In this document: positions 1 through 37,198 of the stretch, piece after piece | Layout of the letters: the number at the start of each line of letters is the position of its first letter | Position numbering within the stretch: position 1 is the first letter of the stretch | DNA from: a virus | Taxonomy: Duplodnaviria; Heunggongvirae; Uroviricota; Caudoviricetes | Virus record (IMG/VR): IMGVR_UViG_2778261644_000010 | Strand: one strand, 5' to 3' | DNA length: 37,198 nt | Made by a program: the position numbers and the translations under genes | Notes under the pieces: generated by a model | Seen by the model: the letters and a program-made list of their open reading frames with translations, nothing else | Database searches by the model: none | What the model was told of the DNA's origin: nothing

Positions 1-1236
1 CTACGATAACCGCGCATTCAACATGGCTATCTGTTCGTCGTTCATGTCATCAATCCACATACCGTAAATTTCATACACCATCTGCGCAGTTTCATGCCCC
101 ATTTGGCTGGCTATAAATGCCGGGTTCGCTCCTGCCGTCAACAGCCAGCAGGCAAAAGTATGCCGCGTATGGTACGGATTACGACGGCGAATACCAGCAC
201 GTTTTACTGCTGCATTCCACCTTGCCCCCAAACTGCTTACCGAGTAATAAGGTTTTTGTTTTCCGTTACACACCTTGGGCATGAAAACAAAATGCAGTTT
301 TTGCTTTTCGGTTCTGCCGTACTCCCGATGATAAAAGGTGATTTCGCTTTTGCGATGATGCCCGGTCAGTTTGTATTGCTCCTTCAGTGCTTCAAGAGCA
401 GGCTGCAGTAGTGTTACTGTCCGGATCCCGGCATTTGTTTTTGGGGGACCGAACATATCAAGTATCGTCAGGTTTCTTCTGACATTCACTATTCCCTTTT
501 CGAGATCCACATCCTCCCACGCCAGAGCTGCCAGTTCCCCGTGACGAAGTCCTGAGTAAACGGCAAATTTCCACAAGTTCTGGCTCTGTCCTTTTTCACT
601 TTCCATTAATGCATTGAATTCTGTTTTAGATAACGGATCAGGCTTTATTCTGTTTCGCTGTAATTTTTTTACTCCTTCAAATGGTTTGGTTGATATAAAT
701 CCCGACTGATACGCAAAACGCAACAGCGAACAGAGCAGGGCGATATAGTTATCAACTGTGCGCACGGTTCTTCCTTTTTTGTTGGATCTTGGATTATCTA
801 GGTAAAGCGTTTCTCCATGCAGCAGTTCATTCCGGTAGTTTAAGATATCGCTATAACGAATATGTGATATCGGGGTACTTTCACAAATTATTATTCTGAG
901 TGTTTTTAATTGTGATTTTGTTTTCTTCATTGTGTTTGTTGTTAACTCTGTCTCTTTAATTTTTGTCCAGATATCACAAAGCTCTCCGAACGTTTTTATG
1001 ACTCTCGTTGTCACCATTTTTGCCCCAGTGCTGGACTGGGGAAAACGTCTTAAATACTCAAATTCACCGGAGTTTATTTCATGAACTATCAGCGCTCTTA
1101 AATTTCCGGCATTTTTAATATTACTGTTTGTAATCTCCCAGCCTTTTAATGTTTCCCGACATCGTTTTCCTCGAAACATGAACCAGATGCGAATGTATCT
1201 ACCTCTAATCTCGACACCTGTTGGTAATTTAGACAT
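1..1236 (-). CDS. intR: Prophage integrase, tyrosine recombinase (Rac IntR type)
   Basis: 411-aa ORF at the prophage end, immediately next to an excisionase-like gene. N-terminus MSKLPTGVEIRGRYIRIWF matches my recollection of Rac IntR. C-terminal region has recombinase-like His/Arg/Tyr residues (RHTFACWLL, MVYEIYGMW). Confidence 0.9.
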   Translation of the reverse strand: MSKLPTGVEIRGRYIRIWFMFRGKRCRETLKGWEITNSNIKNAGNLRALIVHEINSGEFEYLRRFPQSSTGAKMVTTRVIKTFGELCDIWTKIKETELTTNTMKKTKSQLKTLRIIICESTPISHIRYSDILNYRNELLHGETLYLDNPRSNKKGRTVRTVDNYIALLCSLLRFAYQSGFISTKPFEGVKKLQRNRIKPDPLSKTEFNALMESEKGQSQNLWKFAVYSGLRHGELAALAWEDVDLEKGIVNVRRNLTILDMFGPPKTNAGIRTVTLLQPALEALKEQYKLTGHHRKSEITFYHREYGRTEKQKLHFVFMPKVCNGKQKPYYSVSSLGARWNAAVKRAGIRRRNPYHTRHTFACWLLTAGANPAFIASQMGHETAQMVYEIYGMWIDDMNDEQIAMLNARLS

Positions 1237-1237
1237 A

Positions 1238-1453
1238 TCATGAGTCTTTGATAAACTGATTTATCTTTGGATAGTTGTACCAGATAATCCCTCGTTTGCT
1301 GTCTGGCTTACCTAAAGGAGATACTCGTTTGAAGTGGAAGCCCTCCACCCAACAGTTCTGGCGGTATGCTTCAATTTGTCTGGCCCCCAGACCAGTGCGA
1401 AGCATCAGGCCGTATTCAACCATCCACTCTTCATTAAAGATTACTTGTGCCAT
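1238..1453 (-). CDS. ydaQ: Excisionase-like protein (YdaQ)
   Basis: Small ORF directly upstream of int on the same strand. Start taken at the internal Met ([10 protein letters not shown]), giving 71 aa, which matches the YdaQ length I recall. Confidence 0.7.
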
Positions 1454-1531
1454 CGCATCACCTCTGGCAGGCGCCAATGTTAGACTGAAATTGACGCCCG
1501 ATGTTGATTATTAATAATCAGCTATGAAGTT

Positions 1532-1741
1532 TTAATTTGAATACAATGCAATTCTCGAGGACTGAAGTTTCTCGCAATTAAAATTTATCAGTTTTACTTT
1601 CTGCTCTCTGGAAACGCCTGCTTCTTTTTTACCTGAGAGCATTTTTTCGCATTCTGATTTCGTTAGTTTAGATTTTGAATATCTTGTCCAGTTAGTAGGA
1701 GTGCCACCTTCCTTTTCAATAGTGGCGGTAATTTTATACAT
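1532..1741 (-). CDS. ydaC: Rac prophage small protein YdaC
   Basis: ORF trimmed to the internal Met (MYKITATIEKEGG), giving 69 aa. Overlaps the ralR stop by 8 nt, as in the Rac early-left operon. Confidence 0.55.
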   Translation of the reverse strand: MYKITATIEKEGGTPTNWTRYSKSKLTKSECEKMLSGKKEAGVSREQKVKLINFNCEKLQSSRIALYSN

Positions 1742-1928
1742 GAACACCTCCATTATTATTTCCAGTGGTTCGTTTACTCCATCTTTCGAGTGCTTCTTTT
1801 TCACTTCCACCATAACCGGTTCGGGATTCGCATCCGTTACACTTCGCTCGGTAATATCCTGAAATGGCTTTCACCGTTACTGATGGACAACCACAAAATG
1901 GACATGGTTTAACATTGTCATATCTCAT
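1734..1928 (-). CDS. ralR: Restriction alleviation protein Lar/RalR
   Basis: 64-aa product MRYDNVKPCPFCGC...CNGC with a Cys4 zinc-ribbon arrangement. Matches recalled RalR sequence and sits just downstream of recT. Confidence 0.8.
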   Translation of the reverse strand: MRYDNVKPCPFCGCPSVTVKAISGYYRAKCNGCESRTGYGGSEKEALERWSKRTTGNNNGGVHV

Positions 1929-1984
1929 AATTTTTCTCATAAAAAATATTTCAAGTTGGCGGTGCATTACACCGCCAGGCTGAA

Positions 1985-2794
1985 TTATTCCTCTGAATTA
2001 TCGATTACACTGTATTCCCCGGTTAATACAGAGGAATCTGCAGGATCGATTGTCAGTGGTTCCTTTTCATCCATTGATACTGCACGCTGGATCTCAATTG
2101 ATACGGGCAGATATTTGAACAGGCGACGAATAGCCGTTTTCTTTGCCATTTCTTCCCAGTGAGTTACCCACGGCCCGTTATTACCAGCTTTACTCAGGCT
2201 GCGCACCAGCTCAATCTGTTTGCGCGTCATAACTTCAAACTGAGTACCTCCGTCTTTCAGTCTTGCGACAGCATAGACGTGGGTAACCGGGGCATCTTCG
2301 TTTTCTCCCGGGCGGTGTATTAACTTTTCATCAAGGCCAAATTCGAAGCTAAACTCGTCACCTTCACGGACAACACGGGCTGACAGGCTGGCGATTTGAC
2401 CAGAACGGCGAGCCAGATCAATCATGCCGCGATAGCCAATGATTAGCTGAACGTTCTTTTTACCGCTCTTTTCGTTTTTATTACCAAAAGGCAGTAAATA
2501 TGCATGACCGAGGGCGCTACCTGGCTCAAGTCCGAGCTGTGAACACTGTACGATCGCACTGACAAAACTCATAGTGTCACAGTTTCCTAACGCCGGAACT
2601 TTACGAATTTCTGTGGTGGCGATACGGATCATACGTTCAGCCGTCATATGGCGTGGAAGAGCTGCTGCCAGTTGCTCTTTCATTGATGGCTGGTTAATAA
2701 AACTAATCACGTCGCTATTTTTAACTGCTGCTGGTGCACGGTTTCCCTGAGTTTTTTGCAGATCGGCTTTTGCGATTGGTGGTTGCTTAGTCAT
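1985..2794 (-). CDS. recT: Recombinase RecT (single-strand annealing protein)
   Basis: 269-aa product starting [16 protein letters not shown], recognised as RecT. Overlaps the recE stop by 8 nt. Confidence 0.9.
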
Positions 2795-5387
2795 TTGCAT
2801 ATTCCTTAGCCCAGCGGGGCAGTGATAATGTCTTAATAGCTGGCCATTCATCGGTATTCAGGCAGTCAGACAGGGTTCGCAGATTGCGGTGATATTCCTG
2901 TTGACCTGCCAGTTTTGCTTCTTCGCCCATCATGAAAATTTCAACCGGATAACGTCCGCATTCAATAGTTGTGCTGGCAACCAGAAAAACGAAAGTTGGC
3001 TGCACTCCAAACTGTGCTTCATAACCGTCACTGTAGAATGCATCCTGAACGTGATAGCGGTAGTCGTAATAAGCGGTTTTGAATCGTTGAATATCCGCCG
3101 TAGTTTTCACGTCCATGATCCAGTGAAATTCAGGGATAATTTTGTCCGGACGGCACCGACACAAAATTCCTGTTTCAGGATCTTCCCAGTAAATTGATGA
3201 TTCAGCGTGTCCGGCGCTTTCAACAAGCCATTGCCCCAGCGGCAAAGCCATAACGCTTTGATACATGAGTTCAATTTTCCGGCCTTCTTCCGCAGTGATA
3301 ACCGTTTTTCCTGTGCTTGCGCATTCCATCAGAAACGCTTTCTCTTCTTCTTTTCCGGCGTTTGTACGGCGGTTAAATTCAGGTGCTACGATAAAGCGGT
3401 TACTGAATTCCTCCGGTTCAAGTACCCGGCAGTGGAAAGCGGTTCCTAAATCGAGCGTTTTTGTCTTTGTGGTGTCCACGGGGGCATTTTTACGCCACAA
3501 ATATAGTGCCGGAGTATCAGCAATGTCATCGAGCTGAGACTTACTGACACCGGGACCCGCGTGGTAATTCTCATTCGAAATTCCGTAATAAATACCTGGC
3601 TCTATGTCTTCTACGATTACGGGATCTGCGACTTCTCCAGTTTCATCACTGCAATCGCGATGCGGATCGCTGCCAGCATTCTCATTGTGCGGATGTTCAG
3701 CGCCTTCCATTTCCTCCGGATCATTTTCCTTAGCTTCAACCTGACTCTCTTCATCGAATGTTTCCTGGTATGTTGCGTCGCCCATCACCGCACCACAGTC
3801 AGGGCAGTTATCCCCGCCAGTCTGGCCGCAGGCATTGCAGGCTATTTCCGGTTCCTGTTGCACTACTGGCTCAGGTTGATTCATATCCGGGCTGGTTTTT
3901 TCCGTTTCTGGCTGGTTCTGGTACACAGAATCGCGAGTCTGGATCCCCTTTACCCATTTCGGATCGTTCGGGTCGCTAATTCCGTCAACAAATTCACCAC
4001 GTGATGCAGCAAGCAATTTATCGGCATCGACAGGATTTTTTGATGGAATGTTTTTCCGGGCTTCATGGAGTTCTGCCCGCAGTTCCTGATATTTCGCATC
4101 AACAGAATTTACCTGTGACTGAGCATCCAGCGGCTGCGTGTCCTGATGATGTTCAGTTGCGTCCGGTTCCATTGTTTCAGCCTCTCCCTGTTCAACTGCC
4201 GTTGTTCCAGATGGTTGCGGTTTTTCTTCGTCATCCTGTTTTCCTTCTTCTGTTACTCGCTGCGGCATCGGGGCAGAGGAGCGACCGCAGGCAATATCCA
4301 CGATTTCCGGATCAGGGTTTGCATGATCGGTTTCAGTCAGTACTTTGTTCAGATATTCAGTGACGTGCGCGGGGATGACCTCGATCCCAATTGGTGCTTC
4401 TTTTACGGACGCAACCACGATGGCGCGGGAATAATCCAGCCCGCCAGGCATGGTGATGAATTTGTCGCGGAAAACAGAAAAGGGCGGTTTATTTTCAGCG
4501 ATAATTTCCTCAATGCGTTTAGCGTGTGCCGGATGAAGGTTATAGATGTCCAGATCCATTGAACGGGCCAGTACGCCAGTGGCTACGTCGCGCGCCAGTG
4601 ACGTCAGATCGTGTACGAAACCTTCGCCGCGATCGGTGAGGTTTCCGCCGCCAGCATTAGCACCGGAAGCCGTGCGAGTGATGTGTGAAACACGATTACC
4701 CTTCATCCACTCTTTTGTCAGCAGTCCTCGATCGGTGTAGTCAGCGTTCAGGTATGCTTCGAAAAAAGCAGTTATCAGTCCCAGGTTTGAATTACCAGGA
4801 TTAGGGAAAACTTTGTCAGTGTCACGAACCAGTTTGTGGAGATCGCGAATTTCCAGCGGGTCGAGCAGGCTGGTTTTGTGGGAAACAGCCAGGGCAGTAA
4901 CAGCCGGTAGTTCTTCAGCCCGAGCAATGTGTAATGCCTGGAGTCCGTCGCGTGAAACATGCGTTACCGGTTTTTCGCTGCCGTGTTGAGCAAGCCAGCG
5001 AATGGGCAGTTCCTGGCCAGAAATTGGGAGTAGCATATTCTCCTCAATCTCAGTCATGTCTTCGCCGTTGACGTTGGTATTGCCTTGATAGTGAGCGTTG
5101 TCTGGTGCTGCTCCCGGTTTTAGTTCCCATGTCATGGAGTCTTTGCTGAGTTGATAGCGTTCACTCCAGGTAAAATCGATCTCACCTTCAGCGGGCAGGT
5201 CATTAACGACAGGAAAATTCGTGGCAACAGCTTTAAAATAGCTGCTCAGTTTTTTACCTGACTTAACGATCAGGTAGTCCAGAGTGGCACAGGTCGATTC
5301 AAAATCGTCGCTTGCCCACAGGACGACGTCAGGTTCACCGGATGATTTTTTCGCTTTCCGTAACAGGAAGAGTGGTTTTGTGCTCAT
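2787..5387 (-). CDS. recE: Exodeoxyribonuclease VIII (RecE)
   Basis: 866-aa ORF with an acidic, Pro/Glu-rich central linker and a C-terminal nuclease domain. Length and position upstream of recT match RecE. Confidence 0.9.
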
Positions 5388-5488
5388 TGTTTTTTAACCT
5401 CAACTCAGATTAAAATTCGTTTTGTTCAGTGAATGATCTTGCCGGATACACACTTTTCATAGCCTGCGCCATACGCAGGCTATTTCTT

Positions 5489-5764
5489 TCAGATTTCACC
5501 TTTTAATTTCATTGCAATTAGAGTTGCCAGAAATTCGGCTTTTTTTTCTGCGGGCAGATTCTTTCCGGTATGCACCAGGCACATTTTTTTGACACCTTCG
5601 TGAAGTGTTTTAACGTTGCCTGATGGACCGTCGATATCAACCACAGTGAATGGGGTTTCTTTATTTTCTGTTTTAATTACGTAGCCAATGCGCTTTCCTT
5701 CCAGATTCACCTCGTGAACAATGTCATCGGTAGTTACAACAGTGGCTTCATAATTGGTAATCAT
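5489..5764 (-). CDS. racC: Rac prophage protein RacC
   Basis: 91-aa product from the internal Met (MITNYEATVVTTDD), in the expected position upstream of recE. Confidence 0.7.
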   Translation of the reverse strand: MITNYEATVVTTDDIVHEVNLEGKRIGYVIKTENKETPFTVVDIDGPSGNVKTLHEGVKKMCLVHTGKNLPAEKKAEFLATLIAMKLKGEI

Positions 5765-5838
5765 GTTTTTCTCCTTAATTAAGGTTGAGCGAATACCTGC
5801 CATTTCTGGCATAAATTCAGTTTCGAATAGTCAATTAA

Positions 5839-6015
5839 TTAAAGTTCATGTGCCATCTGTTCTTTTTCGGCACATATTTCACTACAATATTTTTTCATTT
5901 CCGTCGTTGGGATAACTCCACGCATGAAATGAAGTGGTCTTTTAATGCTTTTGCTTTCTTCAATTCCTTTATTGCAAAGGTGGTAAGCACATTTTATTTT
6001 CTTAGTCTTCACCAT
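5839..6015 (-). CDS. ydaE: Small Cys-rich putative zinc-binding protein (YdaE-like)
   Basis: Hand-translated minus-strand ORF absent from the supplied track: [58 protein letters not shown], 58 aa. Lies between racC and kilR as ydaE does in Rac. Confidence 0.55.
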
Positions 6016-6230
6016 GACTCCGCCTTTACAGGTAAACCATCACAACCGAGGAAGACTTTAATCATGCAGTCAGAAATGCATGTTTTTGTAGTCAGGTTAC
6101 GAATATAAAGTTTTCGCTTTTTAATATTGTTTGCCGAGGCGATATATGTCCGGCCTTCATGAAGAACATAATCACCAGGAGTCACACACTGACGTGGTAT
6201 TTCATCAGTTCCGAAGTGATGTGCAATCAT
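6009..6230 (-). CDS. kilR: Cell-division (FtsZ) inhibitor KilR
   Basis: 73-aa product from the internal Met ([15 protein letters not shown]), recognised as KilR. First gene after sieB in the leftward operon. Confidence 0.8.
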
Positions 6231-6670
6231 AATTATCTCCATTTTTACAAATGAACTTTGTTGATGCGGTGCCTGGTGCCTCCAGGTGACTGCAACCAGT
6301 TAACAATTACAGTCGGCTTTCCCACCCAAACCAATAAGGACTAACATGACTTTTAACTGTGCCGCGTGCGCTTAGCCGCATTCACCGCATCACAAAATTC
6401 ACTTTAAAAAGGGCGGACATCAGTCGAACTTCAAGAAAAAACTGATGCCGCCAGGACTACACAAAGCAGTTTTGTTATTCACAACCGGAGGCGCACTCCC
6501 ACCATTTAAATTTAACAGACAAGACCGACTCTTTATGGATATCGGAAATGCGCCTTCGTGTTGTGCCCGGTTTTATTTCACCACCTCCGGGCTTCGGTGG
6601 TCTCTGCTATACCCCTACAGCGAGAGCTTGTGTTAACATTTCAATACCCTTACAGTCGAGAGTTATTGAT

Positions 6671-7159
6671 ATGTTGGATGTATTTACTCCATTGTTGAAA
6701 CTTTTTGCTAACGAACCACTCGAAAGACTTATGTATACGATTATCATTTTGGGTCTCACTCTCTGGCTGATACCGAAAGAGTTTACTGTCGCATTCAATG
6801 CTTATACTGAAATACCTTGGCTCTTTCAGATTATCGTTTTTTCCTTTTCTTTCGTGGTCGCCATTTCTTTCTCAAGATTGCGAGCACATATTCAAAAGCA
6901 TTATTCATTACTACCAGAGCAACGAGTATTGCTTCGTTTATCTGAGAAAGAAATCGCTGTATTTAGAGATTTCCTTAAAACAGGAAATCTTATTATCACT
7001 TCTCCTTGCCGTAACCCGGTTATGAAAAAATTAGAACGGAAGGGCATCATTCAACATCAGAGTGATAGCGCAAACTGTTCTTATTATCTCGTCACCGAAA
7101 AATACTCCCATTTTATGAAGTTATTCTGGAACAGCAGGAGTAGACGTTTTAATCGTTAG
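6671..7159 (+). CDS. sieB: Superinfection exclusion protein B (SieB)
   Basis: 162-aa product starting MLDVFTPLLKLFANEPLERL with hydrophobic N-terminal segments. Plus-strand gene embedded in the leftward operon, as for lambda and Rac sieB. Confidence 0.8.
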   Translation: MLDVFTPLLKLFANEPLERLMYTIIILGLTLWLIPKEFTVAFNAYTEIPWLFQIIVFSFSFVVAISFSRLRAHIQKHYSLLPEQRVLLRLSEKEIAVFRDFLKTGNLIITSPCRNPVMKKLERKGIIQHQSDSANCSYYLVTEKYSHFMKLFWNSRSRRFNR

Positions 7160-7311
7160 CTTACTGTGTGCTTCTCCAACCATCGGCGCGCACCAGTTTC
7201 GGTTTTAAATGTTTTGCTTTTGGTATACGTCATGGCAGTGAACGTTCCATCCTGGTTGGGGAATACGCCGCACACCAGGGATTCGTTATTGCCGAGGTCG
7301 ATTTTTTGCAT
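7156..7311 (-). CDS. ydaF: Small prophage protein YdaF
   Basis: Hand-translated 51-aa ORF MQKIDLGNNESLVCGVFPNQDGTFTAMTYTKSKTFKTETGARRWLEKHTVS. Convergent with sieB and overlapping it by 4 nt. Confidence 0.6.
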   Translation of the reverse strand: MQKIDLGNNESLVCGVFPNQDGTFTAMTYTKSKTFKTETGARRWLEKHTVS

Positions 7312-7321
7312 TTTTCGCACC

Positions 7322-7456
7322 TCACATTTTGTTGTTGCGGATAGAGGCTTCTGCCTGCCAGAGATCCCAGTCGTTGCTGCGTAGAGCCTGTACAGCCTGG
7401 CTGTAAGTGATATCGCAACAATCCATCAAATACTGAACTACTTCGTAATGCACCAT
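7322..7456 (-). CDS. ydaG: Small prophage protein YdaG
   Basis: Hand-translated 44-aa ORF MVHYEVVQYLMDCCDITYSQAVQALRSNDWDLWQAEASIRNNKM. The supplied track gives a different frame here. First gene downstream of the putative leftward promoter. Confidence 0.6.
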   Translation of the reverse strand: MVHYEVVQYLMDCCDITYSQAVQALRSNDWDLWQAEASIRNNKM

Positions 7457-7619
7457 CTTATCTCTCCCCTTAACGCCGGGTGGCGGAACTAACTGCTGCA
7501 CTGCAAAATTTGAATCCCGCCGTCATGTTCATACGCCTCGGGCTGGCTACTTAACCCCTGACCACTGCCTGGTAACTCGAAGTATTGCCCTGCGTTCTGT
7601 GGGGCGGGGTGGGTTGGTA

Positions 7620-7675
7620 AGTATATAATGTACATTGTGTTCATTGTTGTAAAGTACTTTAAGTACATTTTATGT
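7620..7675. promoter_or_regulatory. Putative leftward promoter/operator region with GTAC-core palindromes
   Basis: Perfect 10-bp palindromes AATGTACATT (7628-7637) and AAAGTACTTT (7651-7660), plus AAGTACATTT (7661-7670), between the repressor gene and ydaG. The ATGTAC core recurs in the repressor/cro divergent region. Confidence 0.4.
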
Positions 7676-7743
7676 GTAAAAAAATGAGATGGGATAAAGT
7701 GAAGCACAAACCCGGAGGGGGACGCTACCGGATTTATGCTGGT

Positions 7744-8163
7744 TTAAGAGGCTTTTTGTTTTTTCTTTCGTGCTAACTCTTCGTAAATTGCATTGTACTT
7801 CTGTTTTTTCTCCTCAAGAGTTTTTAAAAGTTCATCTGTCTCACTGTCAGGGAGCTCGTCCAGAAGGTCAATGATGATTTTTTGTCTTGGATTTAACTCC
7901 TGATAGAAACGTACCTGTCCACTTTCTTCTGTATCCTCTCCCAAAAGATAGGTTGGTGTTGTTCCAATGAGTGTTGCTAATTCCCTTAATTTCTCTCGGC
8001 GAGGAATTGTTTCGCCATTAAACCATTTGCTAACCGCTTTTGGTGTTAATTTCATTCGACGGGCAATTTCTGCCTGCCTTCCATGTTGTTCATAACCAGC
8101 GTTTTCACAGGCTAGCGCAAGCCTACTGGCGAACTCTTTACGCGCTTTATCTTCATGAACCAT
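7744..8163 (-). CDS. Prophage repressor, XRE/CI-type HTH
   Basis: 139-aa ORF with an HTH segment (LTPKAVSKWFNGETIPRREKLRELATLIG), transcribed divergently from a Cro-like gene. An in-frame TGA two codons upstream of the ATG fixes the start. Confidence 0.8.
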   Translation of the reverse strand: MVHEDKARKEFASRLALACENAGYEQHGRQAEIARRMKLTPKAVSKWFNGETIPRREKLRELATLIGTTPTYLLGEDTEESGQVRFYQELNPRQKIIIDLLDELPDSETDELLKTLEEKKQKYNAIYEELARKKKQKAS

Positions 8164-8242
8164 AAGTTCAATGATATTCGCTCTTGAATGTACTGTCAGT
8201 TCTGTTATAGCATGTACTCAAAGTTCACATTGTGAGGGTGAT
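8164..8242. promoter_or_regulatory. Putative rightward operator / divergent promoter region
   Basis: 79-bp divergent intergenic region with repeated ATGTACT motifs (8188-8194 and 8212-8218) matching the GTAC-core palindromes of the leftward region. Confidence 0.45.
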
Positions 8243-8497
8243 ATGAACCAGAAAACACTTGAAGATGTAATCAAAACTGTTCGCGTTTCTGTTGTGGCCG
8301 ACGTTTGTGGTGTCAGCCAAAGAGCAATCTACAAATGGATGGATAACGGAAAACTGCCTCGCACAGAATATACCGGCGAAACAAATTACGCTGAAAAAAT
8401 CGCTCATGCATCAAACGGATTATTTTCTGCCGATGCAATTTTAACTATTGGCAAAAATAAAACTACTACGAAAAAGCTGATGGGAGTTGATTCATGA
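8243..8497 (+). CDS. ydaS: Cro-like HTH regulator (YdaS-like)
   Basis: Start chosen at the ATG preceded by GAGGGTGA (MNQKTLEDVIK), 84 aa. Sits opposite the repressor, with an HTH-like segment (VADVCGVSQRAIYKWMDNGKLP). Overlaps ydaT by ATGA. Confidence 0.6.
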   Translation: MNQKTLEDVIKTVRVSVVADVCGVSQRAIYKWMDNGKLPRTEYTGETNYAEKIAHASNGLFSADAILTIGKNKTTTKKLMGVDS

Positions 8498-8916
8498 AAA
8501 TCAAGCATGAGCACATCGAATCAGTGTTGTTAGCCCTGGCAGCCGAAAAAGGGCAGGCATGGGTAGCCAATGCAATTACTGAAGAATATCTGCGCCAGGG
8601 GGGCGGCGAATTGCCCCTGGTTCCAGGCAAGGACTGGAACAATCAGCAGAATATCTATCACCGTTGGTTGAAAGGTGAAACGAAAGCGCAAAGGGAAAAA
8701 ATTCAGAAATTGATCCCTGCGGTTCTGGCAATTCTTCCTCGCGAGCTGCGTCACCGACTCTGCATCTTCGATACCCTGGAACGCCGTGCATTACTGGCGG
8801 CGCAGGAAGCGTTGAGTACGGCAATTGATGCGCATGATGATGCAGTCCAGGCCGTTTACCAGAAAGCGTATTTCAGCGGCGGCGGGTCTTCCGAAGATTC
8901 TGTCATTGTTCATTAA
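8494..8916 (+). CDS. ydaT: YdaT (CII-like/toxic prophage protein family)
   Basis: 140-aa product starting MKIKHEHIESVLLALAAEKGQAWVANAITEEYLRQGGGELPLVPGKDW, recognised as YdaT. Start overlaps the ydaS stop. Confidence 0.75.
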   Translation: MKIKHEHIESVLLALAAEKGQAWVANAITEEYLRQGGGELPLVPGKDWNNQQNIYHRWLKGETKAQREKIQKLIPAVLAILPRELRHRLCIFDTLERRALLAAQEALSTAIDAHDDAVQAVYQKAYFSGGGSSEDSVIVH

Positions 8917-8928
8917 GCAAAATTTTCC

Positions 8929-9786
8929 ATGCTGTTTGTGCTTATTCTAAGCCACCGGGCAGCATCATACGGGGCAATTATGGCCGCATTACCATACATG
9001 CAACTGTACATAGCTGATTACCTGGCTGACACCATGCATTTGTCAGCAGAGGAGCACGGTGCGTATTTGTTGCTGATGTTCAATTACTGGCAAACAGGAA
9101 AGCCAATACCCAAAAACAGGCTGGCAAAAATTGCCCGTCTGACTAACGAGCGATGGGCTGATGTTGAACCATCCTTGCGGGAGTTTTTTTACGATAACGG
9201 CGAGGAATGGGTGCATCTTCGGATTGAGGAAGATCTGGCATCAGTCAGGGAAAAATTAACCAAAAAATCAGCCGCAGGAAAAGCATCTGTTCAGGCCAGA
9301 AGAAGCAGAAAGGAAGCAGATGTTCAAACAAAACAAGAGAGAAATTTAACAGGTGTTCAAACAGATGTTGAAGTGGTGTTTGAACATGATGTCAACACAA
9401 AGGCAACTAATAAAGATACAGATAAAGATCTAAAAACAGATCCCCCCCTAAATCCCCCCCGGGGGAATCGAGGTGTTAAAAAGTTTGACCCTCTGGATAT
9501 TGCTTTGCCGAACTGGATTTCTGTCTCGCTTTGGCGTGAGTGGGTTGAATTTCGCCAGGCATTGCGTAAACCGATTCGAACGGAGCAGGGCGCTAACGGG
9601 GCGATACGGGAGCTGGAAAAATTCCGCCAGCAGGGTTTTTCACCTGAGCAGGTGATTCGATACAGCATCGCCAATGAATACCAGGGCTTGTTCGCGCCAA
9701 AAGGTGTTCGACCTGAGACGTTACTCCGACAGGTTAACACCGTCTCGTTACCGGATAGTGCGATCCCGCCAGGCTTCAGGGGGTAA
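8929..9786 (+). CDS. ydaU: Replication initiation-associated protein YdaU (DUF1376-like)
   Basis: 285-aa ORF immediately upstream of the DnaC-like gene. Length and position match Rac ydaU. Contains a Pro-rich linker encoded by two C7 tracts. Confidence 0.7.
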   Translation: MLFVLILSHRAASYGAIMAALPYMQLYIADYLADTMHLSAEEHGAYLLLMFNYWQTGKPIPKNRLAKIARLTNERWADVEPSLREFFYDNGEEWVHLRIEEDLASVREKLTKKSAAGKASVQARRSRKEADVQTKQERNLTGVQTDVEVVFEHDVNTKATNKDTDKDLKTDPPLNPPRGNRGVKKFDPLDIALPNWISVSLWREWVEFRQALRKPIRTEQGANGAIRELEKFRQQGFSPEQVIRYSIANEYQGLFAPKGVRPETLLRQVNTVSLPDSAIPPGFRG

Positions 9787-9792
9787 CTGACC

Positions 9793-10539
9793 ATGAAAAA
9801 TATTGCGGCAGGCGGCATTCTTGAACGTATCCGCAGACTGGCCCCGCCACATGTAACCGCCCCATTCAAAACGGTAGCGGAGTGGCGCGAGTGGCAACTT
9901 TCCGAAGGCCAGAAACGTTGTGAGGAGATCAACCGTCAGAATCGTCAGTTGCGGGTGGAAAAAATTCTGAACCGCTCTGGCATCCAGCCATTGCACCGCA
10001 AATGCTCGTTTGCGAATTACCAGGTGCAGAACGACGGTCAGCGATACGCGTTGAACCAGGCGAAATCTATCGCTGATGAACTGATGACCGGGTGTACAAG
10101 TTTTGCGTTCAGCGGAAAACCTGGTACCGGAAAAAACCATCTGGCGGCGGCTATCGGGAATCGCCTGCTGAAAGATGGCCAGACAGTGATTGTGGTTACC
10201 GTGGCTGATGTCATGAGTGCTCTACACGCCAGCTATGACGACGGGCAATCAGGCGAAAAATTTTTGCGGGAACTGTGCCAAGTGGATCTGCTGGTTCTTG
10301 ATGAAATTGGCATTCAGCGCGAGACAAAAAACGAGCAGGTGGTGCTGCACCAGATTGTTGATCGCCGGACAGCGTCGATGCGCAGCGTGGGGATGCTGAC
10401 AAACCTGAACTATGAGGCCATGAAAACATTGCTCGGCGAGAGGATTATGGATCGCATGACCATGAACGGCGGGCGATGGGTGAATTTTAACTGGGAGAGC
10501 TGGCGTCCGAATGTCGTCCAGCCAGGAATTGCGAAGTGA
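9793..10539 (+). CDS. ydaV: DnaC-like replication helicase loader (YdaV)
   Basis: 248-aa ORF with Walker [16 protein letters not shown] and Walker B-like [10 protein letters not shown]. Typical IstB/DnaC-type AAA+ protein. Confidence 0.85.
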
Positions 10540-10561
10540 TTTTTACCGGGAGGAAATTTTA

Positions 10562-11323
10562 ATGGAAACCGTTTTTGATGCACTGAAAGCAATGGGAAAA
10601 GCCACGTCGGTAGAACTGGCTGCGCGACTTGATATCAGTCGTGAAGAAGTGCTGAACGAGCTGTGGGAACTGAAAAAGGCTGGATTCGTTGATAAAAGCG
10701 TATACACCTGGCGTGTGGCCGATAACAACGTTCAGCAGGAACATCCAGTGCCGGAAGAACAGCCGGAAGAAATCGCCACGGCAACAGTAGCGAAAATCTC
10801 AGAGTGCGATTTAACCGCGACGATTGAACAACGCGGACCACAAACGGCGGATGAACTGGCTACGCTGTTCGGTACCACATCCCGCAAAGTTGCTTCAACG
10901 CTGGCAATGGCAATCAGCAAAGGACGCCTGATTCGCGTAAATCAAAACGGTAAATTTCGTTACTGCATGCCGGGCGGTAATTTACCAGCAGAGCCGAAAG
11001 CTGCATCGGTAGCGGAAACTGATGGTAAAGCCTTTCCTCAGCCTGCATGTGTTGTTTTACCAGTACAGGAGGCTGCAATACAGGAAGAAATTAAAACAGA
11101 AACTGTGGCGGACATTGTGCAGCCGCTGCCATCGTTCACTGAAACGCGAGCAGATGACCTGGTTTTACCATCGCTGCATATGGCAAACCGCGAACTGCGT
11201 CGGGCGAAAAGTCATGTCCAGAAGTGGGAGCGAGTCTGCGCCGCGCTGCGTGAGCTGAACAAACACCAGGATATTGTCCGTCAGATTGTCGATTCCTCCA
11301 GTCGTATTGTGTCGGAAAAGTGA
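10562..11323 (+). CDS. YdaW-like phage protein with tandem winged-helix-like segments
   Basis: Start at the ATG after GGGAGG ([13 protein letters not shown]). Two similar helix-rich segments ([28 protein letters not shown] and [30 protein letters not shown]). Occupies the position where K-12 Rac carries the truncated ydaW. Confidence 0.55.
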
Positions 11324-11339
11324 TTCTAGGGGAGGGCTT

Positions 11340-11759
11340 ATGGCAAAAGTATTAACACAGGAAGAGCGAGAAAAAATTAAAGGGCAGATTGTTGATCTCG
11401 TACGCCAGAGTGAGCGAGAGACGTTACGACAACTGGAAGCTAAAACAGGGGCAACCAGATATCTGATAAGTATTCTCGCCAAAGAGCTGGTTTCGAGTGG
11501 TGACGTATACAACTCTGGCTACGGGTTATTCCCGTCTGAGCAGGCACGTAAAGACTGGCAAAACGCCAGCAAAAAACTCTCGAGTGCAAAGTCGAAGGAA
11601 CCGGTTATGGTTGATCCTGACCTTATCTGCTCGTTATCTGACGGAGAAATACGTCGTTACGACAGGCGTCATAATATAATTTGTAGTGAGTGCCGTAAAA
11701 GAGAAGTTATGAAGCGTATATTGTCGTTTTATCAGGGAGATGTTCGGTATTTATTGTAG
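11340..11759 (+). CDS. Hypothetical phage protein
   Basis: 139-aa ORF from the ATG after GGGGAGG (MAKVLTQEEREK), with a C-terminal CxxC (ICSECRK). Last gene before the AT-rich island. Confidence 0.5.
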   Translation: MAKVLTQEEREKIKGQIVDLVRQSERETLRQLEAKTGATRYLISILAKELVSSGDVYNSGYGLFPSEQARKDWQNASKKLSSAKSKEPVMVDPDLICSLSDGEIRRYDRRHNIICSECRKREVMKRILSFYQGDVRYLL

Positions 11760-11933
11760 TGACGAGATTAAAGACCATTAATTCATATGTGAATTGACAT
11801 TTTCATGGCACAGGGTAGAGCTAGCATGGTTGTCAGTTTTGTGCCGACAACGGTCATTGCTTTCCTGATAGAAATGGCGATGATAACATGCTGTTAATTA
11901 CATCGCCAATACAAAAAAGTAATATAACTAAAA

Positions 11934-13961
11934 TCAAAGACTCATGTTAATAGTCATAACCTCCGAATCGTAATCTACTGATTTGATTACTGGGAAGCTA
12001 TGTTCCTGCTCCATGGGCGCAAGCAGAGCACCTGGTTTAAATACAAGATATTTTTTAGAGATTTTATAAGACTCACTGTTTATATGCGGAAATTTTATTT
12101 CATTATACTCGTAACGCTTAGTGTTGGCATGCAGTTGTGGTGGGTTTGCTATATATTTTTTAAAGTTGCCTTTTAATTCATCAATATTGTTATATAGCCT
12201 GTGCCAGGCAATAGGGTTAAATCCATTTTGTGAAATTACGGTTAGCAAATTTATCTCGTTTGAGGCAAAGTAGGCTAGAAGTATTTTCTCATCAATCACT
12301 GGTATTGAATTAAAGGAATATCCAACAAATATCTGGCTGCTGTTAATTATAAATCCAGCAAAATTATAATTCTTATTTTTGTCATAACTCCAACCTAACC
12401 TTTCAAAAATAACCTCTATATTATTTTTTATAAATTCTGTTTTCCTTACGACCTGTTCTCCTGCATGCTGAAGTATTTCAGATGTCCGGTACTTAGATAT
12501 TTCTGAATCAGTCGTAACTATAGACTTTGCTTCACCAATCAAAATCATATCATCTATCCTTGATAATAAATCAATTTCTTCCTCAATGGAGTTTATCTTG
12601 ATTCTTTTAGATACCGCTTTGTCATAGTCAGTTATAAAAGTATTGGTTCCGAGAACACGGTTTATTTTATCTACAACTTTTTTTTCGTAAGTCGTTCCTT
12701 TTCCAGCGAGATTAATATTAAAATGACATGCCCAACGCTCAATAAGCCTAAACATCACCGGCGCATTTAATGCACTAGTCAATAATGCATACTTATTTTT
12801 CTTTAATTTTATCAAAGGTTGACACCAGATATCTCCAGTTGGAGAGGAGTTGAATGTCAAAAAATCAAGAATCTTAGTAACTTTAACCACGCTCATTTCT
12901 GTTGCTTCGCACAAGGCGCGTTCTAATGAACTTGTTTGAACGGTTGGGCAAAACTCCCTTAATTTATTAACATTAAATACACTATCATCTTCTGGATATT
13001 TTTCAGTCTCAATATTTGCGATGAGCATCAATACTCTCATTACATTCAATACTTCTAACAAGCAAAAACCTTTACCAAAATCGTAACGTAACCATTCTTT
13101 GGGAAAATAGTCTTCAAGATGTTTTTCTTCCACTCTCCATTGTGCATTTATTGTTATTAATTCTTTCTTTGCATTTCTAATAGATGCAACCTTTGCCACT
13201 CTTTTTTTATTCTCACGAGTAATAAAAATATATTTATCGCTATCAAAATACTGAGCTATATCAGGTTGGGATGCGATGAGTGTCCGTTGGACAGAAAGTC
13301 TTTCTTTTCGTTGACTGCTGTTATTAAATGCAATTTCAAACGGTGTGTTTGGTTGCTCTATTTTGAATGTTTTATGTTCAGACTCAACTTCGATTAAATT
13401 ATAATCACTCCATAAAACGCATTGCCAAAGATGGATGTAAGTATTATATAACTGAGATAACCAACTTTCTTGTTGGATGAAAGACAATTCATCGATTGGA
13501 TTAGTGGAAATTATTATTTGACTATTTTTTTCTATACCTCTTAGGCATTCTCTTATGGCAAACTGGAAGCCATCGACAGCTCCATGAACGATCTCTCCTA
13601 AGCTTTGTTTATTCCCTAGTTTATTTGCTTCAAGCAATATGCCATTAACATTTGTAGTTGTTGTCTTTTTTGCAAGTTTAAGAGCAACGGCTGATGTTCT
13701 ATTGGAGCTTGCAATATAAGAGATCATTAGTTTTTCATAGTTTGTTTTAGGTGCCCGTCTATACAAATCTGCTAACGCCTCTCTAATATCCTTCAGCACA
13801 CTATAGATGATTATACCCATTGTATAGACTTTTTTATCTCTCGCAGAAGAATTTAATTCAACCTTAGTCCACCCCTCATTCCATTTCTCAAGATTAAAAT
13901 CAGCACGTGTTGGTGACTTGATTTTACCCTTAATAATTTTGCTAATAAATTGATCACTCAT
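11934..13961 (-). CDS. Large orphan protein of unknown function (675 aa), candidate defence gene
   Basis: Long uninterrupted ORF in a visibly AT-rich block, on the strand opposite the flanking phage operons. AAGGA RBS and a perfect TATAAT (minus strand; plus coords 14055-14060) upstream. No P-loop or RT motif seen. The C-terminal third has a possible PD-(D/E)xK-like arrangement (EEIDLLSRIDDMILIGEAKS). Confidence 0.75.
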   Translation of the reverse strand: MSDQFISKIIKGKIKSPTRADFNLEKWNEGWTKVELNSSARDKKVYTMGIIIYSVLKDIREALADLYRRAPKTNYEKLMISYIASSNRTSAVALKLAKKTTTTNVNGILLEANKLGNKQSLGEIVHGAVDGFQFAIRECLRGIEKNSQIIISTNPIDELSFIQQESWLSQLYNTYIHLWQCVLWSDYNLIEVESEHKTFKIEQPNTPFEIAFNNSSQRKERLSVQRTLIASQPDIAQYFDSDKYIFITRENKKRVAKVASIRNAKKELITINAQWRVEEKHLEDYFPKEWLRYDFGKGFCLLEVLNVMRVLMLIANIETEKYPEDDSVFNVNKLREFCPTVQTSSLERALCEATEMSVVKVTKILDFLTFNSSPTGDIWCQPLIKLKKNKYALLTSALNAPVMFRLIERWACHFNINLAGKGTTYEKKVVDKINRVLGTNTFITDYDKAVSKRIKINSIEEEIDLLSRIDDMILIGEAKSIVTTDSEISKYRTSEILQHAGEQVVRKTEFIKNNIEVIFERLGWSYDKNKNYNFAGFIINSSQIFVGYSFNSIPVIDEKILLAYFASNEINLLTVISQNGFNPIAWHRLYNNIDELKGNFKKYIANPPQLHANTKRYEYNEIKFPHINSESYKISKKYLVFKPGALLAPMEQEHSFPVIKSVDYDSEVMTINMSL

Positions 13962-14117
13962 AACAATTAATTTCCTTGATTAATTAAATCCATATATGCA
14001 AGCCAGTACATCTGGTTCATTCTTTATTCGTCCTAATGCTTGTCTTAAGGGGAATATTATAACGTTGTAGATGAAGAAACTACTAGCGTAATCTATTAAA
14101 TTTAGACCGCAACTTCG

Positions 14118-14189
14118 AACTTCCGCTCCTCACACACAGCGGACCTTGTGACCTTGATTTCTGCACGCTCCTTGCTACGAGCGGAAGTT
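14118..14189. other. GC-rich inverted-repeat element (11-bp stem, about 50-nt loop)
   Basis: AACTTCCGCTC (14118-14128) is the perfect reverse complement of GAGCGGAAGTT (14179-14189). Lies in a locally GC-rich block inside the AT-rich divergent intergenic region. Confidence 0.35.
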
Positions 14190-14416
14190 GGTGCAGCGAC
14201 TTGTCTTAGCCAGAGGAGGCAGGGTCAACAACACGACATTGCTAGTTAGATATGTATCTAATAATGAGGGACAGGTCACATTTACCTATAATCCAAAACA
14301 TTATTATGGCTAGGGAAATGTGTACCATACAAAAGATTCATCTACTGCATAGCCTAATTACTACAAACAAATTGTTCGTCTTTGCTTCGAACATTATGCC
14401 CAAAAGGAGAACCTAG

Positions 14417-14764
14417 ATGGTTCCAATCCAAGAAGTTGATTTCCACACAGATAAAAAAGTTATCTATAAGCTACATATTATTTCTCCAACAGGGGCTGCC
14501 CCCTTTTTTACAGAGGTGTTTGTTTACGACTCTGAATTTAATCCACCTTTTGCATCAATGGTTACTTTTCAGCAGCAGTTTCAGGATTCCAAAGCTGCGT
14601 TTACTCATGTGCTTTATTGGGTGGAAAACTACAGTAAAAAGCAAGGTTATACTGTCAACCGAATCAACAACCCATGTAACTGTGAATTCCTATCACAAGC
14701 GGACCAACAACAATCAGTCCAAAGTGCAGGGCTCAATATTCAAGTTAAAGTAAATGAGGTATAA
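14417..14764 (+). CDS. Hypothetical 115-aa protein, first gene of a two-gene cargo operon
   Basis: ATG preceded by AAGGAGAACC. AT-rich. The overlapping alternative-frame ORF 14382-14753 lacks an RBS. Followed 97 nt downstream by the 282-aa gene on the same strand. Confidence 0.55.
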   Translation: MVPIQEVDFHTDKKVIYKLHIISPTGAAPFFTEVFVYDSEFNPPFASMVTFQQQFQDSKAAFTHVLYWVENYSKKQGYTVNRINNPCNCEFLSQADQQQSVQSAGLNIQVKVNEV

Positions 14765-14860
14765 AAATGCCAATCACGGCGACAGTTTGTCCGTTACAGC
14801 TTCGCCTCCACTATAAACCTGCACGTCTTAGCGACGTTAGGTGAGTCAGAGTAAATATCT

Positions 14861-15709
14861 ATGTTCAGCGAATTAGTAAAGGAATTTCATAAAAAAGGAA
14901 TTCCTACAGATAAACCAGATTTTTATGATCATCCAAACTTTATTAAGGAAGAGCAACGAGATCCAAGCTACTTGATTAAGTTTGCAAAATTTGTTGCAGA
15001 AAAGCCATACTCTAATGATTATATAGAAAAGGCAGAGAGTATAATTTTTGATGTGGCAAAGATATTAAGCAAGCAGCTTTTAGATAATGGTCGTCAAGGT
15101 GCTTGTGTGGATATATCAGGAATTCTTGCTCGCATACTGGAACTTAAAGGTATTTGGTGTGCTTGCATTAAAGGCTCTTGCACAATTGATTTCCCCCAAA
15201 AGTCTAATGAAAAAACAACATACTTCTGGTCATCAGATCACGGTGAATTTACTGCTGGACATGCTTGGGTATTTGCTCCACCATTCTCTATAGTGGATAT
15301 CAGCTTGAAGCAACAATTATACACAGGTACTAAAAAAAATTATATCCCTGAAATTATCATGGTAAAAGATGCTGTCAAAACAACATCAACTATAGAGGAC
15401 ATTATCAGCCCTGAAATCAGGATGCTAATGAACGCTCAAGGAATTTCAAAGCATCTTATGCTTAAATATGGCGCATCCGAAATGAATATCATCCAAGAAA
15501 TATTCCCTGCCCAATTGATAGAATTTAATGAAACAAAATTCAAGTTTTCGCCTGTTGCTGTTCATGCGTTTACAGAGTCATTGTCGGGTATGAAAAATAT
15601 GAAGTTTAATGGACTATATCCTTACGATATGTACAGGAAAACCATAAAAGATAAAGTGCCAAATATTGTCTCACTATTAAATCCGGGTGACGCCTACGAT
15701 GCAACCTGA
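14861..15709 (+). CDS. Putative transglutaminase-like / papain-fold cysteine protease or deamidase (282 aa)
   Basis: Motifs in the order and spacing of the transglutaminase-like core: Cys in GACVDISGILARILELKGIW (C82), His in GHAWVF (H134) and Asp in SIVDIS (D146). AT-rich. Confidence 0.6.
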   Translation: MFSELVKEFHKKGIPTDKPDFYDHPNFIKEEQRDPSYLIKFAKFVAEKPYSNDYIEKAESIIFDVAKILSKQLLDNGRQGACVDISGILARILELKGIWCACIKGSCTIDFPQKSNEKTTYFWSSDHGEFTAGHAWVFAPPFSIVDISLKQQLYTGTKKNYIPEIIMVKDAVKTTSTIEDIISPEIRMLMNAQGISKHLMLKYGASEMNIIQEIFPAQLIEFNETKFKFSPVAVHAFTESLSGMKNMKFNGLYPYDMYRKTIKDKVPNIVSLLNPGDAYDAT

Positions 15710-16223
15710 TTCAGGTGTTAACGTCAGTTCCTCGCTCAAAGCGGACTGGAAGGTTAGCTTGCGTCGGACTTGGCGTATTTAAAGAAGTGCTGGTGGTGAC
15801 TGGTTGCTGTGTCCCATTTCCACAGAAAAAATCTGAGAAGTTATACCCATTCGTTGTATTGAATCACTGACGAGACAGCATCATATTTATCAGGGCTGGT
15901 GTAGGTCCAATACAGGAGGTTGTGGTGCTGGTTCTCAAATGCGCGCTGGCTATTGCGGCTGTAATGGCAATTTATTGTCTTGCTATTGCTCTTATGGATC
16001 ACCTTTCTGATTGATTTCATACTGGCGAGGTAACGGGGGTTAAGTAGTATGGCTTCGGGTGCTTGAGGCTATCTGCCTTGGGCATGAAAACCAACGGCAG
16101 ATAGAAAAAGCCCCAGTTGATATTACGCATCTGGCAAGAGGCTTAACATTAATCTGGGGCCCAATCTATGCCTTACTAACGTAGGTTAGTCTCTTACGTT
16201 AGTAAGGCAAGAAGAAGCGGGCT

Positions 16224-16379
16224 ATGAAGCAGCAAAAGGCGATGTTAATCACCCTGATCGTCATCTGTTTAACCGTTATAGTGACGGTACTGGTAACGAG
16301 GAAAGACCTCTGCGAGGTACGAATCCGAACCGACCAGACGGAGGTCGCTGTCTTCACAGCTTACGAACTTGGGGAGTAA
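16224..16379 (+). CDS. Hok/Gef-family type I toxin (51 aa)
   Basis: Hand-translated MKQQKAMLITLIVICLTVIVTVLVTRKDLCEVRIRTDQTEVAVFTAYELGE, which closely matches recalled Hok/RelF-type toxins. Upstream hairpins CCTTACTAACGTA/TACGTTAGTAAGG and CTATCTGCC/GGCAGATAG resemble hok mRNA fold-back elements. Confidence 0.8.
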   Translation: MKQQKAMLITLIVICLTVIVTVLVTRKDLCEVRIRTDQTEVAVFTAYELGE

Positions 16380-16842
16380 GAGGACCAGCGGGGAGAAATC
16401 CCCGCAACCTCTGATGTATTATGCATCCTCAACGCAGCCACAGTTAACCTGATTGGCGGGTTTACTTCATCTGTAAATATTTTTATAAAAATAATGCCCA
16501 CGCACAGCATAAAACAAAAAGTATTACAGATAAAAAAGGAACGTAATGTGCAGATTTGTTGTTTTCCATATTTACTCACCTTAATATGATTAACCCTGAT
16601 AGGGTTGTTATTTCAGCGGTTTTCAAATGAGATATTATGGTGATCTGACAAATTTGCATAACATTAAAATTTAATTTGTTTAACCGCTTTTAATAATAAG
16701 CGTTGTTTGTATCCCAGCAATCTGTTGTTTGGTTTTTATTCCATTAAGGTGGGGGCTTTACACTGGAACCAGTTTATTTATACTTTATACGTCAGCCTGA
16801 ACAACTGGCATCTGCTGCACTGCGCCATCGAGAGATTGAGAA

Positions 16843-17442
16843 ATGGCGCATATACAACTGGTCAAACAAACTTCTTCTGGTTTACTTCTCCCGGCGACGC
16901 CGGAGAGTTGCGATTTTCTGCATCAAATCAAAATAGGTGAGTGGATACACGCAGACTTTAAGCGTGTGCGTAACTACGCATTCCACAAGCGTTTTTTCAA
17001 ACTCCTGCAACTGGGATTCGATTACTGGACTCCGGTCGGTGGGGCGATCACGCCTCGCGAACGAGAACTGCTGTCTGGTTTCGTTGATTACCTGTGCGAA
17101 TCAGTTGGTCGGGAACACACGCCAGCCCTGAGTGATGCCGCAGAGCAATACCTTAACACCGTTGCGACTCGTAGAACCCGGGATACGGCGTTGCTAAAGT
17201 CGTTTGAGGCTTTCCGCGAGTGGGTAACCATTCAGGCCGGATTTTACACCGAGCATATTTATCCGGACGGTAGCCGTGGGCGTCGGGCAAAATCCATCGC
17301 TTTTGCGAATATGGACGAAGTCGAGTTTCAGCAGGTTTATAAATCTGTACTGAATGTGCTGTGGAACTGGATTCTGTTCCGTAAATTCTCCTCTCAGGAG
17401 GAAGTTGAAAATGTGGCCGCACAACTACTGGAGTTTGCGTAA
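16843..17442 (+). CDS. Nin-region phage protein, hypothetical (199 aa)
   Basis: First gene after the AT-rich island, on the rightward strand, directly upstream of the YbcO-like gene. GC content returns to the prophage background. Confidence 0.6.
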   Translation: MAHIQLVKQTSSGLLLPATPESCDFLHQIKIGEWIHADFKRVRNYAFHKRFFKLLQLGFDYWTPVGGAITPRERELLSGFVDYLCESVGREHTPALSDAAEQYLNTVATRRTRDTALLKSFEAFREWVTIQAGFYTEHIYPDGSRGRRAKSIAFANMDEVEFQQVYKSVLNVLWNWILFRKFSSQEEVENVAAQLLEFA

Positions 17443-17732
17443 TGGTGAATTTACGTAAAGCGGCTAAAGGCCAGATGTGCCAGATCAGAATCCCTGGCTA
17501 CTGCAATCACAATCCCGAAACCTCTGTGCTGGCGCATTACAGGCTGGCGGGGAAGTGCGGAACAGCGACAAAACCACACGATATGCAGGCGGCGATAGCC
17601 TGTAGCTCATGCCACGATCTAATCGACGGGCGGGTAAAAACCAGCGATTACACCAAAGAAGAATTGCGCCTGATGCATGCTGAAGGGGTTTTTCGCACAC
17701 AAGAAATCTGGAGAAAGAAAGGTCATTTATGA
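17442..17732 (+). CDS. YbcO-like (DUF1364) putative nuclease, Cys4 zinc-binding
   Basis: 96-aa product with CxxRIPGxC...CSSCHD cysteines, resembling the lambdoid nin-region protein YbcO as I recall it. Confidence 0.65.
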   Translation: MVNLRKAAKGQMCQIRIPGYCNHNPETSVLAHYRLAGKCGTATKPHDMQAAIACSSCHDLIDGRVKTSDYTKEELRLMHAEGVFRTQEIWRKKGHL

Positions 17733-18271
17733 TTTACCCAACGAATACAGGAAAAAGCGGAGAACACCTTCGCCTCACCACGCTGGAAAGTGTCTGGATT
17801 CAGGGAAAACTACGTATGTGGGGGCGCTGGTCGTATATTGGCGGTGGCAGGTCAGGGAATATGTTCAATCAGTTGTTGGCATCCAAAAAACTGACGAAAA
17901 CAGCCATTAATGAAGCCCTGCGCAGAATGAAAAAAGCGGGAATAGAGAAAGCTGAGCTGGAAGCGTTTTTGCGAGAGATGATCAACGGCAAGCAAAAGAG
18001 CTGGCTGGCGCATTGTACTGATGCAGAGGCGTTATGTATTGATCGAGTCATAAGTGAGGTGCTGGCAGAGCATCCAGGATTGATTTGCATTCTCCGGCAA
18101 CGCTATGAAGGGCGGGGGATGACTAAGCGCAAAATGGCTGAATTGCTAAATGATGCACACCCAGAGTGGTGTTTTAGCACATGCGAAAAACGGATTGCTA
18201 ATTGGTTAGCTGTTGCTGAGTATGCCCTATATATTCCCATGCGTGAATCATTTGCTGAGAAAATGGCTTGA
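17729..18271 (+). CDS. Putative late-gene antiterminator Q
   Basis: 180-aa ORF that is the last gene before an intrinsic terminator and the lysis cassette, which is the canonical Q position. Family assigned by synteny only. Confidence 0.5.
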   Translation: MIYPTNTGKSGEHLRLTTLESVWIQGKLRMWGRWSYIGGGRSGNMFNQLLASKKLTKTAINEALRRMKKAGIEKAELEAFLREMINGKQKSWLAHCTDAEALCIDRVISEVLAEHPGLICILRQRYEGRGMTKRKMAELLNDAHPEWCFSTCEKRIANWLAVAEYALYIPMRESFAEKMA

Positions 18272-18351
18272 TTTCTTACGTATAAACTGCTTCAATTTTG
18301 CTATGCTTCGCAAAGCTGTATCGCGAGGCGGATTGCAGACATGGACATCGT

Positions 18352-18378
18352 AAAAAAACCGCTTAATGCGGTTTTTTT
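18352..18378 (+). terminator. Intrinsic terminator downstream of Q (tR-prime-like)
   Basis: A-run, then stem ACCGC (18358-18362), loop TTAAT, stem GCGGT (18368-18372), then a run of seven T. The flanking A and T runs suggest it could act in both directions. Confidence 0.6.
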
Positions 18379-19314
18379 ACGTCAGGAAAGCAGGGGAGAA
18401 TGCTGCTAGTTGGGCAACTGGTCTTTCTGCTCCAAATTATAACAGAGACCAGTTATAGTTTCGGTGCTGTGTTTTTTTACAATATTGTGATAACACATTG
18501 CTGGCGGGAGTTTTGATATTTCTTGGCAGGGGCTGATGATGCGTTATCCTGATGTCGTCAACTCATATAAAATGAGATGAGAGATCATTGCAGGGTGGTT
18601 TGTAATTCGCTGTTTAGCGGGACAATATGTTGTCTGATACAAGACACCCGACGCCTCAGATTACTATAATAAAGACGAAGCATCCTTTGTATTGACCAAC
18701 CGCCTGTTTAGGCGGTTCTTTTTGGGCTGGTTTATTGTATGCCAAATGATTATTAAAAAGGTTGTGTTAATAACAAAATCCGAAATAATATGCCTGCATA
18801 TTTTTATCTTGCTTATATTCTGCATATTGTGCATAGCAGGCTCATCCCTGCAATCAAAACTGTATGATGAGTATTTTTTGTTTTCCTTTTTTCCAGTCAT
18901 CTGATGATGACCTGCTTCTTTTTAATCCGGATCGACATCAGTTTTTTAAGATAATTCCTGCGAGTTATATGCATAAATGTCACAAACTCCGCATTTTATG
19001 TGGTTGGGAGTTGCCGGGCGCGCAGTGAGTTTGCTAAGAAAACTCCTGCATGGTAAATCCCCCTGTGCGGTGGGGTGATACCATTAACCTTTTCTGTCGC
19101 CGACAGGTATCACGAACATTTTGTTCACCGGGAGGCACCCGGCACCATGCACTTCAATAGATTCTCTCCACATTATGGATATTCTTTCAGAATATCCCAC
19201 GCAGACTTTGTGTAAATGTTAACAAATGTGCGTTTTATTTGATCTGATTCGCTGTTTGAGCGTCCAAAACAACGGTATATATAATCCTTTACTATATGAC
19301 ATATGTGAGGAAAA

Positions 19315-19743
19315 ATGGGTTTTCGTAGCGCATCAATTCTTACGTTGATTATTAGTGGGATTATTATCGGGTGCACTGATGCTGTATCGACAAATTATCA
19401 TGACCGTACATCATATTACTCCGATAAAGCAATAGAGACACAGTATGTGAGTTCATCTGAACGTACTTCTGATGTTAGTGAGGATATCCGTCTGTATGCC
19501 CATCAAATCAAGAGCGCCATCGAAAAACAGTTCGGGGATGCGAGTAAGTATTCAGGAAAAGAGTGTACACTGAGAATGCATATGGCCCCGAATGGCCTTC
19601 TACTGGAGGTTAAAAGAGAAAGTGGAGACCTCGATTTATGTCGTGAAGCGATGAATGCGATAAAGAATGCTGATATACCTGCCCCCCCTTCGCCGGAAGT
19701 ATATAAAGTATTTCAAAATGGGGTGCTGGATTTTAAACCCTGA
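19315..19743 (+). CDS. Lipoprotein with TolA C-terminal (domain III)-like region
   Basis: Signal peptide with lipobox IIGC. C-terminal 85 aa (YAHQIKSAIEKQFGDASKYSGKECTLRMHMAPNGLLLEVK...IPAPPSPEVYKVFQNGVLDFKP) closely resembles the recalled C-terminus of E. coli TolA, which ends ...PKPPSQAVYEVFKNAPLDFKP. TATATAAT promoter-like element and GAGGAAAAATG RBS upstream. Confidence 0.7.
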   Translation: MGFRSASILTLIISGIIIGCTDAVSTNYHDRTSYYSDKAIETQYVSSSERTSDVSEDIRLYAHQIKSAIEKQFGDASKYSGKECTLRMHMAPNGLLLEVKRESGDLDLCREAMNAIKNADIPAPPSPEVYKVFQNGVLDFKP

Positions 19744-19893
19744 TATTTATTGTTTTGTAATAAACGGTTTCGGCTTAGGTTTGTTCTGACACAGCTACGG
19801 CACTGAGCTAAATTTAGCGGATAGTCAGCTCTGAGCCAGTGGCGGACGTAACAACTACTATTGCTGAGATTTTAATGGATTGAGGAGCAAGAA

Positions 19894-20289
19894 GTGGGAT
19901 TAAAGAAAATCGTTATGTTGACTTTTTGGGTCGGTTTTGTTGCGGGATGCACACCTTTACACCCTTCAGATTGCCACAAAACTACTGCTACAGGTAGTTG
20001 CAGTTCAGGACGCTGGGATGATCAGGATGAATGGGGGGCGCAAGCGCGGGGAATCAGAGCTGCAATTAATGCCAAACTTGATGAGCCGCATAACTGGAAA
20101 GGGAAAAAATGCAGGTTGCATATGGAATTCTCTCAGGATGGCACGGCGTTAAAAATATCTACCAGTAACGGTGATAAAGCCTATTGCGAAGCGATAAAGT
20201 CCGCAGCTCATAAAGCCAAATTTCCGGCCTTCAACAATCCGGAAGTCTACAGAGATTTTCAGAAATCTGGCTTTGACATGCGAGGTTAG
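19894..20289 (+). CDS. Second lipoprotein, divergent paralog of the TolA-domain-III-like lipoprotein
   Basis: GTG start after GAGGAG; lipobox VAGC. Shares the K-x-C-x-L-x-M ... G ... C-x-A-I-K-x-A ... P-x-x-x-x-P-E-V-Y-x-x-F-Q pattern with the upstream lipoprotein. Confidence 0.65.
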   Translation: MGLKKIVMLTFWVGFVAGCTPLHPSDCHKTTATGSCSSGRWDDQDEWGAQARGIRAAINAKLDEPHNWKGKKCRLHMEFSQDGTALKISTSNGDKAYCEAIKSAAHKAKFPAFNNPEVYRDFQKSGFDMRG

Positions 20290-20540
20290 CTCTTCAATTA
20301 CTATATCTCATTCATAGCAAACTGACAGATTTGATGATGTTCTATATACGAAACCTGTGATGTCAAGTCTGAGCTAATACAAATAAACATAATATCAGAG
20401 AAATACATTTTATTAGCTCGCTACGGCGAGCTTTTTATATTGCATCGTCTCCAGCATATATATCAATTAAGGCTCTGATTGATGTGTCTGAAAGCCTACA
20501 CATAATAACTATGCCATCCGTTCCGTGCGGAGGTGAGGCT

Positions 20541-20756
20541 ATGAAATCCATGGACAAAATTTCAACAGGCATTGCCTACGGCACCTCCGCAGGCAGTGCT
20601 GGCTACTGGTTTTTACAGTTGCTCGATAGAGTAACTCCGTCACAGTGGGCTGCAATCGGTGTGCTGGGTAGTCTGGTATTTGGCCTGCTGACGTACCTGA
20701 CAAACCTTTATTTCAAGATTAAAGAAGATAAGCGCAAGGCTGCGAGAGGTGAATAA
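20541..20756 (+). CDS. Class II holin / pinholin (phage 21 S-like)
   Basis: 71-aa product [71 protein letters not shown], recognised as the S21 pinholin type. Two transmembrane segments and a charged C-terminus. Confidence 0.85.
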
Positions 20757-21253
20757 TGCCTCCATCATTACGAAAAGTCGTTGCTGCTGCTATTGGTGGC
20801 GGAGCAATTGCTATAGCATCAGTGTTAATCACTGGCCCAAGTGGTAACGATGGTCTGGAAGGTGTCAGCTACATACCATACAAAGATATTGTTGGTGTAT
20901 GGACTGTATGTCACGGGCATACAGGAAAAGACATCATGCTCGGTAAAACGTATACCAAAGCAGAATGCAAAACACTCTTGAATAAAGACCTTGCCACTGT
21001 CGCCAGACAAATTAACCCGTACATCAAAGTCGATATACCGGAAACAACGCGCGGCGCTCTTTACTCATTCGTTTACAACGTGGGTGCTGGCAATTTCAGA
21101 ACATCGACGCTTCTTCGCAAAATAAACCAGGGCGATATCAAAGGCGCATGTGATCAGCTACGTCGCTGGACATATGCTGGCGGTAAGCAATGGAAAGGTC
21201 TCATGACTCGTCGTGAGATTGAGCGTGAAATCTGTTTGTGGGGTCAGCAATGA
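20756..21253 (+). CDS. SAR endolysin (lysozyme with N-terminal signal-arrest-release segment)
   Basis: 165-aa ORF with a Gly/Ala-rich hydrophobic N-terminus ([20 protein letters not shown]) followed by a lysozyme-like domain. Start overlaps the holin stop, as in phage 21 S-R. Confidence 0.85.
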
Positions 21254-21714
21254 ACAGAGTAACCGCGATTATCTCCGCTCTGGTTATCTGCATCATCGTC
21301 TGCCTGTCATGGGCTGTTAATCATTACCGTGATAACGTCATTACCTACAAAGCCCAGCGCGACAAAAATGCCAGAGAACTGAAGCTGGCGAACGCGGCAA
21401 TTACTGACATGCAGATGCGTCAGCGTGATGTTGCTGCGCTCGATGCAAAATACACGAAGGAGTTAGCTGATGCGAAAGCTGAAAATGATGCTCTGCGTGA
21501 TGATGTTGCCGCTGGTCGTCGTCGGTTGCACATCAAAGCAGTCTGTCAGTCAGTGCGTGAAGCCACCACCGCCTCCGGCGTGGATAATGCAGCCTCCCCC
21601 CGACTGGCAGACACCGCTGAACGGGATTATTTCACCCTCCGGGAACGACTGGTAATGATGCAGGCCCAACTTGAAGGTGCTCAGCAATACATAACCGAGC
21701 AGTGTTTAAAGTAA
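21250..21714 (+). CDS. Spanin inner-membrane subunit Rz (i-spanin)
   Basis: N-terminal transmembrane segment ([19 protein letters not shown]) followed by a coiled-coil, charged periplasmic domain. Immediately after the endolysin. Confidence 0.8.
21470..21655 (+). CDS. Spanin outer-membrane lipoprotein Rz1 (o-spanin), embedded in Rz
   Basis: 61-aa ORF in the +1 frame inside Rz. Lipobox VVGC and a Pro-rich body ([17 protein letters not shown]). Confidence 0.7.
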
Positions 21715-21851
21715 AATCTTAACTACAATATGATTCATTTTGATGATTGTTTCATAAGGAACAGTGAAGTAAGATCTAAGAGGAGTTAAATTTTATACAG
21801 TATAATCATAATATTGCAGCAAGGTGGTTATAATTGAAAGAATATTTAGAT

Positions 21852-23309
21852 ATGAATACATCTCATGTAAGAGTTGTTACTCATATGTGTGGGTTCCTGG
21901 TTTGGCTCTATAGTCTTTCAATGTTGCCACCAATGGTTGTAGCATTGTTTTATAAAGAAAAAAGCCTGTTCGTTTTCTTTATAACTTTCGTTATATTTTT
22001 TTGCATTGGTGGCGGAGCGTGGTATACAACTAAGAAATCTGGCATTCAATTACGTACCCGTGATGGGTTTATTATAATTGTAATGTTTTGGATTTTGTTT
22101 TCTGTTATTAGTGCATTCCCTTTATGGATTGACTCAGAACTTAATTTAACGTTCATTGATGCTCTGTTTGAAGGGGTTTCTGGAATAACAACAACAGGAG
22201 CAACTGTAATTGATGATGTTAGTTCATTACCTCGGGCATATTTGTACTATCGGTCACAGTTAAATTTTATAGGTGGTTTAGGAGTTATTGTTCTGGCGGT
22301 TGCTGTATTGCCATTATTGGGTATTGGTGGTGCAAAGCTTTATCAGTCAGAAATGCCGGGGCCATTTAAGGATGACAAACTCACTCCCCGCCTGGCCGAT
22401 ACGTCACGGACACTGTGGATAACTTATTCTTTATTAGGTATTGCTTGTATTGTCTGTTATAGACTTGCAGGAATGTCTTTGTTTGATGCTATTTGTCACG
22501 GGATTTCCACAGTTTCGCTTGGTGGTTTCTCAACTCATAGCGAGAGTATCGGATATTTTAATAACTATTTGGTTGAGCTGGTGGCTGGTTCTTTTTCCCT
22601 GCTATCGGCTTTCAACTTCACTCTTTGGTATATTGTTATTAGCAGGAAAACGATAAAACCTTTAATCAGAGATATTGAACTTCGTTTCTTTCTGTTAATA
22701 GCCTTAGGGGTGATCATTGTTACCTCTTTCCAGGTCTGGCATATAGGTATGTATGACTTGCATGGAAGTTTTATTCATTCGTTTTTTCTTGCCAGCTCCA
22801 TGCTCACTGATAATGGTTTAGCTACGCAGGATTATGTAAGTTGGCCCACGCACACGATAGTGTTTTTGCTGTTGTCAAGTTTCTTTGGGGGATGTATAGG
22901 TTCAACTTGTGGTGGAATTAAGTCACTTCGATTTCTTATACTTTTCAAACAAAGCAAACACGAGATAAATCAGCTTTCTCATCCCAGAGCGTTGTTGAGT
23001 GTAAATGTAGGAGGGAAGATAGTTACAGATCGTGTAATGAGGTCTGTATGGAGTTTCTTTTTTCTTTATACTCTCTTCACGGTGTTTTTTATACTGGTGT
23101 TAAATGGTATGGGATATGATTTTCTTACATCATTTGCAACAGTGGCTGCATGTATTAATAATATGGGATTAGGTTTTGGGGCTACTGCATCGTCATTCGG
23201 AGTGCTTAATGACATTGCAAAATGTTTAATGTGCATAGCTATGATTCTTGGTCGCCTTGAAATTTATCCTGTTATTATATTGTTTTCAGGTTTTTTTTGG
23301 CGCTCCTAA
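21852..23309 (+). CDS. trkG: Potassium uptake protein TrkG (Trk system membrane subunit)
   Basis: 485-aa polytopic membrane protein starting MNTSHVRVVTHMCGFLVWLYSL, recognised as Rac TrkG. Visibly AT-rich relative to the prophage core. Confidence 0.9.
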   Translation: MNTSHVRVVTHMCGFLVWLYSLSMLPPMVVALFYKEKSLFVFFITFVIFFCIGGGAWYTTKKSGIQLRTRDGFIIIVMFWILFSVISAFPLWIDSELNLTFIDALFEGVSGITTTGATVIDDVSSLPRAYLYYRSQLNFIGGLGVIVLAVAVLPLLGIGGAKLYQSEMPGPFKDDKLTPRLADTSRTLWITYSLLGIACIVCYRLAGMSLFDAICHGISTVSLGGFSTHSESIGYFNNYLVELVAGSFSLLSAFNFTLWYIVISRKTIKPLIRDIELRFFLLIALGVIIVTSFQVWHIGMYDLHGSFIHSFFLASSMLTDNGLATQDYVSWPTHTIVFLLLSSFFGGCIGSTCGGIKSLRFLILFKQSKHEINQLSHPRALLSVNVGGKIVTDRVMRSVWSFFFLYTLFTVFFILVLNGMGYDFLTSFATVAACINNMGLGFGATASSFGVLNDIAKCLMCIAMILGRLEIYPVIILFSGFFWRS

Positions 23310-23446
23310 TATATGGCTGATTTATAATTGTGAGTTTAATATTATGTTGACTCACTCATTGATCCAATACCTAACTTTACCAGCAACACCTCCGTCCCCA
23401 GTAGCACTGGCTGCTGGGGTGCGTTTTATTCATAAAGCAAGGCTGT

Positions 23447-24238
23447 ATGAGCGAGAAATTAAAGATAGTCTATCGCCCATTACAAGAATTGTCACCGTAT
23501 GCGCACAACGCCAGGACGCACAGTACTGAGCAGGTGGCACAACTGGTAGAAAGTATTAAGCAATTCGGCTGGACTAATCCGGTGCTGATTGACGAAAAGG
23601 GCGAAATTATTGCGGGTCACGGTCGTGTTATGGCGGCTGAAATGCTCAAAATGGATTCTGTTCCGGTCATTGTTCTGTCTGGCCTGACGGATGAGCAGAA
23701 AAAGGCGTACCGCCTGGCAGATAATCGCCTGCCGATGAATGCTGGCTGGGATGAAGATCTGTTGCGGATGGAGCTGTCGGACCTAATCAATGCTGATTTT
23801 GATGTCTCCCTGACAGGCTTCATCCCGACAGAAATTGATGAACTGTTGACGGATGTTTTGCCCGGTACAGGAAATGAGGAGGAGCCGTATACGACGAAAA
23901 TTGATACGCCTGTTTATGAGCCGTCGGGCGGTAAACCGGATATCAGTGAACTGTACGACGATACGAAAACTCAGGAGCTGATCAGCCGGATACGTTCGGC
24001 GTCCCTTGAGCCTGATATTGAGAAATTCCTCCTGTGTGCGGCAGAACGTCACACGGTGTTTAATTTCAGCAGAATTGCGGACTATTACGCTCACGCCCCC
24101 GCTGAAATTCAGTGTTTTTTCGAGGAGTCGGCGCTGGTGATCATTGATTATCAGCAGGCTATTGAAAATGGATTTGTCCGGATGACGCAGCGCATGGTGG
24201 AGATCATGCATGGTGGTGAGGAGGAGGAATATGCGTGA
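23447..24238 (+). CDS. ParB-like nuclease domain protein
   Basis: N-terminal ParB/Srx-like motif (LIDEKGEIIAGHGRVMAAEML). Located upstream of the terminase genes, where K-12 Rac has only the ynaK/ydaY remnants. Confidence 0.7.
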   Translation: MSEKLKIVYRPLQELSPYAHNARTHSTEQVAQLVESIKQFGWTNPVLIDEKGEIIAGHGRVMAAEMLKMDSVPVIVLSGLTDEQKKAYRLADNRLPMNAGWDEDLLRMELSDLINADFDVSLTGFIPTEIDELLTDVLPGTGNEEEPYTTKIDTPVYEPSGGKPDISELYDDTKTQELISRIRSASLEPDIEKFLLCAAERHTVFNFSRIADYYAHAPAEIQCFFEESALVIIDYQQAIENGFVRMTQRMVEIMHGGEEEEYA

Positions 24239-25163
24239 TGATTTTTGCGCCTTTATTCTGACTCACGGGCGACCGGACAAAGTTCTGACTTACCGGACGT
24301 TGCGTCGTGCTGGCTATACCGGGAAAATTTTTATCGTTGTTGATGATGAAGATAAGACACGGCATCAGTACATGGCTGAATTTGGTGAACAGGTGCTGGT
24401 GTTTTCCAAAGCCGATATCGCCAGTCGTTTTGACGAAGCCGATAATTTCTGTGACCGCCGCTCAATTTTTTACGCCCGTAATGCCTGTTTCGACCAGGCA
24501 AAACTGGTCGGGTGTAAATACTTCATTCAGCTCGATGATGATTATCACGAGTTCCAGTTTCGGGTGGATCGCAACTATGACCAGGCCTATTTTCCGATAA
24601 GGAAACTGGATGCGATCCTTTCTGAAATGCTGGCGTACTACGAATCAATACCTGCTCTTTCCATCGCTATGTCGCAGGGCGGGGATTTTCTTGGTGACAA
24701 CGGCGGCCATGCTTCGTGGGTGAAACGCAAGGCAATGAACAGCTTTATCTGTTCGGTTGATCGACCGTTCTCATTCATGGGGCGCATTAACGAGGATGTG
24801 AATACGTACACGAATCTCGGTCGCTGTGGTGAATTGTTTATGACGATCGGTGCTGTCCAGTTAGGGCAGAAACAGACGCAGAAAAACAGCGGCGGAATGA
24901 CCGAGCTGTATCTGGATTCCGGAACCTACGTTAAAAGTTTTTACTCCGTCATGTATGCGCCGTCGTGCGTAAAAATCTCACTGATGGGTGCCAGTCATAA
25001 ACGCATTCACCATCAGGTCACCTGGAACAACGCTGCAGTAAAAATCCTTCACGAAAAATACAGGAAGAAGACACCCTGCATATCAATGGGGGTGACAAAT
25101 GATTCCGTATTCGAAAGTCGAGTCTCTGGCAGCGTGCCGGATGACTGCACAACAAATCGCTGA
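24231..25163 (+). CDS. Hypothetical protein with possible GT-A-like features (DxD-type motif)
   Basis: Start at the ATG after GAGGAGGAGG (MRDDFCAFILTHGRPDKV). A beta-strand-like N-terminus followed about 95 aa later by KYFIQLDDDYHEF is consistent with, but does not prove, a nucleotide-sugar transferase fold. Confidence 0.5.
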   Translation: MRDDFCAFILTHGRPDKVLTYRTLRRAGYTGKIFIVVDDEDKTRHQYMAEFGEQVLVFSKADIASRFDEADNFCDRRSIFYARNACFDQAKLVGCKYFIQLDDDYHEFQFRVDRNYDQAYFPIRKLDAILSEMLAYYESIPALSIAMSQGGDFLGDNGGHASWVKRKAMNSFICSVDRPFSFMGRINEDVNTYTNLGRCGELFMTIGAVQLGQKQTQKNSGGMTELYLDSGTYVKSFYSVMYAPSCVKISLMGASHKRIHHQVTWNNAAVKILHEKYRKKTPCISMGVTNDSVFESRVSGSVPDDCTTNR

Positions 25164-25350
25164 CGTTCTGGATGTTGATCTGAACCGACTGAAAGAAAAT
25201 CGGGAAGCAATGACAGATTTTTATGCGGCCATCCGTAAGGGCAGAGCGAAAGGTGAAGCCGAGTTACGAGCGGCATTGTTTAAGCTTGCCAGAAAAGGGG
25301 ATGCCTTTGCTCTGCGCGAAATACTCAGGGTGGATAAAAATCAGGACTAA
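25099..25350 (+). CDS. Small hypothetical protein, possible DNA-binding / terminase-associated
   Basis: 83-aa ORF with RBS GGGGGTGA. Helix-rich with basic residues. Directly upstream of the terminase small subunit; start uncertain because it overlaps the preceding gene. Confidence 0.45.
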   Translation: MIPYSKVESLAACRMTAQQIADVLDVDLNRLKENREAMTDFYAAIRKGRAKGEAELRAALFKLARKGDAFALREILRVDKNQD

Positions 25351-25353
25351 CTG

Positions 25354-26448
25354 ATGAGCAGACCGGACTGGGGGGCGTTGCAGCAGGAGTATATTGCTGA
25401 ATACACCCGCTCCGGTATATCTCCGGTGGCATGGTGTGAAGCAAGGGGACTGAATTACGCAACAGCCCGTCGTTACATCAAAAAAACTCCGAAAAATGCG
25501 CAGACAGAAATGTGCAAAACTGCGCAAAAAAGTGCGCAGAAAAAATCTGCGCAGACTGCACAAAAGCGGAACGAAAAATCTCAGGAAAAAAAGCCAGTAT
25601 TCGATGCGGGCCTGAATGAGGGCGACGCGGAGGAATTTTCGTTCTGTCCCGATGAATTCGGCATTTCTGACCAGCAGGCTAAGTTTGCGATGCTTGTTGC
25701 TCAGGGTAAAAAGCCGACAGAGGCGTACCGACTAGCCGGTTATGAGGGGCAAGGTGCGACAGCTAACAGCAACGCCAGTCGTATGCTTAGAAATGCCAGG
25801 GTTTTTCGCGCTATCAGCTACTTCCGCAATCAGTACCAGAAACGCTATACCGCAGACCTGGATTTACTAGTGAGTCAGTTGATGGCTATTGTCCTGGCCG
25901 ACCCCAATCAGCTTGCACAATTTCGCCGTGTTAACTGCCGTTATTGCTGGGGCGAGAATCATCTCTACCAGTGGCGCGATATAGCAGAATTCGACAAGGC
26001 AGCGGCGCAGGCTTCCAGAGATGGCAAACCCGAACCGGAATATGGAGGCCTCGGCTTTGTTGATAACGCCATACCCAATCCGGACTGCCCGAAGTGCTGC
26101 GGTGAGGGAACGGGACAGCTTTATATGGCTGATACCACTCTGCTTGATGGGGATGCGCGGCAATTATATGCAGGGGCAAAATTCGGAAAATTCGGCGTTG
26201 AGATCCTGCTGGAGGATAAGGCTGCCGCCCGGCGTGAATTGTTGCGTTTGTTTTCTGCTGGCGGGGCTTTATGTGCAGATAAGCGGCTACAGGAACTGGA
26301 AATTGAACGGCGCAGAATGGAAAACCAGAAGCTGCGCAAAGAGATCGAAACGGTGGAAGATAATGAACATCCCCAGCCTGTGGCGATCAATATTAATGTG
26401 GTTGATGCCAGAGTAAGGAGTGATGAAGATGATCTCTCCGACGCTTAA
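25354..26448 (+). CDS. Terminase small subunit
   Basis: Contains FAMLVAQGKKPTEAYRLAGY...NASRMLRNARV, typical of the terminase small-subunit family as I recall it. Immediately upstream of the large subunit. Confidence 0.7.
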   Translation: MSRPDWGALQQEYIAEYTRSGISPVAWCEARGLNYATARRYIKKTPKNAQTEMCKTAQKSAQKKSAQTAQKRNEKSQEKKPVFDAGLNEGDAEEFSFCPDEFGISDQQAKFAMLVAQGKKPTEAYRLAGYEGQGATANSNASRMLRNARVFRAISYFRNQYQKRYTADLDLLVSQLMAIVLADPNQLAQFRRVNCRYCWGENHLYQWRDIAEFDKAAAQASRDGKPEPEYGGLGFVDNAIPNPDCPKCCGEGTGQLYMADTTLLDGDARQLYAGAKFGKFGVEILLEDKAAARRELLRLFSAGGALCADKRLQELEIERRRMENQKLRKEIETVEDNEHPQPVAININVVDARVRSDEDDLSDA

Positions 26449-27730
26449 TGTGCCTCAGGCGCGATTTCTTTCAATGCCCCATAAATTTAAAGCCTATATT
26501 GCTGGTTTTGGCTCGGGCAAAACATGGGTTGGGTGTGGCGGCATATGCAAGGGGATTTGGGAGCATCCAGGTATAAATCAGGGATATTTTGCGCCAACGT
26601 ATCCCCAAATTCGCGATATTTTTTACCCTACAGTGGAAGAAGTTGCTGCTGACTGGGGATTGAACGTAAAAATTAATGAGGGAAATAAAGAGGTTCACTT
26701 TTATTACGGACGCCAGTATCGGGGAACCACTATCTGCAGATCGATGGAGAAGCCACAAACGATCGTCGGTTTCAAAATTGGTAATGCGTTGGTGGATGAA
26801 CTGGACATTTTGCCGAAGGAAAAAGCCAGAACGGCGTGGCGCAAGATAATTGCACGTATGCGTTATAAGATTGATGGACTTCGCAACGGTATTGACGTTA
26901 CAACCACGCCGGAAGGATTCAAATTTGTCTACGAGCAGTTTGTTAAAGCCGTGCGTGAAAAAACAGAGCTGGCCTCACTGTATGGTCTGGTGCAGGCATC
27001 TACTTTCGATAATGAAAAGAACCTGCCAGCAGATTACATTCCTTCGCTTCTTGAATCATACCCTCCAGAGCTGATTAAAGCCTATCTTCGAGGACAGTTT
27101 ACTAACCTGACAAGTGGTACTGTTTACCATCAGTTTGACCGGAAACTGAATAATTGCGAAGAAGTGGAGCAGCCAGGGGAGCCGATTTATATTGGGATGG
27201 ATTTTAACGTTGGAAAGATGGCGGGAATCGTCCATGTGCTGCGTTTGGGGCTTCCATGTGCGGTAACTGAAATCATCAATGCCTACGATACGCCGGATAT
27301 GATCCGCATCATTAAAGAACGCTTCTGGCTGTATGATGGGAATGATTACCGGAAAGTGAGGGAAATTTATATTTATCCAGATGCTTCCGGGGATTCCAGA
27401 AAATCAAGTAACGCAAGTACGACGGATATAGCCCAGCTTAAGCAGGCTGGTTTTAACGTTGTGGTGAACAGCTCGAACCCGCCAGTAAAAGATCGCGTTA
27501 ACTCAATGAATGCAATGTTCTGCAATGCCAATGGTGAGCGTCGCTATAAAGTTAATGTGAAGCGTTGCCCGTTATATGCCGAATCTCTGGAGCAACAGGT
27601 CTGGGATGAGAAGGGGGAGCCTGATAAAAAATCTGGCAATGATCACCCGAATGATGCCGGAGGTTATTTCATCGTTAAGCAATTCCCTATTGTCAAACCG
27701 ACCGGAAGAGTCACATCACTTCGGATTTAA
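26420..27730 (+). CDS. Terminase large subunit
   Basis: Walker A-like GFGSGKTW near the N-terminus; acidic nuclease-like C-terminal half. Followed by the portal gene. Confidence 0.8.
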   Translation: MMKMISPTLNVPQARFLSMPHKFKAYIAGFGSGKTWVGCGGICKGIWEHPGINQGYFAPTYPQIRDIFYPTVEEVAADWGLNVKINEGNKEVHFYYGRQYRGTTICRSMEKPQTIVGFKIGNALVDELDILPKEKARTAWRKIIARMRYKIDGLRNGIDVTTTPEGFKFVYEQFVKAVREKTELASLYGLVQASTFDNEKNLPADYIPSLLESYPPELIKAYLRGQFTNLTSGTVYHQFDRKLNNCEEVEQPGEPIYIGMDFNVGKMAGIVHVLRLGLPCAVTEIINAYDTPDMIRIIKERFWLYDGNDYRKVREIYIYPDASGDSRKSSNASTTDIAQLKQAGFNVVVNSSNPPVKDRVNSMNAMFCNANGERRYKVNVKRCPLYAESLEQQVWDEKGEPDKKSGNDHPNDAGGYFIVKQFPIVKPTGRVTSLRI

Positions 27731-27732
27731 TT

Positions 27733-29139
27733 ATGGCTGATATATCAACACCCAACCTCGACTATAACGATATGCTGGAGGCGTGGGATATTAACGACGC
27801 ACTGATGGGCGGTACGCTTGAAATGCGCAGGCAGGGGGAAAATTATCTCCCAAAATGGCCTAACGAAGATGAAGACGCTTATAAAAAACGCCTGTCTGTG
27901 GCTACGCTACTTCCTGTGTATGAAGAAAGCATCAAGCAAAATATTGGGCGCATATTTGCAGAGCCGACAGTATTGAGTGAGGAAACGCCGGCAAAAATCA
28001 GGGAATATGCAGAAAATATCGACATGGAGGGGAGCCGACTGGATGTGTGGGCGCAGCAATTTTTCAGCCTCGCATTTCAGTATGGTGTGGCACATGCGCT
28101 GGTGGACTATCCACGAACGGATATGAAAGAGATTCGGACAAAAGCCGATGAAAACGCGACCGGTGGTCGTCCGTACGTTACGATGCTGAATCCACGCCAG
28201 GTTATTGGATGGAAATCGAAAGTTGAAAAAGGGAAAGTTGTTCTCACTGATTTGCGTATAAAAGAGGTCATCATTATTGATGGTGATGATTTCGGGCAGA
28301 AGAAGGTGGAGCAGATCCGCCATATTATGCCCCGTCGAGTTGAAATTTATCGACGTAGCGAAGGCACTAATGGCGAATCTGTCTGGACGCTTCATGAGTC
28401 ATGGAATACCAGCCGTGATGATATTCCTCTGGTAACACTGTACACGAAGAAAACAGGATTTATGCGTGGTACACCGCCATTGCTTAATCTTGGCTTGCTG
28501 AATATCAAGCACTGGCAAAGCCAGAGCGAGCAGGACAATATTCTTCATGTTGCCCGCGTTCCATTGCTGGTGGCCTACGGGCTGGACAGGAATGAAGAAC
28601 TGACGGTTGGTGCATCCACCGCTACGATTTTTGAGGACAGAACAAAAAATGGCCTCGAATATGTTGAACATAGTGGCGCAGCGATAGAATCTGGCGAAAC
28701 ATCACTTGAGAAGCTGGAAAATCAGATGCGTCATGCCGGCGCTAAACTTCTGCGTGCTGAAAATACATCCACCAAATCTGTTGATCAGACTAATGAAGAG
28801 CGAATGCAGGAAAACTCGCCGCTTTATACAATGGCGAACTCCCTCGAAGATGCCCTCGATAATATTCTCCAGATAATGGCGGAATGGATCGGAGAGAGTT
28901 GCGGTGGCAATGTGGATGTGCGCACTGAACTGGATGTATCTGCCCAGGTGTTTGACTCATCCTCCGCGCTGGCTGTTCAGTCATTGCGTCAGGGCGGTGA
29001 TATACGTCAGATTGATGCGGTTCGGGTGTTGCAGGCGTTGAAATTTATCGATCAGGATTCCCGTCCAGAGGAAGTGATCGATGAATTAAAAAATCAGAGT
29101 GTAATGCTGATGGAAATCAATGATGCAAACCGTGAATGA
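27733..29139 (+). CDS. Portal protein
   Basis: 468-aa ORF immediately after the terminase large subunit and before the head morphogenesis gene. Called by canonical gene order. Confidence 0.7.
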   Translation: MADISTPNLDYNDMLEAWDINDALMGGTLEMRRQGENYLPKWPNEDEDAYKKRLSVATLLPVYEESIKQNIGRIFAEPTVLSEETPAKIREYAENIDMEGSRLDVWAQQFFSLAFQYGVAHALVDYPRTDMKEIRTKADENATGGRPYVTMLNPRQVIGWKSKVEKGKVVLTDLRIKEVIIIDGDDFGQKKVEQIRHIMPRRVEIYRRSEGTNGESVWTLHESWNTSRDDIPLVTLYTKKTGFMRGTPPLLNLGLLNIKHWQSQSEQDNILHVARVPLLVAYGLDRNEELTVGASTATIFEDRTKNGLEYVEHSGAAIESGETSLEKLENQMRHAGAKLLRAENTSTKSVDQTNEERMQENSPLYTMANSLEDALDNILQIMAEWIGESCGGNVDVRTELDVSAQVFDSSSALAVQSLRQGGDIRQIDAVRVLQALKFIDQDSRPEEVIDELKNQSVMLMEINDANRE

Positions 29140-30235
29140 ACGGCTGCGTGATGAATCAATTGCTCATGCAGTCTGGATATCCCGCTATAGCACTGGCGTG
29201 GCTGCCAGAATGGTGAAAATACTGAATGACAGCGATGCGGAACTTACTGCTCGCCTGCTGATAGCACTGGACAGCCTCGATCCAGGTAGTTTTACCGTTA
29301 AGCGCCTGGAGTCACTTCTGGCGAGCGTCAGAGAGGTTAACCGCACTGCTATTAACAGCATGTTTACCAGTCTCTCCGGAGAGCTGAACGAGCTGGCAAT
29401 TTATGAGGCTGGTTATCAGTTAAGTCTGTTTGATTCTATGCTACCTGATTTTGTTGCTGATGTTCACCCTCTGGTTGGTATCTCTCCTGATGCACTTTAT
29501 GCCGCTGCAATGGCGCGACCATTCCAGGGACGACTGCTCAGTGAGTGGGCCTCAGATCTTGAGGCGGATCGGCTCAGACGCATAACAAATACAGTGCGTC
29601 AGGGTTTTTTGCTGGGGGATACCAATGAGCAGATCGCAAGAAAAATTCGGGGACATGTCAGTAAGGGATTTCAGGATGGTGCATTGCAGATGAGCCGGGC
29701 TAATGCGGCCAGCATTGCAAAAACAGCGGTTGGACATCTTGCTGCTACTGCCCGTGAGAGTTTTGCCAGCGCGAATAATGATTTGATTAAGGGTAAGCAA
29801 TGGTTATCAACGCTTGATAATCGTACTACGCCACAATGTCGAATCAGGGATCGCCTCAAATATACGCTGAATAATAAACCTGTAGGTCACAGCGTGCCTT
29901 ATTTGCAGGGGCCGGGAAAAATTCATTTCTGCTGCCGCTCAACGGAAACGTTCATTCTGAAATCAGCGAAGGAACTGGGTATTGATGTTCGCGATATTTC
30001 CCCGGCTGAGCGGGCCAGCATGGATGGCGTGGTGGCCGGAGATACAACCTACAGGGAATGGTTTTTGCGTCAGCCTTACACCAGACAAAAACAGATTGTG
30101 GGGGAAACCCGAGCAAAGCTGATTCGGGATGGTGGTATGTCGCCAGATGAATTTTACACCGATAAAGGCGAATGGCTGACGCTGAAGCAGCTCCGTGAGC
30201 GTGATGCACAGGTATTCAGAAAAGCAGGGATTTAA
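29120..30235 (+). CDS. Head morphogenesis protein (Mu F / SPP1 gp7-like minor head protein)
   Basis: 371-aa ORF after the portal gene with segments that look like the minor-head morphogenesis family (WLSTLDNRTTPQCR, HFCCRS). Family call is by position and recollection. Confidence 0.65.
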   Translation: MMQTVNERLRDESIAHAVWISRYSTGVAARMVKILNDSDAELTARLLIALDSLDPGSFTVKRLESLLASVREVNRTAINSMFTSLSGELNELAIYEAGYQLSLFDSMLPDFVADVHPLVGISPDALYAAAMARPFQGRLLSEWASDLEADRLRRITNTVRQGFLLGDTNEQIARKIRGHVSKGFQDGALQMSRANAASIAKTAVGHLAATARESFASANNDLIKGKQWLSTLDNRTTPQCRIRDRLKYTLNNKPVGHSVPYLQGPGKIHFCCRSTETFILKSAKELGIDVRDISPAERASMDGVVAGDTTYREWFLRQPYTRQKQIVGETRAKLIRDGGMSPDEFYTDKGEWLTLKQLRERDAQVFRKAGI

Positions 30236-30254
30236 ATAAATCATTTATTACAAC

Positions 30255-30280
30255 AGGCTACCTTCGGGTGGCCTTTTTTA
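30255..30280 (+). terminator. Intrinsic terminator-like hairpin after the head morphogenesis gene
   Basis: AGGCTACC / GGTGGCCT stem (one G-U pair) with a TTCG loop, followed by TTTTTTATT. Confidence 0.45.
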
Positions 30281-30339
30281 TTGCTGCGATCCGGATGGTG
30301 AGCAGCGTAACTGTCGGAAGACTTAAACCAGGTACTAAT

Positions 30340-31104
30340 ATGAAACTGAAAACGGTCGAGATTAACGGAAAACAATACGCAGAAATTGATACTGCTGGCC
30401 TGCCAGTTTATGTGCACGACGATGGTAAAGAAATTGGCTTCGATGCACCGCTGGCGACAAAAAAAATTACAGAGCTTAATGGCGAGGCAAAAAATCATCG
30501 CCTGGCTAAAGAAGCTGCAGAGGAAAAACTGGCTAAGTTTGCCGCGATCGAAGACCCGAAGAAGGCGATCGAGGCACTGGAAATGCTGTCAAAAATCGAC
30601 CAGAAAAAGCTGCTCGATGCGGGACAGGTTGACCAGGTTAAGGCAGAAATTACGAAAAATTTTCAGCAGCAATTAGATGAAGAAAAGCAACGCTCTCAGA
30701 TGCTGGAGAAGCAGCTTTACGATTCTATGATTGGCGGTAGTTTTGCGGGTTCAAAATATATTGCCGATAAAATTGCGATCCCGGCAGATTTATTACAAGC
30801 CCGCTTCGGGCAGGCATTCAAAGTGGAAGAAGGGAGGATCGTTGCTTATGACGCTTCCGGCAACAAAATTTATTCCCGCGCGAAGCCTGGCGAACTGGCG
30901 CAGTTTGATGAGGCGCTGGAGTTCCTTGTCGAAAATTACCCTCAGAAAGACTACATCCTGAAAGCCAGTGGCAACAATGGCGGCGGCTCCCGTCCGACAC
31001 AGCATGATATTGGTCAGAAAACGATGAAACGCTCTGCTTTTGATGCACTGGATGTTGCAGGTAAGCAAAACGCATTGAAAGACGGTATCACAATCGTTGA
31101 TTAA
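30340..31104 (+). CDS. Putative scaffolding protein
   Basis: 254-aa product from MKLKTVEINGKQYAEI. Charged, helical and coiled-coil-like, sitting between the head morphogenesis and major capsid genes. Confidence 0.55.
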   Translation: MKLKTVEINGKQYAEIDTAGLPVYVHDDGKEIGFDAPLATKKITELNGEAKNHRLAKEAAEEKLAKFAAIEDPKKAIEALEMLSKIDQKKLLDAGQVDQVKAEITKNFQQQLDEEKQRSQMLEKQLYDSMIGGSFAGSKYIADKIAIPADLLQARFGQAFKVEEGRIVAYDASGNKIYSRAKPGELAQFDEALEFLVENYPQKDYILKASGNNGGGSRPTQHDIGQKTMKRSAFDALDVAGKQNALKDGITIVD

Positions 31105-31202
31105 CACATTTGTCAGCTTCCGGATGGGAGCTGGTGTCAGGGCTGGATAGCTCATTACTCCATCTATTCACAATTACGCAAATTTTTAAGGAATATTTAA
31201 TT

Positions 31203-32342
31203 ATGGCTGGAAATACCCTGACCGGGTTGATCCCGACTATTTATACCGCCCTGGATGTTGTATCCCGTGAGCAGGTAGGTTTTATCCCTGCGGTAGCAAA
31301 AAACGCAAAAGCTGACGCCGCAGCAAAAGATCAGACGGTAACCGCGCCAGTTGCGCCTGAGGCGAAAACCGAAGATATCGTACCGGGGCCGTCAGCTCCG
31401 AATACCGGTGATCAAAATATTGGCACTGTTGATGTAAAAATTACTAAATCCAAAATGGCACCGGTTAAATGGAATGGTGAAGAACAACTGGCTCTTGGCC
31501 CTTCAGGGACTTACAACACCATTCTGGCTGATCAGTTCAAGCAGGCTTTTCGCGCCCTTGCAAACGAGGTTGAGGCTGATCTTGGTGCGTTGTATTTCGG
31601 TGCTTCCCGCGCCGTGGGAACCGCAGGGACAACGCCGTTTGGTGTTAAAGATGATCTTTCTGATGCTGCTCTGGCTCGTCAGGTTCTGGAGGATAACGGC
31701 GCACCGACAACCGATCTGCAGATGGTGCTTGGCTCCACTGCCATTGCTAATTTGCGCGGAAAACAGTCTGTATTGTTTAAAGTGAATGAATCCGGCACTG
31801 AACAGCTACTGCGTGAGGGCGTGTTGGGGCGTCTGGAGGGATTCAATATTCACAGTTCGGCAGGTGTGAAACGAGCGCCAAAGGTTGCTGCAACTGGTTA
31901 TCTCGTGAATGGAGAGAAAAAAGAAGGCGATGTTCTTATTTCCATTGATACTGGTTCGGGGAGTATTTCTGCAGGTCAGATTGTTACGTTCGCTGGTGAT
32001 CCGAATCAGTATGTTGTGGCAGCAGCGACCAGCAATCTGATTACTCTTGCAGCGCCCGGACTGCGTCAGGATCTGGCCGATGATACTGCCATCACAGTTG
32101 TTGGGGCCTTTACTGCAAATATGGCGTTTGATCGCAACGCGTTTCTGCTGGCATCCCGTACTCCGGCAATGCCGGAAGGTGGCGATAATGCTGATGATGT
32201 AATGAATGTTACGGACCCGATTTCAGGGATTACGTTCCAGATTGCACTGTATCGTCAGTATCGCCAGGTGCGCTATGAAGTTGGACTGGCATGGGGTGTT
32301 TCATCAGTGAAGCCGGCACATGGTTGTCTGATTCTTGGTTAA
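31203..32342 (+). CDS. Major capsid protein
   Basis: 379-aa product from MAGNTLTGLIPTIYTALDVV, followed by a strong intrinsic terminator. Called by position after the scaffold gene. Confidence 0.65.
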   Translation: MAGNTLTGLIPTIYTALDVVSREQVGFIPAVAKNAKADAAAKDQTVTAPVAPEAKTEDIVPGPSAPNTGDQNIGTVDVKITKSKMAPVKWNGEEQLALGPSGTYNTILADQFKQAFRALANEVEADLGALYFGASRAVGTAGTTPFGVKDDLSDAALARQVLEDNGAPTTDLQMVLGSTAIANLRGKQSVLFKVNESGTEQLLREGVLGRLEGFNIHSSAGVKRAPKVAATGYLVNGEKKEGDVLISIDTGSGSISAGQIVTFAGDPNQYVVAAATSNLITLAAPGLRQDLADDTAITVVGAFTANMAFDRNAFLLASRTPAMPEGGDNADDVMNVTDPISGITFQIALYRQYRQVRYEVGLAWGVSSVKPAHGCLILG

Positions 32343-32352
32343 ACATTCAAAC

Positions 32353-32372
32353 GGGGCTTCGGCCCCATTTTT
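32353..32372 (+). terminator. Intrinsic terminator after the major capsid gene
   Basis: GGGGC-TTCG-GCCCC hairpin (32353-32366) followed by ATTTTT. Confidence 0.6.
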
Positions 32373-32384
32373 AATGGGGGGCAT

Positions 32385-32561
32385 ATGGCCGGATTAACTA
32401 AAGAGCAAAGAGCACAGCGTGAAGCCGCACAAAAAACGCAAATTGAGTTAGTGGTTATGGTGACCGATTATCAGATGTTTCCCGGCGCACCAACTATCGC
32501 TAATGTTCATCCTGATGAAGTTGACAACTGGAAGGCTATGGGCTGGAAAACTCAGGAGTAA
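32385..32561 (+). CDS. Small hypothetical protein (58 aa)
   Basis: Hand-translated ORF below the track cut-off: MAGLTKEQRAQREAAQKTQIELVVMVTDYQMFPGAPTIANVHPDEVDNWKAMGWKTQE. Sits between the capsid terminator and the next head gene. Confidence 0.4.
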   Translation: MAGLTKEQRAQREAAQKTQIELVVMVTDYQMFPGAPTIANVHPDEVDNWKAMGWKTQE

Positions 32562-32564
32562 CAC

Positions 32565-32960
32565 ATGATCACTTACGTGACCTGTGATGACGTTGATAAT
32601 GCGTTTGGGAACGCCTGGACGAGTGAGAACGCTAAAAATAAAGCTGTTTTAATGGCTAATGCCTGGCTTAATGGCTTCAACCTGAAAATTAACCCATCCC
32701 GTATTCCGGAAGAGGTAAAACTTGCGGGAGCATATGCAGCCAGAATTGCCTCATTCGGTAAGTTGTTTCAGCAGAAAAATGATTCTGGCGTTGTTATCAG
32801 TAAAGCCGTGTCGGCTGACGGGGTCAGTGTATCGAAATCATTTTCTGAGTTGCCAGCAAACAGCACTGCATTGCTTGAACCCGATTTACAGCTTGCGATA
32901 GCACTGCTGAAACCGTACGGACTTAGTCGCTCACAAGTCAGGGTTGTGAGGGGGGGATAA
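32565..32960 (+). CDS. Putative head-tail connector / head completion protein
   Basis: 131-aa ORF, first of four tightly packed small ORFs (about 126-131 aa) between capsid and tail tube genes. Confidence 0.45.
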   Translation: MITYVTCDDVDNAFGNAWTSENAKNKAVLMANAWLNGFNLKINPSRIPEEVKLAGAYAARIASFGKLFQQKNDSGVVISKAVSADGVSVSKSFSELPANSTALLEPDLQLAIALLKPYGLSRSQVRVVRGG

Positions 32961-33343
32961 TGGGGCTTCGTGAAGAGATTCAGTCAGAGGTTGCCGCTGC
33001 TTTTGATGAGGATTTAGCGGACGCCGTGAGTGATTTTTCTGGTTCTTACGTTACGCACCGGCACTGGGATCCTGTGACGGAAACTGGCGGCGAATCCACC
33101 GCAATCTATACCGGGCGAGGCGTGTTGACACGTTATAAGCTGGGCAGAATTGATGGGATTAATATTTTGCATGGTGACCTTAAATTAACCGCTCTGGTAT
33201 GCGAGGTTACGAATAAACCAGCTGTCGACCATATTATTGAGATTTATGATCCTGTATCAAGGCAGTTACAACGATACGAGGTAATTACAGCAAGTGTAGA
33301 TCCTTCCGCATCAGTTTACTCTATCCAGTTAAGGAGAGCGTAA
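32960..33343 (+). CDS. Putative head-tail joining protein
   Basis: 127-aa ORF whose start overlaps the preceding stop. Called by position only. Confidence 0.45.
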   Translation: MGLREEIQSEVAAAFDEDLADAVSDFSGSYVTHRHWDPVTETGGESTAIYTGRGVLTRYKLGRIDGINILHGDLKLTALVCEVTNKPAVDHIIEIYDPVSRQLQRYEVITASVDPSASVYSIQLRRA

Positions 33344-33724
33344 ATGGCAAAGGCATGGGATATAGAACCGTCAATATTTGCCGGGATGATTGAGGAAGAT
33401 GTAGGGCTGAAGATTCGCTACATCGCTATGCAGATTCTTACTGCTATTGATATTGCTGCTCCGGTTGATACCGGACGTTTCAGAAATAACAACCTGGTGT
33501 CGTTACAGCATCCCGATTTTGGTATATCTGATAACGTGGATCCGAACGGTACGATTGCTGTTCAGCGTGGGATCGGGGTTATTTCGAAAGCTGCAAATTA
33601 CGGGGTTATTTATATCCAGAATAACCTTCCTTATGCAGAGGCTCTTGAAAACGGTCATTCACAACAAGCGCCAACTGGCGTGTATGCCAACGCTTTTCAT
33701 GGTGTTTTACAGGCTTACAAATGA
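33344..33724 (+). CDS. Putative head-tail joining / tail completion protein
   Basis: 126-aa ORF contiguous with its neighbours. Called by position only. Confidence 0.45.
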   Translation: MAKAWDIEPSIFAGMIEEDVGLKIRYIAMQILTAIDIAAPVDTGRFRNNNLVSLQHPDFGISDNVDPNGTIAVQRGIGVISKAANYGVIYIQNNLPYAEALENGHSQQAPTGVYANAFHGVLQAYK

Positions 33725-34113
33725 AGTTTACTGAAATCAGAAATACGGTTATTTCCAGAATGACGGCACAGACGATTATTGATGGAAAAGACGTATTGTA
33801 TCCGAACGGGCCAACGTTCGATCCTTCCGGTAAGTTAATCTGGGCGCGGTTAAGTAATATTCCCGGGCAGGCTGGAGTTAATGAAATTGGCGCGGGGCCG
33901 GTTGTTTATCGCACGGGGATAATCATTATTCAGTTATTTGTCCCCGCAGGTTCTGGTTCAAAACTCATTACTGAGACAGCCGATAAATTGCGGGAACTGT
34001 TTGAGTTTCAGGATGACGATCGTCTCAGTTACCAGGCTGTTTCCTCAATAGCCGTTGGCGAAAAGAATGGCTGGTTCCAGCTTAATCTTCAAATTCCATA
34101 TCGCGCGCTCTAG
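33721..34113 (+). CDS. Putative tail completion protein
   Basis: 130-aa ORF with an ATGA overlap to the upstream gene, immediately before the tail tube gene. Confidence 0.45.
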   Translation: MKFTEIRNTVISRMTAQTIIDGKDVLYPNGPTFDPSGKLIWARLSNIPGQAGVNEIGAGPVVYRTGIIIIQLFVPAGSGSKLITETADKLRELFEFQDDDRLSYQAVSSIAVGEKNGWFQLNLQIPYRAL

Positions 34114-34139
34114 CGCAATTAATGACATAGGAGGCTCCT

Positions 34140-35102
34140 GTGAGTTCAGGTGCAAAGGTTATCTCGGCATTTATCCGGGAGACGGTTGCAGGCACTACGC
34201 CAGCAAGTGGTGACTGGAGTTTATTAAAACGCACAAGCTGGGGAGTAAAACCCACCCAGAATAAAGGCGAAAATAATGAGATTGGTGGCTCCCGGATGGC
34301 TCAGGGGGCGACGCCTGGCACTGTGGATGTCGGCGGTGATGTTGGTACCAAATTTCGCTGGGGTCAACATGATGATTTTCTTGCATCCTGTTTCGGCGCG
34401 GAATGGTCAGGCGATTCTCTGACAATGGGGAATGAGCGAATAACATTTTCTCTGGCGACCTATGCGTCCGATGTCGGAATTGCCTCTGTCGTCAGAGGAG
34501 CGCAGGTTGGCTCATGGAAAATGCAGATCCCTAACGACGGCGATATTACAGCGACCGTAACCTTTGCCGGACTGGACTGGGAATCAAAGGCCGATGATAC
34601 GAATTTTATCAAAGGCGAACCTGTGGATAGTGCAGGAAAGCTACGTTATTCGTTTAAGGAGGTTTCAGCAGTAAGCCTGAATGGTGTTGCCGGAGGTAAC
34701 GGTTTTTGTATCGACAGTTTTGATATTCAGTTCGATAACAAACTCCAGACACAGCGTTGTATCGGGACTGGCTCGCCTTATGCAGGAGCAAATATTCCGA
34801 CTACTTTTACACCGTCCGGTACGGTGACGCTTTCATGGTCTAAAGCCGCGTGGGAAATCTGGAGTAAAACACTGACTGGAGAAACAGTTCCGTTCAGCTT
34901 CACGCTTTCGAATGGAGAGGGGGCATACACTTTCAGTTTCCCGAAGGTTCAGGTGTCAGGTGAATGGCCTGATGGGGGTAATAGCGACATTATCCAGGTT
35001 CAATTGAGCATTACCGCAGCAGATGAAGCACCTACGATAACCAGAAAAAAAAATTCCCCGGCTGCCGTGATCGCAAAAGCCAGTGCTGAGGCGATTAGTT
35101 GA
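34140..35102 (+). CDS. Putative major tail (tube) protein
   Basis: 320-aa ORF with RBS GGAGG, directly upstream of the chaperone pair that carries the frameshift site. Confidence 0.6.
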   Translation: MSSGAKVISAFIRETVAGTTPASGDWSLLKRTSWGVKPTQNKGENNEIGGSRMAQGATPGTVDVGGDVGTKFRWGQHDDFLASCFGAEWSGDSLTMGNERITFSLATYASDVGIASVVRGAQVGSWKMQIPNDGDITATVTFAGLDWESKADDTNFIKGEPVDSAGKLRYSFKEVSAVSLNGVAGGNGFCIDSFDIQFDNKLQTQRCIGTGSPYAGANIPTTFTPSGTVTLSWSKAAWEIWSKTLTGETVPFSFTLSNGEGAYTFSFPKVQVSGEWPDGGNSDIIQVQLSITAADEAPTITRKKNSPAAVIAKASAEAIS

Positions 35103-35150
35103 TTTTCCGTTATTCCTCCTGTGGTACTGCCCTACAGGGGGACGCATTGA

Positions 35151-35612
35151 ATGAGGTTATGGATGTTTATTCTTAATCAGAAAATTATCATTGGTGGAGA
35201 ACGCTGGTTTACGCCAATGAAGGACTTAAAACCTGTAGACGGGTTAAAACTGTTGGTGGCAAGCAGCGATAACGATCAGTATCGCTCCCGTAATGCATTA
35301 ATCCGTCGCCACATTGAGAAAATGGATGCCAGTTTGCACGTCGGAACGAAGGAGTTTGATATTTCAAAGGTTTCCGAGGTGGATTCTGTTGATGATTTAC
35401 TCATTGATAATGCCGCTCGTTATCTGCTGAAAGACTGGAAAGGGGTTGGTGAACTGGTTAATGGTGTTGAGGTTGCACTGGAATATACGGCAGAACGAGG
35501 GATCGCGCTGCTTAAGCAGAATCCAGAGTTGTACTGGCAGATCCTTGCAGAAGCAGCCAGCATCGCCCAGGGTAAAGAGCAGCAGAAGCAGGATACGATA
35601 AAAAAGCCATAG
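35151..35612 (+). CDS. Tail assembly chaperone (G-like, zero-frame product)
   Basis: 153-aa ORF ending ...DTIKKP with the slippery heptamer A_AAA_AAG at 35600-35606, positioned between tail tube and tape measure genes. Confidence 0.65.
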   Translation: MRLWMFILNQKIIIGGERWFTPMKDLKPVDGLKLLVASSDNDQYRSRNALIRRHIEKMDASLHVGTKEFDISKVSEVDSVDDLLIDNAARYLLKDWKGVGELVNGVEVALEYTAERGIALLKQNPELYWQILAEAASIAQGKEQQKQDTIKKP

Positions 35613-35920
35613 CTGCCCAGCGGTGGTTATCGGAGTTCGGGGGAGAAAGGGGGGAAAAGGCAAGATGGAAGCGAGAAAAACTCAGGTTGCCACCGATACC
35701 GGAACCAGAAATAGACCCGGTGCTTAAGGAGTTGTTGTACGCCTATTCGGTAATATCCCGTGCCCGACGTTATGCTGGAATGGCTGGGGTGCCTTTGCCT
35801 TTATCTCTGACAGAGATAAATGAATATTTAGCCACTCATCCGGTATTGATTGAGCGCGATGAATTTGAAGCAGTGATCTTTGCACTGGATGACCAGTATT
35901 TTCAGGAGCAGTGTGTGTAG
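35151..35920 (+). other. Predicted -1 programmed frameshift fusion of the tail assembly chaperone (G-T-like)
   Basis: Slippery site A_AAA_AAG at 35600-35606. The -1 frame (codons from 35606) is open with no stop through to the downstream ORF ending at 35920. Both ORF frames were checked modulo 3 (frame 0 to frame 2). Confidence 0.6.
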
Positions 35921-36085
35921 TTGTTAATTACGTACACTCTGTTACAGAGATGTGATGGTGTCTTTAATTAAATCGATGATGCTCCTGGAGAAAAGCATTG
36001 CGTGGCCTCGTAATCGCTATATCTACTATTATGTCGCCTGAAACCCACTTCGCGGTGGTTTTTTTGTTGTCAGGAGTTTTAATAA

Positions 36086-37198
36086 ATGGCAGAGCAAACC
36101 TCGCGTCTCGCAATAATTATTGATAGCACTGGAGCGAAAAATAATGCTGACAATCTGACCTCCTCATTAGTCAAAATGACGCAGGCTGGGGAAACTGCTG
36201 CAAATAGCGCAGGGAAAGTGACTAAGGCAACAGAAGATGAGAAGAACGCGCTCGCAAAATTAAAAGCAGCTATTGATCCAGTTGGTGCCGCAATTGATAC
36301 TGTCGGTCGACGCTATTCTGAATTAAAGAAATTTTTCGATAAAGGGCTTATTGATAAAGAAGAATATGAATTTCTTGTCCGTAAACTTAATGAAACCACA
36401 GAGGAATTGAGCGGGGTTGCGCAAGCGCAGAGAGAAGCCGAGAAGGCCGGAAAACTTGCTGCCGCCCAGCAGGAAGCGCAGGCTCAGGCCTTTCAAAGAA
36501 TGCTGGACAAGATCGACCCTCTGGCTGCGGCGCTAAGAAATCTTGAACAACAGCATGATGAACTTAATGCTGCGTTTGCATCCGGGAAAATAAATGGTTC
36601 TCAGTTTGAGAATTATAGCCGAAAAATACAGGAAACACGGCGAGAGCTTACCGGAGAGGCTCAGGCAGAGCGAGAAGCAGCAAAAGCGCATGATGAACAG
36701 GTTGTTGCTTTGCAACGTCTGATTGCTCAACTTGATCCTGTCGGAACTGCTTTTAATCGTCTGGTAGAACAACAGAAACAGCTCAATGAAGCAAAAGCTA
36801 AGGGGATGCTTTCTCCTGAAATGTATGAGGAGCTTTCTGGAAAACTTCGTGCTATGCGGAGTGAGCTTGAGGTTACTCAATCACAATTAAGCAAAACCGG
36901 AATGTCGGCAAAACAAACGGCTTTTGCTATGCGCATGTTGCCTGCACAAATGACGGATATTGTTGTTGGGTTGTCCACTGGTCAGTCGCCATTTATGGTG
37001 TTAATGCAGCAGGGCGGCCAGCTAAAAGATATGTTCGGTGGGATTGGCCCGGCGATCAAAGGTGTAGGTTCTTATGTGCTGGGATTAATTAATCCTTTTA
37101 CCCTGGCCGCAGCAGCCGTTGGGGTCTTAGGACTGGCTTACTATAAAGGCTCTCAGGAGCAGGACGAATTTAATAAATCTCTTATTCTTACCGGATGA
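36086..37198 (+). CDS. Tail tape-measure-like protein (reaches window end)
   Basis: Follows the chaperone frameshift pair. Long helical, Ala/Gln/Glu-rich repeats (for example [39 protein letters not shown]) and a hydrophobic Gly-rich C-terminus. A TGA sits at 37196-37198, so this may be complete or the first part of a split tape measure. Confidence 0.6.

What the first reader, a model, noticed from the sequence alone, without database searches (positions are those of the whole stretch)
7620..8242. Immunity region with GTAC-core palindromic operator candidates at both divergent promoters
The leftward region contains the perfect palindromes AATGTACATT (7628-7637) and AAAGTACTTT (7651-7660) plus AAGTACATTT (7661-7670). 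The repressor/cro divergent region contains ATGTACT twice (8188-8194 and 8212-8218). Recurrence of one core in both control regions is the pattern expected for operator sets bound by a CI-like repressor and defines a candidate immunity specificity for this prophage.
Basis: seen in the sequence. Interest (0 to 1): 0.4.

Follow-up and report, generated by a model that had tools for sequence, protein, structure and literature searches.

The report
HK022-type operators in Rac-like prophage
The GTAC repeats are half of each binding site in an ordinary, already well-known kind of phage on/off switch (the phage HK022 type), here carried by a Rac-like prophage whose repressor lacks the usual self-cleaving domain.

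Summary
In detail: five GTAC cores lie in about 130 bp against 0.24 expected. One coordinate is off by one. The units were misread. The repeated element is a 15-bp dyad, TGWACT-N3-AGTWCA, and each GTAC is one half-site core. The other half-sites are GAAC/GTTC and were missed.

A matrix built from 30 other genomes ranks exactly these five top in the 37-kb window.

Most of 30 related loci, from Enterobacterales to Vibrio, Pasteurellaceae and Pseudomonas, keep the layout. Twenty-five have at least three OR sites, spaced 24 and about 33 bp. Twenty-four have a downstream OL cluster. The sites coincide with the operators annotated for HK022-like phage HK75 and a 933W-like phage.

Against K-12 Rac, window 7620-8487 (OL, repressor, OR, cro) is one swapped immunity cassette. 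The repressor's DNA-binding domain (47%) and Cro (59%) are homologous to HK022's. Its C-terminus is a short helical hairpin, not an S24 peptidase.

Verdict: a new member of a known kind, of low to moderate interest. Binding itself is inferred, not shown.

The parts
7620..8487 (.). Immunity cassette (OL - repressor - OR - cro), exchanged as one block relative to K-12 Rac
   Evidence: blastn: K-12 Rac (L001) is about 97% identical to the window at 6001-7619 and 8488-9928, and unrelated in between. Megablast: a 1021-bp query spanning the cassette (window 7480-8500) is covered >=80% in 1047 of 5426 complete E. coli genomes, whereas its left-flanking part (window 7480-7620) matches in 3707.
7629..7643 (.). 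OL1, weakest site (TGTACATTGTGTTCA); covers the spacer and -10 of PL
   Evidence: PWM from other genomes scores it 12.3 bits, 5th best in the window. It aligns with oL1 of HK75. The 89%-identical variant L043 has TGAACAGATAGTACA at the same place.
7653..7667 (.). OL2 (AGTACTTTAAGTACA), both half-sites GTAC; overlaps the -35 of PL; 24 bp from OL1
   Evidence: 19.2 bits. It aligns with oL2 of HK75. The 24-25 bp spacing of the two promoter-proximal OL sites is seen in 22 of 24 related loci that have an OL cluster.
7625..7653 (-). PL-like promoter: -35 TTTACA (7653..7648), 17 bp, -10 CATTAT (7630..7625); reads leftward into the ydaG-like ORF, ydaF and on towards kilR/recET
   Evidence: Promoter scan. 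It is collinear with the annotated pL of HK75 (TTTACA-17-CATCAT). Function is inferred.
7744..8163 (-). 139-aa repressor: HK022-CI-type HTH domain (1-74), linker, C-terminal helical hairpin (92-138); no S24 peptidase domain
   Evidence: Pfam HTH_3, 1.8e-9. 47% identical to HK75 CI over residues 6-102, E 2e-31. The recognition-helix stretch TPKAVSKWFNGE is conserved across the closer homologues, with conservative changes in HK75 (TPKAISKWFNGE) and 933W-like (SSKGVSKWFNAE). AF2 model, mean pLDDT 83. DicA subfamily model matched end to end but below its cut-off. 100% identical to the 'CI repressor' of phage Tritos.
8156..8170 (.). OR3 (TGAACCATAAGTTCA; on the repressor strand TGAACTTATGGTTCA), centred on the repressor ATG at 8163
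   Evidence: Best PWM score in the window, 21.8 bits. Identical to HK75 oR3 and oR1. A site centred on the repressor start (offset 0) is listed in 21 of the 30 related loci; in others, notably the Pasteurellaceae, it lies about 19-24 bp upstream of the ATG.
8171..8199 (-). PRM-like promoter: -35 CTGACA (8199..8194, inside OR2), 17 bp, -10 TATCAT (8176..8171); the predicted start falls on or next to the A of the ATG, giving a leaderless repressor mRNA
   Evidence: Promoter scan, 10 of 12 matches. There is no Shine-Dalgarno sequence before the ATG. The same geometry is conserved in related loci. Leaderless repressor mRNAs are shown for RacR (PMC9638921) and PaaR2 (PMC8630535). For this locus it is inferred.
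8189..8203 (.). OR2 (TGTACTGTCAGTTCT); fills the PR spacer and contains the PRM -35
   Evidence: 18.7 bits. Equivalent to HK75 oR2, GGAACTGATAGTACA. It lies 33 bp from OR3 and 24 bp from OR1, as in the related loci.
8184..8213 (+). PR-like promoter: -35 TTGAAT (8184-8189), 18 bp, -10 TAGCAT (8208-8213)
   Evidence: Placed by collinearity with the annotated pR of HK75 (TTGACT-18-TAATAT). It is below the threshold of the consensus scan. An alternative reading is the extended -10 TGTTATAGC. Inferred.
8213..8227 (.). OR1 (TGTACTCAAAGTTCA); perfect match to the consensus; covers PR from its -10 into the start region
   Evidence: 0 mismatches. 18.6 bits. Equivalent to HK75 oR1.
8243..8497 (+). 84-aa Cro homologue
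   Evidence: 59% identical to HK75 (HK022-type) Cro, E 2e-32. RefSeq calls the same start. No meaningful similarity to K-12 YdaS.
8487..8504 (.). Perfect YdaT (CII-analogue) box TTGATTCATGAAAATCAA at the cro/ydaT junction, at the right edge of the cassette
   Evidence: 0 mismatches to TTGATT-N6-AATCAA. The motif comes from PMC9986795. Its role in activating a leftward repressor promoter in K-12 Rac is described in PMC11879457.

Best explanation
Window 7620-8487 is a lambdoid immunity cassette of the HK022/933W type inside a Rac-like prophage. The 139-aa repressor presumably binds as a dimer, through an HK022-CI-like helix-turn-helix domain, to five 15-bp dyad operators of consensus TGWACT-N3-AGTWCA.

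At the right operator, OR1 (8213-8227) and OR2 (8189-8203) are 24 bp apart. They cover the -10/start region and the spacer of PR, and so shut off cro, ydaT and the replication genes. OR3 (8156-8170) sits on the start of a leaderless repressor transcript and would give negative autoregulation.

At the left operator, OL1 (7629-7643) and OL2 (7653-7667), also 24 bp apart, cover PL. They silence the leftward operon (ydaG-like ORF, ydaF, and on towards kilR and recET).

The Cro homologue is expected to use the same sites in the lytic direction. Because the repressor has no S24 autopeptidase domain, relief of repression is unlikely to go through RecA-stimulated self-cleavage. The most likely routes are an antirepressor, as for the Gifsy and DicA short repressors, or switch noise.

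Shown here: the sites, their statistics, their conservation, the homology and the cassette borders. Inferred: binding, promoter activity, the leaderless start, cooperativity and the mode of induction.
For: - The pattern ATGTACWNNNWGTTC (up to 1 mismatch) hits only these regions in 37 kb: 4 hits against 0.51 expected, and 0 of 100 shuffles reach 4.
- A matrix built from 85 OR sites of 30 other genomes (the identical locus L003 excluded) ranks exactly the five sites top (21.8, 19.2, 18.7, 18.6 and 12.3 bits; the next is 9.3). The maximum over 200 simulated windows is 18.5.
- In 30 related loci (186.6 kb), 152 of 171 hits fall in the OR zone or in a downstream cluster. 25 loci have at least 3 OR sites, with O1-O2 spacing of 24 bp in 24 of the 25 and O2-O3 of 33 bp in 22 of the 25. 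24 loci have an OL cluster, with 24-25 bp spacing in 22.
- The GenBank operator annotations of HK75 (oR1-3, oL1-3, pR, pL 'similar to HK022') and of a 933W-like phage (OR1-3, OL1-2) coincide with these sites and spacings.
- DNA homology to HK75 covers window 8003-8412 (71%) and OL at 7624-7684 (79%). The OL/PL region aligns base for base.
- The repressor N-terminal domain is 47% and Cro 59% identical to those of HK75.
- In the 89%-identical variant (L043, L044), OR1-3 are unchanged while the bases between them differ.
- K-12 Rac has the same layout with its own motif: 2 RacR sites in OL and 3 in OR, inside the swapped block. RacR sites were footprinted in PMC9638921.
- Cooperative binding and OL-OR looping by HK022 CI are reported in PMC8053113, which cites Carlson & Little 1993.
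- No S24 domain is present.
Against: - No binding, footprint or reporter data exist for this repressor. Everything functional is by homology.
- The consensus used to collect the training sites was first derived from the window, so the matrix test is not fully independent. The fixed positions in other genomes and the independent GenBank annotations are.
- OL1 is a weak match (12.3 bits; 0.28 hits of that score expected per window).
- PR is a poor consensus promoter and was not called by the scan.
- In HK022 CI, cooperativity and looping are functions of the C-terminal domain (established knowledge for lambdoid CI repressors). That domain is replaced here, so pairwise cooperativity and OL-OR looping may not carry over.
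- No LexA box or recognisable antirepressor was found in the window, so the induction route is open.
Confidence: 0.85

Rival explanations
1. One reading: the operators are the 10-bp GTAC-centred palindromes (AATGTACATT, AAAGTACTTT) and the ATGTACT repeats, each recognised as a unit.
For: The strings exist. GTAC is enriched in the two regions, and two are perfect 10-bp palindromes.
Against: Across 30 related loci the symmetry axis lies in the N3 spacer between two GWAC cores. More than half of the half-sites are GAAC, which destroys any GTAC-centred palindrome. OR3 has no GTAC at all, yet it is the best-scoring site in the window and a site at the repressor start recurs in most related loci. 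The annotated HK022-type and 933W-type operators are the 15-bp units. A 10-bp palindrome around one GTAC follows trivially from TGTACA being self-complementary.
Confidence: 0.04
2. The sites are inherited relics. The switch is no longer functional in this prophage, for example because replacement of the C-terminal domain abolished cooperative binding or repression.
For: Rac-type prophages are often cryptic. The repressor lacks the C-terminal domain that gives cooperativity in HK022 CI. PR and OL1 are weak matches.
Against: A query spanning the cassette is covered at least 80% in 1047 of 5426 complete E. coli genomes, at 97-100% identity in the listed full-length hits. The sequenced phage Tritos has a 100%-identical repressor. 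The repressor and cro ORFs are intact. Operators are unchanged in an 89% variant while neighbouring bases vary. The same short-repressor architecture with 3 OR and 2 OL sites is kept in Salmonella at 62-65% identity. The window carries a full set of late genes.
Confidence: 0.08
3. Chance clustering of a short A+T-rich word in A+T-rich intergenic DNA.
For: ATGTAC is not enriched window-wide. The regions were chosen after seeing the motif.
Against: plus independent annotations in other phages.
Confidence: 0.01

Closest known systems
Coliphage HK022 immunity region (CI, Cro, oR1-3, oL1-3); represented here by HK75, GenBank HM173637
   Same: The 15-bp operator is the same, and OR3 is identical in sequence. 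The OR centre spacings are the same (24 and 33 bp). oR3 lies over the cI start. OL2-PL-OL1 are collinear, with -35 TTTACA. The repressor DNA-binding domain is 47% and Cro 59% identical. DNA-level homology covers OR, cro and OL.
   Different: HK022-type CI is 235 aa with an S24 (LexA-like) C-terminal domain. Here the C-terminal half is replaced by a roughly 55-aa helical hairpin. No third OL site lies 53 bp upstream, and no site matching HK022's OFR operator beyond cro appears among the window-wide hits. There are no put sites or Nun. The backbone is Rac-like (recET, kilR, sieB, ydaT/U/V).
Stx phage 933W immunity region (OR1-3, OL1-2); represented here by a 933W-like record, GenBank GQ499365
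   Same: Same operator family and same OR layout (centre spacings 24 and 32 bp). Only two OL sites, as here. The HK022-type DNA-binding domain is joined to a different C-terminal domain, the mosaic principle stated in PMC3202840.
   Different: In the 933W-like record the half-sites usually start with C (CGTAC) and the recognition-helix stretch differs (SSKGVSKWFNAE). Its CI keeps an S24 domain.
K-12 Rac RacR/YdaS switch
   Same: Same prophage backbone and same position. Same logic: 3 dyads with an N3 spacer in the repressor-cro intergenic region, O3 over the repressor ATG, a leaderless repressor promoter (PMC9638921), and 2 sites left of the repressor. The repressor is short and lacks a peptidase domain.
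   Different: The motif is unrelated (WTAGGC-N3-GCCTAW) and absent from this window's control regions. The repressor and Cro are unrelated beyond the HTH.
Short non-cleavable prophage repressors: DicA (Qin), GfoR/GfhR/GtgR (Gifsy)
   Same: About 135-140 aa, with an HTH plus a short helical C-terminus. The DicA subfamily model aligns end to end. These repressors are inactivated by antirepressors rather than by cleavage (PMC3121763, PMC10448788).
   Different: The score is below the DicA family cut-off. The operators are of HK022 type. No antirepressor or LexA box was identified here.

Membership tests
HK022/933W-type lambdoid immunity region | Repressor N-terminal HTH domain homologous to HK022 CI | tested here: met
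   47% identity over residues 6-102, E 2e-31. The recognition-helix stretch TPKAVSKWFNGE compares with TPKAISKWFNGE in HK75.
HK022/933W-type lambdoid immunity region | Three 15-bp dyad operators TGWACT-N3-AGTWCA between divergent repressor and cro genes, centres 24 and about 33 bp apart, the third over the repressor start | tested here: met
   OR1 8213-8227, OR2 8189-8203, OR3 8156-8170. The annotated HK75 and 933W-like operators have the same layout.
HK022/933W-type lambdoid immunity region | Operators of the same type overlapping a leftward PL on the far side of the repressor gene | tested here: met
   OL1 7629-7643 and OL2 7653-7667 over TTTACA-17-CATTAT. There are two sites, as in the 933W-like record.
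HK022/933W-type lambdoid immunity region | Cro homologous to HK022 Cro | tested here: met
   59% identity, E 2e-32.
HK022/933W-type lambdoid immunity region | C-terminal S24 (LexA-like) autopeptidase/oligomerisation domain in the repressor | tested here: not met
   No Peptidase_S24 hit. The alignment ends before the S24 block present in the 221-252-aa relatives. The model shows a helical hairpin at 92-138.
HK022/933W-type lambdoid immunity region | Repressor and Cro physically bind the sites and repress PR and PL | not testable with these tools
   Needs EMSA, footprinting or reporter assays.
DicA / Gifsy-type short antirepressor-controlled repressors | About 135-140 aa, HTH plus short helical C-terminus, no cleavage domain | tested here: met
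   139 aa.
DicA / Gifsy-type short antirepressor-controlled repressors | Passes the curated DicA subfamily model (NF007257) | tested here: not met
   56.8 bits against a cut-off of 101, although the alignment covers 29-137 of the protein and 20-132 of the 135 model positions.
DicA / Gifsy-type short antirepressor-controlled repressors | Cognate small antirepressor, LexA-controlled in the Gifsy phages | tested here: inconclusive
   No CTGT-N8-ACAG, and no match to the 20-bp LexA consensus at up to 3 mismatches, in 37 kb. Small ORFs were not screened, and the prophage may extend beyond the window.
K-12 RacR immunity type | RacR homologue and WTAGGC-N3-GCCTAW operators | tested here: not met
   Only an HTH-level match to RacR, 12 identities in 33 aa. 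No such site lies in the control regions.

The most novel reading that the evidence does not exclude
The repressor's recognition-helix stretch differs from HK022 CI by one conservative residue in the aligned segment, and the operators are almost the same (OR3 is identical). This prophage cassette is covered at least 80% in 1047 of 5426 complete E. coli genomes. It could therefore give SOS-insensitive (non-cleavable) immunity against superinfecting HK022-type phages, or cross-repress them. Equally, an HK022-type CI or Cro could act on the resident prophage. That would be a widespread repressor-level cross-talk between heterologous lambdoid phages, with induction of the resident prophage depending on an as yet unidentified antirepressor.
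Probability: 0.25. Interest if true: 0.4.

Novelty: new member of a known kind. Interest (0 to 1): 0.22.

Why it matters
It gives exact operator and promoter coordinates for an immunity type that is common in E. coli. A 1021-bp query spanning the cassette is covered at least 80% in 1047 of 5426 complete genomes, and phage Tritos carries an identical repressor. So far it is annotated only as 'helix-turn-helix protein'.

It shows that Rac-like prophages exchange the block OL-repressor-OR-cro as one unit. It also documents another case of an HK022-type DNA-binding domain joined to a different C-terminal domain.

This has practical use for predicting immunity groups and for designing reporters. 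It does not challenge current understanding of lambdoid switches.

Tried and rejected
- LexA boxes, as a hint of an SOS-controlled antirepressor: none found.
- Rfam, on the whole window at gathering threshold and on 7300-8300 at E<=1: nothing in the immunity region.
- Fold of the conserved PL leader 7495-7620 (minus strand): no better than shuffles, z = 0.59, so no put- or nut-like structure is supported.
- PDB sequence search: only a weak match to the P22 c2 N-terminal domain.
- Foldseek against the PDB with the AF2 model: generic XRE/HTH folds, none at E<=0.001. It says nothing specific about the C-terminal hairpin.
- A PRE-like promoter near the YdaT box: none called. This is uninformative for an activator-dependent promoter.
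- A third OL site 53 bp from OL2, as in HK022-like loci: absent.
- Primary papers on 933W (PMC524894) and HK022 (PMC206910) are not held. No paper mentions phage Tritos.
- PaaR2/CP-933P was considered as the closest system and rejected, because its repeats (consensus GTTTAGTAA; PMC8630535) are unrelated.

Full report
**Context.** The window is a Rac-like lambdoid prophage: integrase, RalR/RalA, recT, recE (2787-5387, minus strand), kilR/ydaE, sieB (6548-7159), ydaF (7156-7320, minus) and a ydaG-like ORF (7322-7501, minus). Then come a 139-aa HTH_3 protein (7744-8163, minus), an 84-aa HTH protein (8243-8497, plus), YdaT (8494-8916), YdaU, YdaV and late genes. The finding covers the space left of the 139-aa gene and the 79-bp gap between it and the divergent 84-aa gene.

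**Checking the observation.** All quoted strings are present.
- AATGTACATT starts at 7627, one base left of the stated position. The other coordinates are exact.
- GTAC occurs five times in the two control regions, against 0.24 expected from its density in the window.
- ATGTAC as such is not over-represented in the window as a whole.

So the local recurrence is real and not chance.

**What the repeated unit is.** Extending the matches shows a longer repeat. ATGTACWNNNWGTTC with at most one mismatch occurs four times in 37 kb, all in these two regions (0.51 expected). A weaker copy overlaps the repressor start codon (family D4). The unit is a 15-bp dyad, TGWACT-N3-AGTWCA. With at most 2 mismatches the window has ten hits, and the five best are the following:

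| Site | Coordinates |
|---|---|
| OL1 | 7629-7643 |
| OL2 | 7653-7667 |
| OR3 | 8156-8170 |
| OR2 | 8189-8203 |
| OR1 | 8213-8227 |

The other five half-sites are GAAC/GTTC. AAAGTACTTT and AAGTACATTT are the two halves of OL2. AATGTACATT is the left half of OL1. The 10-bp 'palindromes' exist because TGTACA is self-complementary.

**Related sequences.** Homologues of the repressor fall into three groups:
- 139-aa proteins at 88-89% identity;
- Salmonella proteins of about 138 aa at 62-65% identity;
- many 221-252-aa proteins that share the N-terminal domain but carry an S24 peptidase C-terminal domain.

The recognition-helix stretch TPKAVSKWFNGE is conserved across the closer homologues.

A scan of one genome per species returned 35 loci. 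Simply printing the 140 bp upstream of each repressor gene shows the same three dyads in the same register. This holds in Kluyvera, Klebsiella, Enterobacter, Brenneria, Pantoea, Providencia, Vibrio, Photobacterium, Haemophilus, Gallibacterium, Pseudomonas, Salinicola and an alphaproteobacterial MAG.

Quantitatively, in 30 loci (186.6 kb):
- 152 of 171 hits lie either within 100 bp upstream of the repressor start or in a cluster downstream of the repressor gene;
- 25 loci have at least three OR sites, with O1-O2 spacing of 24 bp in 24 of the 25 and O2-O3 of 33 bp in 22 of the 25;
- 24 loci have an OL cluster, and in 22 the two promoter-proximal sites are 24-25 bp apart;
- half-site cores are GAAC 161 times and GTAC 127 times.

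A position matrix built from the 85 OR sites of those genomes (the identical Shigella locus L003 excluded) ranks exactly the five window sites first. Four of them score above the best score seen in 200 simulated windows. One caveat applies: the training sites were collected with a consensus first seen in the window.

**Known phages.**
- The repressor is 100% identical to the 'CI repressor' of Escherichia phage Tritos. It is related to the CI proteins of HK022-like phages and of 933W-type Stx phages.
- The GenBank record of HK75 annotates oR1, oR2, oR3, pR, oL1-3 and pL 'similar to HK022'. A 933W-like record annotates OR1-3 and OL1-2.
- Those features are the same 15-bp units: HK75 oR1 = oR3 = TGAACTTATGGTTCA, identical to the window's OR3, and oR2 = GGAACTGATAGTACA. 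The centre spacings are the same, 24 and 33 bp.
- At the DNA level HK75 matches window 8003-8412 (first 53 codons of the repressor, OR and most of cro; 71%) and 7624-7684 (OL; 79%). The OL2-PL-OL1 stretch aligns base for base.
- Cro is 59% and the repressor N-terminal domain 47% identical to those of HK75.
- HK022 CI binds adjacent operators cooperatively and loops OL to OR (PMC8053113, citing Carlson & Little 1993).
- That the HK022-type DNA-binding domain is recombined with different C-terminal domains is stated for 933W in PMC3202840.

**Cassette borders.**
- K-12 Rac is about 97% identical to the window up to 7619 and again from 8488. The 868 bp between are unrelated. The exchanged block is therefore OL-repressor-OR-cro.
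- K-12 has the same layout with its own motif: TAGGC-N3-GCCTA twice just inside the left border and three times between racR and ydaS. The latter were footprinted as RacR operators, with O3 over the racR ATG and a leaderless promoter (PMC9638921).
- The RacR motif is absent from this window's control regions, and RacR and YdaS are unrelated to the proteins here.
- In an 89%-identical variant of the cassette, the three OR dyads are unchanged while the bases between them differ.
- In the Salmonella relatives a HigB/HTH pair is inserted after the repressor gene, and the two OL sites move with the leftward promoter.

**Mechanism (inferred by homology).**
- PR (TTGAAT, 18 bp, TAGCAT; 8184-8213) has OR2 in its spacer and OR1 from its -10 into the start region.
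- PL (TTTACA, 17 bp, CATTAT; 7653..7625, minus strand) has OL2 on its -35 and OL1 on its spacer and -10.
- The repressor promoter (CTGACA, 17 bp, TATCAT; 8199..8171, minus strand) ends 7 nt before the ATG. No Shine-Dalgarno sequence is present, which predicts a leaderless mRNA. OR3 lies across its start, which predicts autorepression.
- A perfect YdaT box lies at 8487-8504. It is the site type through which the CII analogue YdaT activates a leftward repressor promoter in K-12 Rac (PMC11879457, PMC9986795).

**The repressor's C-terminus.** There is no S24 domain. The AF2 model (mean pLDDT 83) has a five-helix HTH domain (1-74), a disordered linker (77-88) and a helical hairpin (92-138). The NCBIfam DicA model aligns end to end but below its cut-off.

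Short repressors of this build, the Gifsy repressors and DicA, are not cleaved. They are inactivated by antirepressors (PMC3121763, PMC10448788). No LexA box was found in the window. The induction route remains open.

**Verdict.** The units were wrong, one site was missed, and the motif is not private to this prophage. It is the long-known HK022/933W operator type. The locus is a new member of a known kind. The only mildly unusual feature is the peptidase-less repressor on HK022-type operators, together with possible cross-immunity with HK022-like phages.

Noticed in passing
window 8487-8504: A perfect YdaT (CII-analogue) box, TTGATTCATGAAAATCAA, straddles the cro stop and the ydaT ATG. It sits exactly at the right breakpoint of the immunity cassette. 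Eleven hits at up to 2 mismatches occur window-wide against 4.4 expected, but this is the only perfect one.
   Followed up: partly
L001 (K-12 Rac) 2651-2663 and 2676-2688: Two RacR-type dyads (TAGGC-N3-GCCTA) lie 25 bp apart, left of racR and just inside the homology breakpoint. This looks like an OL for RacR in front of the ydaG/ydaF operon. The word ydaG does not occur in the main text of the RacR operator paper PMC9638921, and the passages read deal with the racR-ydaS intergenic region.
   Followed up: partly
L042 4553-5220; L045 4588-5255: Salmonella relatives of the short repressor carry a HigB-toxin/HTH gene pair between the repressor gene and OL. This is the same position as rexAB in lambda or paaA2-parE2 in CP-933P.
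   Followed up: no
window 7502-7619: The leader between PL and the ydaG-like ORF matches in about 3700 E. coli genomes whatever the immunity type. It has no Rfam match and folds no better than shuffles (z = 0.59).
   Followed up: partly
window 8171-8497; L045 4001-4456: Probable start-codon miscalls in public records. Tritos 'Cro' is annotated as the 108-aa ORF that starts inside OR, against 84 aa from the ATG at 8243, which follows a GAGGG Shine-Dalgarno-like sequence. The 151-aa Salmonella repressor (P0015) starts upstream of OR1, whereas the ATG on OR3 gives about 136 aa.
   Followed up: partly
window 1557-1735, 16057-16229, 19018-19204: Rfam hits above gathering score: RalA antitoxin sRNA, a sok antitoxin RNA and STnc100.
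   Followed up: no
L034 3001-3450; L032 3001-3369: Peptidase-less short versions of the same HTH family, with the same three OR dyads, also occur in Salinicola (149 aa) and in an alphaproteobacterial MAG (122 aa). This suggests the S24 domain was lost or replaced more than once.
   Followed up: no
window 7620-8487 against E. coli genomes: None of the 5426 complete E. coli genomes combines this immunity cassette with this exact right-arm backbone. The best long matches start at window 8488 and carry K-12-type racR. An identical repressor locus is in Shigella flexneri CP182557.
   Followed up: partly

What the first reader, a model, noticed from the sequence alone, without database searches (positions are those of the whole stretch)
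14105..14235. GC-rich inverted-repeat element in the divergent intergenic region of the cargo island
Inside the AT-rich intergenic region between the 675-aa gene and the 115/282-aa operon lies a locally GC-rich block of about 130 bp. It contains a perfect 11-bp inverted repeat (AACTTCCGCTC at 14118-14128 and GAGCGGAAGTT at 14179-14189) enclosing about 50 nt, and the flanks hold further short complementary stretches. A compositionally distinct structured segment here could be a small regulatory RNA, a structured leader, or a recombination or DNA-binding site for the island.
Basis: seen in the sequence. Interest (0 to 1): 0.5.

Follow-up and report, generated by a model that had tools for sequence, protein, structure and literature searches.

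The report
Junction between two mobile gene cassettes
The GC-rich inverted repeat is the worn seam where two small mobile gene cassettes abut; the same unannotated seam marks cassette arrays in over a third of complete E. coli genomes and travels with a tiny conserved recombinase, pointing to an apparently undescribed integron-like way of moving accessory and defence genes.

Summary

Its meaning comes from comparison. The 64-nt core (14122-14185) belongs to a conserved family: unit A (TCCGCT-yyTCGCTCAy-AGCGGA), a 20-nt spacer, then unit B (TCCGCT-yyGTGCCArr-AGCGGA). Across 131 fetched loci the units alternate as B-cargo-A-20nt-B-cargo-A on one strand. There are 152 distinct B..A cassettes, median 1.2 kb.

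One 1,196-bp cassette is over 99% identical in five unrelated genomic contexts, and the similarity stops at the unit edges. In another case an identical locus carries different cargo between the same B and A.

A 200-aa tyrosine recombinase, conserved across Gammaproteobacteria, always sits between an A-type and a B-type unit.

In the window, the 675-aa gene and the 115/282-aa operon are two such cassettes (11833-14143 and 14164-15745). The finding is their junction, and both of its core motifs are mutated.

The best reading is a site-specific recombination junction of an integron-like cassette system that I could not find described. It is not an RNA.

The parts
11833..11854 (+). Degenerate B-type unit (TCAGTT-TT-GTGCCG-AC-AACGGT, followed by CATTG). 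It is the proposed left end of the 675-aa cassette.
   Evidence: PWM score 12.7 bits. It is one of only five hits of at least 8 bits in the 37-kb window, all on the + strand and in the order B,A,B,A,B. The sequence is shown. The upstream flank (..TTGACATTTTCATGGCACAGGGTAGAGCTAGCATGGTTG) matches the flank of intact B units at the same prophage site in L003 and L209.
11934..13961 (-). Cargo gene of cassette 1 (675 aa, no family assignment).
   Evidence: ORF. No Pfam, PADLOC or PHROG hit; only a sub-threshold NCBIfam hit (FlhF, 16.9 bits against a cut-off of 585). It lies between the B-like unit at 11833 and unit A at 14122.
14118..14143 (+). AACT flank plus unit A (14122-14143, TCCGCT-CCTCACACAC-AGCGGA). 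This is the right end of cassette 1. The core reads TCACACA where the family has TCGCTCA.
   Evidence: Sequence. PWM 37.3 bits. Family consensus.
14144..14163 (+). 20-nt inter-cassette spacer CCTTGTGACCTTGATTTCTG.
   Evidence: The A-to-B distance is exactly 20 nt in 145 of 162 A-to-B transitions. The spacer is identical in E. coli TUM1880.
14164..14189 (+). Unit B (14164-14185, CACGCT-CCTTGCTACG-AGCGGA) plus the AGTT flank. This is the left end of cassette 2. The core reads TTGCTA where the family has GTGCCA, and the 5' arm is also mutated.
   Evidence: Sequence. PWM 21.1 bits. The TUM1880 copy keeps CCCGCT-CCGTGCCAGG-AGCGGA.
14190..14227 (+). Subterminal module of cassette 2, ending in the box GGAGGCAGGGTCA (14215-14227).
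   Evidence: The box GGGAGCAGGTCA lies 30-32 nt after unit B in 10 distinct loci, and is mirrored before unit A in some.
14417..14764 (+). Cargo gene of cassette 2 (115 aa).
   Evidence: ORF. No family hit.
14861..15709 (+). Cargo gene of cassette 2 (282 aa).
   Evidence: ORF. Homologues occur in Halomonas, Scandinavium, Aeromonas and Vibrio. The Scandinavium homologue is also followed by an A unit (L078 position 5848).
15720..15745 (+). AACG flank plus unit A (15724-15745, TCAGTT-CCTCGCTCAA-AGCGGA). This is the right end of cassette 2, 15 nt after the stop codon of the 282-aa gene.
   Evidence: PWM 30.3 bits. Sequence. In the listed E. coli genomes that share only the right-hand part, homology to the window starts at 15720-15733.
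15746..15787 (+). Decayed spacer plus B-like remnant (CTGGAAGGTTAGCTTGCG TCGGAC-TTGGCGTATT-TAAAGA). It belongs to the prophage backbone and is the proposed old docking junction.
   Evidence: Sequence. The same right boundary follows a different cassette in L003 and L209. A query joining the left flank (11700-11832) to the right-hand backbone (15746-15900) matches 2510 E. coli genomes, and nearly all listed hits cover only the backbone half. Reading it as a B remnant is inference.

Best explanation
The block is the seam between two adjacent mobile gene cassettes. Each cassette starts with a 22-bp B unit (TCCGCT yy GTGCCA rr AGCGGA) and ends with a 22-bp A unit (TCCGCT yy TCGCTCA y AGCGGA). Where two cassettes abut, the A of the left one and the B of the right one lie exactly 20 nt apart. 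In the window, cassette 1 is B~11833 to A 14143 and carries the 675-aa gene. Cassette 2 is B 14164 to A 15745 and carries the 115- and 282-aa genes. They sit in tandem at the DUF977-to-hok hotspot of a Rac-like prophage. The following steps are shown by comparison: the units form a strict alternating grammar, whole cassettes recur nearly identical in unrelated contexts with similarity ending at the unit edges, and cargo is swapped between fixed B and A units. The following steps are inferred. A and B are core sites of a site-specific tyrosine recombinase, built as inverted arms around asymmetric 6-7-bp cores GTGCCA and TCGCTCA. The enzyme is the conserved 200-aa integrase, whose gene always sits between an A-type and a B-type unit. 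B-with-B or A-with-A recombination excises cargo plus linker as a circle carrying one A-20-B junction, and re-inserts it at a resident junction, as integron cassettes do. The window has no copy of that integrase, and both cores of its junction are mutated. This particular seam is therefore probably a non-autonomous and possibly inactive relic.
For: Family: the core is 87.5% identical to an intergenic piece between unrelated genes in E. coli TUM1880. It has 73-80% relatives on 78 Enterobacterales plasmids. It matches 17 viral and 48 genome stretches under an arm-based pattern. It is present in 2083 of 5426 complete E. coli genomes at 1-5 places each, with no annotated feature under any of the 40 listed places.

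Grammar: over 131 loci there are 162 A-to-B steps (145 at exactly 20 nt) and 162 B-to-A steps (cargo 341-6217 nt). Only 6 loci have units on both strands. The null is 3 hits per 1.25 Mb of reversed sequence at 14 bits. There are 152 distinct cassettes, median 1227 bp.

Discrete units: a 1195-1196-bp GIY-YIG cassette is 98.7-99.5% identical across five contexts, and in the pairs whose neighbouring junctions differ the similarity stops at the first base of B and within a few bases of the last base of A.

Swap: L019 and L023 share both flanks, but the cargo between the same B and A differs, 2947 against 1342 nt. Breakpoints cluster at core positions 0-10 and 57-66, and just left of GTGCCA.

Recombinase: it matches PF00589 only. 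At least 8000 clusters exist, and the 120 best listed are 76-96% identical across Gammaproteobacteria. An A' unit ends 40 nt before the ATG in 7 of the 10 distinct loci with at least 83% identity that have upstream sequence (40-50 nt in all 10). A hairpin plus B' starts 20-22 nt after the stop codon in 12 of 13 (the exception, L160, has no B'). The variable parts lie outside TCGCTCA and GTGCCA. The B' unit after the stop codon is also found in Idiomarina and a marine MAG, and in weaker form in Proteus; only Proteus shows an A'-like sequence upstream. More distant integrases carry a variant site, CCGGCCA. Loci fetched by the protein alone hold 92 units, 88 of them on the integrase strand, against 1 unit in 65 kb of control loci. 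Unit B shows arm covariation at the yy/rr positions, giving an 8-6-8 layout.
Against: Nothing here shows catalysis, circles or an empty site. The integrase is absent from the window and is found in only 904 E. coli genomes against 2083 that carry junctions. Breakpoints at the edges of a conserved 46-nt linker could also arise by homologous recombination. Many array ends show a lone B or A whose partner is decayed or absent, and the role of the fixed 20-nt spacer is unexplained. The only near-empty site I found was a cassette with an internal deletion. The PWMs were built from the family itself, although the integrase-anchored set is independent. The window's own cores are mutated, so function at this copy is doubtful. 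My literature access is partial, so the system may already carry a name I did not find.
Confidence: 0.68

Rival explanations
1. The 64-bp A-20-B element is a miniature derivative (MITE) of an IS-like element A'-int-B'. It inserts as a unit between genes, often into terminator-like hairpins, and the 'cassettes' are simply the genes that happen to lie between insertions.
For: A and B are imperfect mirror images, like terminal inverted repeats. The integrase gene occupies exactly the place of the 20-nt spacer. Elements lie mostly between convergent 3' ends. In Idiomarina the boundary next to the integrase abuts a CCCGCT-TTTT-AGCGGG terminator hairpin.
Against: Lone units occur in the order B...A around accessory genes, which a split or intact A-x-B element cannot produce. 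The conserved mobile segment in five contexts is B-cargo-A, not A-x-B. Cargo is swapped between fixed units in an identical locus. I saw no target-site duplications.
Confidence: 0.14
2. The units are conserved for some other reason, and they merely act as short homology patches at which general (RecA-type or illegitimate, hairpin-provoked) recombination shuffles neighbouring DNA. No dedicated recombinase is involved.
For: Breakpoints fall at the edges of the conserved linker, as homologous exchange inside identical linkers would give. Most genomes that carry junctions lack the integrase.
Against: The homology available to the right of position 50 is only about 14-20 imperfect bases, yet exchange occurred there. 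The strict 20-nt spacing, the single orientation and the alternating A/B grammar need a directional mechanism. A recombinase gene is bounded exactly by the two cores in distant taxa, and its site co-varies with the integrase lineage.
Confidence: 0.1
3. The block encodes a small RNA or a structured leader, or acts as an operator or terminator that regulates the divergent 675-aa gene and 115/282-aa operon.
For: It lies in the only intergenic region that can hold both promoters. It can fold into hairpins. The loops are conserved in sequence.
Against: There is no Rfam hit at E up to 10 or for consensus-like copies at E up to 1. Folding z is -0.55 and -0.65. The covariation term is 0.01 kcal/mol. 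Local-hairpin covariation is marginal and the long-range alternative is not significant. No promoter-like or terminator-like site falls on the element. Copies sit next to unrelated genes with no recurrent neighbour. Three fetched homologues of the 282-aa gene (5 loci) lack the junction upstream.
Confidence: 0.05

Closest known systems
Integron gene cassettes and attC sites (IntI integrase)
   Same: Both have arrays of small cassettes (here median 1.2 kb), mostly carrying one or two genes. The cassettes are separated by an imperfectly palindromic site of about 60-70 bp, made of two inverted 'simple sites' around a variable centre. Both have a tyrosine recombinase gene with a cognate site next to it, cassettes shared between unrelated replicons, and some defence genes among a mostly miscellaneous cargo. 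The attC anatomy is from established knowledge.
   Different: The units are TCCGCT-N10-AGCGGA, not R/L boxes, and the flanks show only AAC(K)...(M)GTT. The recombinase is 200 aa and scores far below the curated cut-offs, reaching only XerA, XerC and XerD models weakly. Two alternating heterologous cores (TCGCTCA and GTGCCA) appear to be used. The integrase sits inside the array between an A and a B unit. Cargo orientation is mixed, so there is no common Pc-type promoter logic.
Xer-dependent modules: pdif modules of Acinetobacter plasmids, and the Tn6022 XerC-like protein with its dif-like site
   Same: Accessory modules are bounded by short recombinase core sites whose orientation or type alternates. 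In the Tn6022 case an element-encoded Xer-like recombinase has its site immediately downstream of the gene (PMC11014353). The pdif module pattern is from my own knowledge.
   Different: The sites here do not resemble dif as I remember it. Each junction holds two 22-bp units 20 nt apart rather than one 28-bp site. No dependence on host XerC or XerD has been shown or tested.
FimB/FimE-type 200-aa tyrosine DNA invertases
   Same: The size and architecture match: essentially a catalytic domain alone, aligned over residues 36-185 to the 198-200-position profiles PRK09871 and PRK09870.
   Different: The similarity is very weak (E 2e-4 and 6e-3, about 20 bits against cut-offs near 220). The units here are nearly all in one orientation, which suggests excision and integration rather than inversion.
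REP/BIME and MITE-type intergenic palindromes of enterobacteria
   Same: These are also short, GC-rich, imperfectly palindromic, unannotated and located at the 3' ends of genes.
   Different: This family has 1-5 copies per genome rather than tens to hundreds. I saw no target-site duplication. It has an alternating two-unit grammar bracketing cargo. It is associated with a tyrosine recombinase, not a RAYT or DDE transposase.
Tycheposons and other integrase-driven tandem cargo arrays (own knowledge)
   Same: Cargo units with and without their own tyrosine recombinase pile up in tandem at a docking site.
   Different: Those use tRNA-derived att repeats and full-length integrases. No sequence or site similarity was tested here.

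Membership tests
Integron attC site / IntI system | R'' (RYYYAAC) and R' (GTTRRRY) boxes at the two ends, with L''/L' boxes inside | tested here: not met
   The flanks show only a YAAC(K)...(M)GTTR tendency. The internal boxes are TCCGCT and AGCGGA. The consensus boxes are taken from established knowledge.
Integron attC site / IntI system | Integron-type integrase (IntI, about 320 aa, with the extra domain) | tested here: not met
   The associated recombinase is 200 aa and matches PF00589 only. Its best NCBIfam hit is the XerA-type model at 46 bits against a cut-off of 220. The window holds none.
Integron attC site / IntI system | Recombination of the folded bottom strand, marked by extrahelical bases | not testable with these tools
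   The conserved asymmetry between the A and B loops (TCGCTCA against the reverse complement TGGCAC) would give fixed mismatches in a fold-back. This is only compatible with the feature, not a test of it.
REP/BIME | High copy number per genome (tens to hundreds) | tested here: not met
   There are 1-5 places per E. coli genome, median 1, and 1-2 pattern matches per genome across 185,579 species representatives.
MITE | A non-coding unit with terminal inverted repeats that inserts as a whole, with target-site duplications | tested here: not met
   The conserved transposed segment is B-cargo-A. Lone B...A units bracket genes. I saw no direct repeats at the edges.
Known RNA families (Rfam 15) | A match to a covariance model | tested here: not met
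   No hit overlaps the element at E up to 10 in the window or at E up to 1 in six loci with consensus-like copies.
Structured cis-regulatory RNA or sRNA (generic) | Compensatory base changes that preserve a fold, and stability above background | tested here: inconclusive
   For local hairpins, 5 cells changed on both sides against 2.0 +/- 1.2 in shuffles (16 of 500 shuffles reach the observed value). The long-range fold is not significant. The alifold covariation term is 0.01 kcal/mol. Folding z is -0.55 and -0.65.
Intrinsic terminator | A GC-rich stem followed by a T run | tested here: not met
   The scan of 13900-14500 finds one site, at 14001-14017, and none on the element. No T run follows unit B.
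Tyrosine-recombinase core site (generic: inverted arms around a 6-8-bp asymmetric overlap) | Inverted arms flanking a conserved asymmetric spacer, with exchange points inside the spacer | tested here: met
   Unit B is an 8-nt arm, then GTGCCA, then an 8-nt arm, and the yy/rr positions co-vary. Pairs sharing the left side diverge from position 57, and pairs sharing the right side diverge at positions 48-50, which brackets GTGCCA at 51-56. This is a comparative inference, not a biochemical mapping.
Tyrosine-recombinase core site (generic) | A cognate recombinase that binds and cleaves the site | not testable with these tools
   There is only genomic linkage. A' and B' flank the integrase gene at nearly fixed distances in most high-identity copies, the B' unit is also present in Idiomarina and a marine MAG, and the site varies with the integrase lineage.
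Xer/dif-type module (pdif) | A 28-bp site with XerC and XerD arms (dif-like sequence) | not tested
   No formal comparison was run. By eye the units do not resemble the dif consensus as I remember it. Dependence on host XerC or XerD is unknown.

The most novel reading that the evidence does not exclude
Gammaproteobacteria carry a widespread, unannotated, integron-like gene-cassette system that is distinct from integrons. Cassettes of roughly 0.7-3 kb (10th-90th percentile; full range 64-6261 bp) are bounded by heterologous 22-bp core sites (B on the left, A on the right). They are strung together with a fixed 20-nt linker and moved by a minimal 200-aa tyrosine recombinase whose own gene occupies a linker position. 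The system loads accessory and anti-phage genes into prophage hotspots, integrative islands and plasmids. It could explain how 'integrase-only' or apparently immobile defence islands are assembled.
Probability: 0.45. Interest if true: 0.85.

Novelty: new variant of a known kind. Interest (0 to 1): 0.74.

Why it matters
If the model holds, a simple sequence signature (A-20-B junctions, with lone B and A ends) delimits mobile cassettes in more than a third of complete E. coli genomes, on at least 78 Enterobacterales plasmids and in at least 65 prophage and genome stretches of many enterobacterial genera. It would give a concrete, testable mechanism for a recognised gap. Hochhauser et al. 2023 (PMC10121019) note that many E. 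coli defence islands contain only an integrase or no detectable mobile element, and that their mode of mobilisation is unclear. Cargo seen next to the units here includes AbiH, McrBC, HEPN, SIR2-STAND, AbiJ, a retron-type reverse transcriptase, restriction enzymes, a GIY-YIG nuclease, and nickel and polymyxin-type resistance modules. The unit grammar could therefore also serve as a discovery tool for new defence genes, such as the three uncharacterised genes of this window. A 200-aa recombinase with 22-bp sites might also be of practical interest as a compact recombination tool.

Tried and rejected
- tRNA or tmRNA remnant: none in the window.
- Known RNA family: none.
- Phage collection: blastn found no relative of the region.
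- Retron or other ncRNA tied to the neighbouring genes: the three island proteins have no significant Pfam, PADLOC, NCBIfam or PHROG hit and are unrelated to the proteins flanking the TUM1880 copy.
- Dedicated leader of the 115/282-aa operon: three fetched homologues of the 282-aa gene (5 loci) in Scandinavium, Halomonas and Vibrio lack the junction upstream.
- A recurrent neighbouring protein: ORF clustering and Pfam found 134 families in 150 neighbours, and only LysR regulators recur.
- Classical attC: the boxes do not fit.
- REP-type repeat: the copy number is far too low.
- sigma-54 promoter (TGGCAC on the reverse strand of unit B): by eye there is no -12 TTGC element at the right spacing.
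- boxA-like CGCTCTT: by eye these positions vary between copies.
- LysR T-N11-A operator: the spacing is wrong, and the LysR genes face the element with their 3' ends.
- R64 shufflon sfx core (GTGCCAA, from memory): the arms differ, so I treated it as coincidence.
- RNA structure by covariation: marginal at best.
- Empty-site search with joined flanks: it found only a cassette with an internal deletion, in E. coli A20.
- Literature: no paper holds six characteristic 14-15-mers. Four keyword searches and two papers read gave nothing matching. The nearest conceptual relative is the Tn6022 XerC-like/dif-like system.

Full report
**1. The observation**

They extend to 24 nt at 75% complementarity. 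The block is 53-54% G+C against about 28-34% further out on either side. It lies in the 455-nt gap between the divergent 675-aa gene and the 115/282-aa genes.

By itself this is weak evidence. Markov simulations of the window give about 1.1 perfect 11-mer inverted pairs within 80 nt, and the window has six distinct ones. Both strands fold no better than shuffles, with z -0.55 and -0.65. There is no Rfam match at E up to 10, no tRNA, and no promoter-like or terminator-like site on the element.

**2. Setting**

The window is a Rac-like lambdoid prophage of E. coli. The three island genes lie between the DUF977 gene and the hok/DUF1367 region. Other E. coli strains carry other cargo at this spot, for example AbiH. 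None of the three proteins reaches significance against any Pfam, PADLOC, NCBIfam or PHROG family.

**3. The element is a family member, independent of its neighbours**

- The core 72 nt is 87.5% identical to an intergenic piece in E. coli TUM1880 and MEI2A-0323, at the icd end of an e14-like prophage. There it lies between proteins unrelated to those of the window.
- Relatives of 73-80% identity lie on 78 plasmids of Klebsiella, Enterobacter, Pantoea, Citrobacter and Kosakonia. They sit next to DsbA, NcrY, McrC, GNAT and other genes.
- Alignment shows the anatomy: unit A is TCCGCT-yyTCGCTCAy-AGCGGA, followed by a 20-nt spacer of variable sequence, then unit B, TCCGCT-yyGTGCCArr-AGCGGA. The flanks tend to AAC(K) and (M)GTT.
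- An arm-based pattern finds 17 viral contigs and 48 genome stretches, nearly all Enterobacterales, with one or two per genome.
- A consensus query finds the family in 2083 of 5426 complete E. coli genomes, at 1-5 places each, with no annotated feature under any listed place.
- No neighbouring protein recurs, apart from the ubiquitous LysR regulators. The usual position is between convergent 3' ends.
- Three fetched homologues of the 282-aa gene in other taxa (5 loci) lack the A-spacer-B junction, so it is not that operon's leader.

**4. It is not an RNA, as far as sequence can tell**

Loop-anchored patterns, which leave the arms free, gave 39 distinct copies.

- Local hairpins show marginal covariation: 5 doubly changed cells against 2.0 +/- 1.2 in shuffles, with 16 of 500 shuffles reaching the observed value.
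- The long-range fold is not significant.
- RNAalifold gives a covariation term of 0.01 kcal/mol.
- The arms and loops are conserved as sequence.
- The only positions that co-vary clearly are the yy/rr pairs of unit B. This makes B an 8-nt arm, GTGCCA, then an 8-nt arm. That is the layout of a tyrosine-recombinase core site, according to established knowledge of lox, FRT and dif-type sites.

**5. The decisive turn: the 'element' is two cassette ends**

Following the second TUM1880 copy into other E. coli genomes and scanning for single units showed that lone B and lone A units exist. They bracket genes in the order B...A.

A position-weight scan gave 3 hits per 1.25 Mb on reversed sequence at 14 bits, against hundreds on the real loci. 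At 16 bits it gives a strict grammar over 131 loci:

- 162 A-to-B steps, 145 of them at exactly 20 nt;
- 162 B-to-A steps, with 341-6217 nt of cargo;
- units on both strands in only 6 loci;
- arrays with up to five A-B junctions within 8 kb.

There are 152 distinct cassettes, median 1227 bp.

Three comparisons show that B-cargo-A is a discrete, exchangeable unit.

- (a) A 1195-1196-bp GIY-YIG cassette is 98.7-99.5% identical in five contexts: e14 at icd, a CP4-57-like island, two Ag43/YeeP islands, and the same lambdoid DUF977 hotspot as in the window. In the pairs whose neighbouring junctions differ, similarity stops at the first base of B and within a few bases of the last base of A.
- (b) L019 and L023 share both flanks, but different cargo (2947 against 1342 nt) lies between the same B and A.
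- (c) Pairs sharing only the left side diverge from core position 57. Pairs sharing only the right side diverge at positions 0-10 or at 48-50. This brackets GTGCCA and places a second exchange point at or left of TCGCTCA. One chimeric junction carries three co-changed arms (TCCGCA/TGCGGA) joined to a standard fourth arm right after GTGCCA.

**6. A recombinase travels with the sites**

A 200-aa protein annotated 'site-specific integrase' lies within a few kb of junctions in 8 of the fetched loci, 5 of them E. coli. It matches only PF00589, over residues 35-184. It hits Xer and FimB/E-type models only weakly, and no solved structure by sequence. It is extremely conserved: at least 8000 clusters, of which the 120 best listed are 76-96% identical, in E. 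coli, Providencia, Proteus, Pantoea, Erwinia, Idiomarina, Pseudoalteromonas and a Cycloclasticus MAG.

Among the distinct copies of at least 83% identity fetched by protein similarity alone:

- an A' unit (..TCGCTCAT(A/G)AGGGA) ends 40 nt before the ATG in 7 of the 10 that have upstream sequence, and 40-50 nt before it in all 10;
- a hairpin plus B' unit (GCAGCC-CT-GTGCCA-rr-AGCGGA) starts 20-22 nt after the stop codon in 12 of 13; the exception, L160, has no B';
- the sequence varies only outside TCGCTCA and GTGCCA.

The integrase module is therefore bounded by the same two cores and occupies the place of the 20-nt linker. The B' unit after the stop codon is also present in Idiomarina and a marine MAG, and more weakly in Proteus (an island at icd); only Proteus shows an A'-like sequence upstream. 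Integrases of 58-65% identity carry a variant site..CCGGCCA(g)AAGCGGA. Integrase-anchored loci hold 92 units, 88 of them on the integrase strand. In 65 kb of control loci there is one unit, and that one follows the Scandinavium homologue of the window's 282-aa gene. The integrase is in 904 E. coli genomes, against 2083 with junctions, and not in the window.

**7. Reading of the window**

Five units score at least 8 bits. All are on the + strand, in the order B 11833, A 14122, B 14164, A 15724, B-like 19825.

- Cassette 1 runs from B~11833-11854 to A 14122-14143 and carries the 675-aa gene.
- Cassette 2 runs from B 14164-14185 to A 15724-15745 and carries the 115- and 282-aa genes.
- The left and right boundary sequences are the same as those around a different cassette (AbiH) in L003, and around its deleted remnant in L209.
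- In the listed E. coli genomes that share only the right-hand part, homology to the window starts at 15720-15733.

Both cores of this junction are mutated (TCACACA for TCGCTCA, TTGCTA for GTGCCA, CACGCT for TCCGCT). This seam is therefore probably a fossil, and the pair of cassettes is fixed together in eight other genomes.

**8. Mechanism**

Shown:
- the family exists;
- the unit grammar holds;
- cassettes are discrete and exchangeable;
- the integrase gene is linked to the sites.

Inferred:
- the integrase recombines B with B and A with A at the asymmetric cores;
- this excises cargo plus linker as a circle with one A-20-B joint, which re-inserts at resident junctions.

Unknown:
- whether the substrate is duplex or folded;
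- the role of the fixed 20-nt spacing and of the subterminal GGGAGCAGGTCA modules;
- the nature of the primary docking sites (many array ends keep only a decayed partner unit);
- any host factors.

**9. Comparison and novelty**

The system works like an integron but fails the membership tests for attC and IntI. It resembles Xer-type modules in logic and FimB/E in enzyme size. I found no description of it: no paper holds the characteristic strings, and the keyword searches gave nothing matching. My library is partial, so I rate it a new variant of a known kind rather than categorically new. It bears directly on the unexplained mobility of many E. coli defence islands (PMC10121019).

Noticed in passing
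window 19765-19846: A second, decayed B-type unit (19825-19846, TCAGCT-CTGAGCCAGT-GGCGGA, 18.6 bits) is preceded by a flank (..CTGACACAGCTACGGCACTGAGC..) like the one left of lone B units in other prophages. It lies between a 142-aa ORF (19315-19743) and a 131-aa ORF (19894-20289), about 1.5 kb downstream of the Q-like gene. It may mark another cassette docking site in this prophage.
   Followed up: partly
L132, L133, L135, L145 and other integrase loci, about 40 nt before the integrase ATG: The integrase start codon is preceded by a hairpin (CTCAAATCTCC..GGAGATTTGAG) that would sequester the GGAG ribosome-binding site. This suggests translational control of the recombinase.
   Followed up: no
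L049, L061, L068, L071 (MAGs labelled Alphaproteobacteria, Chloroflexia, Acidobacteriota, Bradyrhizobium): Units with the same arms but other cores (GCGCCA, GGGTCA, GGTCCA) occur in other arrangements, such as B-20-B, b-20-B, and tandem units 30-70 nt apart. The site family may reach well beyond Gammaproteobacteria, in a different grammar.
   Followed up: no
L136 (Idiomarina sp. X4) 7880-8000 and 15512: The integrase-proximal boundary of an int-B'-cargo-A element abuts the gcvP terminator hairpin CCCGCT-TTTT-AGCGGG, whose stem resembles the unit arms. Terminator hairpins may serve as primary targets, which would fit the family's preference for gene 3' ends. The cargo there is a PhoPQ-like/EptA/PAP2 module.
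   Followed up: no
L078 (Scandinavium goeteborgense) 5001-5870: The 82%-identical homologue of the window's 282-aa protein sits directly after T6SS genes (TssF, TssG, SciN), without the 115-aa partner, and is followed by an A unit 35 nt after its stop codon. The function of the 115/282-aa pair remains unknown.
   Followed up: partly
window 16169-16209 and 16224-16379: A perfect 15-bp inverted repeat (TGCCTTACTAACGTA ... TACGTTAGTAAGGCA) lies just upstream of a Hok/Gef-type ORF. It is probably part of the hok mRNA fold-back elements.
   Followed up: no
L002 (E. coli GPEC464) 5512-7182 compared with window 15746-16842: The eight genomes that share the island differ from the window between the second cassette and DUF1367. 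They carry a DUF1971 gene where the window has the hok region, so the query aligned in two pieces at 91% coverage.
   Followed up: no
window 11934-13961 (-): The 675-aa cargo protein has no family. Its only hit is a weak FlhF-like NTPase match (E 0.0026, residues 418-512).
   Followed up: no
L004 7777-8721 (-) and about 297 further E. coli genomes: The most widespread single cassette seen carries a 314-aa GIY-YIG-type nuclease. PGAP names it 'GIY-YIG nuclease family protein' in some records, and NCBIfam gives a weak group-I-intron endonuclease hit. Whether it plays any part in cassette mobility, or is simply cargo, is open.
   Followed up: partly

Follow-up and report, generated by a model that had tools for sequence, protein, structure and literature searches.

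Filamentous phages and group A colicins enter the cell by way of TolA domain III, and in the exclusion mediated by Ff g3p the interaction between the g3p N1 domain and TolA III makes cells refractory to both. Mobile elements are also known to encode small outer-membrane lipoproteins, such as Cor (phi80, N15 and HK022), Llp (T5) and TraT (F), which block a later invader at the envelope by binding and inactivating an outer-membrane receptor (FhuA, OmpA). Engineered periplasmic TolA III reportedly confers group A colicin tolerance and a leaky outer membrane: in the work of Levengood-Freyermuth et al. in 1993, export of the free domain to the periplasm of wild-type E. coli is said to have made the cells tolerant to colicins E1, E2, E3 and A and also leaky (deoxycholate sensitivity and periplasmic leakage). 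Our literature search, in a library with few subscription journals, turned up no work on natural TolA-III lipoproteins.

Here we analysed two adjacent genes, ORF1 and ORF2, in a 37,198-nucleotide window (the whole stretch of DNA that was analysed). They are located in a Rac-like prophage, with a Q-like gene upstream, lysis genes downstream and no tol-pal operon, and are predicted to encode the following products.

19315-19743, + strand: ORF1, 142 aa, predicted outer-membrane lipoprotein
ORF1 residues 1-20: signal peptide, with the codon of the lipid Cys20 at 19372-19374
ORF1 residues 21-54: disordered tether
ORF1 residues 55-142 (19477-19740): TolA domain III
19894-20289, + strand: ORF2, 131 aa, GTG start, predicted outer-membrane lipoprotein
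ORF2 residues 1-19: signal peptide, with the codon of the lipid Cys19 at 19948-19950
ORF2 residues 20-43: tether with two conserved Cys
ORF2 residues 44-131 (20023-20286): TolA domain III

An initial annotation, made from the sequence alone, had noticed lipobox signal peptides (IIGC and VAGC) on the two ORFs, and both are present. The N-terminus is MGFRSASILTLIISGIIIGC followed by TD in ORF1 and MGLKKIVMLTFWVGFVAGC followed by TP in ORF2, and each comprises a basic n-region, a hydrophobic core and a lipobox of the form [LVI][ASTVI][GAS]C. The GTG start of ORF2 lines up with the ATG of its plasmid orthologues and is preceded by a conserved GAGGAG. The lipid Cys20 of ORF1 is invariant among its orthologues, as is the lipobox cysteine in 29 diverse short homologues, all of which share the same architecture. 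Residue +2 is Thr in both ORF1 and ORF2 and Thr, Ala, Ser or Gly in the family members listed, while Asp, the inner-membrane retention signal, never occurs there in either family. Lipidation and an outer-membrane location are thus predicted for both proteins, and from the Thr in place of Asp at +2, Lol would be expected to sort them to the inner face of the outer membrane.

The same annotation had likened the end of ORF1 to the TolA C-terminal domain, citing a TolA sequence which proved to be the one printed in the phmmer PDB alignments, and the likeness was borne out by Pfam, phmmer, alignment and fold. The Pfam family TolA_C (PF06519, gathering score 25) matches ORF1 with 82.6 bits (E=2.4e-23) and ORF2 with 54.6 bits (E=1.3e-14); the other Pfam matches are TonB_2 for ORF1, which is weaker, and But2 for ORF2, which is far below threshold. 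In phmmer searches against the PDB, residues 55-142 of ORF1 match residues 334-421 of E. coli TolA (1S62, 3QDP, 2X9A and 1TOL; E about 5e-28), and ORF2 also matches TolA (E about 5e-9). Ungapped pairwise alignment with TolA 334-421 gives 52/88 identical residues for ORF1 (59%) and 27/88 for ORF2 (31%). The AlphaFold domains, with a block-mean pLDDT of about 80-95 across TolA III in both models, superpose on TolA III with TM scores of 0.96 (ORF1) and 0.92 (ORF2); the Foldseek matches are 2x9a_B for ORF1 (TMt 0.96, rmsd 0.6 Å) and 3qdp for ORF2 (TMt 0.92, rmsd 1.1 Å). Each protein is therefore predicted to hold the complete α/β TolA III fold, with a three-stranded sheet ending in the edge strand β3. 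The two cysteines that are joined by a disulfide in TolA (C363 and C388) have counterparts in ORF1 and ORF2 and do not vary in any of the aligned family members.

Despite this domain, ORF1 and ORF2 are not TolA, since a membrane anchor, domain II and a tol-pal context are all missing. Where TolA has a transmembrane anchor that couples it to TolQR, the two proteins begin with a cleavable lipoprotein signal peptide, and domain III is preceded only by a low-confidence tether of 24-34 residues, as against the long helical domain II of TolA. The full-length TolA models NF007065 and TIGR02794 are aligned solely over their last ~80-100 positions. Against NF007065 (cut-off 213) both ORF1 (107.8 bits) and ORF2 (53.7 bits) fall below the cut-off, whereas against TIGR02794 (cut-off 59.45) ORF1 scores above it through its C-terminal part alone (75.6 bits) and ORF2 below it (47.2 bits). 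Such scores account for the database name "TolA"; elsewhere these proteins are labelled as a tolA pseudogene or as of "unknown function".

RefSeq/PGAP annotates 19483-19743 as an incomplete tolA pseudogene with a "missing N-terminus". This call, like the score of ORF1 under the NF007065 cut-off, would fit a locus of non-functional debris, with ORF1 as the decaying remnant of a captured tolA gene and ORF2 as a hitch-hiking ORF. Against this, the ORF1 reading frame is intact, with a Shine-Dalgarno sequence, signal peptide and lipobox, and neither the length of 142 codons nor the lipid cysteine has been lost in the orthologues that are 91%, 74% and 66% identical to it. Purifying selection acts on both genes: dN/dS values are 0.26-0.39 for the whole of ORF1, 0.09-0.34 for its TolA III domain and 0.08-0.16 for ORF2, with a value of about 0.1 across genera in the ORF2 family, the members of which are 79-89% identical. 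The architecture shared by the 29 diverse homologues and the confident AlphaFold models over the whole domain also speak against decay. ORF1 is ruled out as a tolA pseudogene by its dN/dS values, its conserved lipobox and an architecture that stays intact even in diverged orthologues, and the debris reading, which we find hardly credible, is largely refuted by the present data.

ORF2 had been taken in the initial annotation for a more divergent paralog of ORF1. Its divergence was upheld (31% identity to TolA versus 59% for ORF1), but paralogy by local duplication was not, because ORF1 and ORF2 are only 28% identical and belong to separate families, each no nearer to the other than to TolA. The boundaries of homology also differ (18938-19744 for ORF1 and about 19860-20292 for ORF2), and a tandem duplication is excluded by this identity, these boundaries and the distribution that each gene has of its own. 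ORF1 closely mimics E. coli TolA, and ORF2 is a diverged version acquired separately, the ligand range of which may be different.

The best-supported reading of these genes, which we put forward tentatively and at slightly less than an even chance, is that they encode decoys tethered to the outer membrane, which would make the cell tolerant to Tol-dependent colicins and filamentous phages. Lipidation at the lipobox cysteine and Lol sorting would place each protein on the inner face of the outer membrane, where the flexible tether of 24-34 residues would hold a free-standing TolA III copy just below the membrane. This copy would bind the short strand-forming epitopes that normally dock on the β3 edge strand and helix α2 of TolA, namely those of the g3p N1 domain of filamentous phages and of the translocation domains of Tol-dependent (group A) colicins. 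Because the copy has neither a transmembrane anchor nor a link to the TolQR motor, an invader once bound to it would be stuck in a dead end. The outcome would be colicin tolerance, filamentous phage exclusion or both, for the lysogen or, with the relatives of ORF2, for the plasmid host. That ORF1 and ORF2 are expressed in the lysogen, bind these ligands and protect the cell is inferred.

Among the ligand-binding elements, helix α2 of ORF1 (DI..YA.QIKSAIE) keeps 11/16 residues of TolA and strand β3 (F.N..LDFKP) keeps 7/10, including D418 and K420; as judged from the alignment, ORF1 retains the helix and edge strand with which TolA binds g3p, colicin N and TolB. Strand β2, the colicin A site, shows a conservative change from LLDIKP to LLEVKR. 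Variable positions of the ORF1 family cluster in the ligand-contact helix α2 and the following loop, which as support for a decoy is suggestive only. Backbone hydrogen bonds at TolA D418 and K420 are required for the binding of g3p-N1, colicin N and TolB, and the affinities of TolA III measured in vitro are 1 μM for colicin N, about 12 μM for g3p-N1 and about 40 μM for TolB (PMC4339652). Invaders thus bind TolA III more tightly than TolB does, and therefore a modest amount of decoy could titrate them while largely sparing TolB. The colicin tolerance reported for cells that export free TolA III is an experimental precedent for a decoy, and the leakiness reported for the same cells means that a decoy would have a cost.

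The same surface bears on the main rival explanation, that ORF1 and ORF2 antagonize Tol-Pal. Here the tethered TolA III would capture the TolB N-terminus at the outer membrane, so that the real TolA could not pull TolB off Pal, and the outer membrane would be weakened, resulting in more vesicles, leakage, or lysis and virion release that are easier and faster once the late operon is turned on. The TolB-binding strand LDFKP is kept in ORF1, and TolB shares its site with g3p and colicin N. Moreover, exported free TolA III serves to release periplasmic proteins into the medium (PMC6195910), and it has been proposed in a review of Tol-Pal that vesicle production could be regulated via TolB interactions (PMC7391070), both of which are in keeping with antagonism. 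The affinity of TolA for TolB is weak, however, and antagonism would therefore need large amounts of protein. The surroundings of the two genes, which are listed below, also bear on this explanation.

17729-18271, + strand: Q-like late-gene antiterminator candidate (DUF1133, E=2.5e-107; Phage_antitermQ, 26.1 bits, borderline at a cut-off of 26)
18641-18725, + strand: inferred candidate late promoter and short terminator (pR'/tR'-like)
19018-19204, + strand: STnc100 sRNA-like element (Rfam; 79.3 bits at a gathering score of 47, E=1.6e-15)
19256-19285, + strand: sigma-70 promoter-like site 5' of ORF1 (TTGAGC-18-TATAAT, 10/12, consensus match only)
20415-20440, + strand: intrinsic terminator-like hairpin with T-run between ORF2 and the holin gene (AGCTCGC-TACG-GCGAGCT, then TTTTTATATT)
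20541-21714, + strand: lysis cassette (Pfam Phage_holin_2_1, Phage_lysozyme, Phage_lysis and Rz1)
20541-20756, + strand: holin gene
20756-21253, + strand: lysozyme gene
21238-21714, + strand: Rz gene
21470-21655, + strand: Rz1 gene

The slot between Q and the lysis genes had been recognized in the initial annotation, and it is delimited by the Q-like gene, which lies at the Q position downstream of DUF1367 and YbcO genes, and by P21-type holin, lysozyme, Rz and Rz1 genes, among which RefSeq uses the names essD and rrrD. Its equation with the stx slot of Stx phages also held: the 66%-identical ORF1 orthologue sits exactly at the stx position, as read against the Stx-phage gene order, and is followed by nanS-p-like, DUF1378 and DUF826 genes and then by holin genes. 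The candidate late promoter (AAGACA-18-TATAAT, 18641-18670) is followed by a terminator-like hairpin with a T-run (18698-18717), and other prophages with ORF1 orthologues show 83% conservation over 18642-18937. The adjoining module of ORF1 and the STnc100-like element (18938-19744) is 94% identical in two further loci. The promoter-like TATATAAT that had been noted 5' of ORF1 is present, and our scan placed TTGAGC-18-TATAAT at 19256-19285. Its -10 element reads TGTAAT/TATGTA in the 91% orthologue and is different in the 66% orthologue, so that the -10 element of the proposed promoter appears weakly conserved among orthologues. Poor conservation of this element counts against a decoy, as does the PADLOC defence library, in which no match was found for ORF1 or ORF2. 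In the spacer between ORF1 and ORF2 no significant RNA structure was detected (z = -0.47), and the minimum-free-energy fold of 20287-20545 retains the hairpin at 20415-20432.

ORF1 and ORF2 vary by presence and absence between neighbouring genes, some related prophages having ORF1 alone, and the same cargo is flanked by different Q and lysis modules among related prophages. With a promoter-like site before them and a terminator after them, the two genes may be a moron-like unit with the potential for expression in the lysogen. They also lie downstream of the presumed late promoter, and expression may be mainly during lytic growth, when exclusion would be of little use. All members of the ORF1 family that were found lie between Q and the holin, endolysin and spanin genes, which follow them directly, as expected if they antagonized Tol-Pal to aid lysis. 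In contrast, the outer membrane is already provided for by the complete spanin (Rz/Rz1) of the lysis cassette, a terminator separates the ORF1/ORF2 unit from the holin gene, and related genes on plasmids and chromosomes have no lysis context and would there impose a costly, chronically leaky envelope. Weighing both sides, we regard antagonism of Tol-Pal as unlikely.

The decoy reading was also considered in view of the distribution of the two families. The ORF1 family is found in E. coli and was seen only between the Q and lysis genes of lambdoid prophages, and highly diverged independent versions fill the same slot in other lambdoid phages. The ORF2 family occurs on IncI-complex plasmids, pO157-type plasmids and Enterobacter chromosomes; the initial description of both as phage lipoproteins fails for ORF2, which is not specific to phages and has its relatives mostly on plasmids and chromosomes. 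Further short TolA-III lipoprotein genes are carried by about 286 Klebsiella IncFII plasmids. The full pair at ≥99% identity is present in 774/5426 complete E. coli genomes, while in the isolated-phage collection the sole record with the pair is mEp460_ev081, and the matches in the IMG/VR scans were all near-identical copies of the present prophage. A profile-based protein search returned mostly the ORF1 and ORF2 families again, and a genome scan for distant short homologues, with a narrower alignment, returned mostly true tolA (76/80 were ≥200 aa, most of them 350-450 aa). The genes match PHROG family 5772, of which the annotated function is unknown, and the BFVD viral structure library contained no TolA-III fold match. 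Short TolA-III lipoproteins are thereby seen as a broad class that is carried largely by mobile elements, and the distribution of ORF1, ORF2 and their relatives fits protective cargo. The carrier conjugative plasmids (IncI-complex and Klebsiella IncFII) were typed with I-type or F-type mating-pair systems, and filamentous phages that depend on TolA use such pili as their primary receptors; presence on such pilus-encoding plasmids strengthens the decoy inference. The prophage itself makes no pilus, and therefore any benefit against filamentous phages would hinge on a co-resident plasmid.

An accessory envelope or transfer function without any role in defence has also to be weighed, such as a helper of Tol-Pal or of Pal mobilization, a contribution of the plasmid copies to conjugation or mating-pair stability, or a host-interaction factor in the case of the pO157 copy by toxB. 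Relative to E. coli TolA, ORF2 is strongly diverged in the contact helix (4/16) and the edge strand (2/10). Across genera, however, they are highly conserved, a pattern that a conserved cellular partner would explain no less well than variable invaders and that counts against a decoy and for an accessory function. Gene neighbourhoods can also be read in favour of an accessory function: on IncI-complex plasmids the gene comes right behind the relaxase genes nikAB and shares their orientation, on Klebsiella IncFII plasmids it adjoins a periplasmic thioredoxin-fold gene, and on pO157-type plasmids it is located upstream of toxB. The Enterobacter relative is a single-copy chromosomal gene, which also favours an accessory function, and its ordinary chromosomal surroundings count against a decoy. 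However, no neighbour is conserved across these contexts and none points to one pathway, and a TolA III without a motor connection cannot transduce force; the free domain is said to have failed to complement a tolA null mutant in the 1993 study. We therefore consider an accessory function quite improbable.

Extending the decoy reading beyond this locus, tethered TolA III copies may be a widespread and so far unrecognized mobile-element immunity device in Enterobacteriaceae, which would intercept g3p and Tol-dependent bacteriocins before they reach the motor-coupled TolA. The present prophage would then carry two stacked decoys of different origin and probably different specificity, and copies on I- or F-pilus plasmids would shield the host from phages of its own pilus; this broader proposal is a possibility that we hold with some doubt. 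If natural decoys exist, co-receptor mimicry joins the known forms of mobile-element host protection, and the colicin and phage sensitivity of natural isolates would have to be read differently. About one in seven complete E. coli genomes has the exact pair, and relatives are present on pO157-type, IncI-complex and Klebsiella IncFII plasmids, so that decoys, if real, could affect pilus-targeting phage strategies against resistance plasmids as well as colicin-based antimicrobials. If Tol-Pal is disturbed instead, the genes would be natural regulators, borne by phages and plasmids, of how stable the outer membrane is and how vesicles form. Whichever reading holds, thousands of database entries named "TolA" or "tolA pseudogene" are misnamed.

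Compared with known systems, ORF1 and ORF2 share with E. coli TolA III (about 334-421; 1S62, 1TOL, 2X9A, 3QDP/3QDR) the same domain, the predicted fold and the cysteine pair, but unlike E. coli TolA they have a lipoprotein signal and a short tether and are predicted to be uncoupled from TolQR. They resemble lambdoid late-region morons, such as stx of Stx phages or bor and lom of lambda, in their insertion between Q and the lysis genes, promoter-like site, terminator and presence/absence pattern, whereas what they encode mimics an envelope protein of the host and is not a toxin or serum-resistance factor. The role proposed here is of the same kind as that of Cor, Llp and TraT. In contrast to those proteins, to which they have no sequence relationship in Pfam, ORF1 and ORF2 would act as copies of a periplasmic co-receptor that sequester the invader. 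Ff g3p exclusion targets the same interaction from the other side: there a phage protein occupies the host TolA, whereas here a TolA copy would occupy the protein of the invader. The arrangement also resembles engineered periplasmic TolA III (Levengood-Freyermuth, Click & Webster 1993; Wan & Baneyx 1998), in which a free domain is likewise present beside normal TolA. That domain is artificial, soluble and overproduced, whereas ORF1 and ORF2 are natural, predicted to be lipid-anchored, borne by mobile elements and diverged from the host TolA.

Two small genes lie in tandem in the window at exactly the positions reported by the initial annotation, which had also correctly predicted their products to be lipoproteins, each carrying a signal peptide and a lipobox cysteine.

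19315-19743, + strand: ORF1, 142 aa, N-terminus MGFRSASILTLIISGIIIGC followed by TD
19894-20289, + strand: ORF2, 131 aa, GTG start, N-terminus MGLKKIVMLTFWVGFVAGC followed by TP

ORF1 orthologues at 91%, 74% and 66% identity are all 142 aa long, and all three keep the lipobox cysteine although their signal peptides are quite different. The dN/dS of ORF1 was 0.26-0.39 for the whole gene, 0.09-0.34 for the part encoding TolA domain III (TolA III) and 0.4-0.8 for the signal-plus-tether part, and orthologue comparison gave 0.08-0.16 for ORF2. The GTG start codon at 19894 lines up with the ATG start of ORF2 orthologues on plasmids and is preceded by a conserved GAGGAG, and from this start ORF2 has a normal basic n-region (KK). 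The residue at +2 past the lipid cysteine is T, A, S or G among relatives and Thr in both ORF1 and ORF2, from which the standard Lol sorting rule predicts outer-membrane localisation of the two products. The ORF2-family tether (ORF2 residues 20-43, window 19951-20022) has two conserved cysteines, C-x8-C, and past them a conserved acidic motif, RWDDQDEW, forms a short helix ahead of the domain; both features are retained by relatives at 42-59% identity.

Pfam TolA_C (PF06519) matched ORF1 with 82.6 bits and ORF2 with 54.6 bits (cut-off 25). The TolA C-terminal sequence with which the initial annotation had compared ORF1 proved correct. By alignment the similarity is clear: in a search against solved structures, ORF1 residues 55-142 aligned gap-free with E. 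coli TolA 334-421 (E about 5e-28), and ORF2 matched TolA structures with E about 5e-9. Ungapped identity to TolA 334-421 was 52/88 for ORF1 and 27/88 for ORF2. AlphaFold predicted the TolA III fold for both, with high confidence in the domain and low confidence (pLDDT <50) in the N-terminal part, ORF1 residues 1-50 and ORF2 residues 1-42, which comprises the signal peptide and tether. The ORF1 model superposed on TolA III 2x9a_B with TMt 0.96 and rmsd 0.6 A, and the ORF2 model on TolA III 3qdp with TMt 0.92 and rmsd 1.1 A.

The usual database name of such proteins, which many records give to ORF1, is "cell envelope integrity protein TolA". This is a misnomer, because ORF1 and ORF2, unlike TolA, have no transmembrane anchor, helical domain II or tol-pal operon, and score far under the NF007065 cut-off. 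RefSeq treats 19483-19743 (ORF1) as an incomplete tolA pseudogene "missing N-terminus" and places the start of ORF2 at an ATG within the gene (19915-20289), thereby removing the basic n-region of the signal peptide. Both calls look wrong, and the pseudogene reading of ORF1 is essentially excluded by the conserved 142-codon lipoprotein ORF, the lipobox cysteine and dN/dS.

The window is a Rac-like prophage with the gene order intR, recET, kilR, sieB pseudogene, replication genes, cargo island, hokD, the DUF1367, YbcO and DUF1133 genes, ORF1, ORF2, holin, lysozyme and Rz/Rz1, followed by trkG and the head and tail genes. The DUF1133 gene occupies the position of the late antiterminator gene Q and also has a borderline Phage_antitermQ match, and the lysis cassette is P21-like; ORF1 and ORF2 thus sit between the Q-like gene and the lysis genes, as first proposed. 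Upstream, the superinfection-exclusion gene sieB (window about 5050-5540; 5855-6343 in the identical genome L001) is annotated there as a pseudogene with an internal stop, so that one exclusion gene is gone from the prophage carrying the TolA-like pair. The non-phage cargo island between the replication genes and hokD (window about 9250-15500; L001 10048-16298) encodes a BCCT transporter, a DUF2254 protein, a LysR regulator, a gamma-glutamylcyclotransferase and an MFS transporter according to RefSeq for the identical locus. Downstream, trkG (TrkH-family potassium transporter, GC 0.38; 21834-23309, + strand) adjoins the spanin genes as extra cargo, in the same position as in Rac of K-12, but in the window it is preceded by an intact lysis cassette.

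Several sequence elements precede the pair.

18305-18378, + strand: strong terminator-like hairpin directly 3' of the Q-like gene, AAAAAAACCGCTTAATGCGGTTTTTTT
18641-18725, + strand: promoter-like AAGACA-18-TATAAT with a short terminator ~30 nt on, pR'/tR' candidate
19018-19204, + strand: Rfam STnc100 match, 79 bits (gathering score 47)
19256-19285: second promoter-like site, TTGAGC-18-TATAAT, ahead of ORF1, a consensus match only

The first hairpin aligned with the 3' hairpin of isrK, a Salmonella prophage sRNA, only weakly and below threshold (21.6 bits; gathering score 50). The promoter-terminator layout at 18641-18725 resembles pR'/tR' in lambdoid phages and is 83% conserved among other prophages with ORF1 orthologues. 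The STnc100 match lies 110 nt 5' of ORF1 and co-travels with it in other prophages (94% identity, 18938-19744); another hairpin lacking a U-run replaces its terminal hairpin in the window, and the match may represent a late-region leader or sRNA. The -10 element of the site at 19256-19285 is poorly conserved, no significant RNA structure was found in the ORF1-ORF2 spacer, and a clean terminator hairpin (20415-20432) lies 3' of ORF2. With promoter-like sites and a terminator around it, the pair looks, from its sequence, like a two-gene moron inside the late operon that is possibly also expressed independently.

ORF2 is indeed divergent from ORF1, with about 28% identity and homology boundaries of its own, and the term paralog used for it in the initial annotation is misleading. 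The stretch 18938-19744, which takes in the STnc100 region and ORF1 through its stop codon, matches other E. coli prophages without ORF2 at 94% identity, whereas about 19860-20292, comprising ORF2 and its ribosome-binding site, shares 88% identity with IncI-complex plasmids and 80-82% with Enterobacter-type chromosomes. Members of the ORF1 family were found almost solely in E. coli, in every context seen with a Q gene (DUF1133 or lambda-type Antiterm) on one side and lysis genes on the other. At one locus, L007, nanS-p-like, DUF1378, DUF826 and holin genes come after the ORF1 orthologue, an arrangement that matches the surroundings of stx on Stx-phage maps.

The ORF2 family extends at 79-89% identity across Citrobacter, Enterobacter, Serratia, Klebsiella and Raoultella (370 clusters). 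It was found at unremarkable chromosomal positions in Enterobacter, beside a GmrSD/HEPN pair in a single lineage labelled Serratia marcescens, immediately 3' of the nikAB relaxase genes on IncI1/B/O/K/Z plasmids, and upstream of toxB on pO157-type plasmids. In the Serratia-labelled lineage (loci L017-L020, 8001-8408 and neighbours), nrdDG and the GmrSD and HEPN pair flank the ORF2-type gene, which looks like a small defence island. On the pO157-type plasmid NZ_CP015022.1 (L268 6965-7396, ~92-95 kb), an 88% identical ORF2-type gene is flanked by the leading region (ssb, psiB, psiA, hok) and toxB, and this gene probably also occurs on the many E. coli plasmids of similar size from cattle and food. 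The two genes often occur in tandem: of 5426 complete E. coli genomes, 774 carry the full pair at ≥99% identity. The sole isolated phage genome with the pair in a phage collection, mEp460_ev081 (L004, LR597641.1, 40533-41507), shares 99% identity with window 19124-20757 and differs in its Q and lysis (endolysin) modules, which suggests that it gained the cassette by recombination with a resident prophage.

More distant members form a broad class. Searching ORF2 against 1.84 billion representative proteins gave 130 matches, mostly of 120-150 aa; nearly all of the 44 retrieved have a signal peptide and lipobox, and all 29 diverse members that were aligned share the lipid cysteine and both domain cysteines. 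Among these distant homologues, P0254 (36% identical to ORF1) is encoded directly 3' of a Q82-type Q and 5' of a lysozyme gene in a metagenomic lambdoid phage, P0220 lies on another phage-like contig, and P0217 and P0294 are orphan genes on chromosomes. In the protein search ORF2 also matched about 286 Klebsiella plasmid records, and all nine sampled carry the same gene, 35% identical to ORF2. The only one of this set examined, the conjugative IncFII plasmid NZ_CP033755.1 (Klebsiella pneumoniae, L269 6217-7246), has the gene for a third kind of TolA-III lipoprotein (144 aa, lipobox ITAC) immediately after that for a secreted thioredoxin-fold protein, and the two may be a functional pair. Given these varied phage and plasmid contexts, the architecture of signal peptide, lipobox and TolA III has been taken up repeatedly by phages and plasmids.

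The explanation we favour, though only tentatively, is that the ORF1 and ORF2 products act as natural TolA-III decoys tethered to the outer membrane. Such copies, having no coupling to the TolQR motor, would intercept Tol-dependent colicins and filamentous-phage g3p near the outer membrane. Levengood-Freyermuth et al. (1993) reportedly observed that export of free TolA III rendered wild-type cells leaky as well as tolerant to colicins E1, E2, E3 and A. Such genes also occur on plasmids typed with I-type or F-type mating-pair systems, whose pili serve as primary receptors for TolA-dependent filamentous phages, and this circumstantially favours the decoy reading; in PDB 2X9A, TolA III is bound by If1 g3p. 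The main rival, which we consider unlikely, is deliberate sequestration of TolB, which would weaken the outer membrane and so promote vesiculation or assist lysis; it fits the constant placement of the ORF1 family beside lysis genes. An envelope or transfer role unrelated to a decoy seems somewhat less likely still.

With regard to the decoy reading, g3p N1, colicin N and TolB all add a strand to beta3 (F412-K420) of TolA III and contact helix alpha2 (G334-E349), a single proline at D418 or K420 abolishes all three interactions, and the colicin A site is the opposite edge, 375-LLDIKP-380 (PMC4339652, PMC7391070). ORF1 retains 11 of 16 alpha2 residues and 7 of 10 beta3 residues, LDFKP among them, and reads LLEVKR where TolA binds colicin A; ORF2 has diverged at all three sites. 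Half of the variable domain positions in the ORF1 family fall in alpha2 and the following loop, a pattern suggestive of diversification at the ligand-contact helix. In vitro, TolA III binds colicin N at 1 uM, g3p-N1 at about 12 uM and TolB more weakly, at about 40 uM (PMC4339652), and free TolA III exported to the periplasm serves as a tool for periplasmic protein release (PMC6195910).

Automated annotation recognises the domain as "TolA C-terminal domain-containing protein", "TolA" or "colicin import membrane protein", and PHROGs covers the family in phrog_5772, with its function listed as unknown. The family is absent from PADLOC, and no such fold was found in a viral structure library. The full-text literature, in which subscription journals are largely outside coverage, yielded no study of natural short TolA-III lipoproteins, and a term search of a 2025 survey on the evolution of TolA and TonB found no mention of them. 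These genes abound in E. coli, where plasmids of pathogenic strains also carry them, and their products would be mobile-element envelope lipoproteins of the exclusion or lysogenic-conversion type. Whereas exclusion lipoproteins mask surface receptors, the mode proposed here would be mimicry of a periplasmic co-receptor, which is unusual by comparison.

What the first reader, a model, noticed from the sequence alone, without database searches (positions are those of the whole stretch)
23447..25163. ParB-like nuclease-domain protein paired with a possible GT-A-like protein just upstream of the terminase genes
The 263-aa ParB/Srx-like protein (AGHGRVMAAEML motif) overlaps the start of a 310-aa ORF. 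That ORF has an N-terminal strand-like AFILTHGRPDKV and, about 95 aa later, KYFIQLDDDYHEF, an arrangement reminiscent of the DxD motif of nucleotide-sugar transferases. If real, this pair could be a DNA modification (anti-restriction) or packaging-associated module. In K-12 Rac this region is degraded to remnants. The transferase interpretation is weak and motif-based.
Basis: inference. Interest (0 to 1): 0.4.

Follow-up and report, generated by a model that had tools for sequence, protein, structure and literature searches.

The report
ParB-like partner plus DNA-type glycosyltransferase module
Just ahead of its DNA-packaging genes, this Rac-type E. coli prophage carries an intact two-gene unit: a sugar-adding enzyme of the family that decorates phage DNA, and an obligatory ParB-like partner protein. 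The unit is very widespread, but what it attaches the sugar to is still unknown.

Summary
Window 23447-24238 encodes a 263-aa ParB/Srx-fold protein. Its stop overlaps by 8 nt the start (ATG 24231) of a 310-aa protein ending at 25163.

The two genes form an obligate pair. A homologous partner lies directly upstream of the GT in 86/86, 78/79 and 35/36 related loci. These span many bacterial phyla and a haloarchaeal virus, and most sit just before unrelated terminase types. The minimal partner is a conserved peptide motif plus a small helical domain. The ParB domain is an add-on that is also found fused to phage DNA methyltransferases.

No TET/JBP or hydroxymethylase was found in the window or annotated in the complete phage c5 genome, so the usual acceptor (5hmC/5hmU) is missing.

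Best reading (0.55): a late-expressed DNA glycosylation module that depends on its partner, with an unknown acceptor. The family is known and already annotated ("GREB1-related protein"). The architecture and the acceptor question are the interesting part.

The parts
23396..23419 (+). Terminator-like hairpin (10-bp stem, T-rich tail) between trkG and the ParB-like gene. It would shield the pair from trkG transcription in the lysogen, and antiterminated late transcription could read through it.
   Evidence: Pattern scan only; sequence. The function is inferred.
23447..24238 (+). Partner protein, 263 aa, acidic (net charge -25, pI 4.5). This is the full-length form of K-12 'ynaK'.
   Evidence: ORF; ParB_N and phrog_620 matches; PGAP name 'ParB/Srx family N-terminal domain-containing protein'; charge.
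23447..23731 (+). ParB/Srx N-terminal domain, residues 1-95. It carries variant nucleotide-pocket motifs: N21/R23 for box I, G57-H58-G59-R60 in place of GERR, and A91-D92-N93 for box III.
23753..23848 (+). Helical linker, residues 103-134. Together with the ParB domain it forms the module found at the N-terminus of phage ParB-DNA methyltransferase fusions.
   Evidence: Residues 10-144 match PADLOC MTase_II positions 13-151 at E 1.7e-38. Residues 3-141 match phrog_498 'DNA methyltransferase' at 8.9e-51.
23882..23959 (+). Conserved peptide motif in a disordered acidic stretch, residues 146-171: PYTTKIDTPVYEPSGGKPDISELYD. The family consensus is Y-[TS]-x-K-I-x-x-P-x-Y-x-P-x3-K-P-x3-L-x-D. It probably docks onto the GT; being an acceptor site cannot be excluded.
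   Evidence: Invariant Y148 T149 K151 P155 Y157 P159 P164 L169 Y170 D171. Mean pLDDT is below 50 across residues 141-160, with 136-155 flagged. The motif is kept in stand-alone partners and in haloarchaeal, Lactobacillus and Vibrio phages.
23960..24211 (+). Small helical C-terminal domain, residues 172-255 (FLLxAAERHTVFNF..IADYY..FEESALVIIDY). With the motif it makes up the minimal GT partner. It has no Pfam family and no solved relative.
   Evidence: No significant PDB or Pfam match. It occurs as a stand-alone 120-156-aa protein next to the GT in at least 8 lineages.
24218..24227 (+). Shine-Dalgarno sequence GAGGAGGAGG for the GT, lying inside the ParB EEEE codons. With the ATGCGTGA stop/start overlap (24231-24238) it indicates translational coupling.
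   Evidence: Sequence read directly.
24231..25163 (+). GT-A fold glycosyltransferase of the TAGT family, 310 aa, mildly basic (pI 8.0; family median 9.0). The last 22 or so residues are an Escherichia-specific tail.
24534..24542 (+). Codons for D102-D103-D104, the DxD metal and nucleotide-sugar motif at the end of a beta-strand.
   Evidence: All three invariant in A1; D102 and D104 invariant and D103 nearly so in A3. Strand 97-102 in the model.
24789..24809 (+). Codons for N187-E188-D189-V190-N191-T192-Y193, the second acidic motif. [quoted passage not shown]
   Evidence: Invariant N187 D189 V190 Y193. The motif R...DDD...EDY/F is described in bioRxiv 10.1101/2023.12.21.572611. The mapping between the two is inferred.
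25099..25350 (+). Small ORF of 83 aa (PGAP aa) directly after the GT. It resembles part of a small-terminase protein and is conserved in this position in 11 lineages.
   Evidence: phrog_309 4.3e-23; cluster 4; PGAP CDS.
25354..26448 (+). Terminase small subunit (context).
   Evidence: Terminase_2 and phrog_51.
26420..27730 (+). Terminase large subunit, T4-like Terminase_6N/6C (context).
   Evidence: The same TerL cluster lies about 1.3 kb downstream of the GT in 37 of 58 lineages that have enough flank.

Best explanation
The segment encodes a translationally coupled two-protein unit.

The catalytic subunit is a basic GT-A glycosyltransferase of the TAGT family. Its partner is an acidic protein built from four parts: (i) a ParB/Srx nucleotide-pocket domain, (ii) a helical linker, (iii) a conserved disordered peptide motif, and (iv) a small helical C-terminal domain. 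Parts (i) and (ii) are the same module that phage DNA methyltransferases carry at their N-terminus.

Proposed mechanism: the pair is transcribed with the late genes, after replication and just before or during packaging. The motif and C-domain bind the GT. The ParB-type domain keeps or activates the enzyme on double-stranded phage DNA, as the ParB-like activator does for the phage thymine dioxygenase 5mYOX176. The GT then transfers a sugar from a nucleotide-sugar to the DNA, which is packaged in modified form and is protected from host nucleases on the next infection.

Shown here: the folds, the family membership, the intact catalytic motifs, the obligate pairing, the coupling, and the link to packaging or replication genes.

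Inferred: that DNA is the acceptor, which group on the DNA is used, which sugar is used, that the two proteins form a complex, and the protective effect.
For: 1. Family. PF20691 scores 120 bits, the fold is GT-A, and the DDD and NEDVxxY motifs are invariant.

2. Known members act on DNA. These are the T2/T6 beta-glucosyl-HMC-alpha-GT (PMC13216743, PMC13390438), the metavirome GT-A enzymes that put sugars on 5hmC, and their structural relative JGT (bioRxiv 10.1101/2023.12.21.572611).

3. Obligate pairing. A homologous partner lies directly upstream, usually overlapping the GT start, in 86/86 loci. The same holds in 78/79 loci whose GT is only 41-47% identical to a distant family member, in 35/36 genomes of many phyla, and in Lactobacillus, Vibrio and haloarchaeal viruses.

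4. The ParB domain plus linker is the N-terminal module of DNA methyltransferases.

5. Precedent. A ParB-like protein with the same overall plan (nucleotide-binding domain plus C-terminal domain, no DNA-binding domain) is required by a phage DNA dioxygenase on dsDNA and is specific to its cognate enzyme (PMC13229309).

6. Context is always DNA-handling. With the ParB domain, the pair sits directly before four unrelated terminase types: T4-like, HK97-like, lambda GpA and Terminase_4. Without it, the pair sits in replication modules: DnaB, primase/helicase, DUF1376, and a beta-clamp gene two genes downstream.

7. Fusions and neighbours that would tailor an attached sugar: class I methyltransferase, sulfotransferase, a second TAGT domain, P-loop kinase, epimerase, UDP-galactopyranose mutase.

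8. Charge. The GT is basic and the partner acidic.

9. A terminator-like hairpin upstream and a strong SD with stop/start overlap fit late, coupled expression.
Against: - The known acceptors of this family are hydroxyl groups on 5hmC, 5hmU or a sugar already on DNA. No TET/JBP, thymidylate-synthase-like hydroxymethylase or DNA methyltransferase was seen in the window, in a relative's PGAP annotation, or among the annotated genes of the complete 31.8-kb genome of phage c5. No third gene is conserved across 67 lineages.
- GREB1, a eukaryotic relative, glycosylates a protein (PMC7968844).
- The partner is strongly acidic and has no recognisable DNA-binding domain.
- The ParB pocket motif is altered (GHGR instead of GERR).
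- Stand-alone partners lack the ParB domain altogether, so that domain is not essential to the pairing.
- No experiment on any member of this ParB-linked subfamily was found.
Confidence: 0.55

Rival explanations
1. The GT glycosylates a protein rather than DNA. Candidates are the conserved hydroxyl-rich motif of its own partner (Y-T-x-K-I-x-x-P-x-Y-x-P), a packaging protein such as the terminase or portal, or a host protein. The partner would then be a substrate or an adaptor.
For: - GREB1, of the same superfamily, O-GlcNAcylates ER-alpha.
- The system is self-contained, two genes only, across bacteria and archaea, so the acceptor must be universal or supplied by the pair itself.
- The motif is invariant, disordered and rich in Tyr/Thr.
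- GT2 genes lie next to the capsid gene in one relative.
Against: - Every biochemically defined prokaryotic or viral member of the family acts on DNA.
- The ParB plus linker module is otherwise attached to DNA methyltransferases.
- ParB-less versions sit in replication modules, not structural ones.
- The motif's Tyr157 and Thr149 are not kept in one of the tandem partners of L117.
Confidence: 0.2
2. The acceptor is another hydroxyl-bearing nucleic-acid or nucleotide species present in all hosts. Examples are a modified tRNA nucleoside such as queuosine, a DNA end made by the terminase, or a free nucleotide. The ParB/Srx domain would supply nucleotide binding or phosphotransfer chemistry.
For: - No hydroxymethyl-pyrimidine source is present.
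- Some relatives fuse a P-loop kinase to the GT and add a radical SAM enzyme.
- The module sits next to the enzyme that makes DNA ends.
Against: - Nothing in the data points to RNA.
- The ParB domain is dispensable in several lineages.
- The pair occurs with cos-type, headful-type and lambda-type terminases, and also in replication modules far from any terminase.
Confidence: 0.1
3. The two genes are functionally unrelated neighbours. The ParB-like protein would be a nuclease or pac/cos-site accessory factor for packaging. The GT would be a cargo gene that alters a host surface glycan, as TarP or seroconversion enzymes do.
For: - ParB-like 'nuclease' genes often sit beside terminase genes.
- trkG, a clear cargo gene, lies immediately upstream.
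Against: - The stop/start overlap and pairing are kept in about 200 loci across phyla, even where terminases differ or are absent.
- Partners without any ParB domain still pair with the GT, and tandem partner-GT pairs exist.
- The pair is found in virulent phages (c5, and the 191-kb Vibrio phages), where lysogenic conversion makes no sense.
- A terminator-like hairpin separates it from trkG.
Confidence: 0.05

Closest known systems
T2/T6 beta-glucosyl-HMC-alpha-glucosyltransferase (Pfam PF20691, TAGT)
   Same: Same Pfam family and GT-A fold. It is a phage enzyme that transfers sugar to a DNA-linked acceptor after replication. PHROG 842, which the window protein matches at 6e-104, carries this name.
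   Different: - The T-even enzyme adds a second glucose to alpha-glucosyl-5hmC, which those phages make through dCMP hydroxymethylase and alpha-GT. None of that exists here.
- The T-even enzyme is too distant to be found by tblastn.
- It is not reported to have a ParB-like partner.
Metavirome GT-A glycosyltransferases acting on 5hmC made by C5-MT plus TET (5mYOX) (bioRxiv 10.1101/2023.12.21.572611; PMC8256090)
   Same: GT-A fold with R...DDD...ED(Y/F)-type motifs. They act on DNA after replication. ParB-like and terminase genes are listed among their neighbours.
   Different: Those enzymes work downstream of a methyltransferase and a dioxygenase encoded beside them, and were active without a partner protein. 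Here there is no MT or 5mYOX, and the partner is invariably present.
ParB-dependent phage thymine dioxygenase pair 5mYOX176/ParB176 (PMC13229309)
   Same: A ParB-like protein with a nucleotide-binding domain and a C-terminal domain but no DNA-binding domain. It is encoded next to a DNA-modifying enzyme, is needed for that enzyme on dsDNA, and is specific to its cognate enzyme.
   Different: The enzyme is a dioxygenase, not a glycosyltransferase. No stable complex was trapped there. Here a conserved docking-type motif and the stop/start overlap suggest a tight pair.
Phage ParB-DNA methyltransferase fusions (phrog_498; PADLOC MTase_II)
   Same: Residues 3-144 of the window's partner are homologous to their N-terminal module (E 8.9e-51 and 1.7e-38). 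In both cases a ParB-type module is attached to a DNA-modifying activity.
   Different: In the fusions the catalytic domain is joined in the same chain and is a methyltransferase. Here the catalytic protein is separate and is attached, presumably, through the motif and C-domain.
Kinetoplastid base-J glucosyltransferase (JGT) and vertebrate GREB1
   Same: Same GT-A superfamily, according to the literature and to the NCBI/UniRef name 'GREB1-related protein'.
   Different: JGT needs 5hmU made by JBP. GREB1 glycosylates a protein. Both are eukaryotic and lack a ParB partner. The relationship was not tested by direct comparison here.
Phage Mu Mom (works alike, not related)
   Same: A late-expressed modification of phage DNA made shortly before packaging that protects against restriction. 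This comparison rests on my own knowledge.
   Different: Different fold and chemistry (acetamido group on adenine). No partner of ParB type.

Membership tests
TAGT / GT-A DNA glycosyltransferases (PF20691) | Sequence match to the family model above its curated cut-off | tested here: met
   120.3 bits against a cut-off of 27.5, E 1.4e-34, model positions 4-205 of 205. phrog_842 at 6e-104. Foldseek top hits are phage TAGT proteins, E 1.3e-21.
TAGT / GT-A DNA glycosyltransferases (PF20691) | GT-A Rossmann-like fold with a DxD motif after a beta-strand | tested here: met
TAGT / GT-A DNA glycosyltransferases (PF20691) | [quoted passage not shown] | tested here: inconclusive
   R14, D102-104 and E188-D189...Y193 are invariant or nearly so. 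This fits the published pattern, but no direct alignment with the published enzymes could be made.
TAGT / GT-A DNA glycosyltransferases (PF20691) | Genomic association with a source of hydroxymethyl-pyrimidine (TET/JBP-type dioxygenase or thymidylate-synthase-like hydroxymethylase) | tested here: not met
   None in the window ORFs scanned or in the PGAP annotation of a relative. None annotated in the complete phage c5 genome. No conserved third gene in 67 lineages. Not among the commonest Pfam families of 150 neighbour clusters; rare single cases cannot be excluded.
TAGT / GT-A DNA glycosyltransferases (PF20691) | Transfer of a sugar to a DNA-linked acceptor | not testable with these tools
   Needs mass spectrometry of DNA or an enzyme assay.
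ParB/Srx superfamily (PF02195) | ParB N-terminal domain fold | tested here: met
Canonical CTP-dependent ParB clamps (chromosome/plasmid partition) | Conserved CTP-binding and hydrolysis residues (box I QPR, box II GERR, box III ENxxR) | tested here: inconclusive
   The aligned positions read N21-A-R23, G57-H58-G59-R60 and A91-D92-N93. One arginine and the asparagine are kept; the glutamate and second arginine are replaced. Nucleotide binding is possible but unproven.
Canonical CTP-dependent ParB clamps (chromosome/plasmid partition) | Central helix-turn-helix DNA-binding domain, parS site and a ParA partner | tested here: not met
   TIGR00180 scores 38 bits against a cut-off of 58. After residue 95 the model shows an acidic helical linker and a disordered motif, with no HTH match. 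No parA gene is in the prophage.
ParB-like activators of phage DNA-modifying enzymes (5mYOX-associated ParB) | Nucleotide-binding domain plus C-terminal domain without a DNA-binding domain, encoded beside its cognate enzyme | tested here: met
   Architecture. Adjacency in about 200 loci. Description of the family in PMC13229309.
ParB-like activators of phage DNA-modifying enzymes (5mYOX-associated ParB) | Sequence homology to ParB176-type proteins, and activation of the enzyme on dsDNA | not tested
   No sequences are held for that paper. Activation needs an experiment.

The most novel reading that the evidence does not exclude
The ParB-partnered TAGT pair is a self-sufficient DNA glycosylation system that needs no hydroxymethylated pyrimidine. 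It would put a sugar directly on a canonical DNA component: an exocyclic amine, another base position, or a DNA end. The ParB-type domain, or in ParB-less versions the replisome, would hold the enzyme on DNA through a dedicated adaptor consisting of the motif and C-domain. That would be a new acceptor chemistry for DNA glycosylation. It would be present in about a third of complete E. coli genomes and in phages of many bacterial phyla and of haloarchaea.
Probability: 0.25. Interest if true: 0.85.

Novelty: new variant of a known kind. Interest (0 to 1): 0.5.

Why it matters
Phage DNA glycosylation is known only where the phage first makes 5hmC, 5hmU or 5-hydroxycytosine. This module belongs to the same enzyme family but comes with no such supply. 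It is nevertheless among the best conserved phage proteins seen here: 50-60% identity between E. coli prophages and phages of Bacteroidota, Desulfovibrionaceae, Saccharibacteria and others, and 43% to a haloarchaeal virus.

Either these phages carry an unrecognised DNA modification, or a 'DNA-type' glycosyltransferase has a different target. The first would affect restriction, CRISPR and type IV defence outcomes, sequencing signals, and the use of temperate coliphages. Both outcomes would be informative.

The question is directly testable in E. coli, because inducible full-length Rac-type prophages and isolated phages with this pair exist. It would also extend the recent finding that ParB-like proteins act as cofactors of DNA-modifying enzymes from a dioxygenase to a glycosyltransferase. 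Finally, it would define a new adaptor domain.

Tried and rejected
- **Solved relatives of the GT by sequence.** None found; only chance hits at E about 1.
- **A hidden dioxygenase or hydroxymethylase.** Pfam on the unannotated window ORFs and on c5 hypothetical proteins found nothing. The bulk Pfam scan of 150 neighbour clusters lists only the 25 commonest families, so rare TET/JBP neighbours cannot be excluded.
- **Defence-system membership.** No PADLOC match for the GT. The ParB hit is only the shared N-terminal module of MTase_II.
- **NCBIfam.** No model for the GT. ParB models score far below their cut-offs, so this is not a partition ParB or Noc.
- **Iyer et al. 2013 (NAR), which defined TAGT.** Not held in the library. 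Its view on ParB is cited only second-hand through PMC8256090.
- **Experimental work on ynaK, this GT, or ParB plus GT pairs without 5mYOX.** Literature searches found none. The only hit is an overexpression screen in which the truncated K-12 ynaK raised several MICs.
- **afdb50 fold search.** Not available.
- **The 317-aa start at 24210.** Rejected in favour of 24231.
- **The GT model.** Its C-terminal half (residues about 150-310) is low confidence, so no inference was drawn from it.
Full report
**1. What is there**

The window is a full-length Rac-type prophage of E. coli. A near-identical region in strain E7 is annotated as intR, xisR, recET, racR, ydaS-V, a Q-like gene, lysis genes, trkG, then 'ParB/Srx family N-terminal domain-containing protein', 'GREB1-related protein', a small ORF, the small and large terminase subunits, portal, head and tail genes.

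In the window the two genes are 23447-24238 (263 aa) and 24231-25163 (310 aa), both on the + strand. The second gene could also start at ATG 24210, but four things favour 24231:
- all homologues begin MRDDFCAFILTHGRP;
- PGAP aa;
- GAGGAGGAGG lies at 24218-24227;
- the start overlaps the ParB stop as ATGCGTGA.

A terminator-like hairpin (23396-23419) separates the pair from trkG.

The segment is present in 1610 of 5426 complete E. coli genomes, in 867 of them over at least 80% of its length. It is also present in 10 phage records. In K-12 MG1655, ynaK is an 87-aa stump followed by ydaY, and everything from the GT to the head genes is deleted.

**2. The glycosyltransferase**

- **Family.** The protein matches Pfam PF20691, TET-associated glycosyltransferase, at E 1.4e-34 across the whole model. 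It matches PHROG 842 at 6e-104.
- **Motifs.** These are invariant in homologues at about 60% identity and remain invariant or nearly so at about 40%. Also conserved are R14, QGGD, NEDVNTY, TQxxxGGMT and RxHH.
- **Size of the family.** More than 8000 word-sharing relatives were found. There are 1500 clusters at 50% identity in the representative library, 717 of them below 1e-30.
- **Known members.** PF20691 includes the T2/T6 beta-glucosyl-HMC-alpha-glucosyltransferase, which adds the second glucose on glucosyl-5hmC DNA (PMC13216743, PMC13390438). Metavirome GT-A enzymes with R...DDD...ED(Y/F) motifs, structurally closest to the base-J glucosyltransferase, put various sugars on 5hmC in DNA (bioRxiv 10.1101/2023.12.21.572611). 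The vertebrate relative GREB1 O-GlcNAcylates a protein (PMC7968844).

**3. The partner**

- **Shared module (residues 3-144).** The domain plus a helical linker is homologous to the N-terminal module of phage ParB-DNA methyltransferase fusions: phrog_498 at 8.9e-51 and PADLOC MTase_II at 1.7e-38.
- **Motif (residues 146-171).** A disordered acidic stretch carries the invariant motif PYTxKIDTPVYEPSxxxPxxxELYD.
- **C-domain (residues 172-255).** A helical domain follows. It has no Pfam family and no solved relative.
- **Charge.** The protein has a net charge of -25. Across lineages the partner is acidic (median pI 4.8) and the GT basic (median pI 9.0).
- **Not a partition ParB.** TIGR00180 is far below its cut-off, there is no HTH domain, and there is no parA gene.

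**4. The two genes are one unit**

A homologue of the partner lies directly upstream of the GT, on the same strand, usually overlapping its start. Counts were as follows.

| Set of loci | Partner directly upstream |
|---|---|
| First set of related loci | 86 of 86 |
| Viral contigs whose GT is only 41-47% identical to a distant family member (the exception is cut by the contig end) | 78 of 79 |
| Species-representative genomes | 35 of 36 |

The genome set covers Enterobacterales, Bacteroidota, Chlorobi, Desulfovibrionaceae, Saccharibacteria, Firmicutes, Planctomycetes, Actinobacteria and others. The pair also occurs in Lactobacillus phages phi jlb1 and c5, in 191-kb Vibrio phages and in the haloarchaeal virus HHTV-2.

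After collapsing to 67 lineages, the only widely conserved neighbours are the partner (65 lineages), a T4-like large terminase (42), a small ORF just downstream, and the small terminase.

In at least eight lineages the partner is only 120-156 aa. It then consists of the motif plus the C-domain, without the ParB domain. One contig has two tandem partner-GT pairs, and another has partner-GT-partner. The motif plus C-domain is therefore the core partner, and the ParB module is an addition.

**5. Context**

With the ParB domain, the pair sits immediately before the terminase genes, whatever their type:
- T4-like, in the window and in 37 of 58 lineages with enough flank;
- HK97-type TerL with Terminase_4;
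- lambda GpA-type;
- in phage c5, the pair is the first two genes after cos.

Without the ParB domain, the pair sits in replication modules:
- next to DnaB helicases and an N6/N4 methyltransferase;
- next to a DUF1376 replication-associated protein;
- next to primase and helicases in Vibrio phage pv27;
- two genes upstream of a DNA polymerase III beta-clamp gene.

Some relatives fuse the GT to another domain: a class I SAM methyltransferase, a carbohydrate sulfotransferase, a second TAGT domain or a P-loop kinase. The sulfotransferase and kinase fusions whose contigs were examined (P0165, P0147) are still preceded by a ParB-domain gene; the contexts of the other fusions were not looked up. Some neighbours are sugar-nucleotide enzymes: epimerase, 4,6-dehydratase, UDP-galactopyranose mutase, and a radical SAM enzyme. 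These would tailor an attached sugar.

**6. What is missing**

Known TAGT-type enzymes need a hydroxyl handle on DNA: 5hmC, 5hmU, or a sugar already in place. I found no TET/JBP dioxygenase, hydroxymethylase or DNA methyltransferase in any of these places:
- the window's unannotated ORFs;
- the annotation of a related prophage;
- the annotation of the complete 31.8-kb genome of phage c5;
- the conserved neighbours.

The published GT survey noted that about 65% of GT contigs lack such neighbours and set them aside. The pair is thus self-contained in hosts as different as E. coli, Lactobacillus and Haloarcula. The acceptor must be universal or provided by the pair itself.

**7. Most likely mechanism**

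The closest functional precedent is the ParB-dependent phage thymine dioxygenase. There, a ParB-like protein has a nucleotide-binding domain and a C-terminal domain but no DNA-binding domain. It is encoded beside the enzyme, is required for activity on dsDNA, and is specific for its cognate enzyme. Structure predictions place the enzyme between the two ParB domains (PMC13229309).

By analogy, and given the DNA-methyltransferase kinship of the ParB module, I propose the following. The partner binds the GT through its motif and C-domain. It holds or activates the GT on phage DNA late in infection. The DNA is glycosylated before it is packaged, and this gives protection against host nucleases. 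T4 alpha-GT, thought to work in association with the replisome, and Mu Mom (my own knowledge) are functional parallels.

I give this reading 0.55. The main alternatives are:
- a protein target, including the partner's own Tyr/Thr-rich motif (0.2);
- another nucleic-acid or nucleotide acceptor such as a tRNA nucleoside or a DNA end (0.1);
- unrelated neighbours (0.05), which the pairing data make unlikely.

**8. Novelty and score**

The family is known. This exact protein is already named 'GREB1-related protein' or 'TET-associated glycosyltransferase domain-containing protein' in public databases. An association of ParB with phage DNA-modification genes has been noted before.

As far as the searchable literature shows, three points are not described:
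- the strict one-to-one pairing;
- the motif plus C-domain adaptor as its core;
- the fact that this large, highly conserved clade operates without any hydroxymethyl-pyrimidine source.

I therefore rate it a new variant of a known kind, with interest 0.5. The most novel reading not excluded is direct glycosylation of unmodified DNA (probability about 0.25).

Noticed in passing
window 11934-13961 (- strand), 14417-14764 and 14861-15709 (+): A 675-aa ORF on the opposite strand lies in a low-GC island (33-39% GC against about 45-50% elsewhere). Beside it are ORFs of 115 and 282 aa. None has a Pfam or PADLOC match. A related prophage has different genes at this position, so this looks like variable cargo, possibly a defence or exclusion gene.
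   Followed up: partly
window 21834-23309 and 23396-23419: The potassium transporter gene trkG sits as cargo between the lysis cassette and the packaging genes. It is followed by a strong terminator-like hairpin 27 bp before the ParB-like gene.
   Followed up: partly
window 19315-19743 and 19894-20289: Two adjacent ORFs each carry a TolA C-terminal domain (E 2.4e-23 and 1.3e-14), just upstream of the holin and lysozyme genes. In a related prophage one copy is annotated as a tolA pseudogene fragment.
   Followed up: no
window 25099-25350: A small ORF between the GT and the 364-aa small terminase resembles the middle of a small-terminase family (phrog_309, 4.3e-23). It recurs directly after the GT in 11 lineages, and other lineages have a different 85-134-aa ORF in the same place. 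It may be a third member of the unit or a split part of the terminase.
   Followed up: partly
window 25097-25163 (GT residues about 289-310): The Escherichia and Shigella version of the GT has a tail of about 22 residues that is absent from all other homologues (typical length 283-295 aa). This tail overlaps the start of the next ORF.
   Followed up: no
L117 6409-10505: A metagenomic phage contig has two tandem partner-GT pairs, both partners lacking the ParB domain. They are followed by an unknown 172-aa ORF and a DNA polymerase III beta-clamp gene. This suggests stepwise addition of two sugars and recruitment through the replisome.
   Followed up: partly
L207 80-5806; also proteins P0147, P0170, P0180: In some phages the GT carries an N-terminal P-loop kinase-like domain (MIYLIVGxSCAGKS). 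In L207 the order is radical SAM enzyme, ParB-like gene, kinase-GT fusion, then a lambda-type terminase, which points to a more elaborate modification pathway.
   Followed up: partly
K-12 MG1655 ynaK (L169 2878-3141): The 87-aa K-12 remnant of the ParB-like gene keeps only most of the ParB domain. A 2026 overexpression screen reported that it raises the MIC of six antibiotics (PMC12924614). The full-length context described here may help interpret that result.
   Followed up: no
E. coli genomes NZ_LR134315.1 and NZ_CP073974.1 (hits H2, H14): In some strains the region is interrupted by insertion sequences (ISKpn26-type IS5, IS3). About 740 of the 1610 genomes with a match hold less than 80% of the segment. 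The module therefore decays often in resident prophages.
   Followed up: no

What the first reader, a model, noticed from the sequence alone, without database searches (positions are those of the whole stretch)
35597..35700. Programmed -1 ribosomal frameshift site in the tail assembly chaperone (G/G-T-like)
The chaperone ORF ends ...GAT ACG ATA AAA AAG CCA TAG. The heptamer A_AAA_AAG (35600-35606) is a classic -1 slippery sequence, also used in dnaX and many phage G-T pairs. The -1 frame from 35606 is open without stops into the downstream ORF (ends 35920), which would give a fusion about 100 aa longer. This conserved translational device supports the identification of the flanking tail tube and tape measure genes.
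Basis: partly seen in the sequence, partly recalled or inferred. Interest (0 to 1): 0.45.

Follow-up and report, generated by a model that had tools for sequence, protein, structure and literature searches.

The report
Tail chaperone G/GT frameshift site
This is an ordinary but real example of the programmed -1 ribosomal frameshift that long-tailed phages use to make a small amount of an extended tail-assembly chaperone; it sits in a Rac-like E. coli prophage whose public annotations miss it.

Summary
A_AAA_AAG lies at 35600-35606 in the shift-prone phase (ATA AAA AAG CCA TAG), two codons before the stop of a 149/153-aa chaperone-like ORF. That ORF lies between the tail tube gene (34140-35102) and the tape measure gene (36086 onwards). 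The -1 frame is open from 35576 to 35917, so a slip would give a 252/256-aa fusion.

- In an ungapped alignment of 19 relatives from nine enterobacterial genera, third-position variability switches from the 0 frame to the -1 frame exactly at the heptamer.
- The 27 codons after it are conserved as -1-frame protein although no -1-frame start codon precedes them.
- The 0-frame stop moves (1, 7, 25 or 35 codons downstream), while the heptamer stays put.
- The heptamer changes only between A_AAA_AAG and G_GGA_AAG, lambda's own motif.
- A distant homolog, Acinetobacter phage TRS1, carries G_GGA_AAG at the same place and has an annotated joined CDS.

I found no conserved downstream RNA structure. An upstream AGGA is a possible but unproven stimulator.

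The mechanism is textbook. The only new point is that RefSeq and GenBank annotate this family, including ydaY in the E. coli K-12 Rac remnant, as separate genes. Interest is low.

The parts
34140..35102 (+). Tail tube (major tail) gene, upstream neighbour of the chaperone pair
   Evidence: Pfam Phage_tube_2 PF18906 E 9.4e-32, full-length match; phrog_290 E 3e-112
35163..35612 (+). G-like tail assembly chaperone ORF (0 frame), 149 aa. An alternative upstream ATG at 35151 would give 153 aa. PGAP calls a truncated 'YdaY' from GTG 35253.
35590..35593 (+). [quoted passage not shown]
   Evidence: Present at the same spacing in 16 of 19 aligned relatives and in TRS1. It falls within the 6-17 nt range used by Sharma et al. 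2014 (PMC4066793). It is confounded by the conserved Gln-Glu/Asp coding, so its function is not shown.
35600..35606 (+). Slippery heptamer A_AAA_AAG in the shift-prone phase; predicted site of tandem -1 slippage of two tRNA-Lys
   Evidence: Read directly. Conserved or swapped to G_GGA_AAG in relatives. Its three 0-frame wobble positions are fixed or covary with the next two bases.
35576..35612 (+). Overlap window in which both the 0 and -1 frames are open; the shift must occur here
   Evidence: -1 frame stop at 35573-75 and 0-frame stop at 35610-12
35606..35920 (+). T segment, 104 codons plus stop, read in the -1 frame only after the slip. PGAP annotates its distal part as a separate 'hypothetical protein' from TTG 35687.
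   Evidence: Conserved as -1-frame protein from the first codon after the heptamer. No ATG/GTG/TTG before 35687. Pfam Phage_TAC_18 E 4.7e-4, below the gathering score, in 7 of 20 members. phrog_1189 E 1.4e-36; phrog_313 positions 173-246, E 0.0097.
35607..35633 (+). Local hairpin immediately 3' of the heptamer; probably not a stimulator
   Evidence: -11.3 kcal/mol, z -1.67, with 12 of 200 shuffles folding as well. Zero spacer. Not conserved in relatives: consensus fold -3.5 kcal/mol.
36086..37198 (+). Start of the tape measure protein gene (runs off the window), downstream neighbour
   Evidence: Pfam TMP_2 PF06791 E 4e-47; phrog_3827 E 7e-135; RefSeq 'phage tail tape measure protein'

Best explanation

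Most ribosomes translate the 0-frame ORF (35163-35612) and terminate at TAG 35610, giving the abundant chaperone G.

A minority slip. This happens when tRNA-Lys occupies the P site on AAA (35601-03) and a second tRNA-Lys occupies the A site on AAG (35604-06). Both slip back one base and re-pair with AAA (35600-02) and AAA (35603-05). Translation then continues with GCC at 35606 in the -1 frame to TAG 35918, giving a 252-aa G-T fusion (...QDTIKK|AIAAQRWLSEFGG...).

By analogy with lambda, the G part binds the tape measure protein and the T part recruits the tail tube protein. The fixed low ratio of GT to G is what the recoding is for.

Shown here: phase, open frames, synteny, family-wide conservation of the site, and the switch of coding frame at the site.

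Inferred: the tandem-slippage mechanism; a low efficiency, probably a few percent or less, because no conserved downstream structure exists; and the division of labour between G and T.
For: 1. Anatomy. The heptamer is in phase, the overlap window is 37 nt, and the extension is 104 codons. It is the only one of 44 in-phase heptamers in the window's genes with a long -1 extension.

2. Synteny. The order is tail terminator, tube, G, T, tape measure.

3. Frame switch. The alignment of 19 sequences from nine genera is ungapped. Mean entropy of 0-frame third positions is 1.17 bits upstream (other positions 0.27 and 0.45). Downstream the peak moves to -1-frame third positions (1.04-1.42 bits). The change falls between alignment windows 136-165 and 151-180, and the heptamer is at columns 151-157.

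4. The 27-codon linker 35607-35686 is 58-81% identical as -1-frame protein, against 23-38% in the 0 frame, at 53-71% nucleotide identity (divergent relatives). The first -1-frame start codon lies 27, 30, 38, 40 or 58 codons after the heptamer in different relatives, so there is no conserved initiation site.

5. The 0-frame stop moves (1, 7, 25 or 35 codons after the heptamer) while the heptamer position is fixed.

6. Nucleotide-level constraint. Wobble column 157 is G in 19 of 19 and column 154 is A in 18 of 19. Column 151 matches columns 152-153 in 19 of 19 (A with AA, G with GG). Only 4% of upstream wobble columns are invariant. The rare codons ATA/GTA and GGA are used to build the motif.

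7. The only alternative motif is G_GGA_AAG, in Raoultella, Serratia and Pantoea. A_AAA_AAG and G_GGA_AAG are two of the three most efficient E. coli motifs and are nearly equal: 0.29 vs 0.28% alone, 4.3 vs 3.8% with IS911 stimulators, 39 vs 43% with the IS3 pseudoknot. In-phase A_AAA_AAG is strongly avoided in E. coli genes, z -10.1 (PMC4066793).

8. Distant homologs. In Acinetobacter phage TRS1 the T part is 39% identical. It has G_GGA_AAG at the aligned position and a joined ('j2') chaperone CDS in NC_031098.1. The phrog_313 profile is 258 positions long and covers both G (13-149) and T (173-246), which suggests that some members were deposited as fusions.
Against: - No protein, ribosome-profiling or reporter data; everything is comparative.
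- No conserved downstream stem-loop or pseudoknot and no Rfam frameshift element. The bare heptamer gave only about 0.3% in a reporter (PMC4066793), so the efficiency could be very low.
- Some relatives have imperfect motifs at the same place: Pectobacterium L013 G_GGG_AAG, Pseudomonas phage Aurca01 G_GAA_AAG, Erwinia phage Gungnir39 C_GCA_AAG followed by TAA. A perfect heptamer is therefore not strictly required, or those copies are impaired.
- The T match to Pfam Phage_TAC_18 is below the gathering score.
Confidence: 0.9

Rival explanations
1. The two ORFs are independent genes, as annotated in RefSeq and GenBank. T would be initiated on its own at TTG 35687 (or at 35735, as in phage SPF_0923), perhaps by reinitiation after termination at the G stop. 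The heptamer would be incidental.
For: PGAP annotates a separate 'hypothetical protein' from TTG 35687. The SPF_0923 record starts it at 35735. phrog_1189 exists as a stand-alone family for the distal T part.
Against: - The 27 codons upstream of TTG 35687 are conserved as -1-frame protein.
- The TTG is absent in most other genera; the first -1-frame start is 27-58 codons downstream and is not conserved.
- No convincing ribosome-binding site precedes 35687.
- Wobble positions of the heptamer are constrained.
- A distant homolog is annotated as a joined CDS.
Confidence: 0.04
2. The frame change occurs at the RNA level. RNA polymerase would slip on the A6 run and add or drop an A in a fraction of transcripts, and the fusion would be translated normally from the edited mRNA.
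For: The site contains six consecutive A residues. Transcriptional slippage on A runs is a known route to fusion proteins in IS elements and some bacterial genes (reviewed in PMC5009743).
Against: - Relatives replace the run by G_GGA_AAG, which has only three A. That preserves tRNA re-pairing but not a homopolymer.
- The covariation of column 151 with columns 152-153 is what P-site re-pairing predicts.
- From general knowledge, efficient transcriptional slippage usually needs runs of about 9 or more.
- To reach the T frame, the transcript would have to lose one A or gain two.
Confidence: 0.03
3. It is a relic. The site was once a functional frameshift signal but does nothing in this particular copy, because the prophage is defective or silent.
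For: The identical sequence survives in the cryptic Rac remnant of E. coli K-12. There the chaperone gene is N-terminally truncated and the tail module is broken. Some fetched loci have a truncated T (L038, L040, L055).
Against: - The window carries an apparently complete morphogenesis module with intact tube, G, T and tape measure start.
- A 99.9% identical region is in a deposited phage genome, Salmonella phage SPF_0923, and in other phage records.
- The signal itself is intact either way.
Confidence: 0.03

Closest known systems
Bacteriophage lambda G / G-T tail assembly chaperone frameshift (Levin, Hendrix & Casjens 1993; Xu, Hendrix & Duda 2004, 2013, 2014; summarised in PMC5009743)
   Same: - Gene order is tube, G, T, tape measure.
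- The -1 shift is near the 3' end of G, into an ORF that has no start of its own.
- The fusion is roughly 100 aa longer than G.
- No RNA structure appears to be required.
- Several members of this family use lambda's exact heptamer, G_GGA_AAG.
   Different: - There is no detectable sequence similarity to lambda G or T; the family is phrog_313 / PF27119 with a weak Phage_TAC_18 match.
- The heptamer here is A_AAA_AAG.
- The tube protein is of the Phage_tube_2 type, and the head genes are P22-like.
- Efficiency and the G:GT ratio have not been measured.
Acinetobacter phage vB_AbaS_TRS1 tail assembly chaperone (TRS1_18/TRS1_19, NC_031098.1), annotated with a joined CDS
   Same: It is a true, distant homolog: the T part is 39% identical and the alignment is co-linear. 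The slippery site is at the aligned position and the shift is -1. The frameshift is already annotated in the record.
   Different: Its heptamer is G_GGA_AAG. Its 0-frame stop lies 26 codons after the heptamer instead of 1. The host and the phage lineage are different.
HK97-type tail assembly chaperones, and the E. coli prophage chaperone clusters found by frameshift screens (GeneTack cluster, 6-7% measured, PMC3711429; cluster A_AAA_AAG_25 / ECs1801 marked 'true' in PMC4066793)
E. coli dnaX gamma/tau frameshift
   Same: It has an identical A_AAA_AAG heptamer decoded by the same tRNA-Lys, and an upstream Shine-Dalgarno-like element is possible in both.
   Different: From general knowledge, dnaX has a strong downstream hairpin and an AGGGAG 10 nt upstream. 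It shifts at about 50% and yields a shorter product. Here no conserved hairpin exists, the AGGA is closer to the heptamer, and the product is longer. This site works like dnaX at the tRNA level but is not a member of that family.

Membership tests
Phage G/GT-type tail assembly chaperone with programmed -1 frameshift | Located between the major tail (tube) gene and the tape measure gene | tested here: met
   Tube 34140-35102 (PF18906), G 35163-35612, T to 35920, tape measure from 36086 (PF06791)
Phage G/GT-type tail assembly chaperone with programmed -1 frameshift | Second ORF overlaps the end of the first in the -1 frame and lacks its own conserved start codon and ribosome-binding site | tested here: met
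   -1 frame open 35576-35917. The first start codon is TTG 35687, which is not conserved in relatives (27-58 codons downstream)
Phage G/GT-type tail assembly chaperone with programmed -1 frameshift | Canonical slippery heptamer in the correct phase inside the overlap, conserved in relatives | tested here: met
   A_AAA_AAG at 35600-35606. Of 97 loci, 93 have A_AAA_AAG, 3 have G_GGA_AAG and 1 has G_GGG_AAG. Wobble positions are constrained
Phage G/GT-type tail assembly chaperone with programmed -1 frameshift | Coding constraint passes from the 0 frame to the -1 frame at the slippery site | tested here: met
   Phase of maximum variability switches at alignment columns 151-157. The linker is conserved as -1-frame protein
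Phage G/GT-type tail assembly chaperone with programmed -1 frameshift | Sequence or structural relatedness of G to known tail assembly chaperones | tested here: inconclusive
Phage G/GT-type tail assembly chaperone with programmed -1 frameshift | Relatedness of the T segment to known chaperone T domains | tested here: inconclusive
   Phage_TAC_18 at 20.7 bits against a cutoff of 27; 7 of 20 family members match at E<0.01. Homologous to the T part of the annotated TRS1 fusion.
Phage G/GT-type tail assembly chaperone with programmed -1 frameshift | Both G and a minor G-T fusion protein are made, at a fixed low ratio | not testable with these tools
   Needs a reporter assay, western blot or mass spectrometry
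Phage G/GT-type tail assembly chaperone with programmed -1 frameshift | Both products are required for tail assembly and are absent from virions; G binds the tape measure and T binds the tube protein | not testable with these tools
   Needs genetics and biochemistry as done for lambda (PMC5009743)
dnaX-type frameshift signal (Rfam dnaX frameshifting element) | A_AAA_AAG heptamer | tested here: met
dnaX-type frameshift signal (Rfam dnaX frameshifting element) | Stable downstream stem-loop at 5-6 nt that stimulates shifting; match to the Rfam model | tested here: not met
   No Rfam match at E<=1. The local hairpin has zero spacer, is not significant and is not conserved.
dnaX-type frameshift signal (Rfam dnaX frameshifting element) | Upstream Shine-Dalgarno-like element about 10 nt 5' of the heptamer | tested here: inconclusive
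   AGGA lies 6 nt 5' of the heptamer (7 nt before its second base) in 16 of 19 relatives, but it overlaps the conserved Gln-Glu/Asp codons

The most novel reading that the evidence does not exclude
Within this one chaperone family the recoding site may work in more than one mechanistic mode at a fixed position.
- Classical tandem slippage on A_AAA_AAG or G_GGA_AAG in most members.
- Single-tRNA-Lys slippage on A_AAG in members whose P-site triplet cannot re-pair (Aurca01 G_GAA_AAG, Gungnir39 C_GCA_AAG).
- In Gungnir39 the AAG is followed directly by the stop codon TAA, so slow termination might replace an RNA structure as the pause signal.

If so, the family would be a natural series for asking how little signal a G/GT shift needs. 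The copy in the K-12 Rac remnant would be an unannotated native recoding site in the reference E. coli genome.
Probability: 0.3. Interest if true: 0.35.

Novelty: new member of a known kind. Interest (0 to 1): 0.2.

Why it matters
The main consequence is for annotation. This prophage family is present in about one fifth of complete E. coli genomes (1074 of 5426) and in the K-12 Rac remnant. Public records nevertheless call the chaperone 'YdaY', with a truncated start modelled on the K-12 pseudogene. They call the T part a separate hypothetical protein or omit it. Recognising the G/GT pair gives three results:
- It fixes two gene models.
- It names two 'hypothetical' proteins.
- It confirms the functional map of the tail module: tube, chaperone, tape measure.

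It adds nothing new to the understanding of frameshifting, apart from a tidy comparative example of A_AAA_AAG and G_GGA_AAG interchange.

Tried and rejected
- **Downstream stimulatory RNA.** Single-sequence folds of 35600-35720 and sub-windows give z-scores near 0. The exception is a 27-nt hairpin at 35607-35633 (z -1.67, 12 of 200 shuffles as good) with no spacer. The consensus fold of 13 relatives gives -3.5 kcal/mol and 6 scattered pairs. Rfam gives no match at E<=1. I rejected it as a conserved stimulator.
- **Stop-codon proximity as a stimulator.** The stop is 1 codon after the heptamer here but 7, 25 or 35 codons after it in relatives. It is not conserved, so I rejected it as a general feature.
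- **Other slip sites in the overlap.** There are none in the window. Some relatives (L072-L076, L008, L087, L090, L091) have an extra G_GGA_AAA 30 nt upstream in an open -1 frame. In the window that position is GGT AAA and the -1 frame is closed by TAA 35573, so it is not relevant here.
- **Literature.** A search for 'ydaY' returned nothing relevant to recoding. A search for the phage TRS1 frameshift returned only other papers that mention that phage; I did not open them.
- **ECs1801.** I could not check whether cluster A_AAA_AAG_25 / ECs1801 of Sharma et al. is this same family.

Full report
**1. Observation**

The window reads ...CAG GAT ACG ATA AAA AAG CCA TAG at 35589-35612.

The ORF listed as 35151-35612 sets the phase. 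ATA is 35598-600, AAA is 35601-03, AAG is 35604-06 and the stop TAG is 35610-12.

In the -1 frame the last upstream stop is TAA 35573-75 and the next stop is TAG 35918-20. The two frames are open together for only 37 nt (35576-35612), and the heptamer is the only canonical slip site there.

A slip yields 152 + 104 = 256 aa. Counted from the more likely start at ATG 35163 it yields 252 aa. That start is preceded by GAGG at 35153-56 and is the start used by all homologs. In loci L077-L084 the upstream ATG is followed directly by a stop.

**2. Is it more than chance?**

The heptamer alone is not remarkable. AAAAAAG occurs 22 times on both strands, against 14.8 +/- 3.8 expected. About 37 plausible genes of the window contain 44 in-phase canonical heptamers.

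Only this one opens a long alternative frame: 104 codons. Of the other 43 sites, only two would give a -1 product longer than the normal one, by 3 and 2 codons.

In-phase A_AAA_AAG is also strongly avoided in E. coli coding sequences (z = -10.1, Table S3 of PMC4066793).

**3. Context**

The window is a Rac-like prophage.
- The 1-kb region around the site is at least 99% identical in 768 complete E. coli genomes, and is present in 1074 of 5426.
- It is 99.9% identical to Salmonella phage SPF_0923.
- It is identical to the remnant in the cryptic Rac prophage of K-12, where the 0-frame ORF is ydaY (b1366) and the T ORF is unannotated.

Upstream lie a P22-type capsid gene, a tail terminator (PF13554) and a tube protein (PF18906, E 9e-32). 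Downstream lies the tape measure gene (PF06791, E 4e-47).

The 0-frame ORF matches phrog_313 'tail assembly chaperone' (E 4e-46). The -1 segment matches phrog_1189 (E 1e-36), and weakly matches Pfam Phage_TAC_18 and the distal part of phrog_313. The phrog_313 profile is 258 positions long, the size of the predicted fusion.

None of the annotated records I examined for the close family joins the two ORFs. The Erwinia phage Gungnir39 and Pseudomonas phage Aurca01 records do not join them either.

**4. Comparative test**

I fetched 15 genomic and 80 viral loci with a profile of the G protein, plus annotated records.

At the homologous position, 93 of 97 loci have A_AAA_AAG. Three have G_GGA_AAG (Raoultella L011, Serratia L014, Pantoea L015). 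One has G_GGG_AAG (Pectobacterium L013).

The 0-frame stop lies 1, 7, 25 or 35 codons after the heptamer, depending on the lineage. The -1-frame peptide A-x-E-A-Q-K-W-L-x-E-F-G-G-E-x-G-E-K-A-K-W-x-R-E-K-L-x-L-P-P-x-P-E-P-E-I-D is conserved from the very first codon after the heptamer.

An alignment of 19 non-redundant sequences is gap-free over 477 columns. It runs from 150 nt upstream to 320 nt downstream of the heptamer.
- Upstream, variability peaks at 0-frame third positions: 1.17 bits against 0.27 and 0.45.
- Downstream, it peaks at -1-frame third positions: 1.04-1.42 bits.
- The switch falls between windows 136-165 and 151-180, and the heptamer is at columns 151-157.

In the 27-codon stretch 35607-35686, divergent relatives are 53-71% identical in nucleotides. 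As protein they are 58-81% identical in the -1 frame but only 23-38% in the 0 frame.

This stretch has no ATG, GTG or TTG in the -1 frame. The first such codon lies 27, 30, 38, 40 or 58 codons after the heptamer in different relatives.

A protein-coding segment with no conserved way to start, beginning exactly at a slippery heptamer, is the signature of a programmed frameshift.

**5. Constraint on the signal itself**

The three 0-frame wobble positions inside the heptamer are not free.
- Column 157 is G in 19 of 19 sequences.
- Column 154 is A in 18 of 19.
- Column 151 is A whenever columns 152-153 are AA, and G whenever they are GG (19 of 19).
- Only 4% of the 50 upstream wobble columns are invariant.

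Building the motif requires the rare codons ATA or GTA (Ile/Val) or GGA (Gly).

The two motifs seen, A_AAA_AAG and G_GGA_AAG, are two of the three most efficient in E. coli and have nearly equal efficiency (PMC4066793):

| Condition | A_AAA_AAG | G_GGA_AAG |
|---|---|---|
| No stimulator | 0.29% | 0.28% |
| IS911 stimulators | 4.3% | 3.8% |
| IS3 pseudoknot | 39% | 43% |

The swap keeps tRNA re-pairing but breaks the A run. That argues for ribosomal rather than transcriptional slippage.

**6. Distant relatives**

A translated search of phage genomes finds both halves, always in two frames, in Klebsiella, Erwinia, Pseudomonas syringae and Acinetobacter phages.

Acinetobacter phage TRS1 has G_GGA_AAG at the aligned place (IVGK against our TIKK), with AGGA at the same upstream spacing. 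It carries a joined chaperone CDS in its RefSeq record. The frameshift has therefore already been recognised in the wider family.

Two others have imperfect motifs that still end in A_AAG: Aurca01 has G_GAA_AAG, and Gungnir39 has C_GCA_AAG followed directly by TAA. Whether these shift by single-tRNA slippage is open.

**7. Stimulators**

I found no support for a downstream RNA element.
- Folds are no better than shuffles, apart from a marginal hairpin with zero spacer at 35607-35633.
- The consensus fold across relatives is negligible.
- Rfam has no match.

[quoted passage not shown] That is within the range that Sharma et al. accept for a stimulatory Shine-Dalgarno-like sequence. However, it coincides with conserved Gln-Glu/Asp codons, so I leave it as a candidate.

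I therefore infer a low efficiency, by analogy with the lambda G:GT ratio of about 30:1 (PMC5009743) and the 6-7% measured for HK97-like prophage chaperones (PMC3711429).

**8. Structure**

**9. Verdict**

- Mechanism: tandem -1 slippage of two tRNA-Lys on A_AAA_AAG, giving a minor G-T fusion alongside abundant G.
- Inferred function: coupling the tape measure protein to tube polymerisation, as in lambda.
- Rivals: independent initiation of T, transcriptional slippage, or a dead relic. The data above contradict each of them.

This is a new, unannotated member of a very well-known kind, so interest is low (0.2). The practical yield is corrected gene models for a prophage family found in about a fifth of E. 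coli genomes, including K-12.

Noticed in passing
window 35046-35054 (inside the tail tube gene 34140-35102): There is an A9 homopolymer (in phase A_AAA_AAA_AAT) 16-19 codons before the tube gene stop. Among fetched loci 32 have A9, 6 have A8 and 5 have A7. In NZ_CP046006 the A8 form makes PGAP call the tube gene a 'frameshifted' pseudogene. A8 would only shorten and change the last ~18 residues. This could be sequencing error, real length variation or a slippage-prone tract.
   Followed up: partly
window 35921-36085 (gap between the T stop and the tape measure start): A 165-nt gap holds a 28-codon ORF (35955-36041, MVSLIKSMMLLEKSIAWPRNRYIYYYVA). It is followed by a terminator-like hairpin with a T7 run (36045-36058 plus tail). 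In Raoultella (L011) and Serratia (L014) relatives the same slot holds a lipoprotein-like ORF (MKKTVMVAFVLLLAGC...). This looks like a moron insertion slot between the chaperone and tape measure genes.
   Followed up: partly
window 35151-35253; L101 (E. coli K-12) 3378-3981: RefSeq's 'YdaY' gene model (GTG 35253, 119 aa) is an N-terminally truncated version of the chaperone. It is copied from the K-12 Rac remnant, where the gene is cut and abuts the ParB-like ynaK. The full gene most likely starts at ATG 35163. K-12 also keeps the complete T ORF and the heptamer, unannotated, between ydaY and ynaA.
   Followed up: yes
L013 2920-2926; L098 around 1886-1892; L100 around 1985-1994: Some relatives have degenerate slip sites at the conserved position: G_GGG_AAG (Pectobacterium odoriferum prophage), G_GAA_AAG (Pseudomonas phage Aurca01), and C_GCA_AAG followed directly by TAA (Erwinia phage Gungnir39). 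They may shift by single-tRNA-Lys slippage on A_AAG, or be impaired.
   Followed up: partly
L072-L076, L008, L087, L090, L091 (30 nt upstream of the main heptamer): A second in-phase heptamer, G_GGA_AAA (Gln-Gly-Lys), lies in an open -1 frame 10 codons upstream of the main site in some relatives. In the window this position is GGT AAA and the -1 frame is closed by TAA 35573-75.
   Followed up: partly
protein P0001 (E. coli NB16F79_39920, 240 aa): This is a natural in-frame G-T fusion caused by a short deletion that removes the end of G (...LAEAGYDKKAIAAQRW...). That strain would make only the fused form.
   Followed up: no
window 35665-35727: A 20-codon ORF in the +1 frame starts at ATG 35665, just after a G-rich, Shine-Dalgarno-like tract (GGGGGGAAAAGG, 35649-35660). 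It is probably meaningless, since the G-rich tract encodes the conserved GGERGEK of the T linker.
   Followed up: no
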